The notes beneath the pieces are model-generated. The model was not told where the DNA came from. It searched no databases and saw only the letters and a list, made by a program, of their open reading frames with translations. Positions 1 to 64,000 of a stretch of 64,000 nt of DNA are shown piece after piece (within the stretch, counting starts at the first letter, position 1; each line of letters starts with the position of its first letter). The position numbers were made by a program, and so were the translations under genes. Source of the DNA: Candidatus Kapaibacterium sp. (GTDB lineage: Bacteria > Bacteroidota > Ignavibacteria > Kapaibacteriales > UBA2268); contig OY762428.1 of assembly GCA_963665665.1 (NCBI GenBank), forward strand, positions 2,255,007 to 2,319,006. Direction: 5' to 3'.

Positions 1-23
1 GGTATATCAGCGAAGAAAATTCA

Positions 24-362
24 ATGATCCCGCCAATTGTACTTTATATTTCTGTCCTGATAGCTTTGATTCACGGAGTTTGGCAACTAACAACAGCTTA
101 CATTATTATTAGTAATAATAAAATCTTTGTTAAACGCACTTTGTTTAAAATTCACAGAATAGATATAGAAAATATCAATAGCATCAAATTTTCAGGTACA
201 AATATTATGATAGATTATACAGCCGGATATGCCATTATCAGCCTGAAAGCAGTACGTCCTGATAAAAGTAACATTCTAAAAGAAGATTTAGAAAAGCTCC
301 TTTTAAGAAAAGAAAACGATAAGGAAGAGTATCCGACTGATACTGATAATGTTCCCAAATAA
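24..362 (+). CDS. hypothetical small membrane protein
   Basis: 112-aa ORF with a hydrophobic N-terminal helix (IVLYISVLIALIHGVW) and an ATG start; no family recognised. Confidence 0.35.
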   Translation: MIPPIVLYISVLIALIHGVWQLTTAYIIISNNKIFVKRTLFKIHRIDIENINSIKFSGTNIMIDYTAGYAIISLKAVRPDKSNILKEDLEKLLLRKENDKEEYPTDTDNVPK

Positions 363-414
363 ATACTCCGAATAAATACTTATATTTGTAAATTGTTGAA
401 TTCGGGTAGTTGAT

Positions 415-1362
415 ATGAAGATTAGCGGCTTTTCATTTGTAAGGAACGGAAGTAAACTATATTATCCGGTGAAGGAATCCATTCAGTCCATTCTGCCGGT
501 TTGCGATGAATTTGTTGTTGCCGTGGGAAAAGGTGACGAAGATGACAATACACGCGAAATGATTGAATCCATAAACGACCCCAAAGTAAAGATTATCGAC
601 ACCGTCTGGGAAGATAAGTACTGCATGAGAGGAGCTATTAACGCGGTACAAACCGATATTGCAAAATCACATTGCAGCGGAGACTGGCTGTTCTACGTCC
701 AGGCCGACGAAGTTGTTCATGAAAAATACCACGAAGGTATTAAAAAACGCTGTATGGAACTGTTTGATAATAAAGATGTTGAAGGGCTGCTTTTCGGCTA
801 CAAACATTTTTGGGGCGATTATAATCACTACCACCAGAGCCATGGCTGGTATCCATACGAGATACGGATTGTAAGAAATCACCCGAATATTCACTCATGG
901 CAAAGCGCTCAATCCTTCCGCTGGTATGATAATTATGAGTCCACCCACCAGGAAGCAGGAACAAGGAAACTAAAAGTAGCCATTGCCAACGCTGAAATAT
1001 ACCATTACGGGTGGGTCAGGCCGCCGCACTATATGCAAAGCAAGAGCAAGGCCCTGGATTCGGTGCATAAAGGCAAAGAAGCTATGGACAAGGCCTATAA
1101 AGAAAAACCACGGGAATTCGACTACGGCCCGCTGGACAGGCTGCGTGTTTTCAAAGACAGCCACCCGGCAGTAATGCAGGAAATGATTAGCAGGATGAAC
1201 TGGAAAGACAAACTTCAGTATAGCGGCCAACCCGATCCTGCAAGAAAACTTCATAAACACGAAAGAATGAAATACAGGATCATAAGCAGCCTGGAACGCA
1301 CACTTTTCGGCGGCAAACAAATGGGCGGTTTCCAAAATTATGAACTCCTTAAGAATATTTGA
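415..1362 (+). CDS. glycosyltransferase family 2 protein (LPS core-type)
   Basis: 315 aa. The N-terminal MKISGFSFVRNG...LYYP...ESI.S.LP.CDEFVV pattern is typical of GT2 proteins in LPS core loci. Its stop overlaps the next gene and it lies directly upstream of two GT9 heptosyltransferases. Confidence 0.6.
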   Translation: MKISGFSFVRNGSKLYYPVKESIQSILPVCDEFVVAVGKGDEDDNTREMIESINDPKVKIIDTVWEDKYCMRGAINAVQTDIAKSHCSGDWLFYVQADEVVHEKYHEGIKKRCMELFDNKDVEGLLFGYKHFWGDYNHYHQSHGWYPYEIRIVRNHPNIHSWQSAQSFRWYDNYESTHQEAGTRKLKVAIANAEIYHYGWVRPPHYMQSKSKALDSVHKGKEAMDKAYKEKPREFDYGPLDRLRVFKDSHPAVMQEMISRMNWKDKLQYSGQPDPARKLHKHERMKYRIISSLERTLFGGKQMGGFQNYELLKNI

Positions 1363-1367
1363 ATTTA

Positions 1368-2471
1368 ATGAGTAGTTCCGCAAAAAATATCGAAAAAAAA
1401 GCTAAACGAATTGCCAATCATTATATTTATGGCAGAAAAAAGCCTTTGATGCTTGATACTGGCGAACAAGTGATATATTTAAACCCCGGGGATAAAGTGC
1501 TTTTCCTGCGCCAGGACAGAATAGGGGACCTGCTGGTGTCAACCCCGGTATTCAGAAGATTTTCGGATGAGTTTCCCGAAGTTGAAACCGATATTTTGCT
1601 GAGCTATAAAAATATAGGGGCATCAGCGGGAGTAAAGGATTACTGCGATGAAATACTTGTTTATAACAAAGGCCTGGCAGAAATTAAAAAACTGATAAGT
1701 AAAATAAGATCTAAAAAATACAAACTTATCATAGACCTGTTTGATAATGCCTCGACAACAAGCTCGGCAATAATAAAATTCGGAAAACCTGAATACAGCC
1801 TTGGATTTGATAAGGAAAACCGCCGCAGCTATGATTTTACGGTTCCGATTCCGGATAAGGCCGGTAATCATATATCCAAGCGAATATCCAGGCTGCTTTT
1901 GCCTTTTGGGATTGATATGCAGGAAAGAGATCTAAGCCCGGTATATCCATTTGACATGCATTTATACGAAAATGTTTATCCAAAAATGAAAGCAAACCAC
2001 GGCAAACAACTTTTTGCCATTAATCTTAGCGGATCCAACAGGGCAAAATACTGGGGAACTGAAAATTATATCAAATTTATCAACAGGGTTTTAAAGCTTT
2101 TCTCCAACCTGGAACCAATCTGCTTTGCTACAAAAGACTATGAAGAGGAACTTGAAACTATATCCGACAAAACAGGAGTTCGTACAGCCCCTTTTACTTC
2201 ATCCCTTGATGAGTATGCTGCCATGCTCAGCTGCTGCGACCTGATACTTACTCCCGATACGGCTGCCGTTCATTTTGCATCTGCTTTTAAAATCCCATGT
2301 ATAGCCATGTACGACATATCAGGCCTGGAAATTGCAGGAATGCCCTGGACACCCGTAAATATACCCCACAGAACGATCGAGATAAAAGACAAAATTGAAA
2401 ATATTAAAGTTATCGATGTTCTGGTGAACCTGAGCAGCCTGGTGGAAGAATGTATATCGGGGTGCGAATGA
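1368..2471 (+). CDS. glycosyltransferase family 9 (ADP-heptose:LPS heptosyltransferase-like)
   Basis: The RQDRIGDLLVSTPVFRRF motif is characteristic of RfaF/WaaC-family GT9 enzymes. The track start at 1359 is TTG; I used the ATG at 1368. It overlaps the downstream gene by ATGA. Confidence 0.75.
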   Translation: MSSSAKNIEKKAKRIANHYIYGRKKPLMLDTGEQVIYLNPGDKVLFLRQDRIGDLLVSTPVFRRFSDEFPEVETDILLSYKNIGASAGVKDYCDEILVYNKGLAEIKKLISKIRSKKYKLIIDLFDNASTTSSAIIKFGKPEYSLGFDKENRRSYDFTVPIPDKAGNHISKRISRLLLPFGIDMQERDLSPVYPFDMHLYENVYPKMKANHGKQLFAINLSGSNRAKYWGTENYIKFINRVLKLFSNLEPICFATKDYEEELETISDKTGVRTAPFTSSLDEYAAMLSCCDLILTPDTAAVHFASAFKIPCIAMYDISGLEIAGMPWTPVNIPHRTIEIKDKIENIKVIDVLVNLSSLVEECISGCE

Positions 2472-3430
2472 AACAAATTTTAGTTGTTCAGCTTGGGAAA
2501 ATAGGTGATACGATCCTGGCCATTCCTTTATTACACGGAATAAAAGAAGTATTCCCGGATTGCGAAATTGATGTACTTACAGGCAGCTATGCAAAAGAAT
2601 TGCTTTCTTATCAGAAAATTATCCGGAAAGTATTCGTTTACGAGAAAAAACCCCTGAAAATTGCATCGCTTTTAAATGAAATTCGCAGGCAAAAATATGA
2701 CCTTCTAATAGACCCTAAGGACCATCAATCCAGCGAAAGTTCTGTTTTTGCGAGGATTATCAGGGCAGACAGAAAAATCGGTTTCAATCCTCCCGGCAAA
2801 TCTTATTTTAATGACAGCCTGCCAGGCGACGAGGCAAACAAAAAGCTCCACTATTCGGAAAAAGTTCTTCGTCCGCTTGAATTATTCGGCCAAAAAATGC
2901 CAGGTAAGCCGGTAAAACCGATACTTGACGAAGCGCCGGAAAGCTCTGAAAAAGTTATTGCCTTCTTCGAGGAATGTGCTTCCGAACCTAAAATACTTGT
3001 AAATATTTCCGCTTCCAGAATGGCAAGGATGTGGCCCGAAAAGAACTGGATTGATTTTTTCAATACTGCTTCCTTCAATGGCAGATTTGTAATGAGTTTC
3101 GCCCCATCCGAAAAGGAAATGGCTGAAAGGATCAGCAATGCAAGCCCGAATGTTGAATTGTTCCGTACATCCGGATTCATGGATGTTGTTTCTTTGGTAA
3201 AAAATTGCGATATGGTGGTTACACCTGATACATCCATAGTCCATATAGCCTCTGCTTTTGATAAACCACTTATCAGCATGTTCTGCAATATCCCTAAAAT
3301 GTATACGAAATTCCATCCACTGAGCACTTTACAGATAATCCTTAAAAGTCCGGATGGCGTCGACAGCATCGAATCAATAACCCCATCCGATCTTAGAAAT
3401 GCTTTCGAAAGCATGCTGAAAAAAATTTGA
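2468..3430 (+). CDS. glycosyltransferase family 9 (heptosyltransferase-like), second copy
   Basis: MKQILVVQLGKIGDTILAIPLLHGIKEVFPDCEIDVLT is a GT9 N-terminal signature, and the gene ends ...PDTSIVHIASAF. The ATG at 2468 overlaps the upstream stop (ATGA), which suggests translational coupling. Confidence 0.75.
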   Translation: MKQILVVQLGKIGDTILAIPLLHGIKEVFPDCEIDVLTGSYAKELLSYQKIIRKVFVYEKKPLKIASLLNEIRRQKYDLLIDPKDHQSSESSVFARIIRADRKIGFNPPGKSYFNDSLPGDEANKKLHYSEKVLRPLELFGQKMPGKPVKPILDEAPESSEKVIAFFEECASEPKILVNISASRMARMWPEKNWIDFFNTASFNGRFVMSFAPSEKEMAERISNASPNVELFRTSGFMDVVSLVKNCDMVVTPDTSIVHIASAFDKPLISMFCNIPKMYTKFHPLSTLQIILKSPDGVDSIESITPSDLRNAFESMLKKI

Positions 3431-3474
3431 ATTACACAATTGAAATTGAATATTAAAAAAACCACCCCTTTAAT

Positions 3475-3541
3475 CCCCTCCAGTGGAGGGGAATGCTATA
3501 TGTATGATATACAAGAAGATAATTCCCCTCAGGCGGAGGGG
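3475..3541. terminator. pair of GC-rich hairpins between convergent genes (bidirectional terminators)
   Basis: CCCCTCCagtgGAGGGG (3475-3491) and CCCCTCaggcGGAGGGG (3525-3541) lie between the 3' ends of the heptosyltransferase (+) and the TonB receptor (-). Confidence 0.6.
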
Positions 3542-3574
3542 TGGCAGCGAAGCTGACGGTGTGGCGTTTACGGA

Positions 3575-5965
3575 TCAGAAGTTTATCCTGTAGTACAGGT
3601 AAGGAAGAAATCCGAGCTGATATTTTTTCTCGATCTGGTTGTTTTTTTCATCCCAGCTTTCGCGAAATACATTTTTGTGGTTCGTTACATTGTCAATGGC
3701 AAATGATATGTCGTGGGTGGTTGATTCCAGATTTATTACCAGCCCGAGTTTTATATCCGCCTGGAAGAAATTGTCGTACTGGTATTCGTAAGCCCTGGAA
3801 ATATCCTTAACCTTATCGCCCTCAATTATACTTTGTTCCACGTCGATAGGAATACCCCTTCGGCCGCCGGTACTTGTCAGTTTGAAATTTGCTGTAAGAA
3901 TATACTTCCTGTCCTCGTCCAGTTCAAATTCATAACCGCCGAGTATGTTGGCAATATGGCCCATATCAAATGTTGTGCTGCGTTCCACCCCAAGTGCATC
4001 AGTGTATTTTGATTTAATAAGCGAACCGGTGAACATCAGGTAATAGCCGTCCTCGAAGCTTTTGTTTGCGGTGATCTCTATACCATAGTTAATTCCCTTG
4101 CCCTTGTTTGCCAGGCTGTCGATGATATCCATTCCGAACTCCGCGCCAAGGTTTATCAGCGAGAGGTATTCTTTATTTGTTTTCAGGGACACGGGCACGT
4201 CATAAAGATACTGAACATATCCTTCTGCTTTAAAGTAAATGTTATCCAGCATAGTATTCTGATAACCCAATACTATATGATGGCTTTTGGTCATATCCAG
4301 GTCAAGATTGGGCTGCCTTTCACCGCTTTCATCATAGAACCTGAAGAAGTAGTGCATAAGCGGGTGTGTCTGGCTGTGCAGGCCGTATCCGAGCGATATA
4401 TTCTGGTTTTCAGCAAACCTGTATATAGTTGAAAACCTCGGTTCAAGCGCCCAGCTGTCATTTAGCATGAAATACTGGAAATGTACACCCGTATTGAAAT
4501 CGAATAGGTCATTAGGGCGGTACTGCCAGTGAACGTATGACTGCATCAGGTTGGCGTCGCCCTTTTCGTTGAGTTTTTCTTCAAGTATATTATCATCGTT
4601 CAATTTATCATATTTCAGGTTGAACGATTTGTAATTAAAACTGACTCCGGTTTTAAAAAGGTTTTTTGCCGAAGCCTTATGAATTACCTGGTATCTCGCC
4701 ATCAGGCTGTTTTCGTTTTGTTTGAAGGAATAATCACGCCAGGAGCTGTCCAATGTTACCATATCAGTTAGTGTGTTCATGAATGAACCCGAGGCTGACA
4801 GAATAAGTTCCCCAAAAGTTCTTTCCCCAAAGAAGAGTACATGATTCAGCCCTGCGGCATAAAGATCGGAACGGAGCTTAAAATCCTCGGCCTCGTTGGA
4901 GTCTTCCCAGTCGAAGTCATCTTCCTCGCTTTCGAAATTGTTCATTCCGCTTTTACCGCCAATAGCCCATAAAGAGATTTTACCGTAGTCTTCCGTCGGG
5001 AGGTTGATTTTAACAGTTCCGTCTAAGTATTCCGGGATAACGTCTGTATTTATATCAATACCCAGCGCTTTTATCGGTTGAAGAGACACAAAGCGGAAAT
5101 TTGCAAGATAGGACGCCCTGCTGTCGGATGTAAAGGGGCCCTCGACTCCGAATTCAAGTCCGTTCATTCCTGCCTGGAAAGTCTGCTCGTATTGCTCGTT
5201 ATTGCCGTTCCTGAGTTTGATATCGAAAACGCCTGCTGTTTTATTTCCGTATTCCGTCGGGAAAGCCCCGCTGATAAAATCGCTGCTTGCAAGCAGGTTA
5301 TTGTTCAGAATTCCGAATATACCACCGCCGGCGCCCGCCTCCATAAAGTGGTTAGGGCTTGGCACATCAGCTCCGTCTATTCTCCAAAGGACGCCAAGTG
5401 GAGAGTTCCCGCGAATTATTATATCGTTCCTCATGCTGTTATTGGATGTAACACCAGCGCTGTTGGCGGCTGTTTTACTCGGGTCGTTCCTGGAACCTGC
5501 GAACCTGAATATTGCCTCGGGCCTGAGTACTGTTGTGCTGGTTGTAGCGAATTCATTGATTACATCTGCAACATTTTTGTTTGCTGTTACCTTCACTTCA
5601 TCAGTCATCTGCGGGTTCTCGGTCAGTTTGATTTCAAGGTATGTTTCCTTACCGCTGATAACAACAATATTATCCAGTTTGTAAGGCTTATACGACATCA
5701 TATTTACCAGAATCGTATGCCTCCCAACAGGAATATTCTTCAGCTCAAATTCTCCTTCTTTTTTAGCGATTGCTCCCACAACCGGTTTTAGCGATATTAT
5801 TTGAACTTTAGCGCCGGGAACGGGTGTATTCAATGTTGCATCAAGCACAACACCCCTTACGGTCTGAGTTCGTTCTTCTGCCCGAGCGTTTATATAAAAG
5901 AAGAATTGAAATAAAAATATTGATATCAATATAAGTTTCGGTTCTGTTATAAAAGTCTTTTTCAT
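3575..5965 (-). CDS. TonB-dependent outer-membrane receptor with N-terminal carboxypeptidase-regulatory-like domain
   Basis: 796 aa with a signal peptide. TQTVRGVVLDATLNTPVPGAKVQI indicates a CarbopepD_reg-like fold, followed by a plug and barrel region. The C-terminal ...YYRINF aromatic terminus is typical of OM beta-barrels. Confidence 0.8.
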   Translation of the reverse strand: MKKTFITEPKLILISIFLFQFFFYINARAEERTQTVRGVVLDATLNTPVPGAKVQIISLKPVVGAIAKKEGEFELKNIPVGRHTILVNMMSYKPYKLDNIVVISGKETYLEIKLTENPQMTDEVKVTANKNVADVINEFATTSTTVLRPEAIFRFAGSRNDPSKTAANSAGVTSNNSMRNDIIIRGNSPLGVLWRIDGADVPSPNHFMEAGAGGGIFGILNNNLLASSDFISGAFPTEYGNKTAGVFDIKLRNGNNEQYEQTFQAGMNGLEFGVEGPFTSDSRASYLANFRFVSLQPIKALGIDINTDVIPEYLDGTVKINLPTEDYGKISLWAIGGKSGMNNFESEEDDFDWEDSNEAEDFKLRSDLYAAGLNHVLFFGERTFGELILSASGSFMNTLTDMVTLDSSWRDYSFKQNENSLMARYQVIHKASAKNLFKTGVSFNYKSFNLKYDKLNDDNILEEKLNEKGDANLMQSYVHWQYRPNDLFDFNTGVHFQYFMLNDSWALEPRFSTIYRFAENQNISLGYGLHSQTHPLMHYFFRFYDESGERQPNLDLDMTKSHHIVLGYQNTMLDNIYFKAEGYVQYLYDVPVSLKTNKEYLSLINLGAEFGMDIIDSLANKGKGINYGIEITANKSFEDGYYLMFTGSLIKSKYTDALGVERSTTFDMGHIANILGGYEFELDEDRKYILTANFKLTSTGGRRGIPIDVEQSIIEGDKVKDISRAYEYQYDNFFQADIKLGLVINLESTTHDISFAIDNVTNHKNVFRESWDEKNNQIEKKYQLGFLPYLYYRINF

Positions 5966-5981
5966 TGTTTTTTCCTATTCA

Positions 5982-6572
5982 TCAAACATTAACTACAACA
6001 TCATCCGGACTGTCAAATTTACCAACGTAGGAAGTAATAATTGCCGCGCCCACCCTTGCCAGATTCTGTATAAGATACTGGTCGCTGTTTTCCTTCTGAA
6101 TGCCTACGCAAATCATGCTTGCAAGGCCGTTCACATAAGTCCACATATCCATGAATAATTTACCGACTTCTTCTTCAGGCATATCACTGAAATCCGTATC
6201 AAGCGACATCCTGTATTTTATGAATTCAAAGAAATCCATGGAAATATCATTGAAATTGTTTTCCTCAAGGAAAAGAGCCCTGAATAAATTTTTCTCGTCG
6301 CGGGCAAAACGCACGAAACCAACCCCGATATTAAGGAATATCTTATCGGTATAATCCTTTGTTGAGTACTCGATAAGGATATTATGAGCCATTTTCAGCA
6401 CGGCTTTTTTCATTTCATCTGTCGATTTGAAACAACTGTATATAGGCGCCACCGAGGATTTCAATATCTTTGATACTGTTCTTGCGCTTACCGATCCCAA
6501 TCCCTGTTCCCTTGTTATTTCCAAGGCCGCTGCTATTACTTTGTCCTTTGGGAATGTTAATTTCGGAGACAT
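5982..6572 (-). CDS. TetR/AcrR family transcriptional regulator
   Basis: N-terminal HTH AAALEITREQGLGSVSARTVSKILKSSVAPIYSCFKSTDEM is a TetR_N signature; 196 aa. Confidence 0.85.
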   Translation of the reverse strand: MSPKLTFPKDKVIAAALEITREQGLGSVSARTVSKILKSSVAPIYSCFKSTDEMKKAVLKMAHNILIEYSTKDYTDKIFLNIGVGFVRFARDEKNLFRALFLEENNFNDISMDFFEFIKYRMSLDTDFSDMPEEEVGKLFMDMWTYVNGLASMICVGIQKENSDQYLIQNLARVGAAIITSYVGKFDSPDDVVVNV

Positions 6573-6589
6573 AAATTCCTTCTTTCAGT

Positions 6590-6603
6590 ATAACACGTGT
6601 TAT
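6590..6603. promoter_or_regulatory. perfect 14-bp palindrome ATAACACGTGTTAT, candidate TetR operator
   Basis: It lies 18 bp upstream of the TetR start codon on the minus strand. A perfect dyad in a divergent or autoregulatory position is typical of TetR-family operators. Confidence 0.45.
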
Positions 6604-7029
6604 GTATAATATAATATTATTTGTCAATTTTTCAGATAAAATACAAGAATATCGCCGCAGGCAATCATAGTAGCCTGAATAATAACTATATAACAAGATT
6701 CTTAATATTTTTGATCAATTCATTAAATCGCCTGAGTCAACCAATACGAATATAACACCTGTTATAATGCAAAGCAAATATTTTTTGATTAGGCCCGGGA
6801 TTTTATGACACTATTAATAAAAATTATCTACCCGAGACTATTTTATAAAGCATTTCCAATCATATTAAAAAGAGATATTATCATTATATCAATTCCTTTT
6901 TCCGAAAAATGATTTGCAATATATCCTATCAGAAACATCATAAAAGTTGCTACCTTAAATATTGGCTGAATTTATATTATTTATTATATTGGAAATTGAG
7001 AAATAAACAATAATAATAAGAGATATATT

Positions 7030-7821
7030 ATGTATAGATCAGGTAAAATTTATATTGAAAATGCCCTGAAGGAAATAAAGCAGATAGCTTCAATACTCTG
7101 GAAAAAAGGCTGGGCAGAAAGAAATGCAGGAAATATTTCACTTTTAGTTGATGAGGATATGGGATTTTCTGAATTCGAAGAGCAGGCTTCCGGAAAGATT
7201 AATATCAGCTGTCCCGCACTTGCCGGTAAATATATCATTATCAGCATAAGCGGCAGCAGAATGCGCGACCTGGCAAAAGACCCGCTGAATAATCTCTGCC
7301 TGATAAAGATATCCGCCGATGCAAAGGCATATCATCTGTCCTACTCCGGCATGTTCTGTTCTGATGGCAACCCGACATCTGAATTGTCCTCACATCTTGC
7401 TATTTACCAAAAGAAGATTGAAGAGAACAAGCCGGTGAAAGCTATTGTTCACGCCCATGCAAGAGAGATAATTATACTGTCTCACAAGCCGGAAATAAAC
7501 AACTCGGATGATTTTAACAAAATATTGTGGGGTTCACATCCCGAAGCAGTAGTGTTCCTGCCTGACGGTGCTGCCTTTGTTCCTTATAAAACTCCCGGCA
7601 GCGACGAAATAGCTACAGATACTTACAATAGAATTGAAGGGAAAAGCCTGGCTGTATGGGAAGGCCACGGAAGCCTTGCTTTTGCAAATACCCCCATGGA
7701 GGCTTTCGACCTGATTGATATAGCGGCAAAAGCATCTGATATTTATCTTCGCTGCCTTTCCGCCGGATACGAACCAAAATACTTATCTGAAGAAGAGCAG
7801 CAGAAACTAAGGGAACTTTAA
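7030..7821 (+). CDS. class II aldolase/adducin family protein (fuculose/rhamnulose-phosphate aldolase-like)
   Basis: The NAGNISL motif and the His-rich metal site HAHAREIIILSH are typical of the class II aldolase fold; 263 aa. Confidence 0.7.
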   Translation: MYRSGKIYIENALKEIKQIASILWKKGWAERNAGNISLLVDEDMGFSEFEEQASGKINISCPALAGKYIIISISGSRMRDLAKDPLNNLCLIKISADAKAYHLSYSGMFCSDGNPTSELSSHLAIYQKKIEENKPVKAIVHAHAREIIILSHKPEINNSDDFNKILWGSHPEAVVFLPDGAAFVPYKTPGSDEIATDTYNRIEGKSLAVWEGHGSLAFANTPMEAFDLIDIAAKASDIYLRCLSAGYEPKYLSEEEQQKLREL

Positions 7822-7943
7822 CGCGCAGGTTCCTGAACTTATTCTATATGTGCAAGTTCTTTTTAACTATCATAGCAGTGAATAGTTTCAAAATCTGACT
7901 TTGCAGTAAATTAGCATTGTTCCATTGTTCTTAAAAATTCCTT

Positions 7944-8057
7944 CGTCATTTCCCGACACGTCCCCGATAAATCGGGGCAAGCAGGGTGCAGGCTGAACGT
8001 AGTGAGCAATCTTGTAGTAATGGGTTGATGGATTCCTTGTTGCGCTCAAAACAACAG
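7944..8057. repeat. degenerate copy of the GTCATTC.../...GGATTC...CGCTCAAAA..GACAG inverted-repeat element
   Basis: The arms cgtcatttcccgacacg... and ggattccttgttgcgctcaaaacaacag resemble the elements at 23.0, 42.4 and 45.7 kb. The right arm matches ggattcttcgcttcgctcaaaatgacag at 45795. Confidence 0.3.
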
Positions 8058-8158
8058 TTTTTCAAACATTTGAGGCAATTCCTGGAAGCACAAAGAGCTT
8101 CAAATTATTTTAATAATTTGTCCATTTTAATTTCCAGAGATCAGCTGTTATGCAAAAC

Positions 8159-8185
8159 AAAACCCATTGATTAACAACGGGTTTC
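8159..8185. terminator. hairpin AAACCCATTGATTAACAACGGGTTT, bidirectional terminator
   Basis: A perfect 8-bp stem flanked by T runs on both strands, just downstream of the minus-strand 945-aa gene stop (8213). Confidence 0.5.
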
Positions 8186-8212
8186 TTTTCAATATTAAAT
8201 TTAATTGGAAGA

Positions 8213-11026
8213 TCAATCCACAACTACCATCATTCTGTGGCACCTGTTGGATTTAGAATTCACATATTTTCCATTTTTGGCCAATCCAATATCAAGAAAA
8301 TACCTTCCGGGAGTATTCACAACAGGCAGATGTATAATAAGCCTGGCAAAGTACCCCGGTTCAATTATTTTTTTGTGCCCCTTCAACCCGATTGTTTTAA
8401 AATTATTTTCCAGAATATAATCATACCACGAAACTGATACAGAAATATCATTATTAGCAAGATCGATTGTTTCCGAACCCGTATTAGTAATAATCAGAGG
8501 AACTTTCATGATATCACCGGCTTTCTTTCCGGCTTTGAAAAAATTATAATTGGAAGCAATTTTTAAATCATAGTCGAATCCGCTTCCGGGTTCATCAACT
8601 TCAAGCCTGTTGTTTTCATTTGCACTGCCGAGAACCATGGCAGAGATCAATTGCAGCCCTTTCAGCTTGTTCGGCTTTTCTATTTCGCGTTCCAATCCGG
8701 AATAGAATTTTAAACCGTCACATTTCTTTACATCAATACTGTCCGGCAAATGAATTTTATAAATATTCGTATCGCAAGGTATCTGCTTGTTGAACAATTC
8801 AATACCCGAGCAAATTATTTTCAGATTTTTCGGAGAGCCGGAATTATTATTAACACTGAACTTAAATGTTGTATAATTCTCATTTGCCTTCATAGGCATT
8901 TTTATCAATGCCGTTCCGTTTATCCACCCCTTTCCATTGACATTATCGGAAAAGAATCCCTTCTTTACAACACCAACAATATTATTGTCCAATAAATTCA
9001 GGCCAATATAGCAGGGAATTTGAGTATTATTTTTTTCCGCAGTTGAATTGGCTGCCCATAGAATACTGTTTCCTCCATATTCAATATCCAGTGGAAAATA
9101 GTTACCGCAATCAGGAAATTTTAAATGGTTGGACAACATGTAGTCCTCTGAAATCATCATGTTTTCATTTCGTTTTTTCTGAAATGAATTCTTAAATGAA
9201 CTATTCCCTTTGTAATGAATATGTATGCCTGGCAACCTGTATTTATACATATAAGTATCCGGGGACTTATTGCCTGCCATACATACAGCAGATTTAACAT
9301 CCGGGATATCATACAGTGTATTAATAATATTGGTAATTTTTTGTTTCTCGAACTGGTGATACTGAATTACATACCTGTAGGTAAAAATTGAAAATGATAA
9401 AAATGCAAGGGTAAGGACGATACCGCCAAAATTGAAATTTTTGCTGAATAATATCGAAATTATAATAAGGGCAAGAAGCATTATACCGAGGTAAATCAGA
9501 ATATCAATTGTGCCAAAAACAGCCCTTGGCGCAAAGAAGCTTAGGAAATTCCTGAATGATGGCTCTGAATCAATAAAATTACCATAAAGGGCAATTATTC
9601 CAAAAGCAGATATAATCATCACGACAAGTGAAGTGAAAATCCGGAAAAATCCGTTTTCAATTTCAGTATCTTCAATAAAGCCGTATATACCCATAGCTAA
9701 AAATGGAGCAAGAAATACTTCCACGTACCTTCCGTAGAACAAAAGGTCAGGCCTGATAGAATCAAGGGATTTAATAATTGGGATAGTTGTGGCAAAAATT
9801 CCTACTGCCGTTGCAAACAGGAACATCAGGGCTATAGCCTCATCCGAGTATGCTCCCTTATATTTGTTTCTGTTGTTCCATACGAACACAAAAATGCCGA
9901 GAAAACCCAGCAGAAATATTCCCCATGTTGAAAAGCTGAGATAAAATACTCTGCTGAGAAGATTGGTTGACCATGTAACCAAAATCGTAAAATTGTCTTT
10001 TACATAGTTTAATTCGGGAAACAATATATAGGCAAGGAATGCACCTGAAATTGTTATCAGAATAACCTGCCATGAAACGGGTTTAATATTTTCCTTGCCC
10101 TGATTTACCAGCAGGGTATATATAAGAGTTGCAACCGGCAGGAAAATAAAGAACAATGATATGCTTGACAATACACCGAAAATCCATCCGCTAACGAAAC
10201 CGGCAAGCATAGCCCATTTCTTCTTCTTTATCAGCCAGGATGTTCCCAATACGAACATAGCAAATAAAAGCAGGTCATAGATCAGGCTTATATGATTTTG
10301 TATATTGCTCCCAAAAGCGCCACGCCCTGCAATCATGTTTGCAAGAACATTGCTGTATATTAAAGTTAATGTAGTAAAAACGGCTATCAGGATAATCGGA
10401 ACAATTCCCACAACTGCAGGCAGCCTTTTCCTGTAAACCAAATAGCCAAGGGTAACAATTGCGATAGGAATTATGGGCAGAGCCCGTACATCCACAGATA
10501 AAAAATAGGATGTTATTAACGAGAGAACTATTGAATAAAATATTGTTCTGCGCTTTATTAAGTAAATAAACGAAAGTATGTTGAATACATATATTGTCGG
10601 AAGAATAGCATCAGACCATGCCATGTTGGATTGGAGCATAAATGCCGGGTAAAGGCTCGTAATAAAAGAAGTTATCGCTGCCTGAGAAGGTTTTGAATTG
10701 AATAAAACCCTTAACATCAGAAAAAGCCCGATGTAAATACCCGAAGCCAGAATTGAATTTATTACTATAGCTGTTTGGTATGCCCCTACAGGCCCGGAAT
10801 TAAATAGAAAAGCCGGAGATATCAGGAGTGAATATCCGAATCCTCCAATAAGGCCGCCATTGGGCACAAAAGGCATATCCGTTCCGGTAAAATATTGTGC
10901 AAGCGCCAGGTAGGAAAATTCATCCGGGGCTACAACCGGAACCTCCATGTAAAGCCCCATGATAATATGTCCGATCACGAGAATCAGAAATGGTATAATA
11001 AGCAAGGATATATTGTTATTTTTCAT
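8213..11026 (-). CDS. large polytopic membrane protein, GT-C fold glycosyltransferase-like (PMT/ArnT-like) with extracytoplasmic C-terminal domain
   Basis: More than 20 predicted TM helices. An early loop (APDEFSY) fits the DE motif of GT-C (GT39/GT83-type) transferases. The roughly 330-aa soluble C-terminal domain is beta-rich. The track start is TTG at 11050; I used the ATG at 11026. Confidence 0.5.
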   Translation of the reverse strand: MKNNNISLLIIPFLILVIGHIIMGLYMEVPVVAPDEFSYLALAQYFTGTDMPFVPNGGLIGGFGYSLLISPAFLFNSGPVGAYQTAIVINSILASGIYIGLFLMLRVLFNSKPSQAAITSFITSLYPAFMLQSNMAWSDAILPTIYVFNILSFIYLIKRRTIFYSIVLSLITSYFLSVDVRALPIIPIAIVTLGYLVYRKRLPAVVGIVPIILIAVFTTLTLIYSNVLANMIAGRGAFGSNIQNHISLIYDLLLFAMFVLGTSWLIKKKKWAMLAGFVSGWIFGVLSSISLFFIFLPVATLIYTLLVNQGKENIKPVSWQVILITISGAFLAYILFPELNYVKDNFTILVTWSTNLLSRVFYLSFSTWGIFLLGFLGIFVFVWNNRNKYKGAYSDEAIALMFLFATAVGIFATTIPIIKSLDSIRPDLLFYGRYVEVFLAPFLAMGIYGFIEDTEIENGFFRIFTSLVVMIISAFGIIALYGNFIDSEPSFRNFLSFFAPRAVFGTIDILIYLGIMLLALIIISILFSKNFNFGGIVLTLAFLSFSIFTYRYVIQYHQFEKQKITNIINTLYDIPDVKSAVCMAGNKSPDTYMYKYRLPGIHIHYKGNSSFKNSFQKKRNENMMISEDYMLSNHLKFPDCGNYFPLDIEYGGNSILWAANSTAEKNNTQIPCYIGLNLLDNNIVGVVKKGFFSDNVNGKGWINGTALIKMPMKANENYTTFKFSVNNNSGSPKNLKIICSGIELFNKQIPCDTNIYKIHLPDSIDVKKCDGLKFYSGLEREIEKPNKLKGLQLISAMVLGSANENNRLEVDEPGSGFDYDLKIASNYNFFKAGKKAGDIMKVPLIITNTGSETIDLANNDISVSVSWYDYILENNFKTIGLKGHKKIIEPGYFARLIIHLPVVNTPGRYFLDIGLAKNGKYVNSKSNRCHRMMVVVD

Positions 11027-11203
11027 TGCCAACCCGAAATAATATTTCAAACATGTTCAATATAAACGTAAATACTAAGTCAAGATTATATTATTTACGA
11101 ATATATAAGATAACAAAAAAATAATTAAATCTGAAAATCAAGTTAAATCTTCGTAAAATAATATATTTCAATTATTTTTGTATTGAAAGGAATATTGAAC
11201 CAA

Positions 11204-11851
11204 ATGATAGAATTTAAAGATATATATCAAAAATATAAGGGCAGGGAGCTTTTCGGCGGGCTAAACCTTTTTATTGAAAAGGGCGAAAAAGTTGTTCTGA
11301 GCGGCTCGTCCGGTTCGGGGAAGAGCACGCTGCTTGCTTTTGCAATGGGATTTCTGCTGCCGGACAAAGGAACTATTGTTATTAACGATTTGCATTTGAA
11401 CGCAAAAAATATTGATGAAATCAGATATCTGATGGCATGGCTGCCGCAAAACACTACATTTGCAGGAGAGGGAATTGTACGTGAAGCCATAATGAAACCC
11501 TTTAGTTTCAGATTGAATAAATCCGTTACTCCATCGGAAAAAACTATTCGTTCAGGACTTGAAAAAATCGGGCTTGAGCAGGATATTCTTGATTCAAAAT
11601 TCGACGATATTTCCGGAGGCGAAAAACAGAGAATCGGTATACTTACCTGCTCGCTGCTGAACAGGCCGATAATGATTCTTGACGAACCTACGTCCGCCCT
11701 TGACGAAATGTCTATTGCGCTGGTTACTGATTTCATTCTTTCAGCCCCGGACAGGACGGTTCTGTCAACCTCGCATGAGAACCTGTGGGTAAATGCCTGC
11801 GATAAAATTGTAAAAGTTGGCCCAAACGGAGGTGAAAATGGGATCAATTGA
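11204..11851 (+). CDS. fetA: ABC transporter ATP-binding protein (FetA-like)
   Basis: Walker A LSGSSGSGKSTLL, signature LSGGEKQRIGI and Walker B ILDEPTSALD. It is about 215 aa with no fused TM domain and is paired with a UPF0014-type permease, as in E. coli fetAB. The track start at 11183 is TTG; the ATG at 11204 was used. Confidence 0.75.
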   Translation: MIEFKDIYQKYKGRELFGGLNLFIEKGEKVVLSGSSGSGKSTLLAFAMGFLLPDKGTIVINDLHLNAKNIDEIRYLMAWLPQNTTFAGEGIVREAIMKPFSFRLNKSVTPSEKTIRSGLEKIGLEQDILDSKFDDISGGEKQRIGILTCSLLNRPIMILDEPTSALDEMSIALVTDFILSAPDRTVLSTSHENLWVNACDKIVKVGPNGGENGIN

Positions 11852-12626
11852 TATAAGCTGGCTGAACCTCGCGCTGGGATGCCTGTGCCTGATAGTTCCG
11901 ATTGGAATACTTAGCTATTTCAAAACCGGGCTTGGCAAAGCGGCTCTCGGAGCTTACGCCAGGATGACAGGACAGCTTGTTCTGGTAGGGCTATACCTCG
12001 GGGTGGTATTCGATTATAATTCCATATATGTAAATGCCGCCTGGGTAATATTGATGATAGTTGCAGCTTCGTTTACGATTGTTCAGCGCACAGAGCTGAA
12101 AAAGAAATATTTTCTTCTTCCGGTTATGTCCGGAGTAATAGCCGGAACGGTATTTACCGGCGCTATATTTCTATTTCTTGTTATAGGCCCCGACGAATTC
12201 TTCAACGCGAGATACATAATCCCGATAACCGGGATGATAATCGGCAACTGCCTGAACAGCTCAATAATCGGTATTCGCTCTTTTTATAAATCCATTGATA
12301 AGGAATACGAAAGATATAAATACTTCCTGATGAGCGGAGCCGACAGGAAGGAAGCGCTCTTCGATTTTATGAGCGAGGCGCTGAAGTCTGCATTCGGCCC
12401 CAGCGTAGCTTCAACTGCAACTATCGGGCTAATCTGGCTGCCGGGAATGATGACAGGCCAGATACTTGGCGGCAGCGACCCCATGCTTGCCATTAAATAC
12501 CAGGTGCTTATAGTTGCTTCAATTTTTGCCGGGGCTTCGCTGACAGTTTTTACTTCAATAAGTATTTCCCGCAAACTTGCATTTGATGATTTCGGGATGA
12601 TAAACAGGAATGTTTTCGGGAAGTGA
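11838..12626 (+). CDS. fetB: ABC transporter permease, UPF0014/YbbM (FetB-like iron export permease)
   Basis: About 260 aa with 7-8 TM helices. The conserved C-terminal region ...LPGMMTGQILGGSDPMLAIKYQ... matches the FetB/YbbM family. The ATG at 11838 is preceded by GGAGG. Confidence 0.65.
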   Translation: MGSIDISWLNLALGCLCLIVPIGILSYFKTGLGKAALGAYARMTGQLVLVGLYLGVVFDYNSIYVNAAWVILMIVAASFTIVQRTELKKKYFLLPVMSGVIAGTVFTGAIFLFLVIGPDEFFNARYIIPITGMIIGNCLNSSIIGIRSFYKSIDKEYERYKYFLMSGADRKEALFDFMSEALKSAFGPSVASTATIGLIWLPGMMTGQILGGSDPMLAIKYQVLIVASIFAGASLTVFTSISISRKLAFDDFGMINRNVFGK

Positions 12627-12786
12627 CAGTGCTTGTTAATTTGTTATATTTCTTGTAAATCGTATTGTTTGGAGATAAATCCCTGATTTGCTATATTATA
12701 GAAAACTTCTATGAATTACAAGTAATATCGTTGTTATATCAATAAAATTTACTATGCAACTTTCAAAAACCAATTGAGTAAAAAAT

Positions 12787-13368
12787 ATGAAGTATTTTGA
12801 TATTATTGGACCGGGATTATTTATAATTTTTCTTGCATTATTTTCATATTTTCTATTAGGAATAACAGGCCCTATAATTATTGGTGGCGCCGGCACAGGA
12901 GGATTTATTCTATATTTGAAAACTGGTTACAAGTATCGATTCGACACTTCAAAGATAATTGTATCATATTTGCTTTCTGTTGTATTCTTCATTATCCACG
13001 TGTACGAAGAGTATATTTTTGGTTTTGAACATATTGTCTCAGATTTAAGTCATAGCCATGTATCGCAGCAAAGTTTTCTGACATTTGCCGGTTTTTTCGG
13101 CCCTGCAATGTGGGTATCAGGAGCAATTTTGATAATTAAGCGTTGGGCTCTGGGGTACTATTTTCTGGGATTTTTCTTTGTTGCCATGACCGTTGCTGAA
13201 CTTACTCATTTTATTTTTCCGTTTATTCTATACGGGGAATGGAAATATACTGCTGGTGTTGCTACTGCTGCAATACCATTAATTCCTGCCTGGTACGGAT
13301 TAATTATTACTCTGAAGGAAACTCAGAAAATGAGAAAAGAAAAGGAAGAAGCAGAAAATGAAGACTAG
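12787..13368 (+). CDS. HXXEE domain-containing membrane protein
   Basis: A polytopic 193-aa protein with an IHVYEEY (HxxEE) motif inside a TM segment. Confidence 0.55.
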   Translation: MKYFDIIGPGLFIIFLALFSYFLLGITGPIIIGGAGTGGFILYLKTGYKYRFDTSKIIVSYLLSVVFFIIHVYEEYIFGFEHIVSDLSHSHVSQQSFLTFAGFFGPAMWVSGAILIIKRWALGYYFLGFFFVAMTVAELTHFIFPFILYGEWKYTAGVATAAIPLIPAWYGLIITLKETQKMRKEKEEAENED

Positions 13369-13549
13369 ATTATTGATATTTCTTCTTTTGATCATTGTTT
13401 CACTGCCATTAAGGCTGAAAGCTCATACAAGTATGGAATCCGATCCGGGAATTATTTCCAACCTGTTAGCATTAGGAATAGTATTGTTATCAATTGTCAT
13501 TTTTCTTGTAGTAAATAAATTGAAAAGTAAGAAACGAAGAAAATCTTAA
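13358..13549 (+). CDS. small membrane protein (signal peptide + TM)
   Basis: 63 aa with an N-terminal signal-like helix, a second TM helix and a basic C-terminus KSKKRRKS. It overlaps the upstream gene by 11 nt. Confidence 0.35.
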   Translation: MKTRLLIFLLLIIVSLPLRLKAHTSMESDPGIISNLLALGIVLLSIVIFLVVNKLKSKKRRKS

Positions 13550-13984
13550 ATATCCGAATATCTAAACGATGATATATGCATTGCCGTTTTTTCAAGCCTG
13601 CTTATGTCCCCGGAACTTCCTGCAATATTTTAAAATATTTCAATCACAGGAATACTGAGAACTCTTTTTTTTCCATATTCCAATTTTTATCCCCTGGTAT
13701 AAATTAGTGAACAGCCCGGTAACTTTTTAAAGAATTATATTGCTCTTCGGTAAAATATATTTGCCGCCTGGTAAATATTTGTGCAGTGCTTGGAAATTGT
13801 TGGGAAGCCATATCTTACAAATAAAAACACCACGATTACATAATCCGGTTTTACTTTGTATATTCCGCAAACATTTCAAAAACTATTTTAATTATTCCGA
13901 AAGATTGTTATTTTACGCATTGTATTGAAAGAAGAAAATCAACCTACTATCACATAAAGTACACATTTTCTACACCCATTATAA

Positions 13985-16222
<2,238 letters not shown>

Positions 16223-16242
16223 TTCCTAATATTCAAAATTAT

Positions 16243-16274
16243 AAAGCCCGGCGCATTAATATGTGCCGGGCTTT
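16243..16274 (+). terminator. rho-independent terminator of icd
   Basis: AAAGCCCGGCGCATTAATATGTGCCGGGCTTT forms a 9-bp GC stem and is followed by TTATTAGT. Confidence 0.7.
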
Positions 16275-16304
16275 ATTAGTATGTCAAACCTTGAGGAAAA
16301 AAAA

Positions 16305-16324
16305 AGGAGGCTAAGAAGCCTCCT
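16305..16324 (-). terminator. hairpin AGGAGGCTAAGAAGCCTCCT followed by a T9 run on the minus strand
   Basis: Read on the minus strand, the stem is followed by TTTTTTTTT. This implies a minus-strand transcript ending about 520 nt downstream of the receiver gene. Confidence 0.45.
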
Positions 16325-16846
16325 GTGTGTGAACCTAAAATTTAAGCGGTCTGCCCATTAGGGAGAACAACATTCCGATGAAAATACTCTGCTACACAAT
16401 TCTCTGAAGAAACCCCATTGTACTTACCATTCGGACCGACCGCTTTAAGTTGCAAACCTTATTCAATTAACCGTACTATGCGTCATTATTCCATTTTGTT
16501 TTACCATTCTAATCCATATTCCTGCCGTGCGGCCTGCAACTATATCAGGGAGAAAATTTCAGCCTTTTATCCACATTGCCATCATTCAAATTCCATTGCA
16601 TAACCATTTTTTCATATTCTTATCATATTCCAAACAATTGGTCAAGGCTGGAAAGAAATTTTTTTTAGTAAAAAATCAAGCCCGGGGCGGCCAATACAAG
16701 TAAATCATCTGCCATCTTTTCTATTTTCGCCTATCCACAGAGTACACATTGTTCCACATTTTTTCTGTTCCATAACCGAAGGTTCCTAAAAATCTTGTAT
16801 CAACCACCACCGTGCCTGTTGATACTACCCCTAGTCTCAAATTTTT

Positions 16847-17245
16847 TCAAAGTACTTGTTCGAGTAGAAGATTCTCTTCATTCTCGATTTGAATATTCCT
16901 GAGAATATTCAGTATTATGTCAAAGTTTTCGTTTTTGCTGAGAAAGAAGTCAGCGCCATTGTTTAAACAAACAGTCCGAAACCCGTTATCGTCAAAGTCC
17001 GTCATTATTACCAGGATCAAATTTCGATTTTTCAATTTCAGCTTTTTCAGTTCATCCAACGGCCTGTCCCTGAGCAGTATTGCATCGAGTAACAGAGCGT
17101 CGAATTCCGAACTGTTTATTTTGCCAACAGTATCGGTAAATGTCGAGGCTATTCCTATATGTTCCAGGTCATTGACGTACTCTATTGCCAAGGCAGCTAT
17201 CCTTGCGCTAATCGATTTTGACCTTTCGCCTATCAGAAGTTTCAT
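16847..17245 (-). CDS. stand-alone response-regulator receiver domain protein (atypical acid pocket)
   Basis: CheY-like fold with the phospho-acceptor region DALLLDAIL, the T (VIMTD) and the K (FFLSK) conserved. The N-terminal DD pocket is replaced by GER. Confidence 0.55.
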   Translation of the reverse strand: MKLLIGERSKSISARIAALAIEYVNDLEHIGIASTFTDTVGKINSSEFDALLLDAILLRDRPLDELKKLKLKNRNLILVIMTDFDDNGFRTVCLNNGADFFLSKNENFDIILNILRNIQIENEENLLLEQVL

Positions 17246-17389
17246 TTTGTCCTTTATCCTTCGACAACCCGATTTTCAAATAATTAATTTATCAACTGGT
17301 ACAAATTTAATAGATTAAAATACAAGTAATGTAGAACTTTATTAAAAAGTGATGTAGAACATAATTTTTTCTTGTAGAATTATCAATTT

Positions 17390-20359
17390 TTATTTAACAA
17401 TTCCCTGCTTCATGCAGTAATCTGTGAGTTGATTAATATCTTTCATTTCCATTTTTTCAAGTATTCTTGATCGGTAAGTAGATACAGTTGTTTTACTTAT
17501 GCTTAGTTCAGATGAAATATCCTTATTCCTTTTTCCGCGTACTAATAAACGCATTACCTGGAATTCCCTGTCGGATAATTTCTCATGTGGCATAAGTTCT
17601 TTTACTTCTTCAGTGCTGTAAACGTCATCATCTCTGAAATCTTCCGGTATGTATTTTTTATCATTTTTTATTTTATAGATAGCCTGCATATAAGCTTTCC
17701 CGTCGGAATTTTTCTCAATAATTCCTGCCGCACCGCTGCTAATTGTTCTTTTAGCAAGGTGGCGGTCTGCCCTGGCAAAGCAAACCAATATTTTGCAGTC
17801 TTTTTTCATATTAATCAGGTCTCCGATAATTTCAGTAACGCCCCGGACACTGAATTCAGAATCCAATATTATTATATCCGGCTGTAATTTCATAGAGTTG
17901 AACAGCAAATCACGTTCTGTTGAAGTATCAGCGCTCACATTTATAAAGCTGTCTTCCTGAATAACTTCTGCAAGTCCTTTTCTGAAAATTGGATTTGAAT
18001 CTGCAATAAGTACATTAATATTAGATTTCGATTTTGAACCGCCTACAGGAAAACTAACTGATATAGTAGTTCCAAACCCCTGGGAACTGTCGATATTTAT
18101 TCGGCCTTTCAGGTTATAGACCCTTTCAGTCATGGCAAGAAGCCCGAAGGAAGCAGGATTATTCATTTGTTCGCGGCTCATACCTACACCATCGTCACTA
18201 ACAAGCAGTTCTACTCTGTTTGCCTTTTTATGAAGGTTAATTTGAACTTTAGTTGCTTTGGAATGCTTGCCGGTATTGGACAGGATTTCCTGGTATATCC
18301 TGAAAATCATCTCGGATTTGCTCACATCCAGGAAGGAATCGATATCCTCGATATATAATTCGCAGCTGATAGAAGTCTTTTTCTCAAATTCTTTTGTCTG
18401 CCATTTTATCGCCGCTGAAAGCCCCATCCTGTCAAGTACAATCGGATGCAGGTCACTGGTAATCCTGTTGATATTTCCGCCCGTTTTTTCGATTAATTTC
18501 GACATTTCCGCAAGGCGCTCGTATAGAAATTTATTATCTTCCGGAACTTTTTTCATAAGCCAGGAAGCATCATATTTCAAGGTAGTTACAGCCTGCCCAA
18601 GTTCATCCCTGATATCCCTTGCAATTTGTTTCCTCTCGTCCTCCCTGATGGAGTCAAGGTGTATAGCCAGGTTCCTTAATTTTTCCTCGGAATTTCTTAG
18701 CCTTAACTCGGATTTTTTTCTTTCACTGATATCCCTGTCCACGCTAACCCAGCCAACAAATTTATTGTTCACGTCTGTCAGTGCAATTATCCTTGATTCA
18801 ACTTCAATAAGTTTTCCTCCTTTAGCATATCTGGAAAATTCACCGTTGTACTCGTTTTTTTCCCTGAGAATATTCAACAGGTCGTAGAGGTGCATGCCTG
18901 AATCGCCTGAAGGAAAGAACTGCTCCCAGCTTTTTCCGATAACTTCGTTTTTGCTCCATCCGTATATTCGTTCGGCACCACTATTCCATGCTGATATTAC
19001 CGGCCCCTGTTTTATTTCAACAGCAATAATTGCATCGTTAACTTTTTCAAGCAGGTTAGCCTGATAGGATAATTTAGTTTCGGCATCTTTCCGGTCTGCA
19101 ATATTACGGCAAATTGTGAAAAGGGCATCATTTCCGGACTGAGGTATTCGTGTCATGGATATTTCTACAAAAACCTGCTCGTCGTAAAGGGTTCTGAACT
19201 GCCATTCAAAGCGCACGTAGCCGCTGTTGTAGCCATTGGCAATTTTTTCCCTGAATTTCATGAACGAGTTCTCTCCGTCCGGCTGTGTTTCAGGCGAAAG
19301 AAGTGCGGGATGAATACCAACAACATTATATTTTGATTCTGACTGAAACAATTGCAAAGTAGCTTTATTGCAGTCAATTATACCTTTCTTATCAATCACG
19401 AGCATGGCATCGGCAGAATTCTCATATAGAAGCCTGAATTTTTTCTCACTTTCCATAAGTTCAATTGTTGCACGGGTTTTCTCGGTAATATCCAGGACTG
19501 TGAATATCTGGCCGGCATCAAAATCCTCCGGATCGATTGCGGAAATTTTAACATGGCAGTTCAATTTTTTACCATCCTTCTTTTTCCATATCCACTCCGA
19601 CCCGGGGTTATCCGGCTTTTCCAATTGTTTGTATAACTCCATGCCGGCTTTCTCGAAATCACTGTTATTTGTATAGAACATCCTTGTATCTTGATTAATA
19701 AGCTCATTTTTGGCATAGCCGAGTATATTGTGAAGTTCATCATTAGCCCAGTATATAACCCTGTTTTTAACCAGCCCGATACCAACAGGAGATGCATCGA
19801 GAATTGCCTGCCTGATTTTCTGGTTTTCCTCAAGAGCCATTTCAGATTCTTTTATCTCTGTTATATTTCTTGCAAAAAGAAATACCTCCGTAACTTCGTT
19901 ATTACTGTCTAACAAAGGCCTGATATAGATATCATACCATACATCATTTCTCATATCCTGAAATCTGATAGTTCTTTTGTCAAGAATTGCTTTATAAAAG
20001 CGTTCTTTTCTTTTTTCCGCACTTTCCTTAGGTTCAAAAATTTCAAAAAGGTTTTTTCCTATAGCATCATCAACTTTGTAACCTATGGATTTTGCCATTA
20101 TTGGATTGATCAATTTAATTATTCCAGAAGTTTCAAGAATAGCAATATCATCAACAGTTGAATTGAAGAAATCCGGAGCATAGCTAATAATCATTTCTGT
20201 TTGAATATTCAGATAATCCTTGTTCGATTTATGTTTGTCCGACAAACCCATGTTCATACTCCGAATTTCTTTTTTTAATTCATCATGGGAGCGGCTTATT
20301 ATATCAAGGCTGTCAGTCAGCTTTTGTATTTGTTTTTCTAATTTATTGTCATTTTTCAT
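17390..20359 (-). CDS. multi-PAS sensor histidine kinase (HisKA_3/HATPase) fused to NarL/LuxR-type response regulator
   Basis: An N-terminal coiled coil is followed by at least four PAS/PAC-like blocks. The HisKA_3 H-box is EDERKQIARDIRDELGQ. A HATPase_c domain follows, then a receiver-like segment (VLIADSNPIF...DIIILDSEF...) and a C-terminal LuxR HTH (LSDREFQVMRLLVRGKRNKDISSELSISKTTVSTYRSRI). Confidence 0.8.
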   Translation of the reverse strand: MKNDNKLEKQIQKLTDSLDIISRSHDELKKEIRSMNMGLSDKHKSNKDYLNIQTEMIISYAPDFFNSTVDDIAILETSGIIKLINPIMAKSIGYKVDDAIGKNLFEIFEPKESAEKRKERFYKAILDKRTIRFQDMRNDVWYDIYIRPLLDSNNEVTEVFLFARNITEIKESEMALEENQKIRQAILDASPVGIGLVKNRVIYWANDELHNILGYAKNELINQDTRMFYTNNSDFEKAGMELYKQLEKPDNPGSEWIWKKKDGKKLNCHVKISAIDPEDFDAGQIFTVLDITEKTRATIELMESEKKFRLLYENSADAMLVIDKKGIIDCNKATLQLFQSESKYNVVGIHPALLSPETQPDGENSFMKFREKIANGYNSGYVRFEWQFRTLYDEQVFVEISMTRIPQSGNDALFTICRNIADRKDAETKLSYQANLLEKVNDAIIAVEIKQGPVISAWNSGAERIYGWSKNEVIGKSWEQFFPSGDSGMHLYDLLNILREKNEYNGEFSRYAKGGKLIEVESRIIALTDVNNKFVGWVSVDRDISERKKSELRLRNSEEKLRNLAIHLDSIREDERKQIARDIRDELGQAVTTLKYDASWLMKKVPEDNKFLYERLAEMSKLIEKTGGNINRITSDLHPIVLDRMGLSAAIKWQTKEFEKKTSISCELYIEDIDSFLDVSKSEMIFRIYQEILSNTGKHSKATKVQINLHKKANRVELLVSDDGVGMSREQMNNPASFGLLAMTERVYNLKGRINIDSSQGFGTTISVSFPVGGSKSKSNINVLIADSNPIFRKGLAEVIQEDSFINVSADTSTERDLLFNSMKLQPDIIILDSEFSVRGVTEIIGDLINMKKDCKILVCFARADRHLAKRTISSGAAGIIEKNSDGKAYMQAIYKIKNDKKYIPEDFRDDDVYSTEEVKELMPHEKLSDREFQVMRLLVRGKRNKDISSELSISKTTVSTYRSRILEKMEMKDINQLTDYCMKQGIVK

Positions 20360-20533
20360 TTTAGCATCAAAGCCAATATTAGTACTACACGTTCTACAAT
20401 CTAATTAGAAAATAAATAATAGACAAGATTAATTTGTAGAATAAATGCTTTTGTCATGCTTAGCATCGTTCAAACTTGAATTTTAATAAAAAAAAAATTA
20501 ACTTGCGTTGATTGTGATTAAACGGAGTGTTTT

Positions 20534-22753
20534 ATGCCGGACAGGATAACAAGCCTTCAATACTTTAAAGGAATCGGGCCGAGAAGAGCCGAAGCTCTCG
20601 CAGCCGAAGGCCTTATTACTCCCGGAGATTTGCTGACCAATTTCCCGAGGGCATATATTAACCGCAATGAAGTTCAATCGATAAAAAACCAAATAGCTAT
20701 ATTAAGAAATAATGACAGTTTTGATAAAGACAGTTCCCTCAGCGATTTTAAATTCCAGTCGGAAATAACTATTGTCGGGAAAATTATTACTACACAGGAA
20801 CATCAATTCGGAAAAAAGAGAAAGATGTTCAAACTAAAGCTCGGTGACGGAAGCGGGGCAGAGGCAAACATTGTTTTCTGGCAGGGGGTGGAATATTTCA
20901 AGCGTCGCTATCAGCAGGGCCAAACCCTTGTGGTAAGCGGCAAGCCCGATAAATTCGGTTATAATTTTATGGATTTCAGCCATCCGGAAATAGAGATAGT
21001 TGATCCGGAGGATATTCAGCTTTACTCACAGGGAAAGATATTACCCAAGTATAAAAGCAGTGAAAACCTGCAAAAAGCCGGGATTACTATGCGCCTGATG
21101 CGTATGATAATGGAAACCGTGGTTCGCCAGGAAATTAAATATGTCGGCGAAACAATGCCCGGATATATTATTGAAAAAAATAATTTCCCCAACCTCAGGG
21201 ATGCTGTTCAGAACCTGCATTTCCCCCGGAATGAAAAAATTCTTGCAGCATCGGTCAGGAGAATGAAATTCGAAGAAATATTTTATTTCGAGCTTTTCCT
21301 TGCGCACAGGCAGCGTGGCGTCAGGCTGACCGAAAGAGGCCCGGTTATGGACAAAAAAAGCCACAGCGCGAGAAAACTCTTTGACGCACTGCCATTTGAA
21401 CTGACAGGCGACCAGAAAAAAGTATTAAGGGAGATTGCCGCTGATATTAAAAGCGGTTCGGCAATGAACAGGCTGCTCCAGGGCGATGTGGGTTCAGGAA
21501 AAACAATTGTTGCCATCCTGGCTATGCTTATGGCTATCGACAACGGCTGCCAGGTAGCGCTTATGGCTCCTACAGAAATTCTGGCCGAGCAGCACTTTCA
21601 TTCCCTTGAAAAATTCCTTGAAGACTTTGACCTGAATATTGTTCAGCTTCTCGGAGGGCAGAGAGTAAAAGCAAGAAGGATGGCTCTCGAAAAAATCAGT
21701 TCCGGCGACGCCGATATCATTGTCGGTACCCATGCCATGTTCCAGGCAGAAGTGGAATACAACAGGCTGGGCCTTGTAGTAATCGATGAGCAGCACAGGT
21801 TCGGCGTGCAACAAAGAGCAGATATGAAAGAGCTTGGCAGCAAATCATTTCCCGATGAGAACCTTTTTCCCCACGTATTGGTGATGACTGCCACGCCTAT
21901 TCCAAGGACGCTTTCCATGACAGTTTACGGCGATTTGGATGTTTCGATAATCAAGCAGCTCCCAAAAAACCGTAAGCCGATAAAAACAAGAATATCTTAC
22001 GAGAAAGATATTGAATCGGTTTATTCTTTTATCCGATCGGAAATAGTTAAAGGCCGCCAGGCATATATTGTTTACCCGCTGGTGGAAAAATCCGACAAAC
22101 TTGAATTAAAAGCCGCCACCGACCATTACGAAAGGCTTAAAGAAGCGGTATTCCCGGATTTGAAAATCGGGCTGCTCCACGGCCAGATGTTCTGGTACGA
22201 GAAAGAAGATGCCATGAAAGCTTTCCTTGATAAGGAATATGATATTCTTGTGGCCACAACAGTTATTGAAGTGGGTATTGATGTGCCGAATGCATCAGTC
22301 ATGCTGATTGAAAATGCCGAGCGTTTCGGCCTTTCTCAATTGCATCAGCTTAGGGGGCGCGTTGGCAGGGGGCATGAGCAGTCATACTGCATACTGATGA
22401 CAAAGGATCATTTCCGCTACCAGGTAAAAAACAAAGCAAAAAAAGGTGATGACAGGTCCGCTTCGATAATCAGGCTGAAAACAATGGAGGAAACCACCGA
22501 CGGATTTAAAATTTCCGAGGCGGATATGCAGTTGCGCGGGCCCGGCGACGTGCTTGGCACCAGGCAGTCAGGCCTTCCTGAGTTTAAATACCTTGACCTG
22601 GTAAACGACGGGCCGCTGATAAGCGAAGCAAGAAAGCTGGCATTTGAGATTGTAGAAGACGACCCCGATCTGCTAAAACCGGAAAATAAAATCCTAAGGG
22701 AAGAATTCAGGGCGCGTTTCAGCGGACCGAATAATTATTATGACATAGCTTAA
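20534..22753 (+). CDS. recG: ATP-dependent DNA helicase RecG
   Basis: 739 aa with a wedge domain, the helicase motifs GDVGSGKT and DEQHRFG, and a C-terminal region typical of RecG. The N-terminal segment MPDRITSLQYFKGIGPRRAEALAAEG contains an HhH motif. Confidence 0.9.
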   Translation: MPDRITSLQYFKGIGPRRAEALAAEGLITPGDLLTNFPRAYINRNEVQSIKNQIAILRNNDSFDKDSSLSDFKFQSEITIVGKIITTQEHQFGKKRKMFKLKLGDGSGAEANIVFWQGVEYFKRRYQQGQTLVVSGKPDKFGYNFMDFSHPEIEIVDPEDIQLYSQGKILPKYKSSENLQKAGITMRLMRMIMETVVRQEIKYVGETMPGYIIEKNNFPNLRDAVQNLHFPRNEKILAASVRRMKFEEIFYFELFLAHRQRGVRLTERGPVMDKKSHSARKLFDALPFELTGDQKKVLREIAADIKSGSAMNRLLQGDVGSGKTIVAILAMLMAIDNGCQVALMAPTEILAEQHFHSLEKFLEDFDLNIVQLLGGQRVKARRMALEKISSGDADIIVGTHAMFQAEVEYNRLGLVVIDEQHRFGVQQRADMKELGSKSFPDENLFPHVLVMTATPIPRTLSMTVYGDLDVSIIKQLPKNRKPIKTRISYEKDIESVYSFIRSEIVKGRQAYIVYPLVEKSDKLELKAATDHYERLKEAVFPDLKIGLLHGQMFWYEKEDAMKAFLDKEYDILVATTVIEVGIDVPNASVMLIENAERFGLSQLHQLRGRVGRGHEQSYCILMTKDHFRYQVKNKAKKGDDRSASIIRLKTMEETTDGFKISEADMQLRGPGDVLGTRQSGLPEFKYLDLVNDGPLISEARKLAFEIVEDDPDLLKPENKILREEFRARFSGPNNYYDIA

Positions 22754-23043
22754 GTAAAGAAAATGGCAGATGCCAGGATGAAATTGAAATTAGATTTGAT
22801 TAGAAATGATCAATTTGTACCTTACAATATATTCGATTAATAATTCTCCTAAAGGATGGCTTTTGATTATGAAGAAAAGCATTATTGATAATTTATAAGG
22901 TTTTGTATAACCCCTCCCAGCCCTCAGCGAGGCGGAGAGCTAAGAGATTACACCTTCATCTGTAAGTGTTGGTGAAATTAGAAAAAAAGTAGCTACTCAG
23001 CTAAGATGATATTATTCTGCTTTGAAAAGAATAATTGAAAAAT

Positions 23044-23135
23044 CATCATTCTGATGGAGCGAAGCGACTGAAGAATCCACTTGTTGAAGTATAAAAATAT
23101 TAAGAATAGACTCTTCACTTCGTTCAGAGTGACAT
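23044..23135. repeat. inverted-repeat intergenic element (family copy A)
   Basis: tcattctgatggagcgaagcgactgaagaatcc ... gactcttcacttcgttcagagtgaca. The two roughly 30-bp arms are reverse complements of each other, separated by about 30 bp of AT-rich spacer. Confidence 0.5.
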
Positions 23136-23248
23136 TTTTTTATATTTTTTAAAACATTTAACATATTTTCCCTATATAATATGTAGTAACGAATAAAATA
23201 TCTGATAATATCATCAATTTTATAATTAAACTAAGCAGTAATAAGAAT

Positions 23249-24118
23249 ATGAAAACAAGCAAAGGCATTATTGGCGCAGGGCAACTTGGAAATGCATTGA
23301 TAAGGCATTTCATAGAAAAAAATGAAATTGAATGGGTGCTTGCCCGTAAAGGGAAATCTTTAGAAAGGCTAAGAAATATCGGCGACAATATTACAATTTT
23401 TAATAACATAAATGAGATCGATACAATCCCGGATATAATTATCGTTGCTGTTAATGACAAAGCTATCACTGAAGTCGATAAGCAATTAGCCAGAAAAGGA
23501 ATAACAGAAAAGTATATTTGTCATTCCAGCGGTTTTCTGGGTAGTGAAATCCTATGTGAATCCCGAAAAGCCGGCGCTAAAACTGCCTCGGTGCATCCCT
23601 ACCAGACTTTTTATAACTATCATCCCCATGTATTTAATGGTATTTCATGGGGAATGGATTGTCCGGGAGAAGATAAAACATTCTGGACTGCTTTTGTTGA
23701 AAGTACCGGCGGGAAAGCAATTTTTCCCGATTACAGCGATAAACACTCAAAAGCATTGTATCATTGTTCGGCTGTAGCCGCATCAAACTTTCTGACAGCC
23801 GTTATAAGCCTGTCATCGGAGATAGCCACTGCTGCAGGTATTGACCCCATGGACTTCGTACCTGCAATAACCAGGACTACTTTGCAGAATAATATTGATG
23901 CAATGAAGGAGAATACATTCCCCCTTTCCGGCCCAATCGCCCGGGGAGACAGGGATGCGGTTAAATTGCATATCGAGGGCCTGGAAAGTTTCCCCGAACT
24001 TCAAAAATCTTACGCCTTAACGGGGCTGGCCCTGGCTGAACTATCCAGGAAAAACGGGCTGCTCGATGAAGAAAAATATTATGGGATCTGTGAGTTGCTG
24101 CGTTTGTATTCTGAATAA
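23249..24118 (+). CDS. Rossmann-fold NAD(P)-binding protein, DUF2520-like
   Basis: N-terminal GxGxxG (IIGAGQLGNAL) and 289 aa overall. The architecture resembles the ProC-like, DUF2520-containing predicted oxidoreductases. Confidence 0.45.
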   Translation: MKTSKGIIGAGQLGNALIRHFIEKNEIEWVLARKGKSLERLRNIGDNITIFNNINEIDTIPDIIIVAVNDKAITEVDKQLARKGITEKYICHSSGFLGSEILCESRKAGAKTASVHPYQTFYNYHPHVFNGISWGMDCPGEDKTFWTAFVESTGGKAIFPDYSDKHSKALYHCSAVAASNFLTAVISLSSEIATAAGIDPMDFVPAITRTTLQNNIDAMKENTFPLSGPIARGDRDAVKLHIEGLESFPELQKSYALTGLALAELSRKNGLLDEEKYYGICELLRLYSE

Positions 24119-24121
24119 AAA

Positions 24122-24150
24122 ATCCCCTCTAACTACCGCAGGAGGGGATT
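24122..24150. terminator. hairpin ATCCCCTC...GAGGGGAT between convergent genes
   Basis: An 8-bp GC-rich stem between the 3' ends of the 23249 (+) and 24176 (-) genes. Confidence 0.55.
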
Positions 24151-24175
24151 TGTCGTTTATATTCTGAAAGAACTA

Positions 24176-25756
24176 TTATCTGATCACAACAAATTTGCCG
24201 CTGTAGGAGCGCTTGTTTGCAGTCATCCGGATAATATATGATCCTGATTTATTAATCCTGAATGGCATGTTGTAAATACCCGCGTTCATACTGCCGTTTT
24301 TAATATCCAATACTTTATAGCCCAGGAGGTCATGTACGCTGATCGAAACATTCGAAGCCTCGCGAAGCTCGAATGAGACAGTTCCTTCACCCGTGGGGCT
24401 GGGGCTTGGATATACTTTCAGTCCGGACCGGCCGCCTGCAACCGGGTCATTTACCGATACATCGCGGGGTTCCAGAACACCTATAGGCATATACTGCTCG
24501 CCAAAAACAGCCGCACTATCCTGTGGTTCAGCACCGAGCCATGTTTCCAGGAAATCCGTGTAGGTTCTGCGGTAATCAAACTGGTGGCGCACGTCGCCGT
24601 CCTCATCCAGGTCGTCCAGGTCAGGTTTTTCACCGTAATAACCGGCTTTCACGTGATCTCCGAAAACAAACTGCATGGAAGCTGCGCCGTGGTCAGTTCC
24701 ACGCGATCCGTTATCGTAAGCCCTGCGGCCAAATTCCGATGTTGTCATTCCTACAACTCTTTCCGACCATCCCTGCTGCACGGCATCGTCCATGAACTCG
24801 CATATTGCAGCGGCAGCCTGCTGCAGGAGTGTCGGGTGCTGGCCTTCGAAATCTTCGGTCATCTGCTGGGCATGTGAATCGAAATTACTAAGATTTACAT
24901 AATACACTTTGGATTGCAGGCCTCCGGCTATAAGCGCGGATATCATTTTAAATTTCTGTGGTAGCCCCTCACTGTAATTCACTTTGATTTTCTCAATTCC
25001 GGCATCGTAGGCTGCTTTTACTTTCTGCGAATAAAGTTCTGACTGCTGGGCTATTACTCTTGCGAAATTAAATTCGTTATCAAAAGCACTGTCGCCTGTC
25101 ATAATAGGTTCAACCGGAGTCAATCCCTGTCCAAGTTCGTAGAATTTATCCGGATCGGTAAGTGCTATGCCCATGTGTCCCTTATCGCTTTTGAATGTAA
25201 GCGACAGCGAGCCGTCAATATTCACTGCTATCGGATCCTCGGGTATTTCCTGGGGATAATTTTCAAGCATATTTGCGAAATATCTTCCCAGCCAGCCCTC
25301 GTTCAGGTTCACGCTGTTGTTTGAATTATTTATACCACTCAGCCAAATATCCTGGGATCGAAAATGCGAAAGATTGGGATTAACATATCCAACTCCTTCG
25401 ATAATGGCAAGCCTGCCGTCTTCAAGAAGGCGCATCATCCCGCCGTTGTGTATCCCGTCAACGATGGATTTATTCATGTAAACATCCGAAGTCTGGAAAC
25501 GTCTTGTTTCGGCTTCGGGATAGGCAAGCGTAGGCCTGAGGTTGTAATAAGTATCGTTATACACCGGAACAATTGTGTTCAGCCCGTCATTTCCGCCGAA
25601 AAGTTCCAGTATTATCATGATATTATCATTTTCGTTATTTAATATCCTGTCGTTCGGGACGGTTGAAAATATCGGTTTCCCCTTAAGGAATGCCGGGGCA
25701 ACTGCCGCTCCGGCTGTAGCAACTGCTGTGCTTTTAATAAATTGTCTTCTTTTCAT
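24176..25756 (-). CDS. DUF1501 (sulfatase-like) protein with Tat signal and T9SS C-terminal sorting domain
   Basis: Twin-arginine motif MKRRQFIKSTAVATAGAAV; the central region is DUF1501-like. The last roughly 80 aa (VYPSPSPTGEGTVSFEL...GSYIIRMTANKRSYSGKFVVIR) form a Por/T9SS C-terminal domain. Confidence 0.7.
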   Translation of the reverse strand: MKRRQFIKSTAVATAGAAVAPAFLKGKPIFSTVPNDRILNNENDNIMIILELFGGNDGLNTIVPVYNDTYYNLRPTLAYPEAETRRFQTSDVYMNKSIVDGIHNGGMMRLLEDGRLAIIEGVGYVNPNLSHFRSQDIWLSGINNSNNSVNLNEGWLGRYFANMLENYPQEIPEDPIAVNIDGSLSLTFKSDKGHMGIALTDPDKFYELGQGLTPVEPIMTGDSAFDNEFNFARVIAQQSELYSQKVKAAYDAGIEKIKVNYSEGLPQKFKMISALIAGGLQSKVYYVNLSNFDSHAQQMTEDFEGQHPTLLQQAAAAICEFMDDAVQQGWSERVVGMTTSEFGRRAYDNGSRGTDHGAASMQFVFGDHVKAGYYGEKPDLDDLDEDGDVRHQFDYRRTYTDFLETWLGAEPQDSAAVFGEQYMPIGVLEPRDVSVNDPVAGGRSGLKVYPSPSPTGEGTVSFELREASNVSISVHDLLGYKVLDIKNGSMNAGIYNMPFRINKSGSYIIRMTANKRSYSGKFVVIR

Positions 25757-25766
25757 ATCGTCCCCC

Positions 25767-27380
25767 TTATATTAACTGAAAATCAGGTGAAGTAATAAAA
25801 GAGTGAATTAATTCTCTGATCGCCGTGGCAACCGCTTCGTTTTCAGCCGCGAGTTCCGCGCCCCATGCAGATTCGTCAATTCCTGATTTTTCAAGAATCA
25901 GGGCTTTATACCTTGCAGTTCTTGTTGCGTCAATTGGATTTGGCAGGAAATATTCAGTTATGCTGGAAACGAAAGTATCGATATTATCGGAACCGGGGAA
26001 TTTATTCGCGAGAGCAAAAATTTTATCATTTCCGGCAAGATCAATAATTTCTCCGGCATATTTTGCCCTTAGCGGGAATGTGGTCGTACTTATCCATGTA
26101 CGGTAGCCCTTCCAGCTTCCCACATTTGGCGGATCGTAAAGCACCTGTTCCAGATCGAATATTGCCTGGCGGGATTCGCTGTATTCCACATTAAGCATCT
26201 TTTGCAGGCCGATAATGAATTCAGGCGGCCTCTTGAATTGAATACCCATATTGGCTTCGTCAAAGAAATGCTGGCTGGCAAATAATTTTACAAACATCGG
26301 GCGTACATCATGCTCGTTGTGGATGAAAACATCTGCCAGTTCGTCGATTATATCCGCGTCAATTGCGTCCGGGTTGGAATACACAAAATACCTGTACATT
26401 TTATTTGCAATGAAGCGACCAATCGACCTTTCCCGGTTTCGGAACATAATATCGATTATTCCTTCACGCAGTTCTTCTTTTCTTACCAGGTCTTCGGTAT
26501 TGGACATTTCATACCTGGGTGGAATTGTTTCACCCATGTAGCTTTTTGCTTCAATAATATGATCATTAGGGGAGAAGTATGTTTCGAAATATCCGTTCGG
26601 ATGCGGTTCGCCATAGTAAGCGGCAGTACGCCATCCCGTAAGGGCTTTTGTACCCTCGCGGATATCGCCCTCTGTATAATTTCTGTCGCCGGTAAGTACA
26701 TCGCCCGTGCCCATGGTGAACAGTTCCATCATCTCGCGCATATAGTTTTCATTGGCAATATTCCTGTTGCTATAGAAAAGGCTCTGGTACATCAGCATAG
26801 CACCGTCCAGAGTTATGGCTTCTGCAATTTCTTTGTAATTACCCATTCTGAGTTGCCTCAGGGTTTGATTGTTTCTTATCAGCAGGCCCGGGGGCAATAG
26901 CGCCAGGGTATCATAAGTAAATTCGATTGTCCAGATAGTTGACCAGAAGAGGGTTAGTTTTTCCATGGAGGACAGCCCCTCCTGTCTCATAAGGCCTATC
27001 CACCAGTCAATAAATTCTTTATATGCAGTTTTTATCCTTCCTTCTATTTCAAAGCGGATATCAACTGATCCGGTTGTCAGCGGATTTTCCTCGGGTGTTG
27101 TTACCCAGGATTTTTCCGGGAATTCCGGCATCGCCTGCGAGCCGTCACCAAGAATCATTTCCACTGCTTCGCGGGCAGTCTTGCCGGTAATTGTATCAAT
27201 TTCCTCAGGTGTTGGCACGAAAGTCAACCTGCGAAGCAGGTGCGCTGCCTGCCTGCGGGAAAGGGGGCCTGCCTGTTCGTCGAGAGACTGAATCATGTCT
27301 CCCCGTTTCTTTGGCGAACCCTGCGGAGCTTTGAAAGCTGCCCCGGGTGAAAAACTTGTTATAAAGTCGCGACGATCCAT
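25767..27380 (-). CDS. DUF1800 family protein
   Basis: 537 aa with a Tat-like N-terminus MDRRDFITS. It is the typical genomic partner of DUF1501 in Planctomycetes and Bacteroidota. Confidence 0.65.
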   Translation of the reverse strand: MDRRDFITSFSPGAAFKAPQGSPKKRGDMIQSLDEQAGPLSRRQAAHLLRRLTFVPTPEEIDTITGKTAREAVEMILGDGSQAMPEFPEKSWVTTPEENPLTTGSVDIRFEIEGRIKTAYKEFIDWWIGLMRQEGLSSMEKLTLFWSTIWTIEFTYDTLALLPPGLLIRNNQTLRQLRMGNYKEIAEAITLDGAMLMYQSLFYSNRNIANENYMREMMELFTMGTGDVLTGDRNYTEGDIREGTKALTGWRTAAYYGEPHPNGYFETYFSPNDHIIEAKSYMGETIPPRYEMSNTEDLVRKEELREGIIDIMFRNRERSIGRFIANKMYRYFVYSNPDAIDADIIDELADVFIHNEHDVRPMFVKLFASQHFFDEANMGIQFKRPPEFIIGLQKMLNVEYSESRQAIFDLEQVLYDPPNVGSWKGYRTWISTTTFPLRAKYAGEIIDLAGNDKIFALANKFPGSDNIDTFVSSITEYFLPNPIDATRTARYKALILEKSGIDESAWGAELAAENEAVATAIRELIHSFITSPDFQLI

Positions 27381-27405
27381 AATGTGTTCCTGTAATTGTG
27401 ATGAA

Positions 27406-29382
27406 TTATTCTATCGGAGTTTTAACTTCAATTAATACGGTACGGCAGTAAAAACGCCCTTCCGGCAGCGTGTTGTCGTATAATAATTTGTCTGGCCCCG
27501 TACCGCTTACTTTGTCTACTTCTACATCAGGATTTATCGACTTGATATAATCCCTGACATTTATTGCCCTGTCCAGCGAAAGGCGCATATTGTACCTGTA
27601 TTCGCCCAGCCTGTCGGTTGAGCCGGTAATATTTACCTTTGAATTATTCTTAATAGCGCTTCTTACAAAATCATTTATCATCTTTGTGTTAAAATCAGAA
27701 ATCAAAGATCTGTCAAAATCAAATACTATCAGATTCAGGCGGCCAATCTCAAAATTATCCCTGTTTTTTGTAATATTGATAAGCTCGGAAGATATTTCCA
27801 TTCCGCCGTCCTGATGATAAACAGTCAGTTCCGCCTCAAGAGGTTTATTTTTTTCAGCTGCATCGGTAATTATCTTTTCCAGTTGATAATCGGAAGGAAT
27901 TGTCAGAGTTTCCGGTGCGCCTTCGCCACTAACTTTCTTAACCATTTCATCATTATATCTTAGCCTCAGCTCATAATTCCTGACATGTTTCGGTTCTTTG
28001 ATATCAATTTTCAGTTCAAGGGGTTTTTCGAGCGGAGTGTATTCAAGAAATCGCGAATGGATTACCGGTGCCAGAAGCCTGGGATTATCAGAGTACAATT
28101 CCAGACGCCTGTTCTCGTCAAATCCTTCGCTATATTCAGTACTTGTTGGCAGGTTAGGTTTGTCTGATTTATTGATAATAAACCTGTCCCTGTCAATATC
28201 CCAGCGATTCGCGATCAATCCGGCAAAGTTGCGCGCCCTTTGGCCGGCAAGATTCAGCCTGTCTTCTCTTTCAGGAAGCTCTTCGCCGTCGGTAACTCCG
28301 TTTATTGTTAAAACGGCTTCGGGATTTTCTTTCATCCTGGAGCCGATAATATCAATAATTGAATAATATATATCCAGGGTTTCATTCGGGAGATTATTCT
28401 CGCTGAATTCGTCAACATCTCCACCCGGTAAATATATATCTTTCATATCATGTGAAGCGCTGTCGAAAAACACATAGGGCAGTATAGGATATGCCCTGGT
28501 AACTATTGTTTCCCTTATCTCAACGGGTTCCGGTTTTATCAATGCAATAATCGGATCCCTGACCGGCGCAGGTTCATCCATATCATCATATCTGTTTTTA
28601 TATTCAAATTCATAGTCTGGCTTTTCCTTTCCGCCCGGATTGTATGCCAGGGATACAGTAAATCGGAGAAGGCTGTTCTTCCAGTCACTTTCTTTCATCA
28701 CTGAGTTTAACCCGTACCTGTATTCCACTCCCGGAAGAAGCGATATGTTTTCATTCAAACGGACTTTCCATTCAGCCCCGGCAAGCAGTCCAAGATTTGT
28801 TTGCGACTGAATCTCACCTTCGCCAACTGTTTGCTGAAATGTACCGTTTTCATACCTCACGGATAATGGCGATTTAATTTTTTCAGTATTTGTAAATTCT
28901 GAAGAGAAGAAAGGCTCGGCAATATCAATACCCGCCCTAAAGTACAGAGGCAAAGATGACAGAGGTTTCAGCTTCGCGTTCAAAGCAAGCGCAAAAACAG
29001 CGATTTGGGCATCGAAATTATGCTCCCGGATGAAAGGAACATACTCGTCTTTTTCAGGATCCAGAACCTCAGAGCACTGCGACTCACCGCTTAGCGAAGC
29101 AGGACGGTAATCATAGCTCAGCCGACCCTCGATGAAAAGAAATTTCGGCATAATTTCATATCCGCCGATAAGTCCGGCGAACCAGCTTATATCTTCGCCG
29201 TTACCGTAACTGCCGCAAAGGCTGTTATTCGGAAAATAAGGAATAGTGCTTTCATTCCATATCATTCCGGCTCCTGCGCTGATGCCAATATAATAAGGTT
29301 CTTTCTCCTCATTTGGGAAAACAGGGAAAGTAATAAACAGATAAATTGTAAGGAAAATTAAAACCCGGTAAATATATCTCAT
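27406..29382 (-). CDS. OmpA-family outer-membrane protein
   Basis: Signal peptide, a large beta-rich N-terminal region and a C-terminal OmpA-like peptidoglycan-binding domain (NITGSTDRLGEYRYNMRLSLDRAINVRDY). Confidence 0.75.
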   Translation of the reverse strand: MRYIYRVLIFLTIYLFITFPVFPNEEKEPYYIGISAGAGMIWNESTIPYFPNNSLCGSYGNGEDISWFAGLIGGYEIMPKFLFIEGRLSYDYRPASLSGESQCSEVLDPEKDEYVPFIREHNFDAQIAVFALALNAKLKPLSSLPLYFRAGIDIAEPFFSSEFTNTEKIKSPLSVRYENGTFQQTVGEGEIQSQTNLGLLAGAEWKVRLNENISLLPGVEYRYGLNSVMKESDWKNSLLRFTVSLAYNPGGKEKPDYEFEYKNRYDDMDEPAPVRDPIIALIKPEPVEIRETIVTRAYPILPYVFFDSASHDMKDIYLPGGDVDEFSENNLPNETLDIYYSIIDIIGSRMKENPEAVLTINGVTDGEELPEREDRLNLAGQRARNFAGLIANRWDIDRDRFIINKSDKPNLPTSTEYSEGFDENRRLELYSDNPRLLAPVIHSRFLEYTPLEKPLELKIDIKEPKHVRNYELRLRYNDEMVKKVSGEGAPETLTIPSDYQLEKIITDAAEKNKPLEAELTVYHQDGGMEISSELINITKNRDNFEIGRLNLIVFDFDRSLISDFNTKMINDFVRSAIKNNSKVNITGSTDRLGEYRYNMRLSLDRAINVRDYIKSINPDVEVDKVSGTGPDKLLYDNTLPEGRFYCRTVLIEVKTPIE

Positions 29383-29796
29383 AATTTATTTATGTTATCG
29401 GGGTATTCTACATTCCGAATGATGGTGATTTTGTCATGCTTTGTGTCAGATCTCCGCTCTAAGTCTCAGTCTTTCCTTTTTCAGCTCCCGGTGAAAAAAA
29501 GTTAATTAAAAGTATAATTAGAGACTTGCTTTACGCCTAAATATTTTAGGCAGGGTGAAAAATTTTAAGCCACAGAGGGAAAGACTGCATTCCACTTACC
29601 GCAGTAAGCCAGAGTGTTTTATTCTCCGGCTTTGCAGCACTTAATCAGCCTGACCAACTTCCTATCGCTTCGCTTATGAAATTTGAATATCACTTTTTAA
29701 TAATTTCTTGATTGGCAGGCCGCCAAAACCTTCCGATATAAATAACTTTTCTTTATATTGTCCGTATAAAATAGATCTAATACAGAATGAGTTTTT

Positions 29797-30900
29797 ATGG
29801 CGGGAACGAATAATTTCAGAAAAAAAGAACCGGGTATCAGGGAAACTTTACAGGATGACCTGAACAGCGGTGATTTCTTTAAGAACCTGAAACGCGAATG
29901 GGCCGAACTGAAAGAATTCTTTATTGATGATGACAGACGGGAACAGCTAAAAACGATGGGCGGGTTCAAAAAATTCTTCGTTTTGCCATTCTGGCTGCTG
30001 AAAAGCCTTTTTCTGAAAATGAATACTGTTCGAAGAATGCTTTTCATTTTCAGCATTGTACTTATGTTCCTGACAGTAAAAATTGGAAACAGCAATTCTG
30101 AACCCAATATGGATTTCAATCTGTTTGCAGCTTTTGTACTGATATTTATTCTTATGCTGGAACTTAAGGACAAACTACTGGCTAAAAGTGAACTACGCGA
30201 AGGACGCTCAGTTCAGGAGGCCATGATGCCCGAGGAGAATCCTGCTATCAGTGGCTGGGACATTTTTCTGTACTCCAGGCCTGCAAATGATGTTGGCGGC
30301 GACATGGTGGACTACCTGAGGCTTGGCGAAAAAAGGAATTACATAGCCCTCGGGGATGTTTCCGGCAAAGGCCTTGGGGCAGCGCTGTTTATGGTGAAAT
30401 TACAATCCACACTCAGGGCTATGGCAAACGAGATAACTTCCCCAGCAGAAATTTGCGACAGGGTAAACTCCATTTTCCATAGGGATAAAACTTCTAAAAG
30501 CTTTGCATCGCTTGTTTATGTAGAAGTAGAAGACAATTCAGACAAACTCAAAATTGTTAATGCAGGCCACATGCCCCCAAAAATTCTCAGTGATGAAATA
30601 AAAGAAACTAAAACAAAAGGTATGCCGGCAATAGGCCTGATGAAAAAACCTCCGTACAGCGAAGAAATAATTAGTTTTAACTCCGGTGATGCAATGATAA
30701 TTTATTCAGACGGAGTAACGGAAGCAAGAAACCCTTGGGGAGATTTCCTCGGGGAAGATAAGTTCGAGACATTTCTCGGCAAGATAAAACATCAGAATGC
30801 TTCTATGATGGGCAAAAGACTTCTTGCCGAATTAGAATATTTCATAGACGATGCCAGTCAGTCTGATGATATTTCAATAGCAATATTAAAGAAAGAATAA
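29797..30900 (+). CDS. PP2C-family (SpoIIE/RsbU-like) serine phosphatase with membrane anchor
   Basis: Two TM helices are followed by a PP2C domain: DVGGDMVDY...ALGDVSGKGLGAALFM...DGVTEA...DDISIAIL. Confidence 0.8.
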   Translation: MAGTNNFRKKEPGIRETLQDDLNSGDFFKNLKREWAELKEFFIDDDRREQLKTMGGFKKFFVLPFWLLKSLFLKMNTVRRMLFIFSIVLMFLTVKIGNSNSEPNMDFNLFAAFVLIFILMLELKDKLLAKSELREGRSVQEAMMPEENPAISGWDIFLYSRPANDVGGDMVDYLRLGEKRNYIALGDVSGKGLGAALFMVKLQSTLRAMANEITSPAEICDRVNSIFHRDKTSKSFASLVYVEVEDNSDKLKIVNAGHMPPKILSDEIKETKTKGMPAIGLMKKPPYSEEIISFNSGDAMIIYSDGVTEARNPWGDFLGEDKFETFLGKIKHQNASMMGKRLLAELEYFIDDASQSDDISIAILKKE

Positions 30901-31086
30901 TTTCCTCTTTCAAATTTTCCCGTCCGGTTCTTATTATTATAAAGTTCGTTGCGGTAAGCAGCTCATGAACGGCCGTTTTATAGTAAGGAAGTAAAGTGTT
31001 GCAACCTGAGGGTTAACCATCAGATTTTGGATAGCATCACTCGTCCGGCGATTTTAATTGCCTGATTTTAGTTTAAAATAACAAGA

Positions 31087-31110
31087 ACCGCCCGGGGAAG
31101 GCGGCTCTTT
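31087..31110 (-). terminator. terminator of flotillin operon
   Basis: Hairpin AACCGCCCGGGGAAGGCGGCTCTT; on the minus strand it is followed by TTGTTATTTT. Confidence 0.55.
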
Positions 31111-31193
31111 ATGGGTTTAGGGTTAGTTTGTCAGATTCATCACATCTTTAAAAACGATGTATGGCTAATTATATTGTTAGGTGTTGCAAATAT

Positions 31194-32807
31194 TTATTCT
31201 TTTGCATCATCTTCTTTGTTTTTTCCAAAATGGCTGAGTATATCAACGCCTGTTGCATTCTCGATCATTTCGGAAAGTGAGACGACCGATCCCGGGAGCT
31301 GGTTTACAAGCTTGGAAATATTATTTCCGCCATTGTCGCCGTTTCCGCTGTCAATCATTGTTATCTTGTCAATATTAATACCCTTTATTGATGAAGTAAG
31401 GGTATCGACAATCTGCGGAAGCATTTGCAGCATGAATACTTTATCTCCCTTACCGTCCGCACTGAGATATGCGCCTATCATCTGCTCAAGCACCATACGG
31501 CGTGCTTCACCGTCAGCGATAATTGATGCAGCCTCGCCTTTTGCTTCAAGTTCCAGTGCTTCTTTCCTGGCTTTAGCCGGTTCGATAACGTCAGCCTGCA
31601 GGCGTTTCTTCTGGAGGATAATCCTTTCCTCTTCCATTTCCTGCTCGTATTTGGCCTGAGCTTTCTGTCCTGCAACTTCAGCTTCTTTTTCCATGATAAT
31701 TGCTTCTTTTTCAAGCTCGGCTTTCTTCATCCTCAGGTTGTTGCGTTCAGTTTCAACTTCCTGACCGGCAAGTGCTTCAGAAACTTTAACATTTCTGTCC
31801 GAACTGATCTGCGCCTGTTCCACGGCCTGTTTGGATTCTGCTCTGGCCTTTTCGGCTTCTGCATTAGCAAGCGCTTCTGCCGCTTTGGCTTCTGCCTGCT
31901 TGCGTGAATTAGCAATATTAACATTCTGTTGCGACTCAATCTGTGCTGTTTCAATTTCCTGTTTGGCCTTTGCATTTGCTTTCTCAACTTTTTCCTTTGC
32001 AAGTGCGGCAGCTTCCTTGGCGTCGGCTTCTTTCATCGAGTTCTTGATATTAATATTCTGCTGAACTTCAATCTGTGCTGTTTCAATATCCTGCTTGGCT
32101 TTTGCCCTGGCAATCTCGGCTCTTTTCACGCCATCAGCTTCGGCTTCTTCAGCTTCGGCTTTTTTGTCCGCCTCGGCCTTTTTAGCCTGGGCAATTACCT
32201 CGGCAGTTTTCATACGTCCGATAGAATCCAGATAGCCTCTTTCATCGGAAATATTCGTGATTTTCAAAGTGTCAAGTTTCAAACCCAGTTTTTCCAGGTC
32301 GGTATCGGCTTCTTCCATCAGCTTCTGAGCAAATTTCAACCTGTCCTCGTTTACTTCTTCCGGGGTCAGCGAGGCAAGGACTCCGCGAAGGTTACCTTCC
32401 AGGTTGTCCTTGGCTATAGCATGGATCTCTTCCTGGTTCATTGTCAGGAATCTTTCCACGGCATTTCCGAAAATCGGTTCTGTAGCATCAATCTTAATAT
32501 TTGCGATAGCATCCACTACCAGCGGAATACCGCCTTTGGAATATGCATTATGAACAGAGAGTTCAATCGGAATAGTTTCAAGCGACATGCGGGATGCTTT
32601 TTCGAGCAGCGGTATCTTTATGGCTCTCCCGCCCCTGATCATCCTGAATCCGACAATCGAACCGTCAGATAGTTTTCGTTTACGCCCCGATAGTATTATA
32701 ACTTCGTTCGGCTGAGCGATCAGCAGAAGCCTGCTTACTGCTATCATAACTATCAGCAGGGCAGCTGCTGCGATTACAACAAGCACTAGTATTGCACTGT
32801 TTTCCAT
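31194..32807 (-). CDS. flotillin-like SPFH/band-7 protein (YqiK/FloT family)
   Basis: An N-terminal TM helix and SPFH domain are followed by a long Ala/Glu/Lys/Gln coiled coil. The coiled coil carries near-identical roughly 40-aa protein repeats (AKAKQDIETAQIEVQQNINIKNSMKEADAK...), which are also visible as roughly 120-bp tandem DNA repeats. Confidence 0.85.
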   Translation of the reverse strand: MENSAILVLVVIAAAALLIVMIAVSRLLLIAQPNEVIILSGRKRKLSDGSIVGFRMIRGGRAIKIPLLEKASRMSLETIPIELSVHNAYSKGGIPLVVDAIANIKIDATEPIFGNAVERFLTMNQEEIHAIAKDNLEGNLRGVLASLTPEEVNEDRLKFAQKLMEEADTDLEKLGLKLDTLKITNISDERGYLDSIGRMKTAEVIAQAKKAEADKKAEAEEAEADGVKRAEIARAKAKQDIETAQIEVQQNINIKNSMKEADAKEAAALAKEKVEKANAKAKQEIETAQIESQQNVNIANSRKQAEAKAAEALANAEAEKARAESKQAVEQAQISSDRNVKVSEALAGQEVETERNNLRMKKAELEKEAIIMEKEAEVAGQKAQAKYEQEMEEERIILQKKRLQADVIEPAKARKEALELEAKGEAASIIADGEARRMVLEQMIGAYLSADGKGDKVFMLQMLPQIVDTLTSSIKGINIDKITMIDSGNGDNGGNNISKLVNQLPGSVVSLSEMIENATGVDILSHFGKNKEDDAKE

Positions 32808-32819
32808 AGTAAGTTCTCC

Positions 32820-33431
32820 TTAGTTTAAGTAATCTGTTTCTACAATGTAAGCCATATTGTCTTTCACTTCAATAATAAGAACCCTGTCACCGAATTTGAA
32901 TTGATTTTTCTTTGAAGCATCAGAAATCTTTGCTTTTAATTCAATTGTGTTTCCTCCGGCACATACAGATATCTTTCCTTTTTCTTTTCCGCTCAGTCCA
33001 AGCAATACCTTTCCTGTTCTTCCTTTCAATGTACCGAGCTGCAAAGATTCACCGCTTTGGGAAGTCAGAAGGTATTTATAAAATTTATGGCCTGTTACCC
33101 AGGACATTGCCCCAATACCGACGGATGCCGCCAGTGTGATCAGGAAATTTGCGGACATAAGCTCCAGCACTGTTCCGGTCAGCCCGAAAAAAGCCATGAA
33201 AAAGATAATATTTCTGAAACTCAGGAACTTTGCAGCATCGGCAGCATCGCCCTGGTGGTCAATATCTCCTGAATGGTCAACATCGTGGCTCAGGTCGGGA
33301 TCACCCCCGGAAAGATCATGGCCACCCGCGTGAGCGTCAAGTTCATGGCTTCCGTGGCTGTCTCCCATTATAAAGCTGGCTCCGAGCAGGATACCGCCAA
33401 AAATCAGACAAGATAAGTATAGAATAAACAT
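32820..33431 (-). CDS. NfeD-family membrane protein (YqiJ-like) with His/Asp-rich insert
   Basis: TM helices plus a C-terminal OB-fold-like beta domain (GKVLLGLSGKEKGKISVCAGGNTIELKAKI...RVLIIEVKDNMAYIVE). It sits immediately upstream of the flotillin gene, as in yqiJK. It contains GDSHGSHELDAHAGGHDLSGGDPDLSHDVDHSGDIDHQGD. Confidence 0.65.
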   Translation of the reverse strand: MFILYLSCLIFGGILLGASFIMGDSHGSHELDAHAGGHDLSGGDPDLSHDVDHSGDIDHQGDAADAAKFLSFRNIIFFMAFFGLTGTVLELMSANFLITLAASVGIGAMSWVTGHKFYKYLLTSQSGESLQLGTLKGRTGKVLLGLSGKEKGKISVCAGGNTIELKAKISDASKKNQFKFGDRVLIIEVKDNMAYIVETDYLN

Positions 33432-33879
33432 CTTTTACTCCCGAAAAATTACAATTTTACAATTTCAAGGGTCGGATATTCCGGCGCTAAGTGGTCATTT
33501 GATTCAATCAGAAAGCGAAATATAGCTTAATATTTTAAATTTTCAAAAGTGATTTTTAATTCGTAGGATAAAATTGATTTTGCTCCGAATATCAGGATTT
33601 CAAACAATCAATCATAGCGCTATGAACACTCAATGGCAAGCCAATAAATTGAATATCTGGAGCTGAATAATTATATCCCGGTTTCGATATTGCTTTCCCG
33701 GTAAATAATTATTCAAATAATTGTCTGCCGGGAAATTCCTGGTATGTTTGTGGTGGTAATCATATTGTCAAGGCCTCCGAAATTGTTAAACCTCTTACTA
33801 ATAAATACGGATAAAAATTCCGGGGGTTTCAAAAATCGGAATGCAGATTATCGAAAATTGATAGTGAATTATGAGATAG

Positions 33880-35112
33880 CTATTTGAACCTTAAAGCGCG
33901 GGCCGGGCTAATCCTGACAGCAATCAATGCAGGAATGAAAGTAGCAAGAAATGCCATGAATACCGAAACACCGATGACTATAACGAAATGCCAGGGAGAC
34001 ATACTGATAGGAATTGCATCAAGGAAGTAAATCTCGCCTTTCAGGCTAATAATCTCGTATTTCTGCTGTATCAGGCACAAAATAAATGCCAGAAGCGAAC
34101 CTGATATTGTACCGATAAAACCGGTCATTGTTCCCCTGAAAACAAAAATACTGACTATCTGGGAGCCTTTCATTCCGAGTGAACGGAGAATTCCAATGGT
34201 ACGGGTTTTTTCTACCACAATAACAAGAAGAGTTGTAATAATGTTCAGGACGGCAACAATGCTTATCAATGCAAGCACTATGGGTATTGGTTGTTTCTGC
34301 AATTCTATCCATGAGAAAATTGCCGAATGCTTTTCGTAAACAGTTTCTGTAAAATAAGGAAAACCAAGCTGATCATCCATGTGCCTGGATACACTTATGG
34401 CCTCTTCGGGATTTTTCAACATAATATCGATAGAAGTGGCCTGAGCTGGTGGAATCCTGTATAGCCCTGCAGCTGATTTCATAGGTATAAATATATATGT
34501 TTCATCATATTGGCTCATACCTGTGCGGTAAAGCCCCCTGACTTTGAAACGTGATATTCGCGCATCAGGTATTGCACCCGCCGACAACCCGGCATTTTTG
34601 AGTGTATATAGTATTATTTTGTCCCCCGGCTTCACATTCAGTTTGTTTGCCAGAGGAACACCGATTATTGCTTCCCTGGCCGAATCCGAACTAAAAGCAA
34701 AATGGCCTTCTTTCAGGTTTTCTTCGAGCGATGTAATATCCAACCCCGGCTGCATCCCCCTTATCACCACTCCGTCAGTATAAGTTTTTGTCCTGACAAG
34801 CCCCTCGCGTTCAATTACCGGAGCCATTGCTTCCAGGTCGCTATAATTATCGCGAAGTGTATTCATAACTTCATGATAATTATATATAGGAGTCCTGTTA
34901 AATGTTTTTATTGAAATATGGGAGCTGAATTTAATGGCATTTTCGTGCAATTTGTCATCAAAGCCTTCGAGTACCGACAATGACAGTATCAGAGCCATAC
35001 TTCCAAGCATTACGCTTAGAAGTGCCGCAATTCTGACAAACCAGACAAAACGGCTTTTTCCCTTTCCGGAAGTTACTTTCTCTGCAATATATTTTATATT
35101 TCCACCTGTCAT
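33880..35112 (-). CDS. FtsX-like ABC transporter permease (LolC/E / MacB-type)
   Basis: 410 aa. An N-terminal TM helix, a large periplasmic loop and a C-terminal 3-TM FtsX domain (...ILRSLGMKGSQIVSIF...). No cognate ATPase is adjacent. Confidence 0.8.
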   Translation of the reverse strand: MTGGNIKYIAEKVTSGKGKSRFVWFVRIAALLSVMLGSMALILSLSVLEGFDDKLHENAIKFSSHISIKTFNRTPIYNYHEVMNTLRDNYSDLEAMAPVIEREGLVRTKTYTDGVVIRGMQPGLDITSLEENLKEGHFAFSSDSAREAIIGVPLANKLNVKPGDKIILYTLKNAGLSAGAIPDARISRFKVRGLYRTGMSQYDETYIFIPMKSAAGLYRIPPAQATSIDIMLKNPEEAISVSRHMDDQLGFPYFTETVYEKHSAIFSWIELQKQPIPIVLALISIVAVLNIITTLLVIVVEKTRTIGILRSLGMKGSQIVSIFVFRGTMTGFIGTISGSLLAFILCLIQQKYEIISLKGEIYFLDAIPISMSPWHFVIVIGVSVFMAFLATFIPALIAVRISPARALRFK

Positions 35113-35261
35113 TATGCAAAGATATGAAAAAGGCAGAAAAGAATTTTACAGGATAAAGAATATTATTCAAATACTGCTGACACTAATTAACTTTAAAACA
35201 ATATATCTTTAATCCCTTAATACAAATTGAATACTCCCGAATCCACTGTAATATAAAAAAA

Positions 35262-35300
35262 AGGCTGCCCTTAAAAAACAGGACAGCCCAAGTTATGCCT
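35262..35300 (-). terminator. terminator downstream of S8 peptidase gene
   Basis: An imperfect hairpin GGCTGCCC..GGACAGCC with A8 immediately 5' on the plus strand. This reads as a T run following the hairpin on the minus strand. Confidence 0.5.
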
Positions 35301-35317
35301 TAATCATTGTTGAATGA

Positions 35318-38300
35318 TTATCTTACAATATTTAGTTTTCTTGCATAATCCTTACCGCCGGTTCTGATGATAATCAGGTAGGTTCCGGATGGAATTTCGC
35401 TGATATCAAATTCAACATTACGGCTGCCTATAAGATTTTCTTTATCATACAAGTTGCCGATAATTCTGCCAGTCATATCAACAAGATCTATCCTGATATT
35501 TAATGGGTTAGTAAATTCCAAAGGTATTGCTACCTTATTGTGTGCCGGGTTCGGAGAAGGCATTCCTATTGAGTATCCTTCGCCTTTGATAATTTCATTA
35601 ACAGATCCCGGATCTACTGCAAAGCCTTCAAGAACAACTGATAAAGGAGAATTATCGGCAATGCTGTAAACTTTCAGCTCGCCTTTTCTTAATCCGGCTT
35701 TCGCAGGTTTGAACCTTATGCGGAATCTTTCTGTCTGTCCTATCTGTATTTGTTCGGGGGCAGCCATCATAAACGAGAACTCTGCGTCCCCTCCCTGTGG
35801 ATCGTCATCGGTGATAACTGAATTTGTAATATCAATATCAACTTCGCCGGTATTTTCAATTTCTGCAAAGGATGTTTTGGTTTTCCCGACCTCAAGAGTA
35901 TCAAATACAAGTTTATTACCTGTTTTCAGGGTCAGTTCCTTCTTTGCCCCGGGGGGTATATAATTAAACAGCAGATTGTTAATATATTGCGAGAAATACC
36001 ATACAAGCATTTTGTTTCCACTTTGCGGCACTGCGCAACCGGTCTGTGCTCCGTTTGCTTCTTCTGATAAAGCCGGGAACCACTTTTGCCCCATATTCGA
36101 AGAAAGATAAACCTGGCCTCCGCTGCCAATAATTCCTATCATCTCGGATTCAGGCGGGCTGAACAGATTTACAGGACGCAAACCAATATCTGTAAGGTTG
36201 AATTTATTCTTAACCCAGTTGTTGCCACCATCACTTGTTGAAGCAACGAGCAAATCGGAATCGGCATCTGCCGATTCAGTATAAACAGCAATACCCTTGT
36301 TCTCATCAATGAAGCCGATATAATAAACATAACTGCCGGAATTAATCGTTGATACTCTCCAGTCAGCGCCACGGTTGGTAGTTCTGTAAACACGGCCCGT
36401 TGTTGTACCGAACCAGCCGTAATCTCCCATCCAGTATGTTGACCCGACATAACCGGTTTCCTGTGCTCCTGCAGCAGGGATACCTTCAACTCTTGCCCAG
36501 GTTTTACCGCCGTCAGTTGTTGAGCCTATACCCCAGTTCTCTCCCAACGGGTCACCGAGGAAAATACCATTATTCTCATCAAAGAAATTAATATCATTAA
36601 TAAAGCCGGTTATCGAATTTACAGCTATTGTTGACCATGAAGAACCCGTGTTAACTGTTCTGTATATTCTTGCACTTCCATTGGAAGGCCCGTCGCCAAG
36701 GCAGGCGGTTGTTTCATTGATAATTCCAACTGCATAAACAGGATTGTTTGTAGCTTTGTTTATCGTTGAACCATTAGGGCCGACCTTGAAATAAATACCA
36801 CCGTAAACAGCGCTCTGCCCGGCAGCCCAGACAACATTTGAACCCTGGTATTTGGCTGAATGAAATACAGCATAGAACCAGTCCGGAAGGGCTGTTACAT
36901 TATTAAATACATTGTTGCTGCCAATCTGTATCGGAATTCGAACCATCTGGTAGTCTGTATAATTAGTGGCTTCAAATTTAACCAGAAGTTTGGCATATCC
37001 CTCAAACCATGGATTTATATCAAGCAACCTGAGCCTTATATCAAAATCCTTTGTCTGGTTCATGGAAAGTACACCGATATTGAACTCACTGTTTTCAATG
37101 CTGACATATTTATCCATCGGTGTGATAGTTATCTTCAGGTCAGATACATTAGCAAGGAAGTTATGCGTTTCCATATTAATTATACGGCTTTCAAAGTTAT
37201 CAAGGACATCACTTCCTTCAATTGATAATTCTGTTATTTCGCATCCGGGAGCGCTAAGCTGAGGATTTTTATCATTATAAGCAAGGGCTTTATATGCATT
37301 TATCCTTCCGTAAAGCAAGGGCCTTAGATCAGGATCCGATGTTAAAACATTATCAGATGTTGACCTTATCTGGTGGATGATCTGTTTCGGCGACCAATCC
37401 GGATGGTAAGCTGCAACAAGGCCACACACGCCTGCCGTTACCGGAGAAGCCATTGAAGTACCGTTCTGACTGGAGTATGTATCCGTTGGATATGTTGCCC
37501 TGATGCTCTGCCCGGGGGTAAAAACTGTCGTATAGTGGCCATAGTTACTGAAACTTGCCATTTTATTGTTTGAAGCAGAAGCACCAACGCAAAGTACGTT
37601 GTCATATTTTGCAGGATATTGATCGTAAGTATCCAGATTTGAACCGTCATTTCCTGCTGCAACTACAACAATTGAACCCATTTCGGTAACTTCGTTAATT
37701 ATTTCCTGTGCTGCCGGGCTGAAACCCGGGCCGCCCCAGGAACAGTTAATAATTTTTGCGCCCATTCTTGCAGCATAAAGAATACCTTCGTACCCACGGT
37801 AAATTCCCTGAACGCTCCCGTTGTCTGCACTGCATTTTACAGGCAGCAGCGAACAATTGAATCCTGTTCCGGCAACACCGAGTTCGTTATCGGTAACTGC
37901 TGATGCACATCCGGCAACATGTGTGCCGTGATGGTTCGATGTCAGAGCAGGTTTAGGATTATTGTCTTCCCTGAATGATCCGTTGGCAGCCTGGTTCTGG
38001 TCGATATTTCCCACAAGGTCCCAGCCGTTAACATCATCAATTTTTCCATTATTATCATCATCTTCGCCATTATCGGGAATTTCATTCGGGTTTGTCCAGA
38101 TGTTGGCTTCCAGGTCCGGGTGGTCAATCTGTGTTCCGGAATCAACAATACCTATAAGCACATCCTTGCTGCCTTTGCTGATATCCCATGCTTTTTTCAG
38201 TTCAATATTATTAACAGCCCACTGATTATTAAGAAGCGGATCGTTGGGTGTATATTCAAACGGTTGATGAATAAATACGGGAACGGCATATTCAACTTCC

Positions 38301-38767
38301 GGATTGTCCATCAGTTCCCGGCAGACATCATACGGATCAACAGGCGCTGAATATGTTAATTCATAAATTTTTGTAATCTCGCTGCTTTCGGTAGAAGGAG
38401 CATTCCTGTCCTCGAATGGCGCCCTGATTGATTTGATACCAAGGTCGCTGATAGAGGATTGAAGAGTTGAATTTCTGAATCCTTTGTCACCGGCATCGAC
38501 AAGGAATTTTTGCCTGGTTTTAATATGAATCATTCCCTGAACATAGTGTTCGGGTGATACTTTTGGAATACGATATTTTTTTGCTGCAGAATAGTAATCA
38601 GCAGAAATTTTCTTTCCCGGTACATTAATCGTATATGCGAGTTTGAAATCATCGTCAGTTTGTTTCACCGATTTCGGGTATTTAACCGGAGGAGCAGCTG
38701 CAAAAGCACCTGAACTTGCAACAGCAAACATTATCATCATACATAAAGCGGTCATTTTTCTTATCAT
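35318..38767 (-). CDS. S8 family (subtilisin-like) serine peptidase with BNR/Ycf48-like repeats and T9SS C-terminal domain
   Basis: The catalytic triad contexts are GIVDSGTQIDHPDL, HGTHVAGCAS and GTSMASPVTAGV. Repeated S/T-x-D-G-G-x-T/N-W blocks follow. The C-terminus (...TYLIIIRTGGKDYARKLNIVR) is a T9SS sorting domain. A signal peptide is present. Confidence 0.85.
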   Translation of the reverse strand: MIRKMTALCMMIMFAVASSGAFAAAPPVKYPKSVKQTDDDFKLAYTINVPGKKISADYYSAAKKYRIPKVSPEHYVQGMIHIKTRQKFLVDAGDKGFRNSTLQSSISDLGIKSIRAPFEDRNAPSTESSEITKIYELTYSAPVDPYDVCRELMDNPEVEYAVPVFIHQPFEYTPNDPLLNNQWAVNNIELKKAWDISKGSKDVLIGIVDSGTQIDHPDLEANIWTNPNEIPDNGEDDDNNGKIDDVNGWDLVGNIDQNQAANGSFREDNNPKPALTSNHHGTHVAGCASAVTDNELGVAGTGFNCSLLPVKCSADNGSVQGIYRGYEGILYAARMGAKIINCSWGGPGFSPAAQEIINEVTEMGSIVVVAAGNDGSNLDTYDQYPAKYDNVLCVGASASNNKMASFSNYGHYTTVFTPGQSIRATYPTDTYSSQNGTSMASPVTAGVCGLVAAYHPDWSPKQIIHQIRSTSDNVLTSDPDLRPLLYGRINAYKALAYNDKNPQLSAPGCEITELSIEGSDVLDNFESRIINMETHNFLANVSDLKITITPMDKYVSIENSEFNIGVLSMNQTKDFDIRLRLLDINPWFEGYAKLLVKFEATNYTDYQMVRIPIQIGSNNVFNNVTALPDWFYAVFHSAKYQGSNVVWAAGQSAVYGGIYFKVGPNGSTINKATNNPVYAVGIINETTACLGDGPSNGSARIYRTVNTGSSWSTIAVNSITGFINDINFFDENNGIFLGDPLGENWGIGSTTDGGKTWARVEGIPAAGAQETGYVGSTYWMGDYGWFGTTTGRVYRTTNRGADWRVSTINSGSYVYYIGFIDENKGIAVYTESADADSDLLVASTSDGGNNWVKNKFNLTDIGLRPVNLFSPPESEMIGIIGSGGQVYLSSNMGQKWFPALSEEANGAQTGCAVPQSGNKMLVWYFSQYINNLLFNYIPPGAKKELTLKTGNKLVFDTLEVGKTKTSFAEIENTGEVDIDITNSVITDDDPQGGDAEFSFMMAAPEQIQIGQTERFRIRFKPAKAGLRKGELKVYSIADNSPLSVVLEGFAVDPGSVNEIIKGEGYSIGMPSPNPAHNKVAIPLEFTNPLNIRIDLVDMTGRIIGNLYDKENLIGSRNVEFDISEIPSGTYLIIIRTGGKDYARKLNIVR

Positions 38768-38908
38768 CCAAATACTCCTTGTTCAAAAAGCTATAAATCA
38801 TATTTCGTAAAGATCTTGAATATACTTATTTTAGATGATAGTTTCAACTGTAAAATTATTATATAATTCCTTATATTATATTTTTCTAACTTTTTCAATT
38901 AAATTGCC

Positions 38909-41206
38909 ATGAAAATTACAAAATATATTCTGATATTTATTACCCTACAGGTTATTCCATTGTCTGCTCAGAACTGGGAATATTTTGAGCGCCGTGTGGA
39001 ATATTACATGAACGAGAATAATATTCCCGAAGCATACAATTGGGCTATGCAGCAACTTCAGTTTACTCTTGAAAAGCACGGTACTGAAAGCGGCTACTAT
39101 CGCCGTACTGCCGGACTGCTTATGGAAATTCACTTTGCTGCCGGAAATATTGATTCCTGCCTTTACTATGCAAAAATCGACAGTTCACTTCAAATTAAGC
39201 ATGGAAAGCCAAACAGGGGAGACAGCTACAGAAAAACCCTGGCATACATGGGGTTCGCTTACCAGGCAAAAAAGCAATTCGGGCTAGCGGAAAATGTACT
39301 GCTCGAAGCTTATGAAAACTGTACCGAATATCATGCATTCAACGATTACGAATGCCTGGATATTAAAACTTTTATAGCCGATATGTACCTTCAGTCCGGT
39401 AATTTTGGAAAAGCACAATATTATATTACCGAGCTTAAGAATATCAGGGAACGCGATAAAAAAAGCAACCCGATTGCATTTGCAAGGATATTGATTAAAT
39501 ATTCCTCCCTGATGATGGAAACCGGAAATTTTAATGCGGCAGACAGCCTGACCGATTTAAGCCTGACTATTTACAAGAAAAACGGCCCTGATACTTTGCT
39601 GGATTATCCCGCAGCAATTGAATTTAAAGCACAACTTGCCTTCAGGAAAGGTAATTTGTTTGAAGTAAACAAAATAATGAAAAAATACATAGAAGCCTCA
39701 AAATTGGTTTACGGCATAAGTGAAACATTTTTCGGCTCAGTAAATATTTATTCTGAACTACTTCAGAATATCAGGTTTTATACCAACGGGGTTTTCTTAC
39801 TTGAAAATGCTCTGCGTGAATTAGAAGAAGCAAATCTGAACAGCCTTTCTTTAAGAAAAACTACCGCTATATTTCAGGAAAAAGCTGGCAAAAAATCCGA
39901 ATCTCTGAAAAATATGCAGGAAGTTTACCAGCAGGAAAGTTCTTCAGCAACAGGAGTGCCGCTTACAACTATTGCCAGCGATGCAAATACCCTGGCCATG
40001 ATGAATGCTGATGCCGGTAAGTATGGCATTGCCGGGCAACTGTTTAATAATGCCCAACTGATGTTCACTAATGTATACGGAGATAACAGTCCGAGCCATG
40101 CTATTGTACTGCAAAACAAAGCTTCGGTACTGGCAATGGAAGGAAATTATCCCGGAGCGATAAGCTCTATCGATAAAGCCATGAATATACTGAGGAAAGA
40201 TACAAACCGCTACCTTCAGTTTATGCTGGCCCTTAAAACAAAAGCTGAAATCCAAAGGAAATCCGGCGATATTGAAGCTGCCTCTAATTCACTCGACACT
40301 GTGGTTATGAACCTTGGGGGACTTATGCCTGGCCATCCCTACTATCCTGTGTTTCTTAATGCCTACGCAGATTATGCCGAGGTGAATATAATACGCGGAA
40401 ACAGTAAAATTGTATATAGCAGGCTGCAGAATATTGCTAATGAGGCTGATTCTGTTTATTATCAAAACAATCCCAATATATTAAAACTAAGGCTGCTTAT
40501 GGCCCTGGCCGGGCTGGAATCCGGGATTAAAAGTTCCGCCTTCAATAACATCTGGGAGGATGCTGAACATTATTATATATATGATTACCCCTTCCTTGAT
40601 TACAAAGCACGGAAATCATTCCGGGAGCTTGCCGTGTTCATCGGCAGCAGGCTGGCAGGAAAGAATCGATTCAGATTTGATAACGGATTAACTGATTTTC
40701 TAATAGCCGGTATTAGTTCAAATTACAAACTGCATCCGTCAATGCTGTTCAATACCGACAGCCTGAGAAATAAAAGCATATTGGATATTTCAGAAGCCGG
40801 AGAACTGAAAATGCTTCTTCTTGGAGGATTCAAAACCAAGGATAATAACCCTTTTTTATACCCTGATTCCGTGGATAAAATAAAAATGGAAAGAGCGGAA
40901 AAACTGAAAGACAGCAAATTATATTATGAAATATTTCCTCAGGCCAAAATAATTAGTTACGCCAATAAAATGATTATTACAGCATCTGATGATAATGTGC
41001 TAATTATTCTTAAAAAATCAGAAAAGATCAGCTCTCATCATTTTAGCATGAAAGATTTTAAAAATCCGAAATCGGGCGAATGGAAAAAGATCAACAAAGC
41101 ATTGAAAGGAATTGACAGAATAGTTGTTATTTCAACCGATAGTAAGCTGAGCAAGGCTGCCAATAGTAATATCCCTGAATCAGTAAAAGTAATATGCGAA
41201 AAATAA
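38909..41206 (+). CDS. tetratricopeptide-repeat protein, secreted
   Basis: A signal peptide is followed by repeated TPR-like helical hairpins (xAxxxxxxAxxYxxxGNxxxA patterns) over about 700 aa. Confidence 0.55.
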   Translation: MKITKYILIFITLQVIPLSAQNWEYFERRVEYYMNENNIPEAYNWAMQQLQFTLEKHGTESGYYRRTAGLLMEIHFAAGNIDSCLYYAKIDSSLQIKHGKPNRGDSYRKTLAYMGFAYQAKKQFGLAENVLLEAYENCTEYHAFNDYECLDIKTFIADMYLQSGNFGKAQYYITELKNIRERDKKSNPIAFARILIKYSSLMMETGNFNAADSLTDLSLTIYKKNGPDTLLDYPAAIEFKAQLAFRKGNLFEVNKIMKKYIEASKLVYGISETFFGSVNIYSELLQNIRFYTNGVFLLENALRELEEANLNSLSLRKTTAIFQEKAGKKSESLKNMQEVYQQESSSATGVPLTTIASDANTLAMMNADAGKYGIAGQLFNNAQLMFTNVYGDNSPSHAIVLQNKASVLAMEGNYPGAISSIDKAMNILRKDTNRYLQFMLALKTKAEIQRKSGDIEAASNSLDTVVMNLGGLMPGHPYYPVFLNAYADYAEVNIIRGNSKIVYSRLQNIANEADSVYYQNNPNILKLRLLMALAGLESGIKSSAFNNIWEDAEHYYIYDYPFLDYKARKSFRELAVFIGSRLAGKNRFRFDNGLTDFLIAGISSNYKLHPSMLFNTDSLRNKSILDISEAGELKMLLLGGFKTKDNNPFLYPDSVDKIKMERAEKLKDSKLYYEIFPQAKIISYANKMIITASDDNVLIILKKSEKISSHHFSMKDFKNPKSGEWKKINKALKGIDRIVVISTDSKLSKAANSNIPESVKVICEK

Positions 41207-41577
41207 ATTGAATTAAGATATCTTAATTGTAAAAAAAATGATTGCTGATAACTTGCGGGATAAGCGGTATACTTGCTGAACTTTTCCGCTACCATCCGGA
41301 TGACAATATCAGCACAGGCGTTTATTTCCTTCATTTCATTGATTCCGAAGGAAACGTTATTTCTCAGAAGATTGTATGGGAGTGATAGGTATTATAAGAG
41401 CGAAATTTCCATATATCTAATCACCAATTCATATAATTTTTAAAAACTAAAATATTATGAAAATAATTTCGACTTTAAGCAAAATTCCGGTTTTAATTTT
41501 TACAAACCGTAAAGTTTCATATTTTTGTACGAGAGTAAATTTTGATAATTTTTTTAACTTTTTCAGGAATATTGGTT

Positions 41578-41901
41578 ATGGCGCAACCATTACATTTAAC
41601 AGACGACATGTTCGAAAACGAAGTAATTAAATCGGATGTTCCGGTAGTAATAGATTTCTGGGCAACATGGTGCGGCCCCTGCCGTATGATTGCTCCGATT
41701 ATCGAGGAAATGGCAAATGAATTCGAAGGTAAAGCAAAGATATGTAAGCTTGATGTTGACAATAACCAGCAGACAGCTATGCAGTTCGGCATTCGTTCTA
41801 TCCCCACAGTTCTTATCTTCAAGAACGGCGAAGTAGTAGAATCTATCGTCGGGGCAGTGCCAAAACAGCAGATTGTCAGCAAGCTTGAAGCCCACATGTA
41901 A
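41578..41901 (+). CDS. trxA: thioredoxin
   Basis: The WCGPC active site is present and the length is 108 aa when started at the internal ATG 41578. The upstream 12 codons of the track ORF are probably not translated. Confidence 0.9.
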   Translation: MAQPLHLTDDMFENEVIKSDVPVVIDFWATWCGPCRMIAPIIEEMANEFEGKAKICKLDVDNNQQTAMQFGIRSIPTVLIFKNGEVVESIVGAVPKQQIVSKLEAHM

Positions 41902-41961
41902 TAAAATTTTAAGGCGGATTCAATTCCGCCTGTTTTTTGTTTATTAAATTGCGAGGTCAAA

Positions 41962-42255
41962 ATGCAGCGTCCGGAATTACTCCCGGAAGAAGAAATTAAT
42001 TCTCATCTGATTTCCCGCCCGCTCTGGAAACATGAGGATAACCTTATATACAGGGACTTCGCCCTTGCCAATTTCACAGCCTGCATGGGCCTGGCAAATT
42101 CCGTAGCCATCCTTGCCGAAAAAATGGATCATCACCCGGAAATCAGGCTTTATGCCTGGAATAAAATCCGTTTTACCCTGATGACCCACGACAAAGGCGG
42201 TCTTACATCTCTTGATTTCCAACTGGCAAAGCAGATTGACGAGCTTGGTTTTTGA
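41962..42255 (+). CDS. phhB: 4a-hydroxytetrahydrobiopterin dehydratase (pterin-4a-carbinolamine dehydratase)
   Basis: 97 aa with the PCD signature ...WKHEDNLIYRDFALANFTACMGLANSVAILAEKMDHHPEIRLYAWNKIRFTLMTHD. Confidence 0.85.
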   Translation: MQRPELLPEEEINSHLISRPLWKHEDNLIYRDFALANFTACMGLANSVAILAEKMDHHPEIRLYAWNKIRFTLMTHDKGGLTSLDFQLAKQIDELGF

Positions 42256-42282
42256 TTCTTTGAAAACAAAGTTAAAAATGCT

Positions 42283-42305
42283 CTTTCGGATATCTTATCC
42301 GAAAG
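42283..42305 (+). terminator. terminator hairpin CTTTCGGATATCTTATCCGAAAG
   Basis: A perfect 9-bp stem 28 nt after the phhB stop. Confidence 0.5.
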
Positions 42306-42443
42306 GAGAACAGGATTGGGAAATCCTCTCCCTATTGTACGTAGGGACAGGGATTCACCGACGAGCTATGTAGGTTAAAATCTTTATCGTTCTTTAAAAA
42401 TTTATAGCAGATCCTTATGACGATAAACCATAAGCTACAATGC

Positions 42444-42534
42444 TGTCACTCTGAGCGAAGCGAAGAGTCCATTCTTCTGCAATGTTTGATTGAAAATATG
42501 GATTCTTCAGTCGATGCGCTCTTTCAGAATGACA
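42444..42534. repeat. inverted-repeat intergenic element (family copy B)
   Basis: gtcactctgagcgaagcgaagagtcc ... ggattcttcagtcgatgcgctctttcagaatgacac. Confidence 0.5.
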
Positions 42535-42654
42535 CTTTCGGATTTTTTCTCAAAAAATTGCTATAAATTTTCAATGCTGAGTAGGTACAAAAAATAGAAA
42601 AGTTTTTTTATATAATAATTCAGATATTTCCATTTTAATATTTTATTCAATTGA

Positions 42655-43947
<1,293 letters not shown>

Positions 43948-43980
43948 AATATATTTGTAAATATACAATTATACCTTTAT

Positions 43981-44003
43981 CCCCTCTTTTTTTTAAGGAG
44001 GGG
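43981..44003 (+). terminator. rho-independent terminator of eno
   Basis: Hairpin CCCCTCttttttttaaggaGGGG followed by AATTTTTT. Confidence 0.65.
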
Positions 44004-44036
44004 AATTTTTTATTCAATTTTCCGATATAAATAACA

Positions 44037-44807
44037 TTAGAAATTATTCTCAACATCAAATGAACTAACCAGGAAACCCGGGTTCAGCAGTGATTCTTTG
44101 TTGTAGATAAAACGTCTGCCACCGTTCTCAACCATACCGCCAGCTGCTTCCACAACACCCTGGCCTGCAGCAGTGTCCCATTCCATGGTAGGCCCTCCCC
44201 GGAAATACAGATGGGCTTTGCCCTCGGCCACCATACAGAATTTCAGTGAGCTGCCCCTGGAAATTGACTCAACAACATTAAATTTCGCAAGGAATTCCTT
44301 TTCTGCTTCGCCGGCATGGGAACGTGACTGAACGGCGATTATTCCTTCGCCTGTGTTCTGATTAACTTTTATCTCTTCCTTAACTCCTTTGGTTATTTTA
44401 AAAGCACCTTCTCCTTTTGTTCCAATATAAATATCATCCAATACTGGCGCTGATACTATACCAAATACCGGGTAACCGTCTTCTATCAGGGCAATATTCA
44501 CAGTAAATTCGCCGTTACGTTTTATAAATTCCTTTGTTCCGTCCAGAGGGTCAACCAGAAAGAAGCGTCTCCAATTCTTACGGTTTTCGTAGGGAATTTC
44601 CTTCTCTTCCTCTGAAATAATTGGAATATCCGGGTAGAATTCTCTTAAAGATTCAGTAATAACCTTATTTGAAGCTTTGTCGGCTTTTGTAAGCGGAGAG
44701 TTATCCGATTTCATCTCAACTCCGAAATCATCAGTATGGTAAATATCCATAATAGCTTTTCCGGCTTCAATAACTATCTCAATCATTTTATCATTGTCAA
44801 TCAGCAT
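44037..44807 (-). CDS. cysQ: 3'(2'),5'-bisphosphate nucleotidase / inositol monophosphatase family (CysQ-like)
   Basis: The IMPase-fold motifs DPLDGTKEF and WDTAAGQGVVEAAGG; 256 aa. Confidence 0.75.
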   Translation of the reverse strand: MLIDNDKMIEIVIEAGKAIMDIYHTDDFGVEMKSDNSPLTKADKASNKVITESLREFYPDIPIISEEEKEIPYENRKNWRRFFLVDPLDGTKEFIKRNGEFTVNIALIEDGYPVFGIVSAPVLDDIYIGTKGEGAFKITKGVKEEIKVNQNTGEGIIAVQSRSHAGEAEKEFLAKFNVVESISRGSSLKFCMVAEGKAHLYFRGGPTMEWDTAAGQGVVEAAGGMVENGGRRFIYNKESLLNPGFLVSSFDVENNF

Positions 44808-44993
44808 TTTTCATTTCCATTATTAATAAAGAACAAAATTAAACAATAAGAAACACTTTTATCGATCTTTATCATAAGAATTTTACCTTATCCGGCAGAA
44901 ACAGTATTTTTTTAACTTTGTGAAAACTTAAAAAAATTTTATTTTTATAATGGATAATTTATATAATTATTTAATCATACAGGGAGAAACCAA

Positions 44994-45671
44994 ATGCTGA
45001 AAGTTACATACCTTAGCCACTCTGCTTTTATGCTTGACGACGGAGAGAACAAAGTTCTGATCGATCCGTTTATTACCGGAAACCCGGTTGCTCCGGTACA
45101 AGCCGATAACATTGATGCCGAATTTATTGTGCTTACTCATGGACATGGCGACCACCTTGGGGACGGGTTTGATATTGCTAAAAGAAATAACGGAACGATA
45201 ATAGCTGTAAACGAACTTGCTAATTTTGCTGCCGAAAATGGTATTAACGCACATAACATGCATATAGGCGGCGCATATAATTTTCCTTTTGGCAGGGTAA
45301 AGTTTACAATTGCTCATCATGGTTCTGCCAATAACGAAGGACGTTATATGGGCCCCGCATCAGGTGTGGTTATAACTATGGGCGGAAAAACTATTTATCA
45401 TGCCGGCGACACCGGACTATTCCTTGATATGAAACTTATCGGCGAACTTGATAAAATTGACCTTTTCATGGCTCCCATTGGCGATAACTTTACAATGGGT
45501 ATTGATGATGCCGTAAAGGCCACAGAATTTGTGAATCCCGGAATGGCTGTACCTATACATTACAATACATTCCCTGTTATTCCTGCTGATCCTGAAGAGT
45601 TTAAAAGGAAAGTGGAATCTATAGGCAAAAAATGCAAAGTGATGGAATTTGGCGAAACAATAGAGTTGTAA
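44994..45671 (+). CDS. MBL-fold metal-dependent hydrolase (UPF0173-type)
   Basis: The HGHGDH motif is present and the N-terminus MLKVTYLSHSAFML is typical of UPF0173/YtkL-like hydrolases. Confidence 0.8.
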   Translation: MLKVTYLSHSAFMLDDGENKVLIDPFITGNPVAPVQADNIDAEFIVLTHGHGDHLGDGFDIAKRNNGTIIAVNELANFAAENGINAHNMHIGGAYNFPFGRVKFTIAHHGSANNEGRYMGPASGVVITMGGKTIYHAGDTGLFLDMKLIGELDKIDLFMAPIGDNFTMGIDDAVKATEFVNPGMAVPIHYNTFPVIPADPEEFKRKVESIGKKCKVMEFGETIEL

Positions 45672-45713
45672 ATAATTTAATAATTTCTTCTTGTTTGAAA
45701 ATTATGAAAAGCG

Positions 45714-45822
45714 GTCATTCTGATGGAACGAAGCGACCGAAGAATCCATACTATAATATTTTGGCCAGGAATAATATAAACTCGCAGGAATACTGGATTC
45801 TTCGCTTCGCTCAAAATGACAG
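45714..45822. repeat. inverted-repeat intergenic element (family copy C)
   Basis: gtcattctgatggaacgaagcgaccgaagaatcc ... ggattcttcgcttcgctcaaaatgacag. Confidence 0.5.
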
Positions 45823-45926
45823 ATGTAAATTAAATGTTGAGTAATACATTTTTTAAATATTATAACAAAAAATGTCCGGCTTATTCAAAATATAAACCGG
45901 ACATTATATTATTTAATTTTTAGATA

Positions 45927-46652
45927 TTATTCAGCCTGGTGAACGTCGCCGCTGCCTTTTATATCAACATAAACATTCTGCGGTTTTCCGGTATAATAAA
46001 CATCTCCGCTACCGTAGATTTTAACGCTCAGGTCTTCCTTAACATTCAGCCTGCAATTACCTGAACCATATATTTCTATATCAGATATTTTCGTTGTAAA
46101 GTCGGTTAATTTAAAATCACCTGACCCTTTAATTTCAAATTTTGTTTTTTCGGCTTTGCCCTTAACTGATATATCACCTGAGCCAAGAATTTCGCCTTTC
46201 AATTTCTCAGATTCAATCTCCATAGCAATATCACCTGACCCTTTGATAACCAGGGCAATAAGATCTGTTTTTATTGGCGTTTCTCCTACAATATCACCGG
46301 ATCCCTTGATCATAATGCCTTCATAATCAGGAGATGTAACGTAAACATCAAATCTTGAAGGGCAAATTGAACCAACGGAAGAAATAATAAGTGTACTACC
46401 GGAAACCTCTGTTGTTACCTGTTCGATAATATTATCATCGGTAACAACTTTTACTTTAGTTTCATTTCCCTGGCTTACAAAAATATTTGAAGAACCTTTA
46501 AGGACAATTTTATTAAATTGGTTCACATCCCTGTATTCTTCAACAATTTTCTCGGAACCCTGAACACAGTTAAGGCAGGTATTGAAACATGAAGTCATTG
46601 TGAATGAAAGAATTAAAGCTGATATTATAATAACTGGTTTGAAAATTTTCAT
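45927..46652 (-). CDS. putative lipoprotein with head-GIN/DUF2807-DUF4097-like beta-helical repeats
   Basis: Lipoprotein-type signal MKIFKPVIIISALILSFTMTSC. There are at least seven repeats of the IKGSGDI / IYGSGD motif. The track start lies further upstream (46691); the ATG at 46652 gives the signal peptide. Confidence 0.55.
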   Translation of the reverse strand: MKIFKPVIIISALILSFTMTSCFNTCLNCVQGSEKIVEEYRDVNQFNKIVLKGSSNIFVSQGNETKVKVVTDDNIIEQVTTEVSGSTLIISSVGSICPSRFDVYVTSPDYEGIMIKGSGDIVGETPIKTDLIALVIKGSGDIAMEIESEKLKGEILGSGDISVKGKAEKTKFEIKGSGDFKLTDFTTKISDIEIYGSGNCRLNVKEDLSVKIYGSGDVYYTGKPQNVYVDIKGSGDVHQAE

Positions 46653-46769
46653 ATAAAAACTCCGATTTTTGATATTATCCATCATTTTCATTACGCAAAA
46701 TATCTTATAAAGTTTCGTAATATTTTAATAAGTTGAAATATTAAAATTATAGCAGGAATTGAATAAGTA

Positions 46770-48332
46770 ATGACAAATAATGTTATCAATCTGAAGAAAA
46801 AGATAAAAGATTTTAAAACCGAAGGAATCAAATTTTCCGTATCAGGCAGGGAAATTCTGCCATATTATGATATAATTGATTTTCTAAAAATATATTATCC
46901 GTTTATTAATTTGAAACAGATAGAAAGTTCATTTGGCAGTACATATATACCCTCTGATTTGTATGGCGGAAGGAAGTATAACCCTGAAAAATCATTTACT
47001 GACGGGCATATTGCAAAATTGGCTGAGAATAATATTAACTTATCTTTAACACTTACCAATCATTACTTTTCTCCGGATATTTACGAAAAAAGTAAATATT
47101 TACTTGAGAAATACCATAAAGCCGGCAATTCAGTAATATGTGTAAATGATGAACTTGCAAAACAGATAAGGATTGATTTCCCGAAATATCAGCTCAGGGC
47201 AAGTATTATTAAAAATATAAATACTTTGAAAAAAGTTGAGGAAAATCTGGAAATATATGATTTTATTGTGATACCCATGGATAAAAATGACGATGATGAA
47301 TTTTTGAAAAGCCTGCCGGAAAAGAAAAAAATTATGCTTTTTGCCAATGCATCATGCGCTTATTCATGCCCGACAAGAACCTGCTATAAAGGATTTTCGG
47401 AGGTAAATAGAGGTGGCGATCAGGTAAATCTTTGCTCAAGAAATAAAGTTGACAGATTGAACATGGGGCTTGTATTTTTTGATGTGCTGAAATTCAGGGA
47501 TATGGGATTTGATTATTTTAAACTTGTTCCTTTGAAACAATATAAAACTAATGATGTAATAAAATTTTACAGCGAAAAAAGACTAAAACAAAAAATTAAT
47601 TTTAATGAAAAAAACATGTTTTATTTGTGTTCATTCCCAAAATCCGGGAGGACATGGCTGCGCTTTATACTGGCAAATTATATTAATCTATATTTTAAAA
47701 CCGACGAAAAAATTAACCTTAACAATATGTTTGAATTCATTCCTAATAATATTTACGGAGGGCAAAAAGGTTTTGCCAGATTCAGATATTATAACAGGCC
47801 GGAAATACCACTAATTTTATCTACCCATGAGAAATACAATCCGAATATTTTCAGTGAAAAAAGAATAATATTTTTAAAAAGGAACCCTTTGGATACGATA
47901 GTATCATACTATTTTCATATTAAAAATGATCCGGGATATCGGGGAAATATAAGCGAATTTATAAGAGATAAAAAATTTGGTATCAGGTATCTGAAAAGAT
48001 ACTATAAATTATGGGAAAAAAATCTGAATAATGAAAGTCTTATTATAAGCTATGAGGATATGATAGATGATATTGAATCTGTTATCATCAATGTTTTGAA
48101 TTTTATTAATATTCAGGTTGATAATGAAATATTGAAGGAATCAATTAACAATTCTGATATTAATAATATGAGAAATTCAGAAAATCTGGTTAAAATCCCT
48201 GACATGAATGAAAGTGCCGTCAGGGTAAGAAAAGGAAAGACAAATAATTACATGAATTATTTGTCTGAAGAGGATATTAAATATTGTAATGATATTTTAG
48301 ATGTAAAATTACATAAACTATTGGAAAAATAG
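46770..48332 (+). CDS. two-domain protein: unknown Cys-containing N-terminal domain fused to PAPS-type sulfotransferase
   Basis: The C-terminal half carries the 5'-PSB motif FPKSGRTWLRFIL and the 3'-PB motif LKRNPLDTIVSYYFH. The N-terminal roughly 270 aa (..ANASCAYSCPTRTCYKG..) has no recognisable family. The gene converges on the lasso precursor gene. Confidence 0.65.
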   Translation: MTNNVINLKKKIKDFKTEGIKFSVSGREILPYYDIIDFLKIYYPFINLKQIESSFGSTYIPSDLYGGRKYNPEKSFTDGHIAKLAENNINLSLTLTNHYFSPDIYEKSKYLLEKYHKAGNSVICVNDELAKQIRIDFPKYQLRASIIKNINTLKKVEENLEIYDFIVIPMDKNDDDEFLKSLPEKKKIMLFANASCAYSCPTRTCYKGFSEVNRGGDQVNLCSRNKVDRLNMGLVFFDVLKFRDMGFDYFKLVPLKQYKTNDVIKFYSEKRLKQKINFNEKNMFYLCSFPKSGRTWLRFILANYINLYFKTDEKINLNNMFEFIPNNIYGGQKGFARFRYYNRPEIPLILSTHEKYNPNIFSEKRIIFLKRNPLDTIVSYYFHIKNDPGYRGNISEFIRDKKFGIRYLKRYYKLWEKNLNNESLIISYEDMIDDIESVIINVLNFINIQVDNEILKESINNSDINNMRNSENLVKIPDMNESAVRVRKGKTNNYMNYLSEEDIKYCNDILDVKLHKLLEK

Positions 48333-48344
48333 TTATTATGATAT

Positions 48345-48470
48345 CTAAGAAGTATGATAAGTATCGCTTTCGCCATCAGTTTCAGGTGGTGAAGAAATAT
48401 TTCCATCAGTATCGCTTGAATCAAAATCAATTACCTGTGGCTTTTTCCATTCTTTTTTATTGTCTTTCAT
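48345..48470 (-). CDS. lasso peptide precursor (A) - 41 aa, not in ORF track
   Basis: Manual translation of the minus strand gives MKDNKKEWKKPQVIDFDSSDTD/GNISSPPETDGESDTYHTS. There is a Lys-rich leader with Thr at -2, a core starting with Gly, Glu at core position 8, and a C-terminal ...YHTS. Compare my recollection of the paeninodin precursor, MKKQYSKPSLEVLDVHQTM-AGPGTSTPDAFQPDPDEDVHYDS. The ORF lies 70 bp downstream of the cyclase gene on the same strand. Confidence 0.6.
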   Translation of the reverse strand: MKDNKKEWKKPQVIDFDSSDTDGNISSPPETDGESDTYHTS

Positions 48471-48540
48471 AATCAATTCTTTTTTTTTAAATATATATCA
48501 ACTTAATCTGGATATAATATACTTAATTGTACAGTTAAAT

Positions 48541-50490
48541 TCAAATTTCTATTTGTTCAATAAATTTAATAGTAGCTATAGTATGCAGAATCAGCTTTGT
48601 TGTTTTTGAAAACAGATCCTGAGTATATTTCTCTGATTTTATATTCTCAAGAGTTTCTGATATTTTATTCTTATCGAATCGAATAATTCCATCATTGCTA
48701 TATGTATTAATAACTTTTTCAGTCCTGTTCATATCCAGTAAAACGCGATATGAAAGATCCTTTGCCTGCTTGCCGCGTTTGGTATTGCTAAGAACTTTTT
48801 CGGGCAATTTTCCTTTCATAGCGCTTCTGATGAGATAACGTCCGATACCTTCGTGTTTGAATAATCCAGCAGGTATTTGTTTTGTAAATTCGCTAACGCG
48901 CCTATCGTTTGTGGCATCCCTGGTTTCAATTTTATTTATTAAATTATAATCAATATTACTATTAGATCCTGTATTGGATATATGTTTTTCAAGTACTTTC
49001 CTGTTTTCGAAATTATTCAATTTATTATTTCTGTATTTAATAGCAGATTTGGCTTTTAACTGGTTCAGATGTTTATCTATTAATTCGAATCTGTTCAGCG
49101 TTTCTTCGCAAAATGGAATCAGGTGATCCCTGCCAAGAGATTCATGTAATTTTTTCGGGAAAAGACCTGAAAGCTTTGTTTTAGTTATTTTGCGAATACT
49201 TCCTAAAGATGTTGTAAACAACGATTTATTTGTATGCCGGGATTCAGACTTCCATTCTGAAAATAATTCTATCAATTTATATTGTCTCAGCAGATCATGA
49301 TAAAGGCCTGCGCCTGTTCTGGAAATTGTTAAATTACCGGCCTGGCCGTTAAGAAGCACATTAACATTATCCCCGGCTGCAAGCTGCAATATCCGCCAAT
49401 GCCAGAAGCCGTTTTGAAAGTTAGAAGTGAATAGTTTGTTATATTTCAAGTCAATATCTATCGCGTCAATAGGGTAGAAATCCTTAGCGTTAACAAAGTT
49501 GTGAGCAATATCATCGGGATACATATCCAGGATGGATTGAACATAAGGGGTTTCATCAGAAATCGACTTGATTTTCGGGCATTTATCAGGGTAAGCCGGA
49601 ACAGAAGAATAGGAATATATCTTTTTCCCTTTTTTTCTTAGTTGATCAATTGCCAGTACAGTTGAAGAACTTGAATCCAGGCCTCCGCTCAGGTTAGAGC
49701 CTGTCCTTCCTTTTGTGCTAATTCTTTTAGATACAGCGTCGCTGTATATATCAAGAAAATGTTCAATATAATCATCGTTATTTTTATAATTGATCGGAGA
49801 TAAATTTTCCGGTTTCCACCAGCGTTCTTTTTTTTCTAATCCTGAAGAAGAGAAAATATAATTGTGGAATCTATTAATATTGAAAATATTTGTATAAAAT
49901 GTATCCTCATCGCCGGATTTAACCTGAAATGGCAGCATTCTGCAAATAAGATGTTCATAATTGACTTCGGGAGTAAAATCCGGTAGTTTAAAAAATGCTG
50001 TTATTGTTGAAGAAAAGTAAATTGCTTTCGATGTTTCATAATAATACAATGGATAAATGCCGCTATGCCCTGATAATATAATTATTTTCCTGTCCTGTTT
50101 GTCCCAAATCAGCGGCATTAAATCACCAAAGATATGATTGTTTGTATCAAATTCCCATTTTTCGAAAGCATGAAGATAAAGACTGATATCGGACAATTTA
50201 TCTATATCTGTTTTTCCGGCAAGGCCCAAAGAATTTATTAGATCATCCCTGTTGTCAATCCTCATTCTCCCGGCGCCGATATACCTCCCGGACGGAGATT
50301 TAACAGGTTGTTCTTCTATCGGATTTTCAGTAAGTATGTCAATGTTCATCTGCACGAGAGCAAAGTTCCCGTCAGTAAAATAGTTATAGCTGTCGTATTG
50401 AACATCATCATAAGCAGATCTCATTTTTTCCAGTATATCAATATCAGCCGGGCTGATATCCTTATTAAAAAAAGCAATTGTGATAGTCAT
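48541..50490 (-). CDS. lasso peptide cyclase (C protein), asparagine synthetase B homologue
   Basis: PP-loop SGGLDSSSS, a length of about 650 aa, and an Asn-synthase-like N-terminal domain. The gene abuts B2 and B1. Confidence 0.8.
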   Translation of the reverse strand: MTITIAFFNKDISPADIDILEKMRSAYDDVQYDSYNYFTDGNFALVQMNIDILTENPIEEQPVKSPSGRYIGAGRMRIDNRDDLINSLGLAGKTDIDKLSDISLYLHAFEKWEFDTNNHIFGDLMPLIWDKQDRKIIILSGHSGIYPLYYYETSKAIYFSSTITAFFKLPDFTPEVNYEHLICRMLPFQVKSGDEDTFYTNIFNINRFHNYIFSSSGLEKKERWWKPENLSPINYKNNDDYIEHFLDIYSDAVSKRISTKGRTGSNLSGGLDSSSSTVLAIDQLRKKGKKIYSYSSVPAYPDKCPKIKSISDETPYVQSILDMYPDDIAHNFVNAKDFYPIDAIDIDLKYNKLFTSNFQNGFWHWRILQLAAGDNVNVLLNGQAGNLTISRTGAGLYHDLLRQYKLIELFSEWKSESRHTNKSLFTTSLGSIRKITKTKLSGLFPKKLHESLGRDHLIPFCEETLNRFELIDKHLNQLKAKSAIKYRNNKLNNFENRKVLEKHISNTGSNSNIDYNLINKIETRDATNDRRVSEFTKQIPAGLFKHEGIGRYLIRSAMKGKLPEKVLSNTKRGKQAKDLSYRVLLDMNRTEKVINTYSNDGIIRFDKNKISETLENIKSEKYTQDLFSKTTKLILHTIATIKFIEQIEI

Positions 50491-50495
50491 ATTTA

Positions 50496-50825
50496 TCAGC
50501 TAAAGTATTCTACAACGGTGAATTGCCTCATGCCCTCGCGTCCGGTAACAATTCTGTTGCCGGAGCGGAGCCATGCATGAGCTTTCATTTTTTGATCATT
50601 ATCTTTCGCCACGCCAAAGTAGATGGTTGATTTTATTTTTCTTCTGCCAAGCATCCATTTTACGGTTAATGCTTTGTCATAGCATTTGGATTCCCAGGGA
50701 GATTCACGAAAGGCGCGATTTGCCGCCCTGTTTACTTTCATAATAATATTCTTTTCCTGAGCATTTAATTCCATTTTTTCGCTTTCTTTCCTTTTCTTTC
50801 CAATAAGGAAGGAATAGTATCTCAT
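50496..50825 (-). CDS. lasso peptide biosynthesis B2 protein (transglutaminase-like leader peptidase)
   Basis: ...WESKCYDKALTVKWMLGRRKIKSTIYFGVAKD....KAHAWLRSGNRIV shows the Cys/His (HAW) core of McjB-type B2 proteases. The track start is TTG; an ATG lies at 50825. Confidence 0.8.
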   Translation of the reverse strand: MRYYSFLIGKKRKESEKMELNAQEKNIIMKVNRAANRAFRESPWESKCYDKALTVKWMLGRRKIKSTIYFGVAKDNDQKMKAHAWLRSGNRIVTGREGMRQFTVVEYFS

Positions 50826-50938
50826 AGGCAGCAAAAGAATAATTACTCTGGCAAAAGCATCATTTATAAGGGCTTCGATAAATAGTAATTTATCTTCAAA
50901 AAGGAAGCCGTAGAAATTCCTTATTTTCCTAAAAATTT

Positions 50939-51220
50939 TCAGGACTTCACATCAATAAGTTTCATTTTTACGAGTTTTTCCAGAAATTCCGTTGTGTCTT
51001 TTTCGCATACTTCCCTGTCGATATTATATTCTTCGAGTAGTTTATTTACCAGGTCGCCAAAGCTTATTTCATTTTCAATTTTTGCCCATATTACTGATCC
51101 AATCTCGTCGAAACCATAGTATTTGCTGGTTTCTACGCTCATCATTACAGTCTGGTTGTCAATCTCGCTGCTGATAAAATCATCTTTCCTGATGATTATT
51201 GTATTGCCTGTTATTTCCAT
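50939..51220 (-). CDS. lasso peptide biosynthesis B1 protein (PqqD-like RiPP recognition element)
   Basis: 93 aa with the PqqD-family pattern ...SKYYGFDEIGSVIWAKIENEISFGDLVNKLLEEYNIDREVCEKDTTEFLEKLVKMKLI. Confidence 0.75.
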   Translation of the reverse strand: MEITGNTIIIRKDDFISSEIDNQTVMMSVETSKYYGFDEIGSVIWAKIENEISFGDLVNKLLEEYNIDREVCEKDTTEFLEKLVKMKLIDVKS

Positions 51221-51251
51221 GATATTTATCTATATGTTAATAAATGATAAA

Positions 51252-51301
51252 ATTCTTTACATAAGGAACGAACTCTGATAAGAAAACACGATTTTCTTTA
51301 C
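51252..51301. repeat. direct repeat copy (32-bp unit AACTCTGATAAGAAAACACGATTTTCTTTACA plus partial unit) downstream of Fic gene
   Basis: One full unit plus the preceding partial unit ttctttaca-taaggaacg are identical to the spacers in the 52383-52496 array. Confidence 0.7.
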
Positions 51302-51313
51302 AAAGAATAAAAA

Positions 51314-52375
51314 CTATCCGATTTTCAATAATTCCATCAATTTTTCATTGACATAATAATTCCCTGTGCCAAGCCGGTGTTTTGTCAGCAGGCCGTCATT
51401 TGCCATCTCGTTTAAATATTTTGCGGCGGTTATTCTTGATACTCCTAGATCTGTTTCAAGGAATTCAATTTTCGTATAAGGATGTTTGAATAAATTGTTC
51501 AGTAAATCCTGGCTGTAGAATTTATATTTTGAACGTATAATATTTTTATATTCAAATATCAATTCCCGGATATTTTTTATTAATACTATTGTTTCCAGGG
51601 AAGTTTGTTCAACACATTCAAGGATATAAATCAGCCAGTTTTCAAAAATATTGCTTTGCCTGACATCCTGTAACAGATTGTAATAATGTTCTTTGTTTAA
51701 TATAATATATCTGCTATGGTACAAGATCGGTAATTTTAATAGGTCTTTCAGAACAAGATATAACACATTCAATATTCTTCCTGTTCTGCCATTTCCATCA
51801 TAAAACGGATGAATGCTTTCGAATTGATAATGTATTATTGCCATTTTTACCAAAGGATCCAAATCAGAAATCGAATCGTCATTGATGAAGAGTTCAAGAT
51901 TTGACATAAGCTCAAGAATTTCATTCGGATCCTGGGGCGGAGTATAAACTATGTCTCCACTTGTATCATTTTTCAGCACAGTTCCCGGTACTTTCCTGAA
52001 ACCGGCAGAATTTTTTTCAAGTTCCTCCTGAATTTCAAGAATGGTATTTCTTGTTATCATCCCGCTTTCAGAAACCAGGGCAAAACCTTTCTTAAGCGCC
52101 GAACCGTAGTTTTGAACTTCTTTTGCGTTAAGGGAATCAAAACCGTCAAGATTCAGTTCGGATTTATACAGGTCATCGTGTGTTGTGATGATATTTTCTA
52201 TTGCCGAACTGTCTTTTGCTTCCTGAAGCCCCAGAGTATTTATTAAAATATTCTCATTGGGAATTGTTGTTGAAATACCTTTCAATTCGGCGAGCGCTCT
52301 GTGAGCAGAAGAAAGTTTTTTGAGAACTTTTACAGTCTCCAGTTCTACTTTATTATATGGTAATTTCTGTATCAT
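51314..52375 (-). CDS. Fic/Doc family protein (Fic_N + Fic core + C-terminal winged-helix)
   Basis: Fic motif HPFYDGNGRTGR and N-terminal Fic_N pattern (MIQKLPYNKVELETVKVLKKLSSAHRALAELKG). The first 16 codons of the track ORF start at TTG and are simply a translation of the upstream repeat array, so the start was moved to the ATG at 52375. Confidence 0.85.
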   Translation of the reverse strand: MIQKLPYNKVELETVKVLKKLSSAHRALAELKGISTTIPNENILINTLGLQEAKDSSAIENIITTHDDLYKSELNLDGFDSLNAKEVQNYGSALKKGFALVSESGMITRNTILEIQEELEKNSAGFRKVPGTVLKNDTSGDIVYTPPQDPNEILELMSNLELFINDDSISDLDPLVKMAIIHYQFESIHPFYDGNGRTGRILNVLYLVLKDLLKLPILYHSRYIILNKEHYYNLLQDVRQSNIFENWLIYILECVEQTSLETIVLIKNIRELIFEYKNIIRSKYKFYSQDLLNNLFKHPYTKIEFLETDLGVSRITAAKYLNEMANDGLLTKHRLGTGNYYVNEKLMELLKIG

Positions 52376-52382
52376 AATTTCA

Positions 52383-52496
52383 AACTCTGATAAGAAAACA
52401 CGATTTTCTTTACAAAGATACAAAACTCTGATAAGAAAACACGATTTTCTTTACATAAGGAACGAACTCTGATAAGAAAACACGATTTTCTTTACA
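52383..52496. repeat. three tandem direct copies of 32-bp unit AACTCTGATAAGAAAACACGATTTTCTTTACA with 9-bp spacers
   Basis: Exact copies at 52383-52414, 52424-52455 and 52465-52496. Each contains the dyad AGAAAA-n5-TTTTCT. The array lies immediately upstream of the Fic gene, between it and the sulfotransferase gene. Confidence 0.8.
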
Positions 52497-52499
52497 TAG

Positions 52500-53369
52500 T
52501 TAAACCAGAATATCTCCATTTTCAGAAAGGTATCCATATTTTTTCATTATTTCCGAATGGTTTGCGATTATTGATTCAACCATAGCATCGTTCAGCTGAT
52601 TTCGCCAGGCGCCCTTTTTGCCTTTGCGGAAGAAGGATTCGGATTTTGGATTCTTTTCCTTAAAGCCGTGCTCTTTTTCCATTTCTTTTAATTTGTCAAA
52701 TGTGCTTAGTCCAACTGCTTTTGAAATTTGCCCGTGCGTGTAATCGAAATCTGTAAATTCCAAAGCCCGTGTGAATTCTTTTACAGGATCGTCCTTCATA
52801 TCTTCATATCTCAAAATAATAACCGGAATTTTATCCTGCTCAGTCCAGCTTCTGATATGCAGGCTCCATGACAGGAGTTTTTGCCTAAGCTGGTTATGAA
52901 GAGTACCGTCGTTGGTACAAAAAGCGAAATTCTCGTTGTTCATATCCAGGATACTTTTATGAATCGGTTTATTTGAATGATGTGCAAAGGAACAGGCTAC
53001 ATCAAAAGGATTCCTTATAATATATACAGCTGAATGGCTAATTTCTTCCGGGAACATTGGCCGCCCGTCAGGTAGAAGTGTATAAGCGTCATGCGTTTTC
53101 AGGAATCGTTTGTCTTCTTCAAATTCATCGGCAAGGTGTTTGTATATATCCGGCCTTGCCAGGTCAATCTCATCCATTGTCAGATCGGAAGCGGCAGTTC
53201 CGGCCAGATCGTCAAATGTATCCCGGCTGCTGGAAATAGGGCCTCCAGTCAGGTTATTTATATCTGCCGGTTCAGAATAACCCATTACAAGATTTGTGAA
53301 AAATACTCTGAACCATGTGTTACCTGATTTTGGGTAGGAGGCAAGCCAGATTATTTTTTTATTTTCCAC
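52500..53369 (-). CDS. PAPS-dependent sulfotransferase
   Basis: 5'-PSB motif SYPKSGNTWFRVFF and 3'-PB motif IIRNPFDVACSFAHH; 289 aa. It apparently starts at GTG and overlaps the kinase gene stop. Confidence 0.8.
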   Translation of the reverse strand: MENKKIIWLASYPKSGNTWFRVFFTNLVMGYSEPADINNLTGGPISSSRDTFDDLAGTAASDLTMDEIDLARPDIYKHLADEFEEDKRFLKTHDAYTLLPDGRPMFPEEISHSAVYIIRNPFDVACSFAHHSNKPIHKSILDMNNENFAFCTNDGTLHNQLRQKLLSWSLHIRSWTEQDKIPVIILRYEDMKDDPVKEFTRALEFTDFDYTHGQISKAVGLSTFDKLKEMEKEHGFKEKNPKSESFFRKGKKGAWRNQLNDAMVESIIANHSEIMKKYGYLSENGDILV

Positions 53370-54273
53370 TATTAGCCTCCAAATCTTTTAGTATTGCGTC
53401 AACAATCATTGCAGGATCCGATTTCATCCTAATCCTGTTAAGTTTTCGTATAAAGATATCTTTGGAGTTTGCTATTTGTGTTAAAAAGATAAAATGTTTG
53501 TCCGGCTGTCCGGTTCTTTGAACAAATCTTTTACGGTATGTTGAATTTCTTAGAAATTTGATTTTCTTAATTGAATCAATTTCTGATATTTCAATATCTT
53601 CAAAAGGCCCCGGCTTTATAAAATATATTCCCATTACCGGCCTTGATTTTTCAATATCGTGTATTGATATTGGAATTCTGAATTTTTCCTGTTCTTCTCT
53701 TATCTTTTCGATATTTGAATAATCTGTTTTCAGCATTTTCAGGCTGTCATTCCAAAGTTTAATCTCTGAATGTCCGGGAATTATTGATATAATCCCATCG
53801 TCGTCTATAGTTAATAATGAAGTATCGTCACAAAGCAGGCCGTATCCTCTTTTTACAAATTCAGCGGCAATGGTGGATTTTCCGGCGCCTGATTTCCCTG
53901 AGAAAAGTAATGCCCTGCCATCGATTTCCACTGCGCTGGCATGGAGGGCGAATATTCCGCGCTGATGCGCCAGGGCCCCGAGAACTGATCCGAAAAGGAA
54001 TACTTTTAACTCGGATTCCGAAGTATCGGGATTAAGGTCAACAGTAATAGTCCTGCCGTCTTCAACAAGGAATCTTCCCACGCTTTCTAAGTTAAATAGA
54101 AATTTGCCCGGGGCTGCGGAATATAAAGGATAGACCTGTGCATTTCCGTTCAATTTTTCAGGTACGTCACCTTTGCGGATTATAACATCGCTTTCTTTTT
54201 CTGTTTCCGGAAGTCCGGAAAACTCGAATTCCGAGTCAAATACAAAACCGTATGCGTAATATTTTTTTCTCAT
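53359..54273 (-). CDS. HPr kinase/phosphorylase C-terminal-domain-like kinase (lasso peptide kinase candidate)
   Basis: P-loop GKSGAGKSTIAAEF followed by LLCDDTSLL, as in the HprK_C fold. It is co-located with the lasso B1/B2/C genes, as in paeninodin-type clusters. Confidence 0.75.
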   Translation of the reverse strand: MRKKYYAYGFVFDSEFEFSGLPETEKESDVIIRKGDVPEKLNGNAQVYPLYSAAPGKFLFNLESVGRFLVEDGRTITVDLNPDTSESELKVFLFGSVLGALAHQRGIFALHASAVEIDGRALLFSGKSGAGKSTIAAEFVKRGYGLLCDDTSLLTIDDDGIISIIPGHSEIKLWNDSLKMLKTDYSNIEKIREEQEKFRIPISIHDIEKSRPVMGIYFIKPGPFEDIEISEIDSIKKIKFLRNSTYRKRFVQRTGQPDKHFIFLTQIANSKDIFIRKLNRIRMKSDPAMIVDAILKDLEANSGK

Positions 54274-54279
54274 AGTATA

Positions 54280-55302
54280 TTATTTGGTTTTAATTTTTAA
54301 ATAATCAAAAACTATATAAAATGGAATTAAAGGATAATTTAGGTATCTGAATATTCCGGGAAATTTAATTTTTGATATATATGATATAGAATAAAAAGAT
54401 CCAAAAAATATTTTCAATTTAAAAAAAATGGATCTTTTCAATTTCATTTTATAAATAATAGAATCAACAATACTATTAAAAGTCTTGATATCATAGGGAA
54501 TCAGTATTCTTTTTACACAGAAATCACTTAATTTTCCATGAAACTCTATATTATCATTCAACTTAATTTTGTGATTATAAATATACGATAAAAGATTTAA
54601 TAAAGGGAAGTAAAGGCGTTCTAAATGATATCTTTCCGCAAGTTTCCCTGCTGCAAAAAACAAATCAGGACGATTCATGTATATAAAATGTATATCCCGA
54701 AGCCAAAATAGACGATTCCAGAAATGTATTCCTCCATGAATAATCAAAAAAAGAATATTTTCTGTTGATAAGGAGCTATAATCTACATAAATTTTAGATA
54801 GGTCATATTCAGTGTTAACATTTTTGGGAATCCAATTATGTTTAAATAATTTCCAATGAAGTTCAATTAAAATATTGGTTTTTGAACTAACAAATTTCAT
54901 CTGATTATTTCTGCGAAATAATTCATTAAAATTCTCTTTGTTGTAATCACTATAATCCTTATAAATTTTAATATTGTTCTCAGTTAAAACTTGTATAGCT
55001 TTATTGATATTTTTAAATTCAATCAGGATATCAATATCTCTGCTCATCCTATCCGCCGGATCTGAGTATAGAAGCCCGGTTATTCCCGGCCCTTTCAGGT
55101 TTCTGAATTTAATTCCATTAATTTCAAGAATTTTGGAAATTCGTTTCAATTCAGTATTGATAACAAGCATTTTCCGGGTTTCTATTTTAATCAGGCTATC
55201 TATTTGTGTCAATATTGACTCGCTGAGATACGAACTATATAATTTCAATTTTCTAAGTGCAGGAAGAAGCAGGCGATGCCTTCTGCCAAGCTTTACAAAC
55301 AT
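54280..55302 (-). CDS. nucleotidyltransferase family protein (PF14907-like)
   Basis: 340 aa; ...GLLYSDPADRMSRDIDILIEF is consistent with a polymerase-beta-like NTase motif. It is the first gene of the minus-strand cluster. The ORF stays open upstream of the ATG to about 55470, so the true start is uncertain. Confidence 0.55.
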   Translation of the reverse strand: MFVKLGRRHRLLLPALRKLKLYSSYLSESILTQIDSLIKIETRKMLVINTELKRISKILEINGIKFRNLKGPGITGLLYSDPADRMSRDIDILIEFKNINKAIQVLTENNIKIYKDYSDYNKENFNELFRRNNQMKFVSSKTNILIELHWKLFKHNWIPKNVNTEYDLSKIYVDYSSLSTENILFLIIHGGIHFWNRLFWLRDIHFIYMNRPDLFFAAGKLAERYHLERLYFPLLNLLSYIYNHKIKLNDNIEFHGKLSDFCVKRILIPYDIKTFNSIVDSIIYKMKLKRSIFFKLKIFFGSFYSISYISKIKFPGIFRYLNYPLIPFYIVFDYLKIKTK

Positions 55303-55651
55303 CTGCCAGTCGAAACCTTTTTCAAGAAAATTGATAATAATATCTTCACGATAAGCTTCCGGGTGTTTTGTCAGCTCGATTAGTAAGATAAGTTCCTTAT
55401 TTGCATCATCTGTAAAAATTTTGATATACCTGTATATTATAGTTATAATATTACAAATATAATAAATACAATGTTACGCATAACAAATATAAGATTGAGT
55501 TTATTCCGAAGTGAAAATTAGCTGATAAATATATTCATTGCCTTCTGTTATACAAAACCGGGCAATTATCAAATATTTCTAAGCTATATCGTGAAGATTA
55601 ACTAATTTTGTATAAATATAGTTAATTGTTTTAAATAATATGGTTGTGATA

Positions 55652-56911
55652 ATGCTGGATTTGAAATTCATCAGGGAAAATGCCGAAAAGGTTATAACTA
55701 ATACCCACAATAAGAACGAAAAAGCAGATATTGATACAATTCTTGCCACCGACCTGAAAAGAAGAGAAATTATTCAGGAAGTTGACGAACTGAAAAACAA
55801 ACGTAACGTTGTATCAAAAGAAATTGCAATGCTAAAAAAAAATAAAGAAGATGCAACTGAAAAAATTAGTAGTATGAAAGAAGTATCCGAAAGAATCAAA
55901 GCGTTGGACGAGGAAATGCGCCACGTTGAGGAATACCTGAAGGATAAACTAATGCGTGTTCCAAATATGCTTCATGAATCTGTTCCTGTTGGTAAAAGTG
56001 AAAACGACAATATTGAAATAAGATCGTGGGGCGAGAAAAATGCAGATATTGATACCGACCATATAGAAATAGCAAAAAGGCTTGGCATTATAGATTTTGA
56101 AAGAGGCGCTAAAGTTACAGGATCAGGATTTGCTTTTTATGTTGGTAAAGGCGCCGCCCTGGAAAGAGCCTTAATAAATTTCATGCTGGATCTGCATATA
56201 AACAAACACGGCTACACAGAAATTATACCTCCCTTTGTTGTAAACAGGGAGTCAATGAACGGTACAGGACAGCTTCCCAAGATGGAAGAGGACATGTACC
56301 ATGCAACAGAAGACGATGTATTTTTAATTCCTACATCCGAAGTTCCGCTGACAAATTTTCATGCCGGGGATATGATTAAACCAGAAGAACTGACTAAAAA
56401 ATTCTGTGCATATTCTCCATGCTTCAGGCGCGAGGCAGGATCGTACGGAAAAGAAGTACACGGGTTCCTGCGAGTACATCAGTTTAATAAAGTAGAAATG
56501 GTGAAATTCACCAAACCCGAGGATTCCTGGAATGAATTAGAAGCTCTTACGAATGATGCTGAAGAAGTACTAAAAGAACTTGGCTTACCGTACAGGGTGC
56601 TTTTACTTTGTTCAGGTGATACCAGTTTTGGAAGCGCAAAAACTTATGACCTTGAAGTATGGACTCCGGGCGAGAAAAAATGGCTTGAAGTATCAAGCTG
56701 TTCCAACTTTGAATCTTTCCAGGCAAGACGGGCAAACATAAGATTCAAACCTGATCCTAAATCAAAACCGGAATTTGTTCATACTCTGAATGGCAGCGGA
56801 GTAGCTACTTCAAGAATAATGGTTGCTATACTTGAGAACAATCTTCAGGAAGACGGCAGGGTGGAAATACCTGATGTGTTGAAAAAATATTGTGGTTTTG
56901 ATTTTATATAA
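55652..56911 (+). CDS. serS: seryl-tRNA synthetase
   Basis: MLDLKFIRENAEKV start, N-terminal coiled-coil arm and class II core motifs; about 420 aa. Confidence 0.95.
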   Translation: MLDLKFIRENAEKVITNTHNKNEKADIDTILATDLKRREIIQEVDELKNKRNVVSKEIAMLKKNKEDATEKISSMKEVSERIKALDEEMRHVEEYLKDKLMRVPNMLHESVPVGKSENDNIEIRSWGEKNADIDTDHIEIAKRLGIIDFERGAKVTGSGFAFYVGKGAALERALINFMLDLHINKHGYTEIIPPFVVNRESMNGTGQLPKMEEDMYHATEDDVFLIPTSEVPLTNFHAGDMIKPEELTKKFCAYSPCFRREAGSYGKEVHGFLRVHQFNKVEMVKFTKPEDSWNELEALTNDAEEVLKELGLPYRVLLLCSGDTSFGSAKTYDLEVWTPGEKKWLEVSSCSNFESFQARRANIRFKPDPKSKPEFVHTLNGSGVATSRIMVAILENNLQEDGRVEIPDVLKKYCGFDFI

Positions 56912-57251
56912 TAATATTTAATTATTCTTTATGTTATTATATATAAAGGTGTGGATAAGTTGAAAAATGAAACAAATGCGGTTATAACTCTTATATTTTT
57001 CTTTGATTGTTAAATTTAAAATTCTATTTTTAACTGTTGAAAAGAATGTTGATAAAAAGAATTAATTCACAGGGCGGTGTAAAAATAATTGTTGATAATG
57101 TCAAACAATGATTTTTTCCACAATTTTTAAAAATATGTTTTTGGATTATCCACATGAATAAAAACTGCATGTTGAAAAGAAAAAGATAAGTTCGGATGGA
57201 AATTATAACCATTAAAGAATAAAGAATTTAAAAAATTGAAACGGAATAGAA

Positions 57252-57692
57252 ATGAAAATTGCATTTGCATCTGATCACGCAGGATTCAAATATAAAAAGG
57301 AACTTTCAGCATGGCTGAAGACAAAGGAATACAAGATACTTGATTTTGGAACTTATGTAGAAGAATCAGTAGATTACCCGGATTATGCCTTTCCGGCTGC
57401 GGAAGCAGTAGCTTCAGGTGTAGCAGATCTTGGCATAATTATTTGCGGTTCCGGGGTTGGTATGAGTATTGTAGCAAATAAAGTTACAGGTATTAGAGCA
57501 GCAAATTGCTGTAATGCCGAAATGGCAAGGCTTGCCAGACAGCACAATAATGCCAATGTACTGACTTTCGGCCAAAGAATGGTGGATATTGAAACTGCAA
57601 AGGATATGATCATTGAATTCCTGGAGGGTGAATTTGAAGGAGGACGCCACATGATAAGAGTTGAAAAAATTCATAACCTTACTGAGAATTGA
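57252..57692 (+). CDS. rpiB: ribose-5-phosphate isomerase B
   Basis: MKIAFASDHAGFKYK..., 146 aa, RpiB/LacAB family. Confidence 0.9.
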   Translation: MKIAFASDHAGFKYKKELSAWLKTKEYKILDFGTYVEESVDYPDYAFPAAEAVASGVADLGIIICGSGVGMSIVANKVTGIRAANCCNAEMARLARQHNNANVLTFGQRMVDIETAKDMIIEFLEGEFEGGRHMIRVEKIHNLTEN

Positions 57693-57878
57693 TCTGATAT
57701 GTTTCCGAAAATTATTGAGCCCTGTATTTTTACAGGGCTTTATTATTTAAATTAGTTGATTCTTTTAGAATAATAGACTTATTATTTCACAAACATTTAT
57801 AAGTACCTAAATTATTCCTTTGAAAGAATATTCTAAATTACTATTTTATTATATAATATTATTATTGAGGATTAAAAA

Positions 57879-59177
57879 TTGAAACAGAGTGATTTCAACA
57901 CTTATTTGAATGAAGCAAATCTTAGTAATACCAGACTTATCTCTATTGTTGCTTTGGTTGCACATTTCCTTTCTTTTTTCACAGTTGAAATTCCTATACT
58001 TCAGTCAAATCTTCAGATAGCTTCCTTATTAAGATTTATACCAATAATTTATTTTACCGTTTTGATATTTGTTGTTTTTATAAAAAAGGAGATAATAAAA
58101 GATAGTATTCAATTTTTATTATCATTTGGAATGATATTGAGCATTTTGCCAGTATCATATAACGGAAGCTTAATAGCTGAAATAGAGAATAATTATTTTA
58201 TCGGGACAATGGGTTATTTACAAGTACAATTTGCTTTTGTTACTTTCATTACAGTTTCGAAGTTTTATAATTATTTTACGTTGTTTGCAACAAGTATTTT
58301 ATTTGCAGTACTATGCTTAATTGTTCCTGAAGATCCAATGAGTTTGCAATATCCTGTTATAGTACAGGCACAGTTTTTTTTCATATTGATTCTAATATTC
58401 ACACATCATTTTATATATAAATCAAAAATGGAGAATTTTAATAAACAGGAGGAACTTAAAAGAATAAATAAAGTACTGGAGGAAAATGTTAAGTCAAGAG
58501 ACAAATATTTTTCAATATTATCTCATGACCTGATTAATCCTATTCAGGCAATTATGCTGACGTCTACAATGCTTAGAAATAATTATATGAAGTATTCTGA
58601 GGAAAAACTCGGGAAAAAAATAAAAACTCTTCACGTTACAAATATACGTTTAATGAATTTTGTAATAAATATATTGAACTGGACAAGATCACAGAGAGGA
58701 AGAATAGTTTTTGAACCGGAAAATGTAGATATATATGAAATGATAAATGAAATTGTTTCATTATATAAGACAAATGCAGAAATTAAAAATATTGAAATAG
58801 AAATTCAAATACAAAAAGGTTCAGTTATTTTTGTTGACAAAAATATGATAGAAACTGTATTCAGAAATCTTATATCAAATGCAATTAAATTTTCAGAAAA
58901 ATATGAGAAAATAAGGATTGTATCAGCTATCAATGAAAATAATATGATCATTGATTTTGTGGACAGAGGAAAAGGAATAGAACCGGAAGAGTTAGAGTAT
59001 TTATTTTCATCAGAAAAAAGATCAAAATTAGGTACTTCAGGAGAGAAGGGGACCGGATTAGGATTAATTCTCTGCAAAGAATTTGTTGAAAGAAATAATG
59101 GTAATATTAAAGTTGATTCTTTACCGGGATTAGGTAGTACATTTACAGTAACATTGCCTATGAAAAACGACAATTAA
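57879..59177 (+). CDS. membrane-bound sensor histidine kinase
   Basis: An N-terminal region of about six TM helices, the HisKA H-box LSHDLINPIQAI and a HATPase_c domain (GTGLGLILCKEFVERNNGNIKVDSLPGLGSTF). The start codon is TTG in the track. Confidence 0.75.
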   Translation: MKQSDFNTYLNEANLSNTRLISIVALVAHFLSFFTVEIPILQSNLQIASLLRFIPIIYFTVLIFVVFIKKEIIKDSIQFLLSFGMILSILPVSYNGSLIAEIENNYFIGTMGYLQVQFAFVTFITVSKFYNYFTLFATSILFAVLCLIVPEDPMSLQYPVIVQAQFFFILILIFTHHFIYKSKMENFNKQEELKRINKVLEENVKSRDKYFSILSHDLINPIQAIMLTSTMLRNNYMKYSEEKLGKKIKTLHVTNIRLMNFVINILNWTRSQRGRIVFEPENVDIYEMINEIVSLYKTNAEIKNIEIEIQIQKGSVIFVDKNMIETVFRNLISNAIKFSEKYEKIRIVSAINENNMIIDFVDRGKGIEPEELEYLFSSEKRSKLGTSGEKGTGLGLILCKEFVERNNGNIKVDSLPGLGSTFTVTLPMKNDN

Positions 59178-59182
59178 TAAAA

Positions 59183-60337
59183 TTAGATTCTAATACTGTA
59201 ATGTTTATCCGGATTATAATTAATTAATTCAGATGTTATTTTAATAAATTTTTCTATACCAACAGCAGCGATAAAATATAATATAGAAGTATGTCTTTCC
59301 TGAAGCATACCATCAGGAAAAATTAAATTAAAGATAAGGTTATCCTGATGTTTTTTTTTCAAATTATTTATTATATCTGAAGGTAAAATAGTTGCAGAAT
59401 AACGTGGGATCAAAGTAGGAGGATTAAATCCAAAATGTTCGAATAATGGATATAATAAAATTTCTTCACCAATCTCTGAAGGGCTGCAAATTTTCTTACC
59501 GGGCAACAGAATATCTATTAGGAAGGTTTTAAGCATAACAGCTGGTATAAGTTTATCAAGACTATTAATATCAGCTGTAAATTTGAGTAACTCATTATCC
59601 CTGATATATTCAAGATTATAAATCGAAGTTTTAGGATTAATATTCAATCCTTTTTTTGAGATATAAGAAAATGATTGACTGACGATATCAGTAAATTTTC
59701 CTGGATTATTTAATTCATCTGTTATAAAAAAATCTACAATTTCAGAATTTAATAATTCAGACAAATAAATATAATCGATGTTTTCATTTTCAAATAAATA
59801 TTGAAGATAATTCTTAAAAGCATAAATTATTGTTTTTCCAGGTTCATATATTTCAAACAATTTTAATTTAATATCATTATAATGCTTAAAACCGGAAAGA
59901 ATTGATATAATATTTTCAATTTGATCAATACTATCAGCTGGACAATCTCTATACTTAATTAGTTTTCTATTTTCTTTTGTTGAATCAGAAGGAAAATGCA
60001 TTTCTACTGTATCCATATTCTCATCTAATAGCTTAACGCCGGACAATTGCATATTATCAATGCAAAGATCATCAATAATTAATTTTCCAATTTTATTACA
60101 TTTAAGATAGGATATTAAGGAAAGAATTTTAAAATAGTTTGATAAAGTGCCACCGGCAAAAAAAGGCTTGATAATAGTAAATAGATTATCTTCAGATTGA
60201 GACAATTCTATATATGAATGAGAAATATTTAATGAAAAATCAGAAAAAATATCAGTTATGAAATTATCATTTTTTAGGAAATTATTAAAAAATTCCGGAA
60301 ATCCGGGAATTGACGAAAACTCTGTTCCTTCTATCAT
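59183..60337 (-). CDS. hypothetical protein
   Basis: A 384-aa ORF, AT-rich and Ile/Asn/Lys-rich, with no recognisable motifs. Confidence 0.4.
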   Translation of the reverse strand: MIEGTEFSSIPGFPEFFNNFLKNDNFITDIFSDFSLNISHSYIELSQSEDNLFTIIKPFFAGGTLSNYFKILSLISYLKCNKIGKLIIDDLCIDNMQLSGVKLLDENMDTVEMHFPSDSTKENRKLIKYRDCPADSIDQIENIISILSGFKHYNDIKLKLFEIYEPGKTIIYAFKNYLQYLFENENIDYIYLSELLNSEIVDFFITDELNNPGKFTDIVSQSFSYISKKGLNINPKTSIYNLEYIRDNELLKFTADINSLDKLIPAVMLKTFLIDILLPGKKICSPSEIGEEILLYPLFEHFGFNPPTLIPRYSATILPSDIINNLKKKHQDNLIFNLIFPDGMLQERHTSILYFIAAVGIEKFIKITSELINYNPDKHYSIRI

Positions 60338-60340
60338 AAA

Positions 60341-60952
60341 TTATAAGGATTTAAGTATTACTGAAAACACAGGGCCGCTTATATCAGAACCGGACATTCC
60401 GTAAAAATCTACACCGGAAATTATCCTGTAAGAAAAATTAAATCCAACATGAAAGGATTCATAGAATCTGAAATTTATCCCCGTATATGGTTCTATAATA
60501 AAAAACCAGTCACCACCGTCACCAACCGGCACATCAATATCACTTGAAGCTGAAATATCAACGGTACCAGTACCAATTAGAGATCCAAAACTTAAATGAG
60601 TTCTGGATAATATTGGTAATAAATATTCAATCTCTGCTCCACCATAACCTAACTGTAGAAATGTACCGGTATTTTCAAAATTGCTAAAATTAAAATCTAC
60701 ATTATGAGATAATAAAGAATAGAAACCAAGACCGATAAAAACATTCTCATTTGCCATTATACCTGCTTTACCACCAAATTCAAAGCCATAATTATCGATA
60801 GTTTTTGCAGATTTTAATCCAAGGGAAAATAAAAATTTTCCTGATTTACTTTCATTTTCATTATAACGGGTTTTACCTGTGCCTCCGGGAAGAACCTGAG
60901 AGTGAAGTGATGTTAAATTTAAAAACAATAGAATTAATAATATTTTTTTCAT
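60341..60952 (-). CDS. outer-membrane beta-barrel protein (porin-family-like)
   Basis: Signal peptide MKKILLILLFLNLTSLHSQ, alternating hydrophobic beta-strand pattern, Gly-rich, and a terminal aromatic-rich strand. Confidence 0.5.
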   Translation of the reverse strand: MKKILLILLFLNLTSLHSQVLPGGTGKTRYNENESKSGKFLFSLGLKSAKTIDNYGFEFGGKAGIMANENVFIGLGFYSLLSHNVDFNFSNFENTGTFLQLGYGGAEIEYLLPILSRTHLSFGSLIGTGTVDISASSDIDVPVGDGGDWFFIIEPYTGINFRFYESFHVGFNFSYRIISGVDFYGMSGSDISGPVFSVILKSL

Positions 60953-60983
60953 AGTAATATCAATAATTTTAAAAATGTAATAA

Positions 60984-61679
60984 TTATTTTGTTAAACCTC
61001 TATTAAAGAAATCAAGTAAAGGCGTAAGAGCAAATCCGCTATTAATAATATATTCTTTTATTTCAGATGTATAGATTATTTCCTGATCAATCTTACCATA
61101 AAATGTAAAAGATTTGTTTTTAAGTAAATCACCGGCAGGATGGTCTTTTGGAAATCCTCTTGGCACTGTCTTAAGTTTTTCGCCTTCAAATTCATCAGGG
61201 AAATATTTTCTGAAGGAATTTGATTCTATAAGATTGTAATATTCTTCATAGTTTTCTGAAAGAAGTTCACGTATCTTACGTAATTCTTCTGACGGGGGAG
61301 TATGAATGCCACCGGCAACAAAACATTCCTTAGGTTCAACATGGAAATACAAGCCCAAAGCATTTATTGGTTTTTTTGAAATATTTCCTATCGAATATGG
61401 AAAGAACAAGCCCATATTTGTCTTATAAGGAGACTTATCCTTACTAAAGCGGATATCTCTGTTAATTCTGAAGGTTGATATTTTAGGGTCGGCAATATAA
61501 TTCAGTTCCCTTTCGGCAAACATATAAGATAGATCTGAAACCACAAGTTTATTTGTATCACGAATTTCTTTCTCGTAATACTTACGGTTTTCATCAAACC
61601 ATTCTTTTGAATTATTATTAGATAAATCATCAAAGAACTGTATTAGTCCCTTATCGTAACCATTAAATTTAGATTCCAT
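60984..61679 (-). CDS. DUF2461 (TIGR02453) family protein
   Basis: The N-terminus ...LIQFFDDLSNNNSKEWFDENRKYYEKEIRD matches the conserved start of the TIGR02453 family. Confidence 0.55.
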   Translation of the reverse strand: MESKFNGYDKGLIQFFDDLSNNNSKEWFDENRKYYEKEIRDTNKLVVSDLSYMFAERELNYIADPKISTFRINRDIRFSKDKSPYKTNMGLFFPYSIGNISKKPINALGLYFHVEPKECFVAGGIHTPPSEELRKIRELLSENYEEYYNLIESNSFRKYFPDEFEGEKLKTVPRGFPKDHPAGDLLKNKSFTFYGKIDQEIIYTSEIKEYIINSGFALTPLLDFFNRGLTK

Positions 61680-62563
61680 TATTTGCTCCAGGAATTATTT
61701 TTATTAAAAATAAAGAAAGCGTTATCAATACCTGCGGGTTCAATAGGAAAAAAAGATAACTGTTTGTGGTTAATAAGGTTATAATTTCCTATTGGATAAT
61801 CATCTTTTAATTTAATTAAATTCTTATTAATATTAAGTTTATCGGATAAATTACTAATGATATCGAATTCATTAAAATATTCTGATGAGCATATATTTAT
61901 TATTTCATTCTTGTTGATGAATGAATTAATCAAAGATAAAGATATATCATCAGTAAAAACAGGATTGAAATAATAATTCTTAGATAAGTATATTTCCTTG
62001 TTTTTAAGTAGTTTAAATATATAGAAGCGTATAAAATCATCATTATTATATGATGTCTGGCCAAAAACACGGCCAAGACGAAATATCATAAAAGAATTAG
62101 CATCTATTCTAATAGCATTTTCACCTGCAAGAATAGACTGAGAGAATTTATGCCTTGTTGTTGGAGCAGATTCTTCTGTATATTCTTTTTTTGTTCCATC
62201 GAAGATCAAGTGTGATGAAAAAGATATTACATGACATTCAATAATTTTGCTGATACTTGCCGACAATTCATTAAGTTCTACATTAGAGTATATCAGATTT
62301 GAAGATTTTCCCCTGAACAGTAATGGGTCATGAATTAAAGAAGCATTTATAAGAATGTCAGGTTTATAATCAATAATAGATCTTTTAAGTTTCTTTAAAT
62401 CATTTTTTTCAAACTTAAAACTTTTTATACGCTCATCGTCAATTAAGCTTATATCAGATGAATAAAAAGCATGTAGTTCGTGGTCAGTTTCAAATTTAAT
62501 TATACGGTAAAGTGATTCACCTATTAAAGTATCAGACCCTATTAAAGCTATTTTGTATTTCAT
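61679..62563 (-). CDS. RmlD-like sugar-nucleotide reductase/epimerase family protein (NAD(P)-binding)
   Basis: KIALIGSDTLIGESL is a Rossmann start and ...RHKFSQSILAGENAI resembles the YGxTKLAGE block of dTDP-4-dehydrorhamnose reductases. This is a weak call. Confidence 0.4.
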   Translation of the reverse strand: MKYKIALIGSDTLIGESLYRIIKFETDHELHAFYSSDISLIDDERIKSFKFEKNDLKKLKRSIIDYKPDILINASLIHDPLLFRGKSSNLIYSNVELNELSASISKIIECHVISFSSHLIFDGTKKEYTEESAPTTRHKFSQSILAGENAIRIDANSFMIFRLGRVFGQTSYNNDDFIRFYIFKLLKNKEIYLSKNYYFNPVFTDDISLSLINSFINKNEIINICSSEYFNEFDIISNLSDKLNINKNLIKLKDDYPIGNYNLINHKQLSFFPIEPAGIDNAFFIFNKNNSWSK

Positions 62564-62589
62564 ATATTCAGGATGTTTCACGTGAAACA

Positions 62590-64000
62590 TTATTTTAAAT
62601 AAATTGACAATATTGATATATCAGAAGCAGAAACACCGCTAATTCTTGATGCCTGGCCAAGAGATGATGGCCTGACGAGGCTGAGTTTTTCTCTTGCTTC
62701 ATTGGATAGTGAAGAAATTTTACTATAATTAAAATTATCGGGAATCATTTTCTGTTCATTCTCGATAAAATACTCAATTTGCTTTTTTTGCCGGGCAATA
62801 TATCCTTCATAACGAATTTCTATACCGGCCTGTTCTATAACTTTGTCATATATTTCATTTTGCGGGAAATAAAGAGAAGAGATTTTAATAAGCTCTTTTA
62901 ATTGTACGCGGCTTCTTTTTGCAAGAGTATAGATATCAGTTGTTTCATTTACAGTTGATTCATCGACAGATTGTAAGTAGGGATTTATATCATCTTTTTT
63001 TACTTTTACTCTCTTAAGTTGTTCTATAAATAACCTGATCTCTTCATTAATTAAAATATTTTGTTTATATCTTGATTCAGGTATAAGCCCGTTTTTATAT
63101 CCATATTTTGAAAGACGTAATTCAGCATTATCCTGGCGTAATAATAGTCGGTATTCAGCAAGAGAGGTAAACATTCTGTATGGTTCATCTGTGCTTTTAT
63201 TTACAAGGTCATCAATTAGAACGCCAATATAAGATTCAGAACGGGAGAGCTTGAAATCATCCATACCGCGTAATTTTTGTACTGCATTTACACCTGCTAC
63301 ATATCCCTGTCCGGCAGCCTCCTCATAGCCGGAAGTGCCATTAATTTGCCCGGCAAAGTAAAGGCCGGATATAATATTTGTTTCAAGTGTATATTTTAAT
63401 TGATATGGAAAGAAAAAGTCATATTCAATAGCATAAGCAGGCCTGATTAATTTGCAATTAGCCAATCCGGGTATAGTTTTTAATGCTTTAATTTGTACAT
63501 CAACCGGTAGACTAGAACTAAAACCATTAATATATACGGAATCTGTATTATGTCCCTCTGGCTCTAAAAGTATTTTATGAGAATCTCTGTCAGAAAAACG
63601 ATCTATCTTATCTTCAATTGACGGACAATAGCGGGGGCCGCTTCCGGAAATTCTACCAGTAAACATAGGGGAGAGGTCGAAACCTGTTCTTAATATATCA
63701 TGAGTTTGAATATTAGTTTCTGTAGAATGGCAAAGAGCAGTATTTTTAACAAAACCTGTAAGAAAAGAAAATGGCTTGGGATCTTCATCGCCATAGGCTG
63801 GTATTACCTTAGAAAAATCTATACTATTTTTTAAAACCCTTGGGGGTGTTCCGGTTTTTAGCCTGCCAATTTTGAAACCAAGATCAAGGAAATTTGATGA
63901 CAATTTATCTGAAGACATTTCACCATATCGGCCACCATAAGTTTTGCTCATACCAGTGAACATTACACCTTTAAGGAAAGTTCCGGCACAAACAATAATT
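62590..64000 (-). CDS. mnmG: tRNA uridine 5-carboxymethylaminomethyl modification enzyme MnmG (GidA), C-terminal part; N-terminus beyond window end
   Basis: ...[28 protein letters not shown]... and the C-terminal GidA-associated domain. The ORF runs off the window end. Confidence 0.9.

Follow-up and report, generated by a model that had tools for sequence, protein, structure and literature searches.

Gene content and organization

The window, the whole 64,000-nucleotide stretch of DNA that was analyzed, has the gene order N-K-ST1-[fic]-B1-B2-C-A along its minus strand; X-ST2 runs toward A from the plus strand, leaving 12 nt between the two stop codons. This layout is based on sequence, HMMs, and synteny (Table 1). 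None of the eight biosynthetic ORFs is truncated or interrupted by a stop codon. Every gene named in the initial annotation was recovered in its place and on its strand, and profile searches confirmed the families; the 41-residue precursor, the Fic insertion, and the fusion of an unknown domain to a sulfotransferase were likewise verified. SerRS is 65–72% identical to that of Ignavibacteria/Kapabacteria MAGs, the nearest taxon, and the host, first described as Bacteroidota/Ignavibacteriota-like, can be narrowed to an FCB-group bacterium resembling Ignavibacteria/Kapabacteria. The description of the genome as T9SS-bearing is borne out by C-terminal sorting domains in two window proteins.

Table 1. 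Features of the lasso-peptide locus, with positions in the window.
Feature	Position	Strand	Description	Evidence
CysQ	44037..44807	-	3'(2'),5'-bisphosphate (PAP) nucleotidase, 2 kb from cluster	TIGR01331 302 bits, cut-off 229
X-ST2	46770..48332	+	520-aa fusion; X, residues 1-~280; Sulfotransfer_1, residues 285-516	Profile search
A	48345..48470	-	41-aa precursor; 22-aa leader MKDNKKEWKKPQVIDFDSSDTD, 19-aa core GNISSPPETDGESDTYHTS	WxxP motif scan, comparison
C	48541..50490	-	Asn-synthetase-like macrolactam cyclase, 649 aa, SGGLDSS	PF00733/PF13537 (Asn_synthase + GATase)
B2	50496..50834/50942	-	Transglutaminase-like leader peptidase	NF033537 82 bits (cut-off 33); PF13471
B1	50939..51220	-	PqqD-type RiPP recognition element, 93 aa	PF05402 E 1.7e-17
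Fourth repeat	51253..51301	-	Exact 31-nt copy + 10-nt spacer + first 8 nt of another copy	
fic	51314..52375	-	SoFic-like Fic protein of class II, 353 aa with ATG 52375 as start	Fic_N + Fic + SoFic-like_C
Repeat array	52383..52495	-	Three exact tandem copies of 31-nt GTAAAGAAAATCGTGTTTTCTTATCAGAGTT, 41-nt period	Between ST1 stop and fic start
ST1	52500..53369	-	Stand-alone PAPS-type sulfotransferase, 289 aa, GTG start	PF00685 (Sulfotransfer_1) E 8e-28
K	53359..54273	-	HprK-like Ser kinase, 304 aa, Walker A GKSGAGKST	PF07475 34.4 bits, cut-off 33.3
N	54280..55302	-	PF14907 (NTP_transf_5) nucleotidyltransferase of 340 aa at the head of the operon	Pfam E 5.4e-29

Homologous gene sets are clustered in other genomes, and colinearity with these independent loci excludes a chance arrangement. 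Locus L001 reads N-D-K-ST1-B1-B2-C plus X-ST, its seven proteins all being 31–56% identical to those of the window; L006 reads D-K-ST1-B1-B2-C, L090 reads K-ST-B1-B2-X-ST-C, and L002 also counts among the orthologous colinear clusters. The ABC exporter gene D lies between N and K in L001 and adjoins K in L006, whereas in the window K starts 6 nt past the N stop, and no ABC_membrane-type exporter was found among the scanned window ORFs, in agreement with the earlier remark that D is missing. Judged by this synteny, D appears to have been lost from the window cluster.

Precursor, leader-processing proteins, and cyclase

The leader of A contains the paeninodin-type sequence WxxPxV, whose Trp and Pro fall at -15 and -12, and has Thr at -2; WxxP together with W-15 is the published hallmark of paeninodin-like leaders (PMC13381572). 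Across 11 related precursors K, W, and P of the leader and the C-terminal Ser are invariant, the latter being the only invariant residue of the core; many of the cores, though not all, have a Tyr close to the C-terminus. This motif and the invariant Ser back the paeninodin-type class originally assigned. No other lasso-like WxxP small ORF occurs in the window; the one other match of the motif scan, a 58-aa ORF (9215-9391), is unlike a precursor.

The core possesses an acidic residue (E8) and ends in Ser, with the ring predicted as G1-E8 and phosphorylation predicted at Ser19. The ring acceptor is ambiguous: the conserved "DG" of related cores corresponds to D10-G11 here, and two L001 precursors, when aligned with Thr at -2, have no acidic core residue except one at position 10 or 11. 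The dehydrated core computes to 1974.8 Da, or about 2.0 kDa, rather than the roughly 1.9 kDa first given for the product. Sister strain L092 (95–97% DNA identity) has the same layout and has kept the leader and the terminal Ser, with an unrelated core, which suggests that the precursor is still under selection.

B1 (87 bits against NF033536, lasso_PqqD_Bac; cut-off 80) and B2 both score above the curated lasso cut-offs. For C the best NCBIfam match is NF033535, the sole lasso cyclase model in that collection; the score of 233 bits is under the 525-bit cut-off of this narrow model. Only seven relatives at least 49% identical to C were found among 5.8e9 proteins, and all four that were inspected in context (L001, L005, L006/L007) lie amid lasso genes; C belongs to a rare clade. 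B2 has the invariant Cys and the HAWL motif. Its first canonical start is TTG 50834, which gives 112 residues; upstream of it the reading frame stays open through the conserved N-terminal segment (LLFIEAL...) as far as a CTG at 50942-50940 that overlaps the B1 stop and from which a start would give 148 residues. Frame analysis and alignment with four homologues revealed no ATG, GTG, or TTG ahead of the conserved N-terminal 36 residues.

Kinase, nucleotidyltransferase, and sulfotransferases

The best NCBIfam match of K is TIGR04352 HprK_rel_A (E 1e-12), and its orthologues in L001, L006, and L090 are 35–37% identical. N, assigned through its Pfam family, is 31% identical to the N gene in the same position of L001. 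ST1, in which the motifs PKSGNTW, RNPFDVACS, and RKGKKGAW can be read directly, is 54% identical to ST1 of both L001 and L006. Its first 11 nt are shared with the end of K, and the two genes also overlap or abut in L001, L002, L006, and L088; from domain content and comparative context we infer translational coupling of ST1 to K in all the relatives seen. PAPS-binding motifs are kept in both sulfotransferases. Among solved structures, cytosolic SULT-type enzymes come closest by sequence profile, and the glycopeptide sulfotransferases Teg12, Teg14, and StaL come next.

Residues 1-280 of X-ST2 have no Pfam match. The predicted structure of X is a confidently modeled TIM barrel, the only clear structural relative of which is a U32 "peptidase," with no detectable similarity at the sequence level. 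X possesses four invariant cysteines and a conserved barrel mouth; the cysteine spacing, CX3CX4CX16C, is unlike the U32 pattern CX6CX15CX3/4C (PMC6747719). The family comprises ~690 clusters, and X is fused to Sulfotransfer_1, _2, and _3 domains in either order or, in L090, has a gene of its own, flanked by B2 and a sulfotransferase gene.

Sulfate-activation genes lie within or beside related lasso clusters, namely CysD and CysN/C in L088 and APS kinase in L002; some RiPP gene clusters with sulfotransferases are known to carry their own PAPS-synthesis genes (PMC11143521). CysQ may be an accessory that clears the sulfotransferase by-product, or a mere housekeeping gene. Taken with the PAPS motifs, the activation genes and the nearby CysQ argue for genuine sulfation in this cluster family.

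The fic insertion

The fic product matches NF046030 (E 2e-107), and its active-site motif, HPFYDGNGRTGR, and inhibitory motif, SSAIEN, are both intact. The preceding 31-nt repeat includes the palindrome AAGAAAA-TCGTG-TTTTCTT and occurs in four exact copies in the window, where none is expected. The 49-nt stretch with the fourth copy is identical to 52447-52495, so that fic lies between the two units of a 49-nt direct repeat. In L001 and L006 only 20 and 22 nt, respectively, separate ST1 from the adjacent B1; in L090 the two are consecutive genes with a gap of 220 nt. Because related loci have ST1 directly before B1, fic is apparently a later insertion between them, outside the pathway. Together with the repeat array it parts N-K-ST1 from B1-B2-C-A, and co-expression may be disturbed.

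Comparison with known systems

The window shares split B1/B2, C, and an HprK-like kinase with the paeninodin cluster of Paenibacillus dendritiformis C454 and those of other Bacillota, and A resembles paeninodin-like precursors in its WxxP leader, Thr at -2, and C-terminal Ser. It differs in lacking D, in having the precursor downstream of C and ST1 coupled to K, in the second sulfotransferase fused to X, the inserted fic, and the rare-clade cyclase, and in its Ignavibacteria/Kapabacteria-like FCB host. The paeninodin-like kinase phosphorylates the C-terminal Ser on the linear precursor, and some paeninodin-like Bacillota clusters also encode a nucleotidyltransferase of PF14907 along with a putative sulfotransferase (PMC8498205, PMC13381572). 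Pseudomycoidin, from Bacillus pseudomycoides DSM 12442, has the kinase and PF14907 nucleotidyltransferase in common with the window; there K phosphorylates the C-terminal Ser and PsmN adds one or two hexoses to the phosphate in vivo (PMC8498205). The statement that the roles of the partner enzymes are unproven thus no longer applies to the nucleotidyltransferase but still does to the sulfotransferases. Unlike what is proposed here, no sulfotransferase has been described as acting on pseudomycoidin.

Proteobacteria, for example Sphingobium yanoikuyae, have polyphosphorylated lasso peptides, whose kinases add several phosphates (Zhu et al. 2016, as reviewed in PMC8498205). These systems share with the window a Gram-negative host and an HprK-type kinase for the C-terminal Ser of the precursor; neither a sulfotransferase nor an X domain has been reported from them. 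Counterparts of the PAPS-dependent O-sulfation proposed here for a ribosomal peptide are RaxST/RaxX, SslST/SscST of sulfonated lanthipeptides, and the putative MbnS of methanobactins, all of RiPP classes other than lasso peptides. In contrast to the U32 superfamily (Mk0906 structure 5D88; UbiU/UbiV, RlhA, TrhP), X is fused to a sulfotransferase, and its presumed substrate is a peptide, not quinone or RNA.

Proposed pathway and alternatives

Judged from gene content and synteny, the region is probably a genuine paeninodin-type (phosphorylated) lasso-peptide biosynthetic cluster with split B. In a pathway all of whose chemical steps are drawn by analogy or inference, B1 would bind the WxxPxV leader, B2 would cleave after Thr(-2)-Asp(-1), and C would form the Gly1-Glu8 isopeptide ring round the tail, giving a strongly acidic 19-residue lasso of 1974.8 Da. 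Like PsmN in pseudomycoidin, N may decorate the phosphate with a sugar or with a group derived from a nucleotide. From domain content and context, ST1 and ST2 would O-sulfate the peptide or its appendage from PAPS, and X, presumably a catalytic TIM barrel with a fold related to U32, most probably prepares or presents the acceptor for ST2; oxygen-independent hydroxylation is our preferred guess.

The cluster might instead be a decaying remnant that yields no mature exported lasso peptide, with exporter loss, fic, and loss of the B2 start as successive inactivation steps. D is missing here and stands next to K in L001 and L006, the operon is split by fic and the repeat array, and the conserved B2 N-terminus is preceded by no ATG, GTG, or TTG; in these three respects the term "complete" has to be qualified. 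Yet the eight biosynthetic ORFs are uninterrupted, the segment upstream of B2 is still open and conserved in sequence, a sister strain with the same layout bears a new core behind the kept leader and terminal Ser, and a dedicated exporter is missing from many lasso clusters. Decay seems rather unlikely; because the ORFs are all intact and the precursor core is diversifying between strains, the cluster may still be active despite fic and the missing D.

The place of sulfation in the pathway can also be read differently. X-ST2 lies on the opposite strand and its position varies, downstream of A here and upstream of N in L001; a homologue in Methylomonas (L003) sits amid aryl-sulfotransferases with no lasso cyclase nearby, and a distant stand-alone X protein has an unrelated, possibly phage-like context. 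The distant X members sampled, L093 and L095, have contexts that are non-lasso or too short to judge. X-ST2 could accordingly be a mere neighbor that sulfates another cellular substrate (glycan, lipid, or small molecule). This appears quite improbable, as X occurs inside lasso clusters of several phyla: for the close clade, made up of ST-fused and ~287-aa stand-alone forms, six independent contexts from different lineages were examined, and five of them are lasso clusters with X or X-ST beside or within them. The L090 copy lies between B2 and C, the L088 copy directly before five precursor genes, and a precursor gene abuts the 3'-end in the window, L001, and L002. Somewhat unlikely, though less so, is that the sulfotransferases act on the K/N-built group at the C-terminal Ser (sugar hydroxyls or phosphate) and not on side chains, X being a binding or hydrolytic module, akin to a U32 "peptidase," and no hydroxylase. 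The K-ST1 coupling would fit, as would a Ser that is the sole invariant core residue where Tyr is not universal, and U32 proteins are filed as peptidases in Pfam; ST1 is, however, kept in L088 and L090, which have no N in the sequenced stretch, and the invariant cysteines and conserved barrel mouth of X are features that one would expect in a redox or metal enzyme.

With the paeninodin-type cluster as the preferred reading, the kind of system is already known, and the sulfation branch and the X domain are what is not yet characterized. No sulfated lasso peptide was found in the literature searched, and the product of this cluster may be the first.

Gene Content of the Cluster

The initial annotation had described a lasso peptide cluster on the minus strand, in the order nucleotidyltransferase (N), HprK-like kinase (K), sulfotransferase (ST1), fic, PqqD-type protein (B1), protease (B2), cyclase (C) and precursor (A), converging with a plus-strand sulfotransferase fused to a domain without annotation. 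All assignments are based on an ORF listing and profile searches against Pfam and NCBIfam, which recover this gene set in this order (see the table). The convergent protein, X-ST2, is indeed a fusion: a C-terminal sulfotransferase (ST2) is preceded by domain X, residues 1-280 of which have no Pfam match even at E = 10. Profile searches for the lasso families bear out the expectation: B1 and B2 score above their lasso-specific cut-offs, and the top NCBIfam match of C is the lasso cyclase model NF033535, at 233 bits, below the cut-off of 525 bits of this narrow model. Homologous gene sets are also clustered in other genomes, with colinear relatives among the loci compared (L001, L006 and L090), and the paeninodin-type assignment holds, the HprK-like kinase, the Trp of the WxxP leader motif and a C-terminal Ser all being present.

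Coordinates and gene order of the features discussed
Feature	Locus	Position	Strand	Assignment or remark
N	window	55302-54280	minus	PF14907 nucleotidyltransferase, E 5e-29; directly upstream of K
K	window	54273-53359	minus	HprK-like kinase; PF07475 34.4 bits (cut-off 33.3); best NCBIfam match HprK_rel_A; Walker A GKSGAGKST
Repeat array, upstream of fic	window	52383-52495	minus	Three tandem copies, 41-nt period
ST1	window	53369-52500	minus	Sulfotransfer_1 protein; PF00685 E 8e-28
fic	window	52375-51314	minus	SoFic-like Fic protein; Fic_N, Fic, SoFic-like_C
Repeat, downstream of fic	window	51253-51301	minus	One copy and a partial copy
B1	window	51220-50939	minus	PqqD-type RRE; NF033536 lasso_PqqD_Bac 87 bits (cut-off 80)
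B2, open frame of conserved N-terminus	window	50834-50951	minus
CTG ahead of B2	window	50942-50940		Overlaps B1 stop (cCTGA)
B2	window	50834-50496	minus	Transglutaminase-like Cys protease; NF033537 82 bits (cut-off 33); invariant Cys and HAWL motif
C	window	50490-48541	minus	Asn-synthetase-like macrolactam cyclase; PF00733 and GATase domains; SGGLDSS
A	window	48470-48345	minus	41-aa precursor; ORF listing
X-ST2	window	46770-48332	plus	520 aa; Sulfotransfer_1 at residues 285-516, E 4e-26
CysQ	window	44037-44807		PAP phosphatase; TIGR01331 above cut-off
T9SS cargo	window	35318-38767 and 24176-25756		Por_Secre_tail
Second motif-scan match	window	9215-9391		58-aa ORF
Precursor region compared with L092	window	48299-48562
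Precursor region compared with window	L092	2399-2551
Lasso cluster	L001 (297-kb metagenomic contig)			N-D(ABC)-K-ST1-B1-B2-C and five precursor genes; X-ST homologue 2 kb upstream of N
Precursor genes	L001	497-616, 9012-9137, 9633-9758, 11563-11691, 12020-12157
Lasso cluster	L006			D-K-ST1-B1-B2-C
Lasso cluster	L090			K-ST-B1-B2-X-ST-C; X a separate gene within the cluster
Lasso cluster	L088/L089			X, five precursors, K-ST-C, ATP-grasp gene, CysD, CysN/C
CysD-like gene and CysN/APS-kinase fusion	L088	6647-9870		PAPS_reduct family (CysD-like)
Two neighbouring lasso clusters	L002 (Draconibacterium)			X-ST, N, D, ATP-grasp genes, APS kinase
APS kinase, stand-alone	L002	2936-3568
X-ST neighbourhood	L003 (Methylomonas methanica CP002738.1)	4079619-4101265
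Stand-alone X	L093	5045-5782		245 aa

Judged by their sequences, C, B1, B2 and the precursor are those of a split-B lasso cluster, for which a threaded product topology is predicted. The PF14907 gene alongside the kinase is the arrangement of pseudomycoidin-like phosphoglycosylation, here a putative modification. Assignment to the linear polyphosphorylated peptide (LPP) family was considered and rejected, because LPP clusters combine YxxP leaders with a signal peptidase of SpI type and have no cyclase (PMC13381572), whereas WxxP, B2 and C are all found in the window. The locus belongs to a known class, that of the paeninodin-like lasso clusters, and adds to it a tailoring branch not yet characterised and an enzyme-like domain without annotation. 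Rfam revealed no RNA family within the window. A sigma-70/terminator scan of the window was uninformative, since promoter-like sites did not exceed those of shuffled sequence and terminator-like sites were fewer.

In line with the T9SS-bearing genome proposed for the host, two window proteins have T9SS C-terminal sorting domains, one a 1149-aa S8 subtilase and the other a TAT-signal-bearing DUF1501 protein, the gene of which adjoins a DUF1800 gene. This is congruent with the seryl-tRNA synthetase, the nearest named relatives of which (65-72% identity) come from Ignavibacteria, Kapabacteria and “Bacteroidota bacterium” MAGs. An enolase scan of genome contigs gave matches of 62-72% across many phyla and no taxonomic signal.

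The Precursor Peptide

The window precursor reads MKDNKKEWKKPQVIDFDSSDTD|GNISSPPETDGESDTYHTS (leader|core) and is the sole lasso-like WxxP small ORF found in the window by motif scan; the second match, a 58-aa ORF, is unlike a precursor. Its leader motif, EWKKPQV, fits [Y/W]xxPx[LVIFA], with Thr at -2, and cleavage after Thr(-2)-Asp(-1) places the Trp at -15 and the Pro at -12, the same geometry as reported for the paeninodin-like leader PbaA (PMC13381572). Paeninodin-like precursors as a group almost always keep the Trp of WxxP (PMC13381572). Across 11 aligned precursors from the window and related loci, a Lys of the leader is invariant, as are the Trp, the Pro and the terminal Ser, and Thr(-2) is nearly so. 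The core begins with Gly and has Ser as its last residue; residue 8 is Glu, lasso precursors being expected to carry Asp or Glu somewhere from core position 7 to 9. The core contains four acidic, no basic and eight Ser/Thr/Tyr residues, and its computed dehydrated mass is 1974.81 Da.

Most related cores possess a “DG” some 10 residues past the leader Thr (TDG, LDG or KDG; EG in one), which in the window corresponds to D10-G11. This recurrent pair may point to the acid that closes the ring, or to another conserved site, for recognition or modification. D10 as ring acid would need another cleavage register; we prefer G1-E8 as the predicted ring of the window core. The five precursors of L001 have near-identical leaders and very different cores, two of which (NAPPGNN…, ANTTSFNP…) have their sole acidic residue at position 10 or 11 when Thr is taken as -2, which implies that these two are cleaved in another register or form a ring of unusual size.

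Related Loci

Cyclase C is rare: among 5.8 billion proteins searched only seven share at least 49% identity with it, the next match being at 31%, and a search across genome contigs gave no match. Those close relatives whose contexts were read all lie among lasso genes. The L001 cluster, the closest related locus, shares 31-56% identity with the window for all seven proteins; next to it lie a HicAB pair and an integrase of phage type. In every locus compared the K and ST1 genes overlap or abut, which suggests that the two enzymes work together.

L092, a 64-kb contig from a sister strain, carries the same locus at 94.7-97.3% DNA identity, with fic present and D, the ABC exporter gene, absent; it is rich in frameshifts, which are probably assembly errors. 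The only stretch that fails to align with the window is the precursor region. The L092 precursor, MEKNDKKEWKKPQVIDFDVDNTY|NSNVSNVDTDGGGTGVASPYITDS, retains an identical leader segment and the terminal Ser, while its core, NSNVSNVDTDGGGTGVASPYITDS, is unrelated and longer. The core cassette has been replaced inside an otherwise near-identical locus.

The fic Insertion

The initial annotation regarded fic as an insertion, and gene order in the relatives agrees: ST1 and B1 adjoin in L001 and L006, and are consecutive, with a 220-nt gap, in L090. By this comparison fic is an insertion between ST1 and B1. A tailoring role for the Fic protein was rejected, since no related cluster has fic. The protein carries the active site HxFx(D/E)GNGRxxR as HPFYDGNGRTGR and the N-terminal inhibitory motif (S/T)xxxE(G/N) as SSAIEN, as in class II Fic proteins, and scores 359 bits against NF046030, under the cut-off of 550 bits. 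Exact copies of a 31-nt repeat with an internal palindrome, GTAAAGAAAATCGTGTTTTCTTATCAGAGTT, occur on both sides of the gene, such that a 49-nt stretch is identical on either side. No further copy occurs in the window, and the 23-nt core of the repeat found no exact match in metagenome contigs. The repeats might serve as an array of operators for the Fic protein, which bears a wHTH, or else be an insertion footprint or mobile-element end.

Activity of the Locus

A dedicated exporter D is to be expected in paeninodin-like clusters, but the initial annotation reported none here, correctly so: neither the cluster nor any scanned window ORF encodes an ABC_membrane-type exporter. Because K starts 6 nt past the stop of N, where L001 carries D, the exporter gene has been lost. 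A further irregularity concerns B2, the conserved N-terminal residues of which (approximately 36; …DKLLFIEALINDAFARVIILLLP…) lie in an open frame preceded by no ATG, GTG or TTG, the only candidate being a CTG. The lack of a canonical upstream start suggests that B2 uses a non-canonical or coupled start, or else is truncated at its N-terminus.

These features raise the question of whether the cluster is still active, and the loss of D, the splitting of the operon by fic with its flanking repeat array, and the solitary CTG ahead of B2 would all be in keeping with decay. All ORFs are nevertheless intact, and the sister strain has a different core in its precursor. A retained leader with an exchanged core is the pattern expected for a RiPP precursor under selection, which argues that the window locus is, or was until recently, in use.

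Domain X

Domain X has no recognizable relatives by sequence: searches of Pfam and the PDB at E <= 10, with eight family members and their profile, gave neither a match nor a Peptidase_U32 signature. AlphaFold modeled the whole of X-ST2 with a pLDDT of 87.8, and X alone with a pLDDT of 90.5 and a pTM of 0.89. In the model X forms an eight-stranded β/α barrel, and fold comparison, the sole lead on its affinity, indicated a U32-type TIM-barrel. The 25 invariant residues of the family are R27, G56, Y65-G-G-R68, L95-T96, H98, H116, A130, S145, P169-M170, N173, L179, F191, C196, Y198, C200, C205, C222, F237, G246 and K251; most of these are predicted to lie at, or just past, strand ends, in the manner of TIM-barrel active sites. 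The invariant residues include four Cys with the spacing CX3CX4CX16C, as against the 4Fe-4S-binding arrangement CX6CX15CX3/4C of most U32 families (PMC6747719, PMC10990095). Among the latter, UbiU/UbiV are 4Fe-4S-containing, O2-independent hydroxylases, and RlhA, for which Fe-S binding has been proposed, acts in 23S rRNA hydroxylation; the oxygen donor in anaerobic ubiquinone synthesis is prephenate (PMC6747719, PMC10990095).

Searched with a profile of the X family, 1.84 billion representatives yielded 687 clusters at E <= 1e-3. More than 100 full-length X-ST2 homologues (approximately 540 residues) occur in Draconibacterium, Labilibaculum, Scalindua, Rhodoferax, Methylomonas, Halarcobacter, Desulfobacteraceae and others, and stand-alone X proteins of approximately 287 residues also exist. 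Fusions take the forms X-Sulfotransfer_1, Sulfotransfer_2-X, Sulfotransfer_3-X, X-Sulfotransfer_3, TPR-X and X-DUF4915. That X has become fused independently to sulfotransferases of three families, and in either order, argues strongly that it functions together with these enzymes.

Other members are found outside lasso clusters. In L003 an X-ST homologue has no cyclase nearby; its neighbors encode a further sulfotransferase, two proteins resembling aryl-sulfotransferases, a 2OG-Fe(II) oxygenase and a solitary B2-like protein (Transglut_core3), and another sulfated product may be made there with the same X-ST module. In L093 a distant stand-alone X lies among small unannotated genes and an Asp/Arg hydroxylase, possibly in a phage context, so the wider family extends beyond lasso clusters.

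The Putative Sulfation Branch and Proposed Pathway

Both sulfotransferases retain the 5′-phosphosulfate loop PKSGxTW (PKSGNTW in ST1, PKSGRTW in ST2) and the 3′-phosphate motif RxPxDxxxS (RNPFDVACS and RNPLDTIVS, respectively), with catalytic-His motifs KTHD in ST1 and STHE in ST2; the sulfotransferase profile matches the SULT, Teg12 and StaL structures. Sulfate-activation genes accompany the lasso clusters of L088 and L002, and together with the ATP-grasp genes there they indicate probable heavier tailoring in some members. In the window, a bona fide CysQ gene lies 2 kb from the cluster, with genes for an MBL-fold hydrolase and for a DUF2807 protein between; it may aid sulfotransferase turnover, or its proximity may be coincidental.

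By analogy with the characterised systems (PMC8498205), B1 would bind the leader, K would phosphorylate the precursor, while still linear, at its C-terminal Ser, B2 would remove the leader and C would form the G1-E8 lactam, while N may decorate the phosphate in the manner of PsmN. From the retained PAPS-binding motifs and the sulfate-activation genes of two related loci, ST1 and ST2 are presumed to transfer sulfate from PAPS. Candidate acceptors are Tyr16 and the many Ser/Thr residues, or alternatively a sugar or phosphate on Ser19. More speculatively, X might hydroxylate the peptide in preparation for sulfation by ST2. The full proposal, which we consider rather unlikely but worth stating, is that X is a sequence-orphan U32 branch, an O2-independent Fe-S peptide hydroxylase supplying the hydroxyl for its partner sulfotransferase, so that the product would be phosphorylated, possibly glycosylated, hydroxylated and sulfated.

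Significance

Kinase-containing lasso clusters were noticed in 2014, along with a sulfotransferase without an assigned role (PMC4289311); work on paeninodin has since characterised the kinase, and work on pseudomycoidin the nucleotidyltransferase (PMC8498205). A 2025 survey traces all lasso peptides of solved structure to three phyla, Pseudomonadota, Actinomycetota and Bacillota, and in Bacteroidota lasso clusters have been predicted (PMC12214591). Sulfation is rare among RiPPs generally, being known from RaxX, some methanobactins, conopeptides and two lanthipeptides (PMC11143521). A literature search on lasso peptides with sulfotransferases or sulfation found no characterised sulfated member, phosphorylated and phosphoglycosylated ones having been described, and one on lasso peptides and U32 found no paper.

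The locus and its relatives make up a multi-phylum set of lasso clusters in which the kinase is apparently translationally coupled to a sulfotransferase, and a second sulfotransferase is partnered with a predicted U32-like four-cysteine barrel. Were the hydroxylase proposal true, the product would be the first sulfated lasso peptide, X the first enzyme of U32 type to take part in making a RiPP, and the X-ST module a portable “hydroxylate-then-sulfate” cassette of mostly anaerobic or microaerophilic lineages. Lasso peptides are prized as very stable scaffolds and as antibiotics, and this locus opens a testable route to a new lasso modification, to a role for the sulfotransferases noted in lasso clusters since 2014, and to a function for the X family of approximately 690 clusters without a Pfam model.

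Follow-up and report, generated by a model that had tools for sequence, protein, structure and literature searches.

We have identified a candidate operator for Fic enzymes of the SoFic type. A 32-nt unit, AACTCTGATAAGAAAACACGATTTTCTTTACA, repeated around a Fic gene within a lasso-peptide cluster, is probably the operator of this self-regulated gene, which together with its leader appears to form a module that has spread horizontally and was inserted into the lasso operon. The units are most likely sites of Fic autorepression, since they belong to a conserved, phased leader and since SoFic and CccR, both Fic proteins with a winged helix-turn-helix (wHTH), bind their own promoters as dimers. 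To our knowledge, autoregulation by wHTH-bearing Fic enzymes is otherwise known only from CccR and a 2026 preprint on SoFic. Our analysis provides a concrete candidate operator for the whole SoFic-like family (inverted half-sites of the form 7-N13-7, present two or three times with a phasing of 40-42 bp) and describes a gene-plus-leader module that spreads between phyla, largely as integron-type cassettes. All coordinates refer to the window, by which we mean the entire 64-kb stretch of DNA that was analyzed (Table 1).

Judged from its sequence, the Fic protein is a SoFic-like class II AMP-transferase with a wHTH, in which the catalytic and inhibitory motifs are intact and for which AMPylation is predicted. 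The catalytic motif, HPFYDGNGRTGR, conforms to HxFx(D/E)GNGRxxR (Pfam Fic domain, E 5e-19), and the N-terminal inhibitory motif, SSAIEN, conforms to (S/T)xxxE(G/N) and is invariant among homologs. Each of the three Pfam domains exceeds its curated cut-off, and the C-terminal winged helix proposed in the first-pass annotation corresponds to SoFic-like_C (E 7e-18). The protein matches the SoFic structures PDB 3eqx/9tc4 over its full length (residues 12-350, E about 1e-75), and SoFic of Shewanella oneidensis (SO_4266 / MloA), likewise class II with a C-terminal wHTH, has the same domain architecture; the AMPylation target of SoFic is EF-Tu. More than 8000 homologs were found, the best matches being 73-77% identical and spread over several phyla; no relatives were found in the viral collection.

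Four exact matches to the 32-nt unit occur in the 64-kb window, where none would be expected by chance. Because Fic is encoded on the minus strand, the three-copy array is located upstream of the gene and the single copy downstream. The exact-match search thus agrees with the first-pass annotation, which had described three exact tandem copies with 9-bp spacers 5' of Fic and a fourth copy between Fic and the lasso gene B1. The spacers of the upstream array are taaggaacg and aagatacaa, and Tandem Repeats Finder reported the array as 2.9 copies with a 41-nt period (52381-52498). The dyad noted earlier is present in all units as AAGAAAA-N5-TTTTCTT. An additional partial unit had also been claimed 3' of Fic. 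There is indeed extra unit sequence at this place, but it is a full-length, diverged fifth unit (TGTAAAGAATTTTATCATTTATTAACA in Fic orientation), of which the segment previously recognized (51253-51261) is the first 9 nt. In Fic orientation, the distal upstream unit reads TGTAAAGAAAATCGTGTTTTCTTATCA followed by GAGTT. Three upstream cores with inverted half-sites are contained within 125 nt of the Fic ATG. An independent second assembly, from the closely related strain L088, has the same layout and junctions, so the arrangement is not an assembly artefact; in L088 the fifth unit is identical in sequence and the distal upstream unit differs at 3 positions.

Table 1. Features of the Fic insertion and its surroundings in the window
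Feature	Position	Strand	Evidence and remarks
Fic gene, 353 aa, class II SoFic type	51314..52375	-	ATG at 52375, stop codon 51314-51316; Fic_N, Fic and SoFic-like_C wHTH (Pfam)
U3, distal upstream unit, family position a	52465..52496	-	27-bp core 52470-52496; exact copy; core fits TGWWAAG-N13-CTTWWCA; aligns with homolog unit a
U2, upstream unit, family position b	52424..52455	-	Core 52429-52455; exact copy; half-site pattern; aligned with homolog leaders
U1, proximal upstream unit, family position c	52383..52414	-	Core 52388-52414, ending 12 nt before Fic ATG; exact copy; half-site pattern; aligned with homolog leaders
U0, downstream unit	51271..51302	-	Core 51276-51302; exact copy; starts 11 nt past Fic stop codon
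Fifth unit, diverged	51235..51261	-	One mismatch to TGWWAAG-N13-CTTWWCA; 41 bp from U0; ends 14 nt before B1 ATG
Left copy of 50-nt exact direct repeat bracketing Fic	51253..51302		Equals 52447-52496
Right copy of 50-nt exact direct repeat bracketing Fic	52447..52496		Equals 51253-51302
TATCTTTG, TAnnTTTG box, putative -7 element of Fic promoter	52413..52420	-	Pattern match; straddles spacer and start of U1
Inserted block, five units and Fic, about 1.26 kb	51235..52496	-	Synteny; occupies sulfotransferase-B1 spacer
Sulfotransferase tailoring gene, immediately 5' of insertion	52500..53369	-	Stop codon 3 nt from U3
Lasso B1, PqqD-like, first gene 3' of insertion	50939..51220	-	Followed by B2, C and 43-aa precursor

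The units are a fixed part of the leader of this gene family. At 72 homologous loci, which represent several phyla, the Fic leader contains three TGTAAAG-N13-CTTWWCA units at -120, -80 and -40, with a period that is always 40-43 bp and mostly 41. Across 83 loci, matches to the motif were found at about -40 in 60 loci, at about -80 in 60+ and at about -120 in 25+. Taken together with the more distant relatives described below, the hosts in which the element accompanies the gene belong to Bacteroidota, Ignavibacteria, Chlorobi, Marinimicrobia, KSB1 and Gammaproteobacteria. The window units align column for column with homolog units a, b and c and have the same distances to the ATG, unit c of the homologs ending about 13 nt before it. 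The half-sites are almost invariant among homologs (TGTAAAG 85-100%, TTATCA/TTTACA 90-100%), and the centres and spacers vary. Mirrored positions within a unit show one type of Watson-Crick pair only and no covariation, indicating that sequence rather than a hairpin has been conserved. The window unit is nearest to the homolog consensus of unit b, TGtaAAGAaAAtt.gATTtTcTTATCA. Generic repeat finders, applied to three homolog loci, did not detect the diverged units. A trait confined to the window is that its units are mutually 100% identical, versus 53-62% in homologs; the exact identity of the four copies reflects recent conversion and by itself is silent on function.

More distant, plasmid-borne relatives have comparable elements: TGTATAG-N13-CTATACG and TATATAG-N13-TTATACA, 40 bp apart, in Psychrobacter; TGTAAAG-N13-CTTTACA in Hymenobacter; and TGCATAG-N14-CTATGCA, twice, in Azotobacter. 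By our own reading of the DNA upstream of SoFic in S. oneidensis (Table S2, 10.64898/2026.07.09.737422), TGTATAG-N13-CTATACA is present twice, 40 bp apart, together with TGTAAAC-N7-CTTTACA. The window family, SoFic and the plasmid-borne relatives share a 7-N13/14-7 geometry with a phasing of 40-42 bp. The half-sites shift by lineage while the geometry is constant, as expected if regulator and operator evolve jointly. Since the cassette consists of a single gene, a cis element that accompanies it across phyla would have to be recognized by Fic itself or by a universally present host factor.

Published work on two relatives points to Fic itself. As a dimer, but not as a monomeric mutant, SoFic binds specifically to DNA of its own promoter, and most strongly to the start-proximal 100 bp (bioRxiv 10.64898/2026.07.09.737422). 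It speaks against our reading that this proximal 100-bp fragment holds the N7 variant and that both N13 units are further upstream, one in F3 and the other split at the F3/F2 boundary. The operator was left undefined in the preprint (10.64898/2026.07.09.737422), whereas in the window family three units abut the start codon; in the window itself they are, unlike those of SoFic, mutually identical and joined by two more 3' of the gene. CccR of Yersinia pseudotuberculosis (YPK_0951) is both a Fic toxin and a transcription factor that represses its own gene through inverted repeats overlapping -35/-10, which requires dimerization; its DNA-binding helices are 70 Å apart (PMC9755527). The half-sites described here, at a spacing of 20 bp x 3.4 Å, are 68 Å apart. 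CccR and the window family are alike in having a Fic domain with a C-terminal HTH, inverted repeats and, by our proposal, negative autoregulation (PMC9755527). However, where the window family has three 7-N13-7 operators at a 41-bp period, CccR has only one, with 10-bp half-sites and N26. CccR is also a T6SS effector, and its sequence kinship to the window family is distant. In phd/doc and other type II toxin-antitoxin operons, a potentially toxic enzyme is held low through palindromic operators over its own promoter, much as proposed here, but there a separate antitoxin/repressor gene is involved, whereas in the window family the Fic polypeptide itself comprises both the inhibitory helix and the DNA-binding domain. 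Fic and Doc have the Fido fold in common.

The box TATCTTTG is, at the level of pattern, a putative -7 element of the Fic promoter that resembles the Bacteroidota -7. The homolog leaders have a conserved TA(a/t)CTTTG at the corresponding position and, 20 nt further upstream, a TTTG that is central to unit b. They thus conserve TTTG-N20-TAnCTTTG, whereas the -33 position in the window is CGTG, not TTTG. Across the window, TAnnTTTG occurs at chance level and is not enriched. A sigma-70 scan yielded nothing useful.

We propose the following mechanism. Each 27-bp core has the inverted half-sites TGTAAAG and CTTATCA with centres 20 bp apart, and the three cores at 41-bp spacing would represent the ancestral leader of the Fic gene, in which a Bacteroidota-type promoter may be embedded. 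As 41 bp is about four helical turns, the three cores would be on one face of the DNA. Fic dimers joined via their N-terminal helix would place one wHTH on each half-site and occupy the three operators cooperatively, thereby repressing Fic transcription and keeping a potentially toxic enzyme low. That the Fic HTH might bind the repeats as an operator array had been among the suggestions of the first-pass annotation. This fits the comparative data and the published relatives, from which we infer the binding. The leader-plus-gene module moves horizontally, in most homologs as an integron-type cassette with attC-like sites, and an attC-less copy has entered the short sulfotransferase-B1 spacer of the lasso operon. 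Gene conversion or slippage in this lineage presumably homogenized the three operators, and an array segment of one exact and one diverged unit is now also found 3' of Fic, directly before B1.

The insertion itself is evident from synteny. Three related clusters (L004, L005 and L006/L007) join the sulfotransferase gene to B1 by 18-21 bp without Fic, which bears out the earlier claim that Fic was inserted inside the lasso cluster; orthologous clusters thus lack Fic altogether and do not carry it in a repeat-free form. The window sulfotransferase has the same C-terminus as its L006 counterpart, ILV followed by a stop codon, and the start of B1 is the homologous Met. The coding content of the insert is the Fic ORF alone, with no recombinase. 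A tRNA scan was empty, so a tRNA-type attachment site is absent, and a lasso cyclase query against the genome contig collection found no relative. Exact-protein queries with B1, Fic and SerRS of the window likewise matched no contig. Fic is therefore best regarded as a passenger that separates the tailoring genes from the core genes.

How the passenger arrived bears on the first-pass proposal of a repeat-delimited mobile cassette. Fic does have an exact 50-nt direct repeat on either side, and the block is an insertion relative to related clusters. Moreover, the native spacer of L006 (TAAACTTGTTAAAGGAATAAT...) resembles the start of a unit, and if a circular copy had integrated by a single, Campbell-type crossover at the microhomology TGTAAAGAA, exactly the observed layout would result. 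Even so, we consider it quite unlikely that Fic belongs to a small mobile cassette that excises and integrates by recombination at the flanking repeats. A unit 3' of Fic is present in 0 of 79 homologs; the upstream array is a leader that keeps its position whether in an integron array, on a plasmid or on a chromosome; the insert holds no enzyme for recombination; and the junctions are common to two strains. Neither a transposase, a target-site duplication nor the same terminal repeats in independent copies, as would define a transposable cassette or a miniature inverted-repeat transposable element (MITE), was found, the AACT common to both junctions being part of the unit. The mobile boundaries in homologs are instead attC-like sites of about 130 nt (GGCTAAC ... 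GTT) in integron-type arrays. The arms of these sites show compensatory changes at 9 of 12 pairs, and a covariance model built on them gave 78 matches, all co-oriented with Fic, of which 12 are within 11 kb of Ca. Sulfidibacterium hydrothermale. GGCTAAY occurs within 60 nt of the Fic stop codon in 41 of the 79 homologs. The homologous genes thus resemble integron cassettes in their co-oriented arrays, each cassette bringing its own leader, and a homolog cassette has a 5' end (TTAGCCAAA) complementary to the start of its own attC, although GGCTAAC/GTTAGCC is one position off the textbook RYYYAAC/GTTRRRY. Some integron cassettes carry their own promoter, for example the toxin-antitoxin cassettes of chromosomal integrons. 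The window Fic differs in having no attC and in not being in an array: the covariance model gave 0 matches in the window and in L088, and neither GGCTAAC nor GTTAGCC adjoins the gene. Secondary-site insertion mediated by IntI was rejected for the window copy, because it would leave an attC 3' of Fic.

Other readings of the units were weighed against Fic autorepression. They might be bound by a host factor, or be plain promoter or UP-like elements, given the TAnnTTTG and TTTG promoter-like boxes within the leader and the capacity of AT-rich phased sequences to serve as UP elements or nucleoid-protein sites. We regard this as unlikely, since the element is kept with the gene across phyla that lack common promoter types, the half-sites read TGCATAG in the GC-rich Azotobacter with the geometry kept, the inverted symmetry suggests a specific dimeric binder, and SoFic and CccR bind their own promoters. 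A function as RNA or single-stranded hairpins, that is, as attenuators, processing sites or terminators among the tailoring genes, Fic and B1, seems highly unlikely. The dyad allows every window unit to fold into a 7-bp A/T-rich stem, and the units would be within read-through transcripts, but in a comparison of 55-60 distinct homolog units, complementarity is frequently missing at the inner positions (only 0.2-0.4 of which pair in units a and c), alternative Watson-Crick pairs occur at no position, no terminator-like site was found, and an Rfam search was without match. The chance presence around Fic of a generic interspersed repeat, REP- or MITE-like, would account for short, near-palindromic, AT-rich, multi-copy units, and is extremely improbable. 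The 64-kb window and 20 kb of L088 contain no further copy; the exact 32-mer is absent from the genome contigs and its 26-nt core from the metagenome and viral collections, sets that do not include the source genome; and homolog units are at fixed distances from the Fic start codon. A CRISPR array was rejected, as the spacers are 9 nt long and one recurs, compared with unique spacers of about 26-72 nt.

The two units 3' of Fic, the last of which ends shortly before the B1 start codon, form an arrangement found in 0 of 79 homologs and are most simply a by-product of the insertion or of a local duplication. A role for this pair, in which Fic gates B1-B2-C-A or looping of the 1.1 kb that separates the arrays strengthens Fic repression, is conceivable but doubtful, and would be compatible with autorepression through the upstream array. 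Control of read-through into B1-B2-C-A had been suggested in the first-pass annotation. Favoring such a role, the 41-bp phase is kept, the 14 nt to the B1 ATG mirror the 12-13 nt of units b and c to the Fic ATG, both half-sites are retained in the diverged unit, no intrinsic terminator was found between Fic and B1, and the layout is kept in the second strain; CccR, moreover, controls further genes besides its own (PMC9755527). Against it, the pair is lineage-specific, the two strains are too close for a shared layout to show selection, no -7/-33-like boxes stand alongside, and the exactness of one unit marks it as a recent copy. Rather unlikely as a whole is the more specific proposal that a cassette-derived, self-repressing Fic has been wired into the RiPP operon, where Fic, through its occupancy and perhaps also through AMPylation or its oligomeric state, would gate B1-B2-C-A or else loop the DNA and so tighten its own repression. 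If true, a mobile toxin-regulator would have been co-opted in nature as the switch of a natural-product cluster, and the two units before B1 mark the specific place where cluster expression may depend on the passenger Fic.

The operators also explain a recurrent annotation error, in which starts are called too far upstream and operators are translated (LCKENxxFL...). It was from such over-extended N-termini of homolog gene calls that the homolog units were first recognized. In the window, as the first-pass annotation had stated, the TTG-started ORF at 51314-52423 translates the proximal unit, as MYLCKENRVFLSEFEI. The true Fic start is the ATG, as indicated by homologs of 352-353 aa and by a 353-aa sequence in a public collection.

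The minus-strand gene order of the lasso operon, as given by Pfam, is NTP_transf_5, HPr-kinase-like, sulfotransferase, Fic, PqqD/B1, transglutaminase/B2, Asn-synthase/C and a 43-aa precursor; the nearest lasso cyclases show 52-55% identity. Those cyclases belong to the related clusters L004, L005 and L006/L007, where Fic is absent and only 18-21 bp separate B1 from the sulfotransferase (285-289 aa) directly before it. The window sulfotransferase has the same C-terminal ending (...ILV*) as that of L006, and the window B1 starts at the homologous methionine. Because of this narrow gap and the matching gene ends, Fic and its repeats, 1.26 kb in all, are extra DNA, and synteny with these Fic-less clusters supports the earlier proposal that Fic was inserted in the lasso cluster. 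In its present place Fic lies between the tailoring genes and B1-B2-C-A, and no intrinsic terminator was found between Fic and B1. The 43-aa candidate precursor ends in Ser, which would fit a modification of this C-terminal residue by the HPr-kinase-like gene.

Positions of the Fic gene, the repeat units and the candidate lasso precursor in the window
Feature	Position	Strand	Remarks	Identified by
Fic gene	51314-52375	-		Pfam Fic_N + Fic + SoFic-like_C
Exact copies of the 32-mer AACTCTGATAAGAAAACACGATTTTCTTTACA	starting at 51271, 52383, 52424, 52465			
Fifth unit, diverged, full length	51235-51261		41 bp from neighbouring unit; end 14 nt before B1 ATG	half-site pattern search
Candidate 43-aa lasso precursor MIMKDNKKEWKKPQVIDFDSSDTDGNISSPPETDGESDTYHTS	48345-48476	-	downstream of cyclase; last residue Ser	

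Four exact copies of the 32-mer, each enclosing a 27-bp unit with inverted half-sites (7-N13-7), occur where chance would produce none, and their exact positions confirm the first-pass annotation of three copies upstream and one downstream of Fic. The three right-hand copies form an array with a 41-nt period upstream of the minus-strand Fic gene, the lone copy lies downstream in the Fic-B1 gap, and a 50-nt exact direct repeat is common to both flanks. Extra unit sequence, previously described as a partial unit, is indeed present downstream, but it is the end of the full-length fifth unit. The proximal unit is translated as MYLCKENRVFLSEFEI in a TTG-started ORF, as had been noticed, and homolog comparison places the real Fic start at an ATG. 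A noisy long-read contig of a closely related strain (L088; ENA ERZ21869602 ctg91415l) carries the same insertion and units, with three differing positions in the distal upstream copy; the array is thus real and inherited. Many genes of this contig are interrupted, the Fic (split into 105 + 197 aa), sulfotransferase and cyclase genes among them, most likely through frameshift errors of long-read assembly rather than pseudogenisation.

Close homologs of the window Fic number >8000, the best being 73-77% identical and originating from Bacteroidota, Ignavibacteria, Chlorobi, Marinimicrobia and KSB1. Generic repeat finders detected no repeats in three homolog loci. Many homolog gene calls are too long at the N-terminus, where LCKENLIFL.../ICKDNLIFLSKE is the same repeat element in translation. 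Across a sample of 80 metagenome loci, the leader spans ~135 nt and consists of CGTTAGCCAAAA, unit a (distal), 14 nt, unit b (middle), a spacer ending in TAnCTTTG, unit c (proximal), ~13 nt and the ATG. Motif matches are concentrated at -40, -80 and -120 from the Fic start, and each of the 72 complete leaders has a unit period of 40-43 bp. The window's three upstream units align in register with homolog a, b and c, and the upstream repeats are the Fic gene's own leader. The window units show 100% identity across all 32 nt; homolog units a, b and c are 53-62% mutually identical (maximum 81%).

In homolog units, the outer half-sites TGTAAAG and CTT(A/T)(T/A)CA are nearly invariant and the 13-nt centres vary. 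Alternative Watson-Crick pairs were never seen at mirrored positions and the inner positions of units a and c are mostly non-complementary, which speaks against a conserved hairpin. An inverted repeat conserved in sequence rather than in pairing is typical of a dimeric DNA-binding protein, and because the mobile unit carries a single gene, the units would most simply be bound by the wHTH of Fic itself. Experiments on relatives agree: SoFic binds its own promoter DNA as a dimer, whereas a monomeric mutant does not (bioRxiv 10.64898/2026.07.09.737422), and the more distant Fic-HTH protein CccR autorepresses via inverted repeats at its own -35/-10, for which dimerisation is required (PMC9755527). 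Half-site centres of the window family lie 20 bp (~68 Å) apart, which we infer to be comparable to the 70 Å between the DNA-binding helices of CccR (PMC9755527). DNA upstream of Shewanella oneidensis SoFic (Table S2, bioRxiv 10.64898/2026.07.09.737422) contains two TGTATAG-N13-CTATACA copies, 40 bp apart, and TGTAAAC-N7-CTTTACA. Upstream of plasmid-borne Fic relatives are two TGTATAG-type units 40 bp apart (Psychrobacter), TGTAAAG-N13-CTTTACA (Hymenobacter), two copies of TGCATAG-N14-CTATGCA (GC-rich Azotobacter) and a further, different 7-N13-7 palindrome (Pseudanabaena). Half-site sequence thus drifts across lineages, while geometry and phasing persist. These comparisons and the literature on relatives support the earlier suggestion that the units form an operator array to which the Fic HTH binds. 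Within the 300-bp SoFic 'pDNA' (bioRxiv 10.64898/2026.07.09.737422), the first 27-bp palindrome lies inside fragment F3, the second is split by the F3/F2 boundary, and proximal F1 contains TGTAAAC-N7-CTTTACA; fragment cutting may have hidden distal sites in the binding assay.

Homolog leaders also conserve the pattern TTTG (mid unit b), 20 nt, TAnCTTTG (b/c junction), a putative Bacteroidota-type promoter at the level of pattern; the window -33 position is degenerate relative to the homolog TTTG. The system in the window would be of a known kind, an autoregulated wHTH-Fic. What is new is the family-wide phased architecture of multiple putative operators in wHTH-Fic leaders, the cassette-borne lifestyle of the family, and a homogenised and duplicated array, specific to the window lineage, inside a RiPP cluster. 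Two Fic-type units (TGTAAAG-N13-CTTATCA, then TGTAAAG...) with a 41-bp period occur in viral contigs L089:4418-4465, L090:6273-6320 (IMG/VR) and L091:1688-1735, in which no Fic relative was detectable; they may have arisen by chance (~0.3 expected, a rough estimate) or may serve a related wHTH protein as an operator pair.

After the stop codon, homologs carry ...CACTTTGGCTAAC, the reverse complement of GTTAGCCAAA at the leader 5' edge, and then a ~130-nt imperfect palindrome ending in ...CCGTT. Fourteen such elements measure 129-136 nt (most 129-132), share a GGCTAAC start and GTT end, and show compensatory changes at 9/12 predicted pairs. A covariance model built from them found 78 sites in homolog loci, all co-oriented with Fic and with cassette-like spacing. 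One locus, L002 (Ca. Sulfidibacterium hydrothermale CP083760.1, 1949300-1960358), has 12 sites in 11 kb, spaced 0.5-1.3 kb. These elements look like attC sites, and the homolog Fic genes like integron-type cassettes. Arrays of co-oriented ~130-nt attC-like sites also occur in loci L050, L062, L068 and L070. The L002 Fic cassette lies amid small genes, including PemK and PRTase-CE; of four called 75-aa minus-strand ORFs, three coincide in part with attC-like sites and are unlikely to be real genes, and an RVT_1 gene at the array edge could be a group IIC-attC intron. A Fic relative with a two-unit leader lies between type I restriction-modification methyltransferase and specificity-subunit genes on an Azotobacter salinestris plasmid (L095; NZ_CP045301.1, 15023-17203).

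The model found no attC-like site in the window or L088, and the window copy is an attC-less derivative, which makes IntI-mediated insertion at a secondary site unlikely. Nor is a cassette delimited by the repeats, as first proposed, supported, since homolog boundaries are attC-like sites and downstream units, present in the window, occur in 0/79 homologs. As to the origin of those units, the observed 50-nt duplication would result if a circular copy had recombined by one crossover at TGTAAAGAA microhomology; the native L006 spacer ACTTGTTAAAGGAA... resembles a unit start, and CTTTG occurs both where attC begins and at the spacer/unit junction immediately beyond the window Fic stop. The two downstream units cover the B1 start region with the geometry of units b and c at Fic. 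Fic bound there might gate the core genes or loop with the upstream array, a role we regard as rather unlikely.

An ABC transporter encoded between NTP_transf_5 and the HPr-kinase-like gene (ScmC) in related lasso clusters (L004:4644-8407, L006:122-2750) is missing from the window cluster (53359-55302 compared). A divergent 520-aa sulfotransferase fusion (window 46770-48332, +) has a 525-aa counterpart in L004. Directly upstream of the L004 cluster are a HicA-toxin gene and small ORFs (L004:4113-4536), and toxin-type passengers near such clusters may be recurrent. Elsewhere in the window, a 132-nt tandem repeat (31915-32165; 1.9 copies, 73% matches) lies within a 537-aa minus-strand ORF (31194-32807).

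Follow-up and report, generated by a model that had tools for sequence, protein, structure and literature searches.

Being compact and highly stable, lasso peptides attract interest as antibiotics and as frameworks for drugs, and every further tailoring reaction broadens what these scaffolds can carry. [quoted passage not shown] In the paeninodin cluster of Paenibacillus dendritiformis C454 (padeCAKB1B2D), as with the ThcoK-type kinases, an HprK-like kinase phosphorylates this Ser before cyclisation, the precursor having a WxxP leader and the cluster including split B1/B2 genes, the cyclase gene C and an ABC exporter. The pseudomycoidin cluster of Bacillus pseudomycoides (psmCAKB1B2ND) encodes, in addition to the kinase, a DxD nucleotidyltransferase-family protein, PsmN, which was found in 2019 to be required for the attachment of one or two hexoses to phosphoserine, hexosylation being abolished in a double mutant of the DxD motif, D134A/D136A (PMC6993621). 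Therefore, the view expressed in the original prediction for the DNA studied here, that only phosphorylation had an established precedent, is outdated. As regards the related nucleotidyltransferase LppN, no activity was detected in a heterologous host, and no statement placing PsmN in PF14907 was found in the literature searched.

Other clusters share part of this enzyme set. In the clusters for linear polyphosphorylated peptides (LPP; PMC13381572, Popov et al. 2026), an HprK-like kinase occurs alongside an NTP transferase and a separate protein for leader recognition; the signal peptidase used there is SipW-like, the leader is of the YxxP type and a cyclase is lacking. Moreover, an HPr-kinase homologue and a sulfotransferase were described in lasso clusters by Letzel et al. 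2014 (PMC4289311), and a kinase with a sulfotransferase, in some cases also with a nucleotidyltransferase, by Zhu et al. 2016, in so far as that work is represented by its citation in PMC8498205. Within what these sources convey, the combination of kinase, nucleotidyltransferase and sulfotransferase is not new, having been reported in 2014–2016 for firmicute and anaerobe clusters where the sulfotransferase stands at the cluster start. These were gene-level reports, and the sulfotransferase of the kinase-type lasso clusters, although noted since 2014, has never been characterised as to its function.

Organization of the cluster

The host of the locus analysed here is an uncultured member of the Bacteroidota, placed in the Ignavibacteria/Kapabacteria group by SerRS matches of 65-72% identity, and the locus lies in a window of 64,000 nucleotides, by which the whole stretch of DNA analysed is meant. 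It is a paeninodin-like lasso cluster with the gene order N-K-S1-[SoFic]-B1-B2-C-A, headed by a trio coding for a nucleotidyltransferase (N), an HprK-like kinase (K) and a sulfotransferase (S1), all of them on the minus strand in the ORF listing of the window. Our main reading, to which a probability of roughly 0.75 is given, is that N, K and S1 are the secondary tailoring enzymes of this lasso pathway, following the order of steps proposed below. The trio had already been interpreted in the original prediction as lasso-cluster tailoring genes, and the two observations named there as contrary to this interpretation, namely a kinase belonging to carbon catabolite control and a lack of co-conservation with B1, B2 and C, were both looked for and neither of them overturns it.

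The core genes are recognisable one by one. The Asn-synthetase-like lasso cyclase C (48541..50490, minus strand) contains the Pfam domains Asn_synthase and GATase_7, its best NCBIfam match being the lasso isopeptide cyclase NF033535 with 232.6 bits, under the equivalog cut-off of 525. The PqqD-type leader-recognition protein B1 (50939..51220, minus strand) matches Pfam PqqD and, with 87 bits for a cut-off of 80, NF033536 (lasso_PqqD_Bac), while the leader peptidase B2 (50496..50942, minus strand) matches Pfam Transglut_core3 and NF033537 (90.7 bits, cut-off 33). The precursor A (48345..48470, minus strand; ORF MKDNKKEWKKPQVIDFDSSDTD / GNISSPPETDGESDTYHTS) comes after C, as it does in loci L013, L096 and L097, and shows a WxxPxV leader motif, Thr at −2, Gly1, Glu8 and a C-terminal Ser; the leader-motif definition in PMC13381572 comprises WxxP, Thr at −2, a small residue at position 1, Asp/Glu at 7–9 and a C-terminal Ser. 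According to our own reading of the candidate list, 25 of the 27 precursors recognisable in K-S1 loci end in Ser. The locus is thus assigned to the paeninodin-like lasso clusters by its cyclase, its split B1/B2, its precursor motifs and its HprK-like kinase, but not by its exporter: in a near-identical contig, none of the genes called over some 10 kb to each side codes for an ABC exporter D (ABC_tran, ABC_membrane), and there was none among the window ORFs examined.

Compared with the paeninodin system, the kinase, the split B1/B2, the cyclase, the WxxP leader and the Ser-ending precursor are the same, whereas the gene order is another one, the exporter of the pade cluster is missing and that cluster belongs to a Bacillota host. 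In addition, the pade cluster has no PsmN-type nucleotidyltransferase gene, while N is present here. The pseudomycoidin cluster does combine a kinase with a DxD nucleotidyltransferase-family protein, although psmN is located between B2 and D rather than at the cluster head, and no sulfotransferase such as S1 is mentioned in the pseudomycoidin paper (PMC6993621). Unlike the LPP clusters, the present one has B2, C and a WxxP leader. Finally, the position of S1 recalls the clusters with a sulfotransferase at their start; with respect to those gene-level reports, as far as the sources cited convey them, what differs here is that the K-S1 pairing has been quantified and that a second sulfotransferase (S2), fused to a U32-like domain, is present.

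The tight packing that had been described for the three head genes was confirmed from the ORF coordinates, since 6 nt separate the stop of N (54282-54280) from the ATG of K (54273) and the stop of K (53361-53359) overlaps the GTG of S1 (53369) by 11 nt. The same 11-nt overlap occurs in an unrelated contig, L002, and an overlap or near-abutment of the two genes was also seen in loci L012, L013, L096 and L097. The trio was also said to appear co-transcribed ahead of B1, B2 and C. It does head the cluster, but B1 does not follow S1 directly, a Fic gene with flanking 32-nt repeats lying between them, and joint transcription with B1, B2 and C can be taken only as a prediction. A scan for sigma-70 promoters and terminators gave counts no higher than those in shuffled sequence, and the Bacteroidetes-type promoter pattern had one match, outside the cluster, which is below the chance expectation.

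The SoFic gene, the start codons and the integrity of the locus

The gene between S1 and B1, of about 1.1 kb, is of the SoFic type of Fic/DOC genes (51314..52375, minus strand; ORF as listed 51314-52423), with the Pfam domains Fic_N, Fic and SoFic-like_C. It is recognised over its full length by the defence model SoFic of PADLOC (E=1.9e-115), and its score on NCBIfam NF046030 is 359 bits, under the cut-off of 550. Three tandem copies, with a period of 41, of an exact 32-nt repeat, TGTAAAGAAAATCGTGTTTTCTTATCAGAGTT, are found between S1 and Fic (52383..52496, minus strand), and a fourth exact copy downstream of Fic (51271..51302, minus strand) is followed by a 9-nt spacer and the first 10 nt of a further copy. 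In all, four exact copies are present in the window versus 0 expected by chance; no Rfam family matched anywhere in the window, so the repeat is not a known RNA. The SoFic gene is absent from all the other related loci, and it is an insertion between S1 and B1, not a conserved part of the cluster. Since the gene and its repeats stand at this point, the operon may be split between S1 and B1.

The N gene (54280..55473 including the homologous extension, minus strand) encodes a nucleotidyltransferase of PF14907 (NTP_transf_5; Pfam 101.9 bits, cut-off 31.2) with a DxD motif, D89-I-D91, and a nucleotidyltransferase gene is present in 10 of the 21 K-S1 loci of at least 12 kb. As annotated, the ORF covers 54280-55302 (340 aa, ATG at 55302), and upstream of this ATG the frame is open for 57 codons, to 55473, none of which is ATG, GTG or TTG. 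The longer N-terminus suspected in the original prediction has been substantiated, as about 40 residues of this extension align with homologues, E27 and L34 of the extension being invariant in the alignment. Candidate starts are ATA at 55437, ATC at 55425 and ATT at 55419, or else an out-of-frame ATGATG at 55409-55404. In L001, a 97% relative, the sequence upstream of N is identical except for two substitutions and a canonical start is also absent. In the case of B2, the homologous N-terminus starts upstream of the listed TTG, NF033537 covering residues 21-147 of the extended ORF, and there is no ATG, GTG or TTG in the upstream extension over 39 open codons. The B2 start is likely the CTG at 50942-50940, a codon overlapping the stop of B1 in the string CTGA.

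These features might also be those of a decaying or partly inactive remnant, in which SoFic broke the operon, the starts of N and B2 were lost and decorated peptide is hardly produced, if at all. Apart from the SoFic cassette with its repeats, the N-termini of N and B2 without any of the three usual starts and the absent exporter gene, support for such a remnant comes from L001, with more than 40 single-base indels, all of them in 47.5-52.7 kb and with clean flanks, some 300 nt inserted close to the 3' end of C, and S1, B1, B2 and C interrupted by many frameshifts, so that the locus may be decaying in this lineage. Nevertheless, the indels of L001 are mostly homopolymeric (30/51) and may be assembly errors, while in the window all the ORFs other than N and B2 are intact and of full length, with their catalytic motifs conserved. 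As for the two starts, the CTG in CTGA would be a plausible coupled start for B2, and translation table 11 allows initiation at ATA, ATC and ATT. Decay is regarded as unlikely, and the reading of N, K and S1 as working tailoring enzymes is kept in what follows.

The sulfotransferase and its pairing with the kinase

S1 (52500..53369, minus strand; 289 aa, GTG start) is a PAPS-type sulfotransferase (Sulfotransfer_1, PF00685; Pfam 97.9 bits, cut-off 22) with the invariant motifs YPKSGNTW, K-x-H93, R119...S127 and FFxxGxxGxWR. In its alignment (A5), the residues K14-S15-G16-N17-T18-W19, H93, R119, S127 and F246-F247...G250...G253...W255-R256 are invariant; these motifs we take to be the 5'-phosphosulfate loop PKSGxTW, the catalytic His, the 3'-phosphate-binding Arg/Ser and the C-terminal RKGxxGxW. 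The closest solved relatives are Teg12, Teg14 and StaL (E=7e-17 to 2e-11), PAPS-dependent O-sulfotransferases working on peptide scaffolds, which have PKSGNTW and the 3'-phosphate-binding motifs in common with S1. The substrates of these three enzymes are non-ribosomal glycopeptide aglycones with phenolic acceptors, whereas the substrate proposed for S1 is ribosomal and Tyr is not conserved among the related cores. The literature that could be searched contained no report of a sulfated lasso peptide.

A metagenome scan with the S1 alignment provided the counts of K-S1 loci. Of the 42 loci with a sulfotransferase sharing 38% identity or more with S1, 38 have a kinase immediately upstream in the same orientation, and the nine loci with flanks of 5 kb or longer on each side all have the kinase, B1 and C, and are all lasso clusters. 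The comparative check suggested together with the original prediction thus came out in its favour, the trio genes being co-conserved with B1 and C over some 50 metagenomic loci. In fact, the succession K-S1 is conserved across several phyla, and S1 is no occasional passenger of these clusters. This pairing, together with the cluster, opens a testable question: what is sulfated and whether phosphorylation must come first.

Regarding the acceptor, only about half of the K-S1 cores contain Tyr, by our own reading of the listed cores, which means that the acceptor of S1 cannot be deduced from them and is not a universally conserved Tyr. Tyr O-sulfation, an idea that had arisen from the similarity to Teg12/StaL and from the C-terminal ...YS motifs of the closest clusters, was rejected for this reason as the general role of S1. 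In the sub-family with the U32-like domain, Tyr is present in 7 of 7 cores, and for this group its sulfation is possible.

The cores without Tyr also leave some room for another acceptor, S1 and possibly N acting on an attached sugar or small group, or on an unrelated substrate, e.g. a cell-surface glycan. Some related clusters do contain glycosyltransferase genes (GT8 in L013 and L096), and PsmN may merely supply the substrate to a host glycosyltransferase. However, the gene to which S1 is tied is the kinase, while roughly half of the clusters have the nucleotidyltransferase and few have glycosyltransferases, which makes a dependence on glycosylation unlikely. Moreover, the closest solved relatives act on peptide hydroxyls, and the long-flank loci are lasso clusters without exception. 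Another substrate is accordingly considered quite improbable, and the peptide itself is retained as the preferred target of the trio.

The kinase

K (53359..54273, minus strand; 304 aa, ATG start) is an HprK-like (PEPCK-fold) P-loop peptide kinase. Its P-loop, GKSGAGKST, is intact, as had been noted from the start, and H111, G129, G131, K132, S133 and D149-D150 are invariant in an alignment of 38 homologues. The match to Hpr_kinase_C is partial, with 34.4 bits versus a cut-off of 33.3 over a stretch of 45 residues (109-153), Pfam finds no Hpr_kinase_N domain, and every NCBIfam match lies far under its cut-off, that of TIGR00679 reaching 34.9 bits for a cut-off of 240. The AF2 model (pLDDT 94.5) retrieved PEPCK (TM ~0.55) and the C-terminal domain of HprK/P, 1KKL, in Foldseek, the N-terminal half having a fold like that of PEPCK and unlike that of HprK/P. 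A scan of a genome collection with the kinase alignment yielded at least 9 loci, and K homologues were found in lasso clusters in every context examined. A regular-expression scan of the six window frames, limited to the motif, found no HPr His15-region motif G[LIVM]H[AT]R[PA].

That K might be a true HPr kinase/phosphorylase serving carbon catabolite control, merely adjoining the cluster, has next to no chance of being right, as the P-loop and the similarity of the C-terminal domain, with its catalytic His and DD motif, are the sole evidence for it, whereas the different N-terminal domain, the score far below the family cut-off, the lack of an HPr-like motif in the window and the setting of K and its homologues among peptide natural-product genes all go against it. 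K is not a genuine HPrK/P, just as the tailoring role originally predicted for it implied.

Proposed pathway

In the pathway put forward for the trio, B1 would bind the WxxPxV motif of the leader, as is expected from its family. On the still linear precursor, K would use ATP to phosphorylate the side-chain hydroxyl of Ser19, possibly several times, by analogy with its homologues. S1, presumably coupled to K in translation, would then move sulfate from PAPS onto a hydroxyl of the same peptide, the acceptor probably lying in the C-terminal tail, rich in Ser/Thr/Tyr, rather than being a Tyr conserved throughout. N, as an enzyme of nucleotidyltransferase fold with a DxD motif, would add a group to the phosphate, a hexose according to the precedent of PsmN or, alternatively, a nucleotide. 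Finally, B2 would cut off the leader after Thr(-2)-Asp(-1) and C would close the Gly1-Glu8 ring.

A second sulfotransferase with a U32-like domain

On the plus strand, and converging on A, S2 (46770..48332) represents a fusion of a U32-like TIM-barrel domain (residues 1-270) with a Sulfotransfer_1 domain (residues 285-516), in a family of 53 members. In the AF2 model of S2 (pLDDT 90.8), the best Foldseek match of the U32-like domain is 5D88, a U32 peptidase (E=6e-8, TM 0.62-0.69), while Pfam U32 gave no match for S2 even at E=10. Four Cys are conserved in this domain (Cys196, Cys200, Cys205 and Cys222), with a spacing of CX3CX4CX16C, unlike the CX6CX15CX3/4C pattern of the U32 family (PMC6747719). 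The U32-like domain was found only in lasso clusters having the K-S1 pair, and no U32-type enzyme acting on ribosomal peptides appeared in the literature searched. This small and uncharacterised protein family is a candidate for a new peptide-modifying enzyme, S2 probably adding a further decoration to the peptide. A more detailed scheme can be offered as a tentative and rather doubtful suggestion: K and S1 would form an obligate module giving mixed phosphate/sulfate at or near the C-terminal Ser, and the fusion of a U32-like Fe-S domain in S2 would allow an oxygen-independent hydroxylation, then sulfation. Some of the related clusters contain up to four proteins with a sulfotransferase domain.

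Organization of the gene cluster

The three tailoring genes lie on the reverse strand in the order N-K-S1, where N (54280-55302, 340 amino acids, ATG start) encodes a nucleotidyltransferase matching Pfam NTP_transf_5 (PF14907) with 101.9 bits, K (53359-54273, 304 amino acids, ATG start) an HprK-like kinase with a partial match to Hpr_kinase_C of 34.4 bits, and S1 (52500-53369, 289 amino acids) a sulfotransferase matching Sulfotransfer_1 with 97.9 bits, whose GTG start is backed by the N-termini of its homologues. According to the ORF coordinates, N and K are separated by 6 nt and K and S1 overlap by 11 nt, so that both the layout and the three enzyme types of the original prediction, made from the sequence alone, were borne out. 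Downstream of S1, on the same strand, follow a Fic gene (51314-52375) and three genes assigned by Pfam and NCBIfam, namely the PqqD-type leader-recognition protein B1 (50939-51220), the transglutaminase-like leader peptidase B2 (50496-50942) and the Asn-synthetase-like lasso cyclase C (48541-50490). The gene for the precursor A (48345-48470, reverse strand) does not head the cluster but comes behind C. Its 41 residues comprise the leader MKDNKKEWKKPQVIDFDSSDTD and the core GNISSPPETDGESDTYHTS, with a WxxPxV leader motif, Thr at position -2, Gly1, Glu8 and a final Ser, the WxxP motif being nearly invariant among paeninodin-like precursors (PMC13381572). No ABC exporter was found within about 10 kb of the cluster.

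Conservation of the kinase-sulfotransferase pair

A metagenome scan with alignment of sulfotransferase relatives confirmed at least 570 of them, and 80 loci were kept, 54 of which contained both the kinase and the sulfotransferase when assessed with profile HMMs. Pairing was counted in loci whose sulfotransferase was at least 38% identical to S1 and which offered enough flanking sequence. Among the matches listed at this identity, an HprK-like kinase gene lay directly upstream on the same strand in 38 of 42 loci, B1 was found no more than 900 nt downstream in 21 of the 41 whose downstream flank was long enough, and kinase, B1 and C occurred together in all nine loci flanked by 5 kb or more on either side. 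Of the B1, B2 and C genes, on whose co-conservation the original prediction had made its reading depend, B1 and C are the ones that these counts record. Furthermore, profile HMMs detected a PF14907-like gene in 10 of the 21 K-S1 loci that were 12 kb or longer among the matches listed; the N-K-S1 order of locus L026 is identical to that of the window, and in L002 the order is N-D-K-S1, D being the ABC exporter gene, with a K/S1 overlap also of 11 nt. In a genome-collection scan with a kinase alignment, the named hosts among the matches listed included Sphingomonadales, Rectinemataceae (spirochaetes), Anaerolineae and Lysobacteraceae, as well as others. Since the pairing of the two genes is near-obligate, it suggests that K and S1 act on one common substrate, either one after the other or joined in a complex.

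The kinase

As predicted, the P-loop of K is intact (GKSGAGKST). Its residues G129, G131, K132 and S133 do not vary among 38 homologues, nor do His111 and Asp149-Asp150, and all of these line up with the catalytic region of HprK/P enzymes of solved structure. The possibility that K is the HPr(Ser) kinase/phosphatase of carbon catabolite control was ruled out by several lines of evidence. K reached only 34.9 bits against the model of this enzyme (cut-off 240) and 47.6 bits against that of HprK-related kinase A (cut-off 200), a Pfam search found no Hpr_kinase_N domain in it, and scanning the window for an HPr-like motif gave no hit. Moreover, the structural model of K (pLDDT 94.5) is matched over both halves by PEP carboxykinases (TM about 0.55) and by HprK/P (1KKL) over the P-loop domain only, and lasso genes adjoin every K homologue whose context was read (L001, L002, L012 and others). 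With neither the N-terminal domain nor, in the window, an HPr-like motif found, and with the genes co-conserved with those of lasso biosynthesis, the trio therefore belongs to the lasso pathway, and in this the original prediction was right in substance.

The C-terminal Ser of the linear precursor is the phosphorylation target of HprK-like kinases in such clusters (PMC8498205, PMC6993621), and, by analogy, Ser19 is probably phosphorylated by K. A reading of the candidate list showed that the precursor ends in Ser in 25 of the 27 K-S1 loci where one was recognisable.

The nucleotidyltransferase and non-canonical starts

The DxD motif is kept in N as D89-I-D91. In the case of pseudomycoidin, the nucleotidyltransferase-family protein PsmN is needed for the attachment of one or two hexoses to phosphoserine, and a double mutant in its DxD motif has no activity (PMC6993621). 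A related nucleotidyltransferase, LppN, showed no activity when expressed heterologously.

Ahead of its ATG, the frame of N stays open over 57 codons, none of which is ATG, GTG or TTG. Since about 40 residues of this extension align with the homologues of L002, L014 and L015, with two positions invariant, the annotated product of 340 residues is truncated, in agreement with the non-ATG start or longer N-terminus that had been proposed. Candidate starts are ATA 55437, ATC 55425 or ATT 55419. Another candidate is an ATGATG (55409-55404) that is out of frame as read; with a further A in the CAAAT behind it (about 55403-55399), N would begin there as MMQNKELILL…. Contig L001 repeats the window sequence upstream of N save for two substitutions, and has no canonical start there either. 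Likewise, no ATG, GTG or TTG is present at the homology-supported N-terminus of B2 (50939-50951), where the stop codon of B1 shares a CTGA with a CTG at 50942-50940; this arrangement suggests coupled re-initiation at a non-canonical CTG start.

A SoFic insertion and the related contig L001

The Fic gene, which had escaped the original prediction, is hit along its whole length by the SoFic defence model of PADLOC (E=1.9e-115). The SoFic region occupies 51253-52496, between S1 and B1, and an exact 32-nt repeat, TGTAAAGAAAATCGTGTTTTCTTATCAGAGTT, occurs four times around the gene, as three tandem copies upstream (period 41) and one downstream, none being expected by chance. The Fic gene was not found in any other related locus examined, and B1 directly follows S1 there, which identifies it as a lineage-specific insertion. 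This insertion may interrupt the operon.

Contig L001 (ENA ERZ21869602 ctg91415l) is about 97% identical to the window in a mosaic pattern: the S1 gene shows about 10% nucleotide divergence (52500-53500), whereas the adjacent K gene is 99.4-99.8% identical (53500-54500), and divergence is also high at 47000-48500 and 59500-60000. In the stretch L001 15680-16214, the core differs from that of the window and is longer (…NSNVSNVDTDGGGTGVASPYITDS), with the same leader and still ending in Ser, and an insertion of about 300 nt, rich in GC, breaks into the last codons of C. Single-base indels, of which there are more than 40 and most lie in homopolymers, are found over L001 10878-17750 (window 47500-53400), in the cluster genes only and none in the flanks. 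These indels point either to a cluster that is decaying in the L001 strain or to an assembly that is locally wrong.

The sulfotransferases

Alignment of S1 with five cluster-associated relatives showed YPKSGNTW, K-x-His93, Arg119/Ser127 and FFxxGxxGxWR to be all invariant; these comprise every PAPS-binding and catalytic motif. Among proteins of solved structure, S1 is closest to Teg12, Teg14 and StaL, enzymes that add sulfate to peptide scaffolds, and next closest to phenol sulfotransferases. The core of the window (…DTYHTS) and those of its closest relatives (…SYS, …NYS, …PYS, …TYS) have a Tyr near the C-terminus; about half of all K-S1 cores, as read from those listed, contain no Tyr. The sequences point to no one acceptor for S1, which is a predicted sulfotransferase.

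That lasso clusters carry HPr-kinase and sulfotransferase genes was noted in 2014 (PMC4289311). A review describes firmicute clusters that open with a putative sulfotransferase and have a nucleotidyltransferase close to B2 (PMC8498205, citing Zhu et al. 2016), and a 2026 paper lists HprK kinases and NTP transferases as typical secondary modification enzymes of paeninodin-like clusters (PMC13381572). The gene set is thus already known, so that the novelty originally claimed for it was overstated; here it is found in a phylum other than Bacillota, with the chemistry of S1 predicted only. The seryl-tRNA synthetase encoded in the window shares 65-72% identity with proteins from MAGs assigned to Ignavibacteria, Kapabacteria or Bacteroidota. 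No report of a sulfated lasso peptide was found in the searchable literature.

A second sulfotransferase, S2 (46770-48332, forward strand, 520 residues), carries a second Sulfotransfer_1 domain and converges on the precursor gene. Some 2 kb from it lies a CysQ gene (3'(2'),5'-bisphosphate nucleotidase; 44037-44807, reverse strand; TIGR01331, 301.9 bits). CysQ removes PAP, the by-product of sulfotransferases, and its closeness to S2 may be a coincidence. The N-terminal 270 residues of S2 have no Pfam match and belong to a family of only 53 proteins with four conserved Cys; the model of these residues (pLDDT 90.8) has the U32 peptidase Mk0906 as its best structural match (5D88, E=6e-8). This U32-like domain, alone or fused to sulfotransferases, was found only in K-S1 lasso clusters (L012, L013, L015, L096, L097). 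Within the U32 family, UbiU and UbiV catalyse hydroxylation independently of oxygen and hold their 4Fe-4S clusters through four Cys (PMC6747719), and by analogy it is an attractive idea that S2 would carry out a hydroxylation and then a sulfation. Both the conserved pairing of K with S1 and the U32-like fusion of S2 offer testable leads to chemistry undescribed for lasso peptides.

In locus L096 (6276-16058) the order is K-S-B1-B2-U32-like-GT8-S-S-(radical SAM/SPASM-sulfotransferase fusion)-C-A, where S denotes a sulfotransferase. This locus encodes four sulfotransferase-domain proteins, counting the radical SAM/SPASM fusion, and its core, GYGAPGADIGTYS, has only 13 residues.
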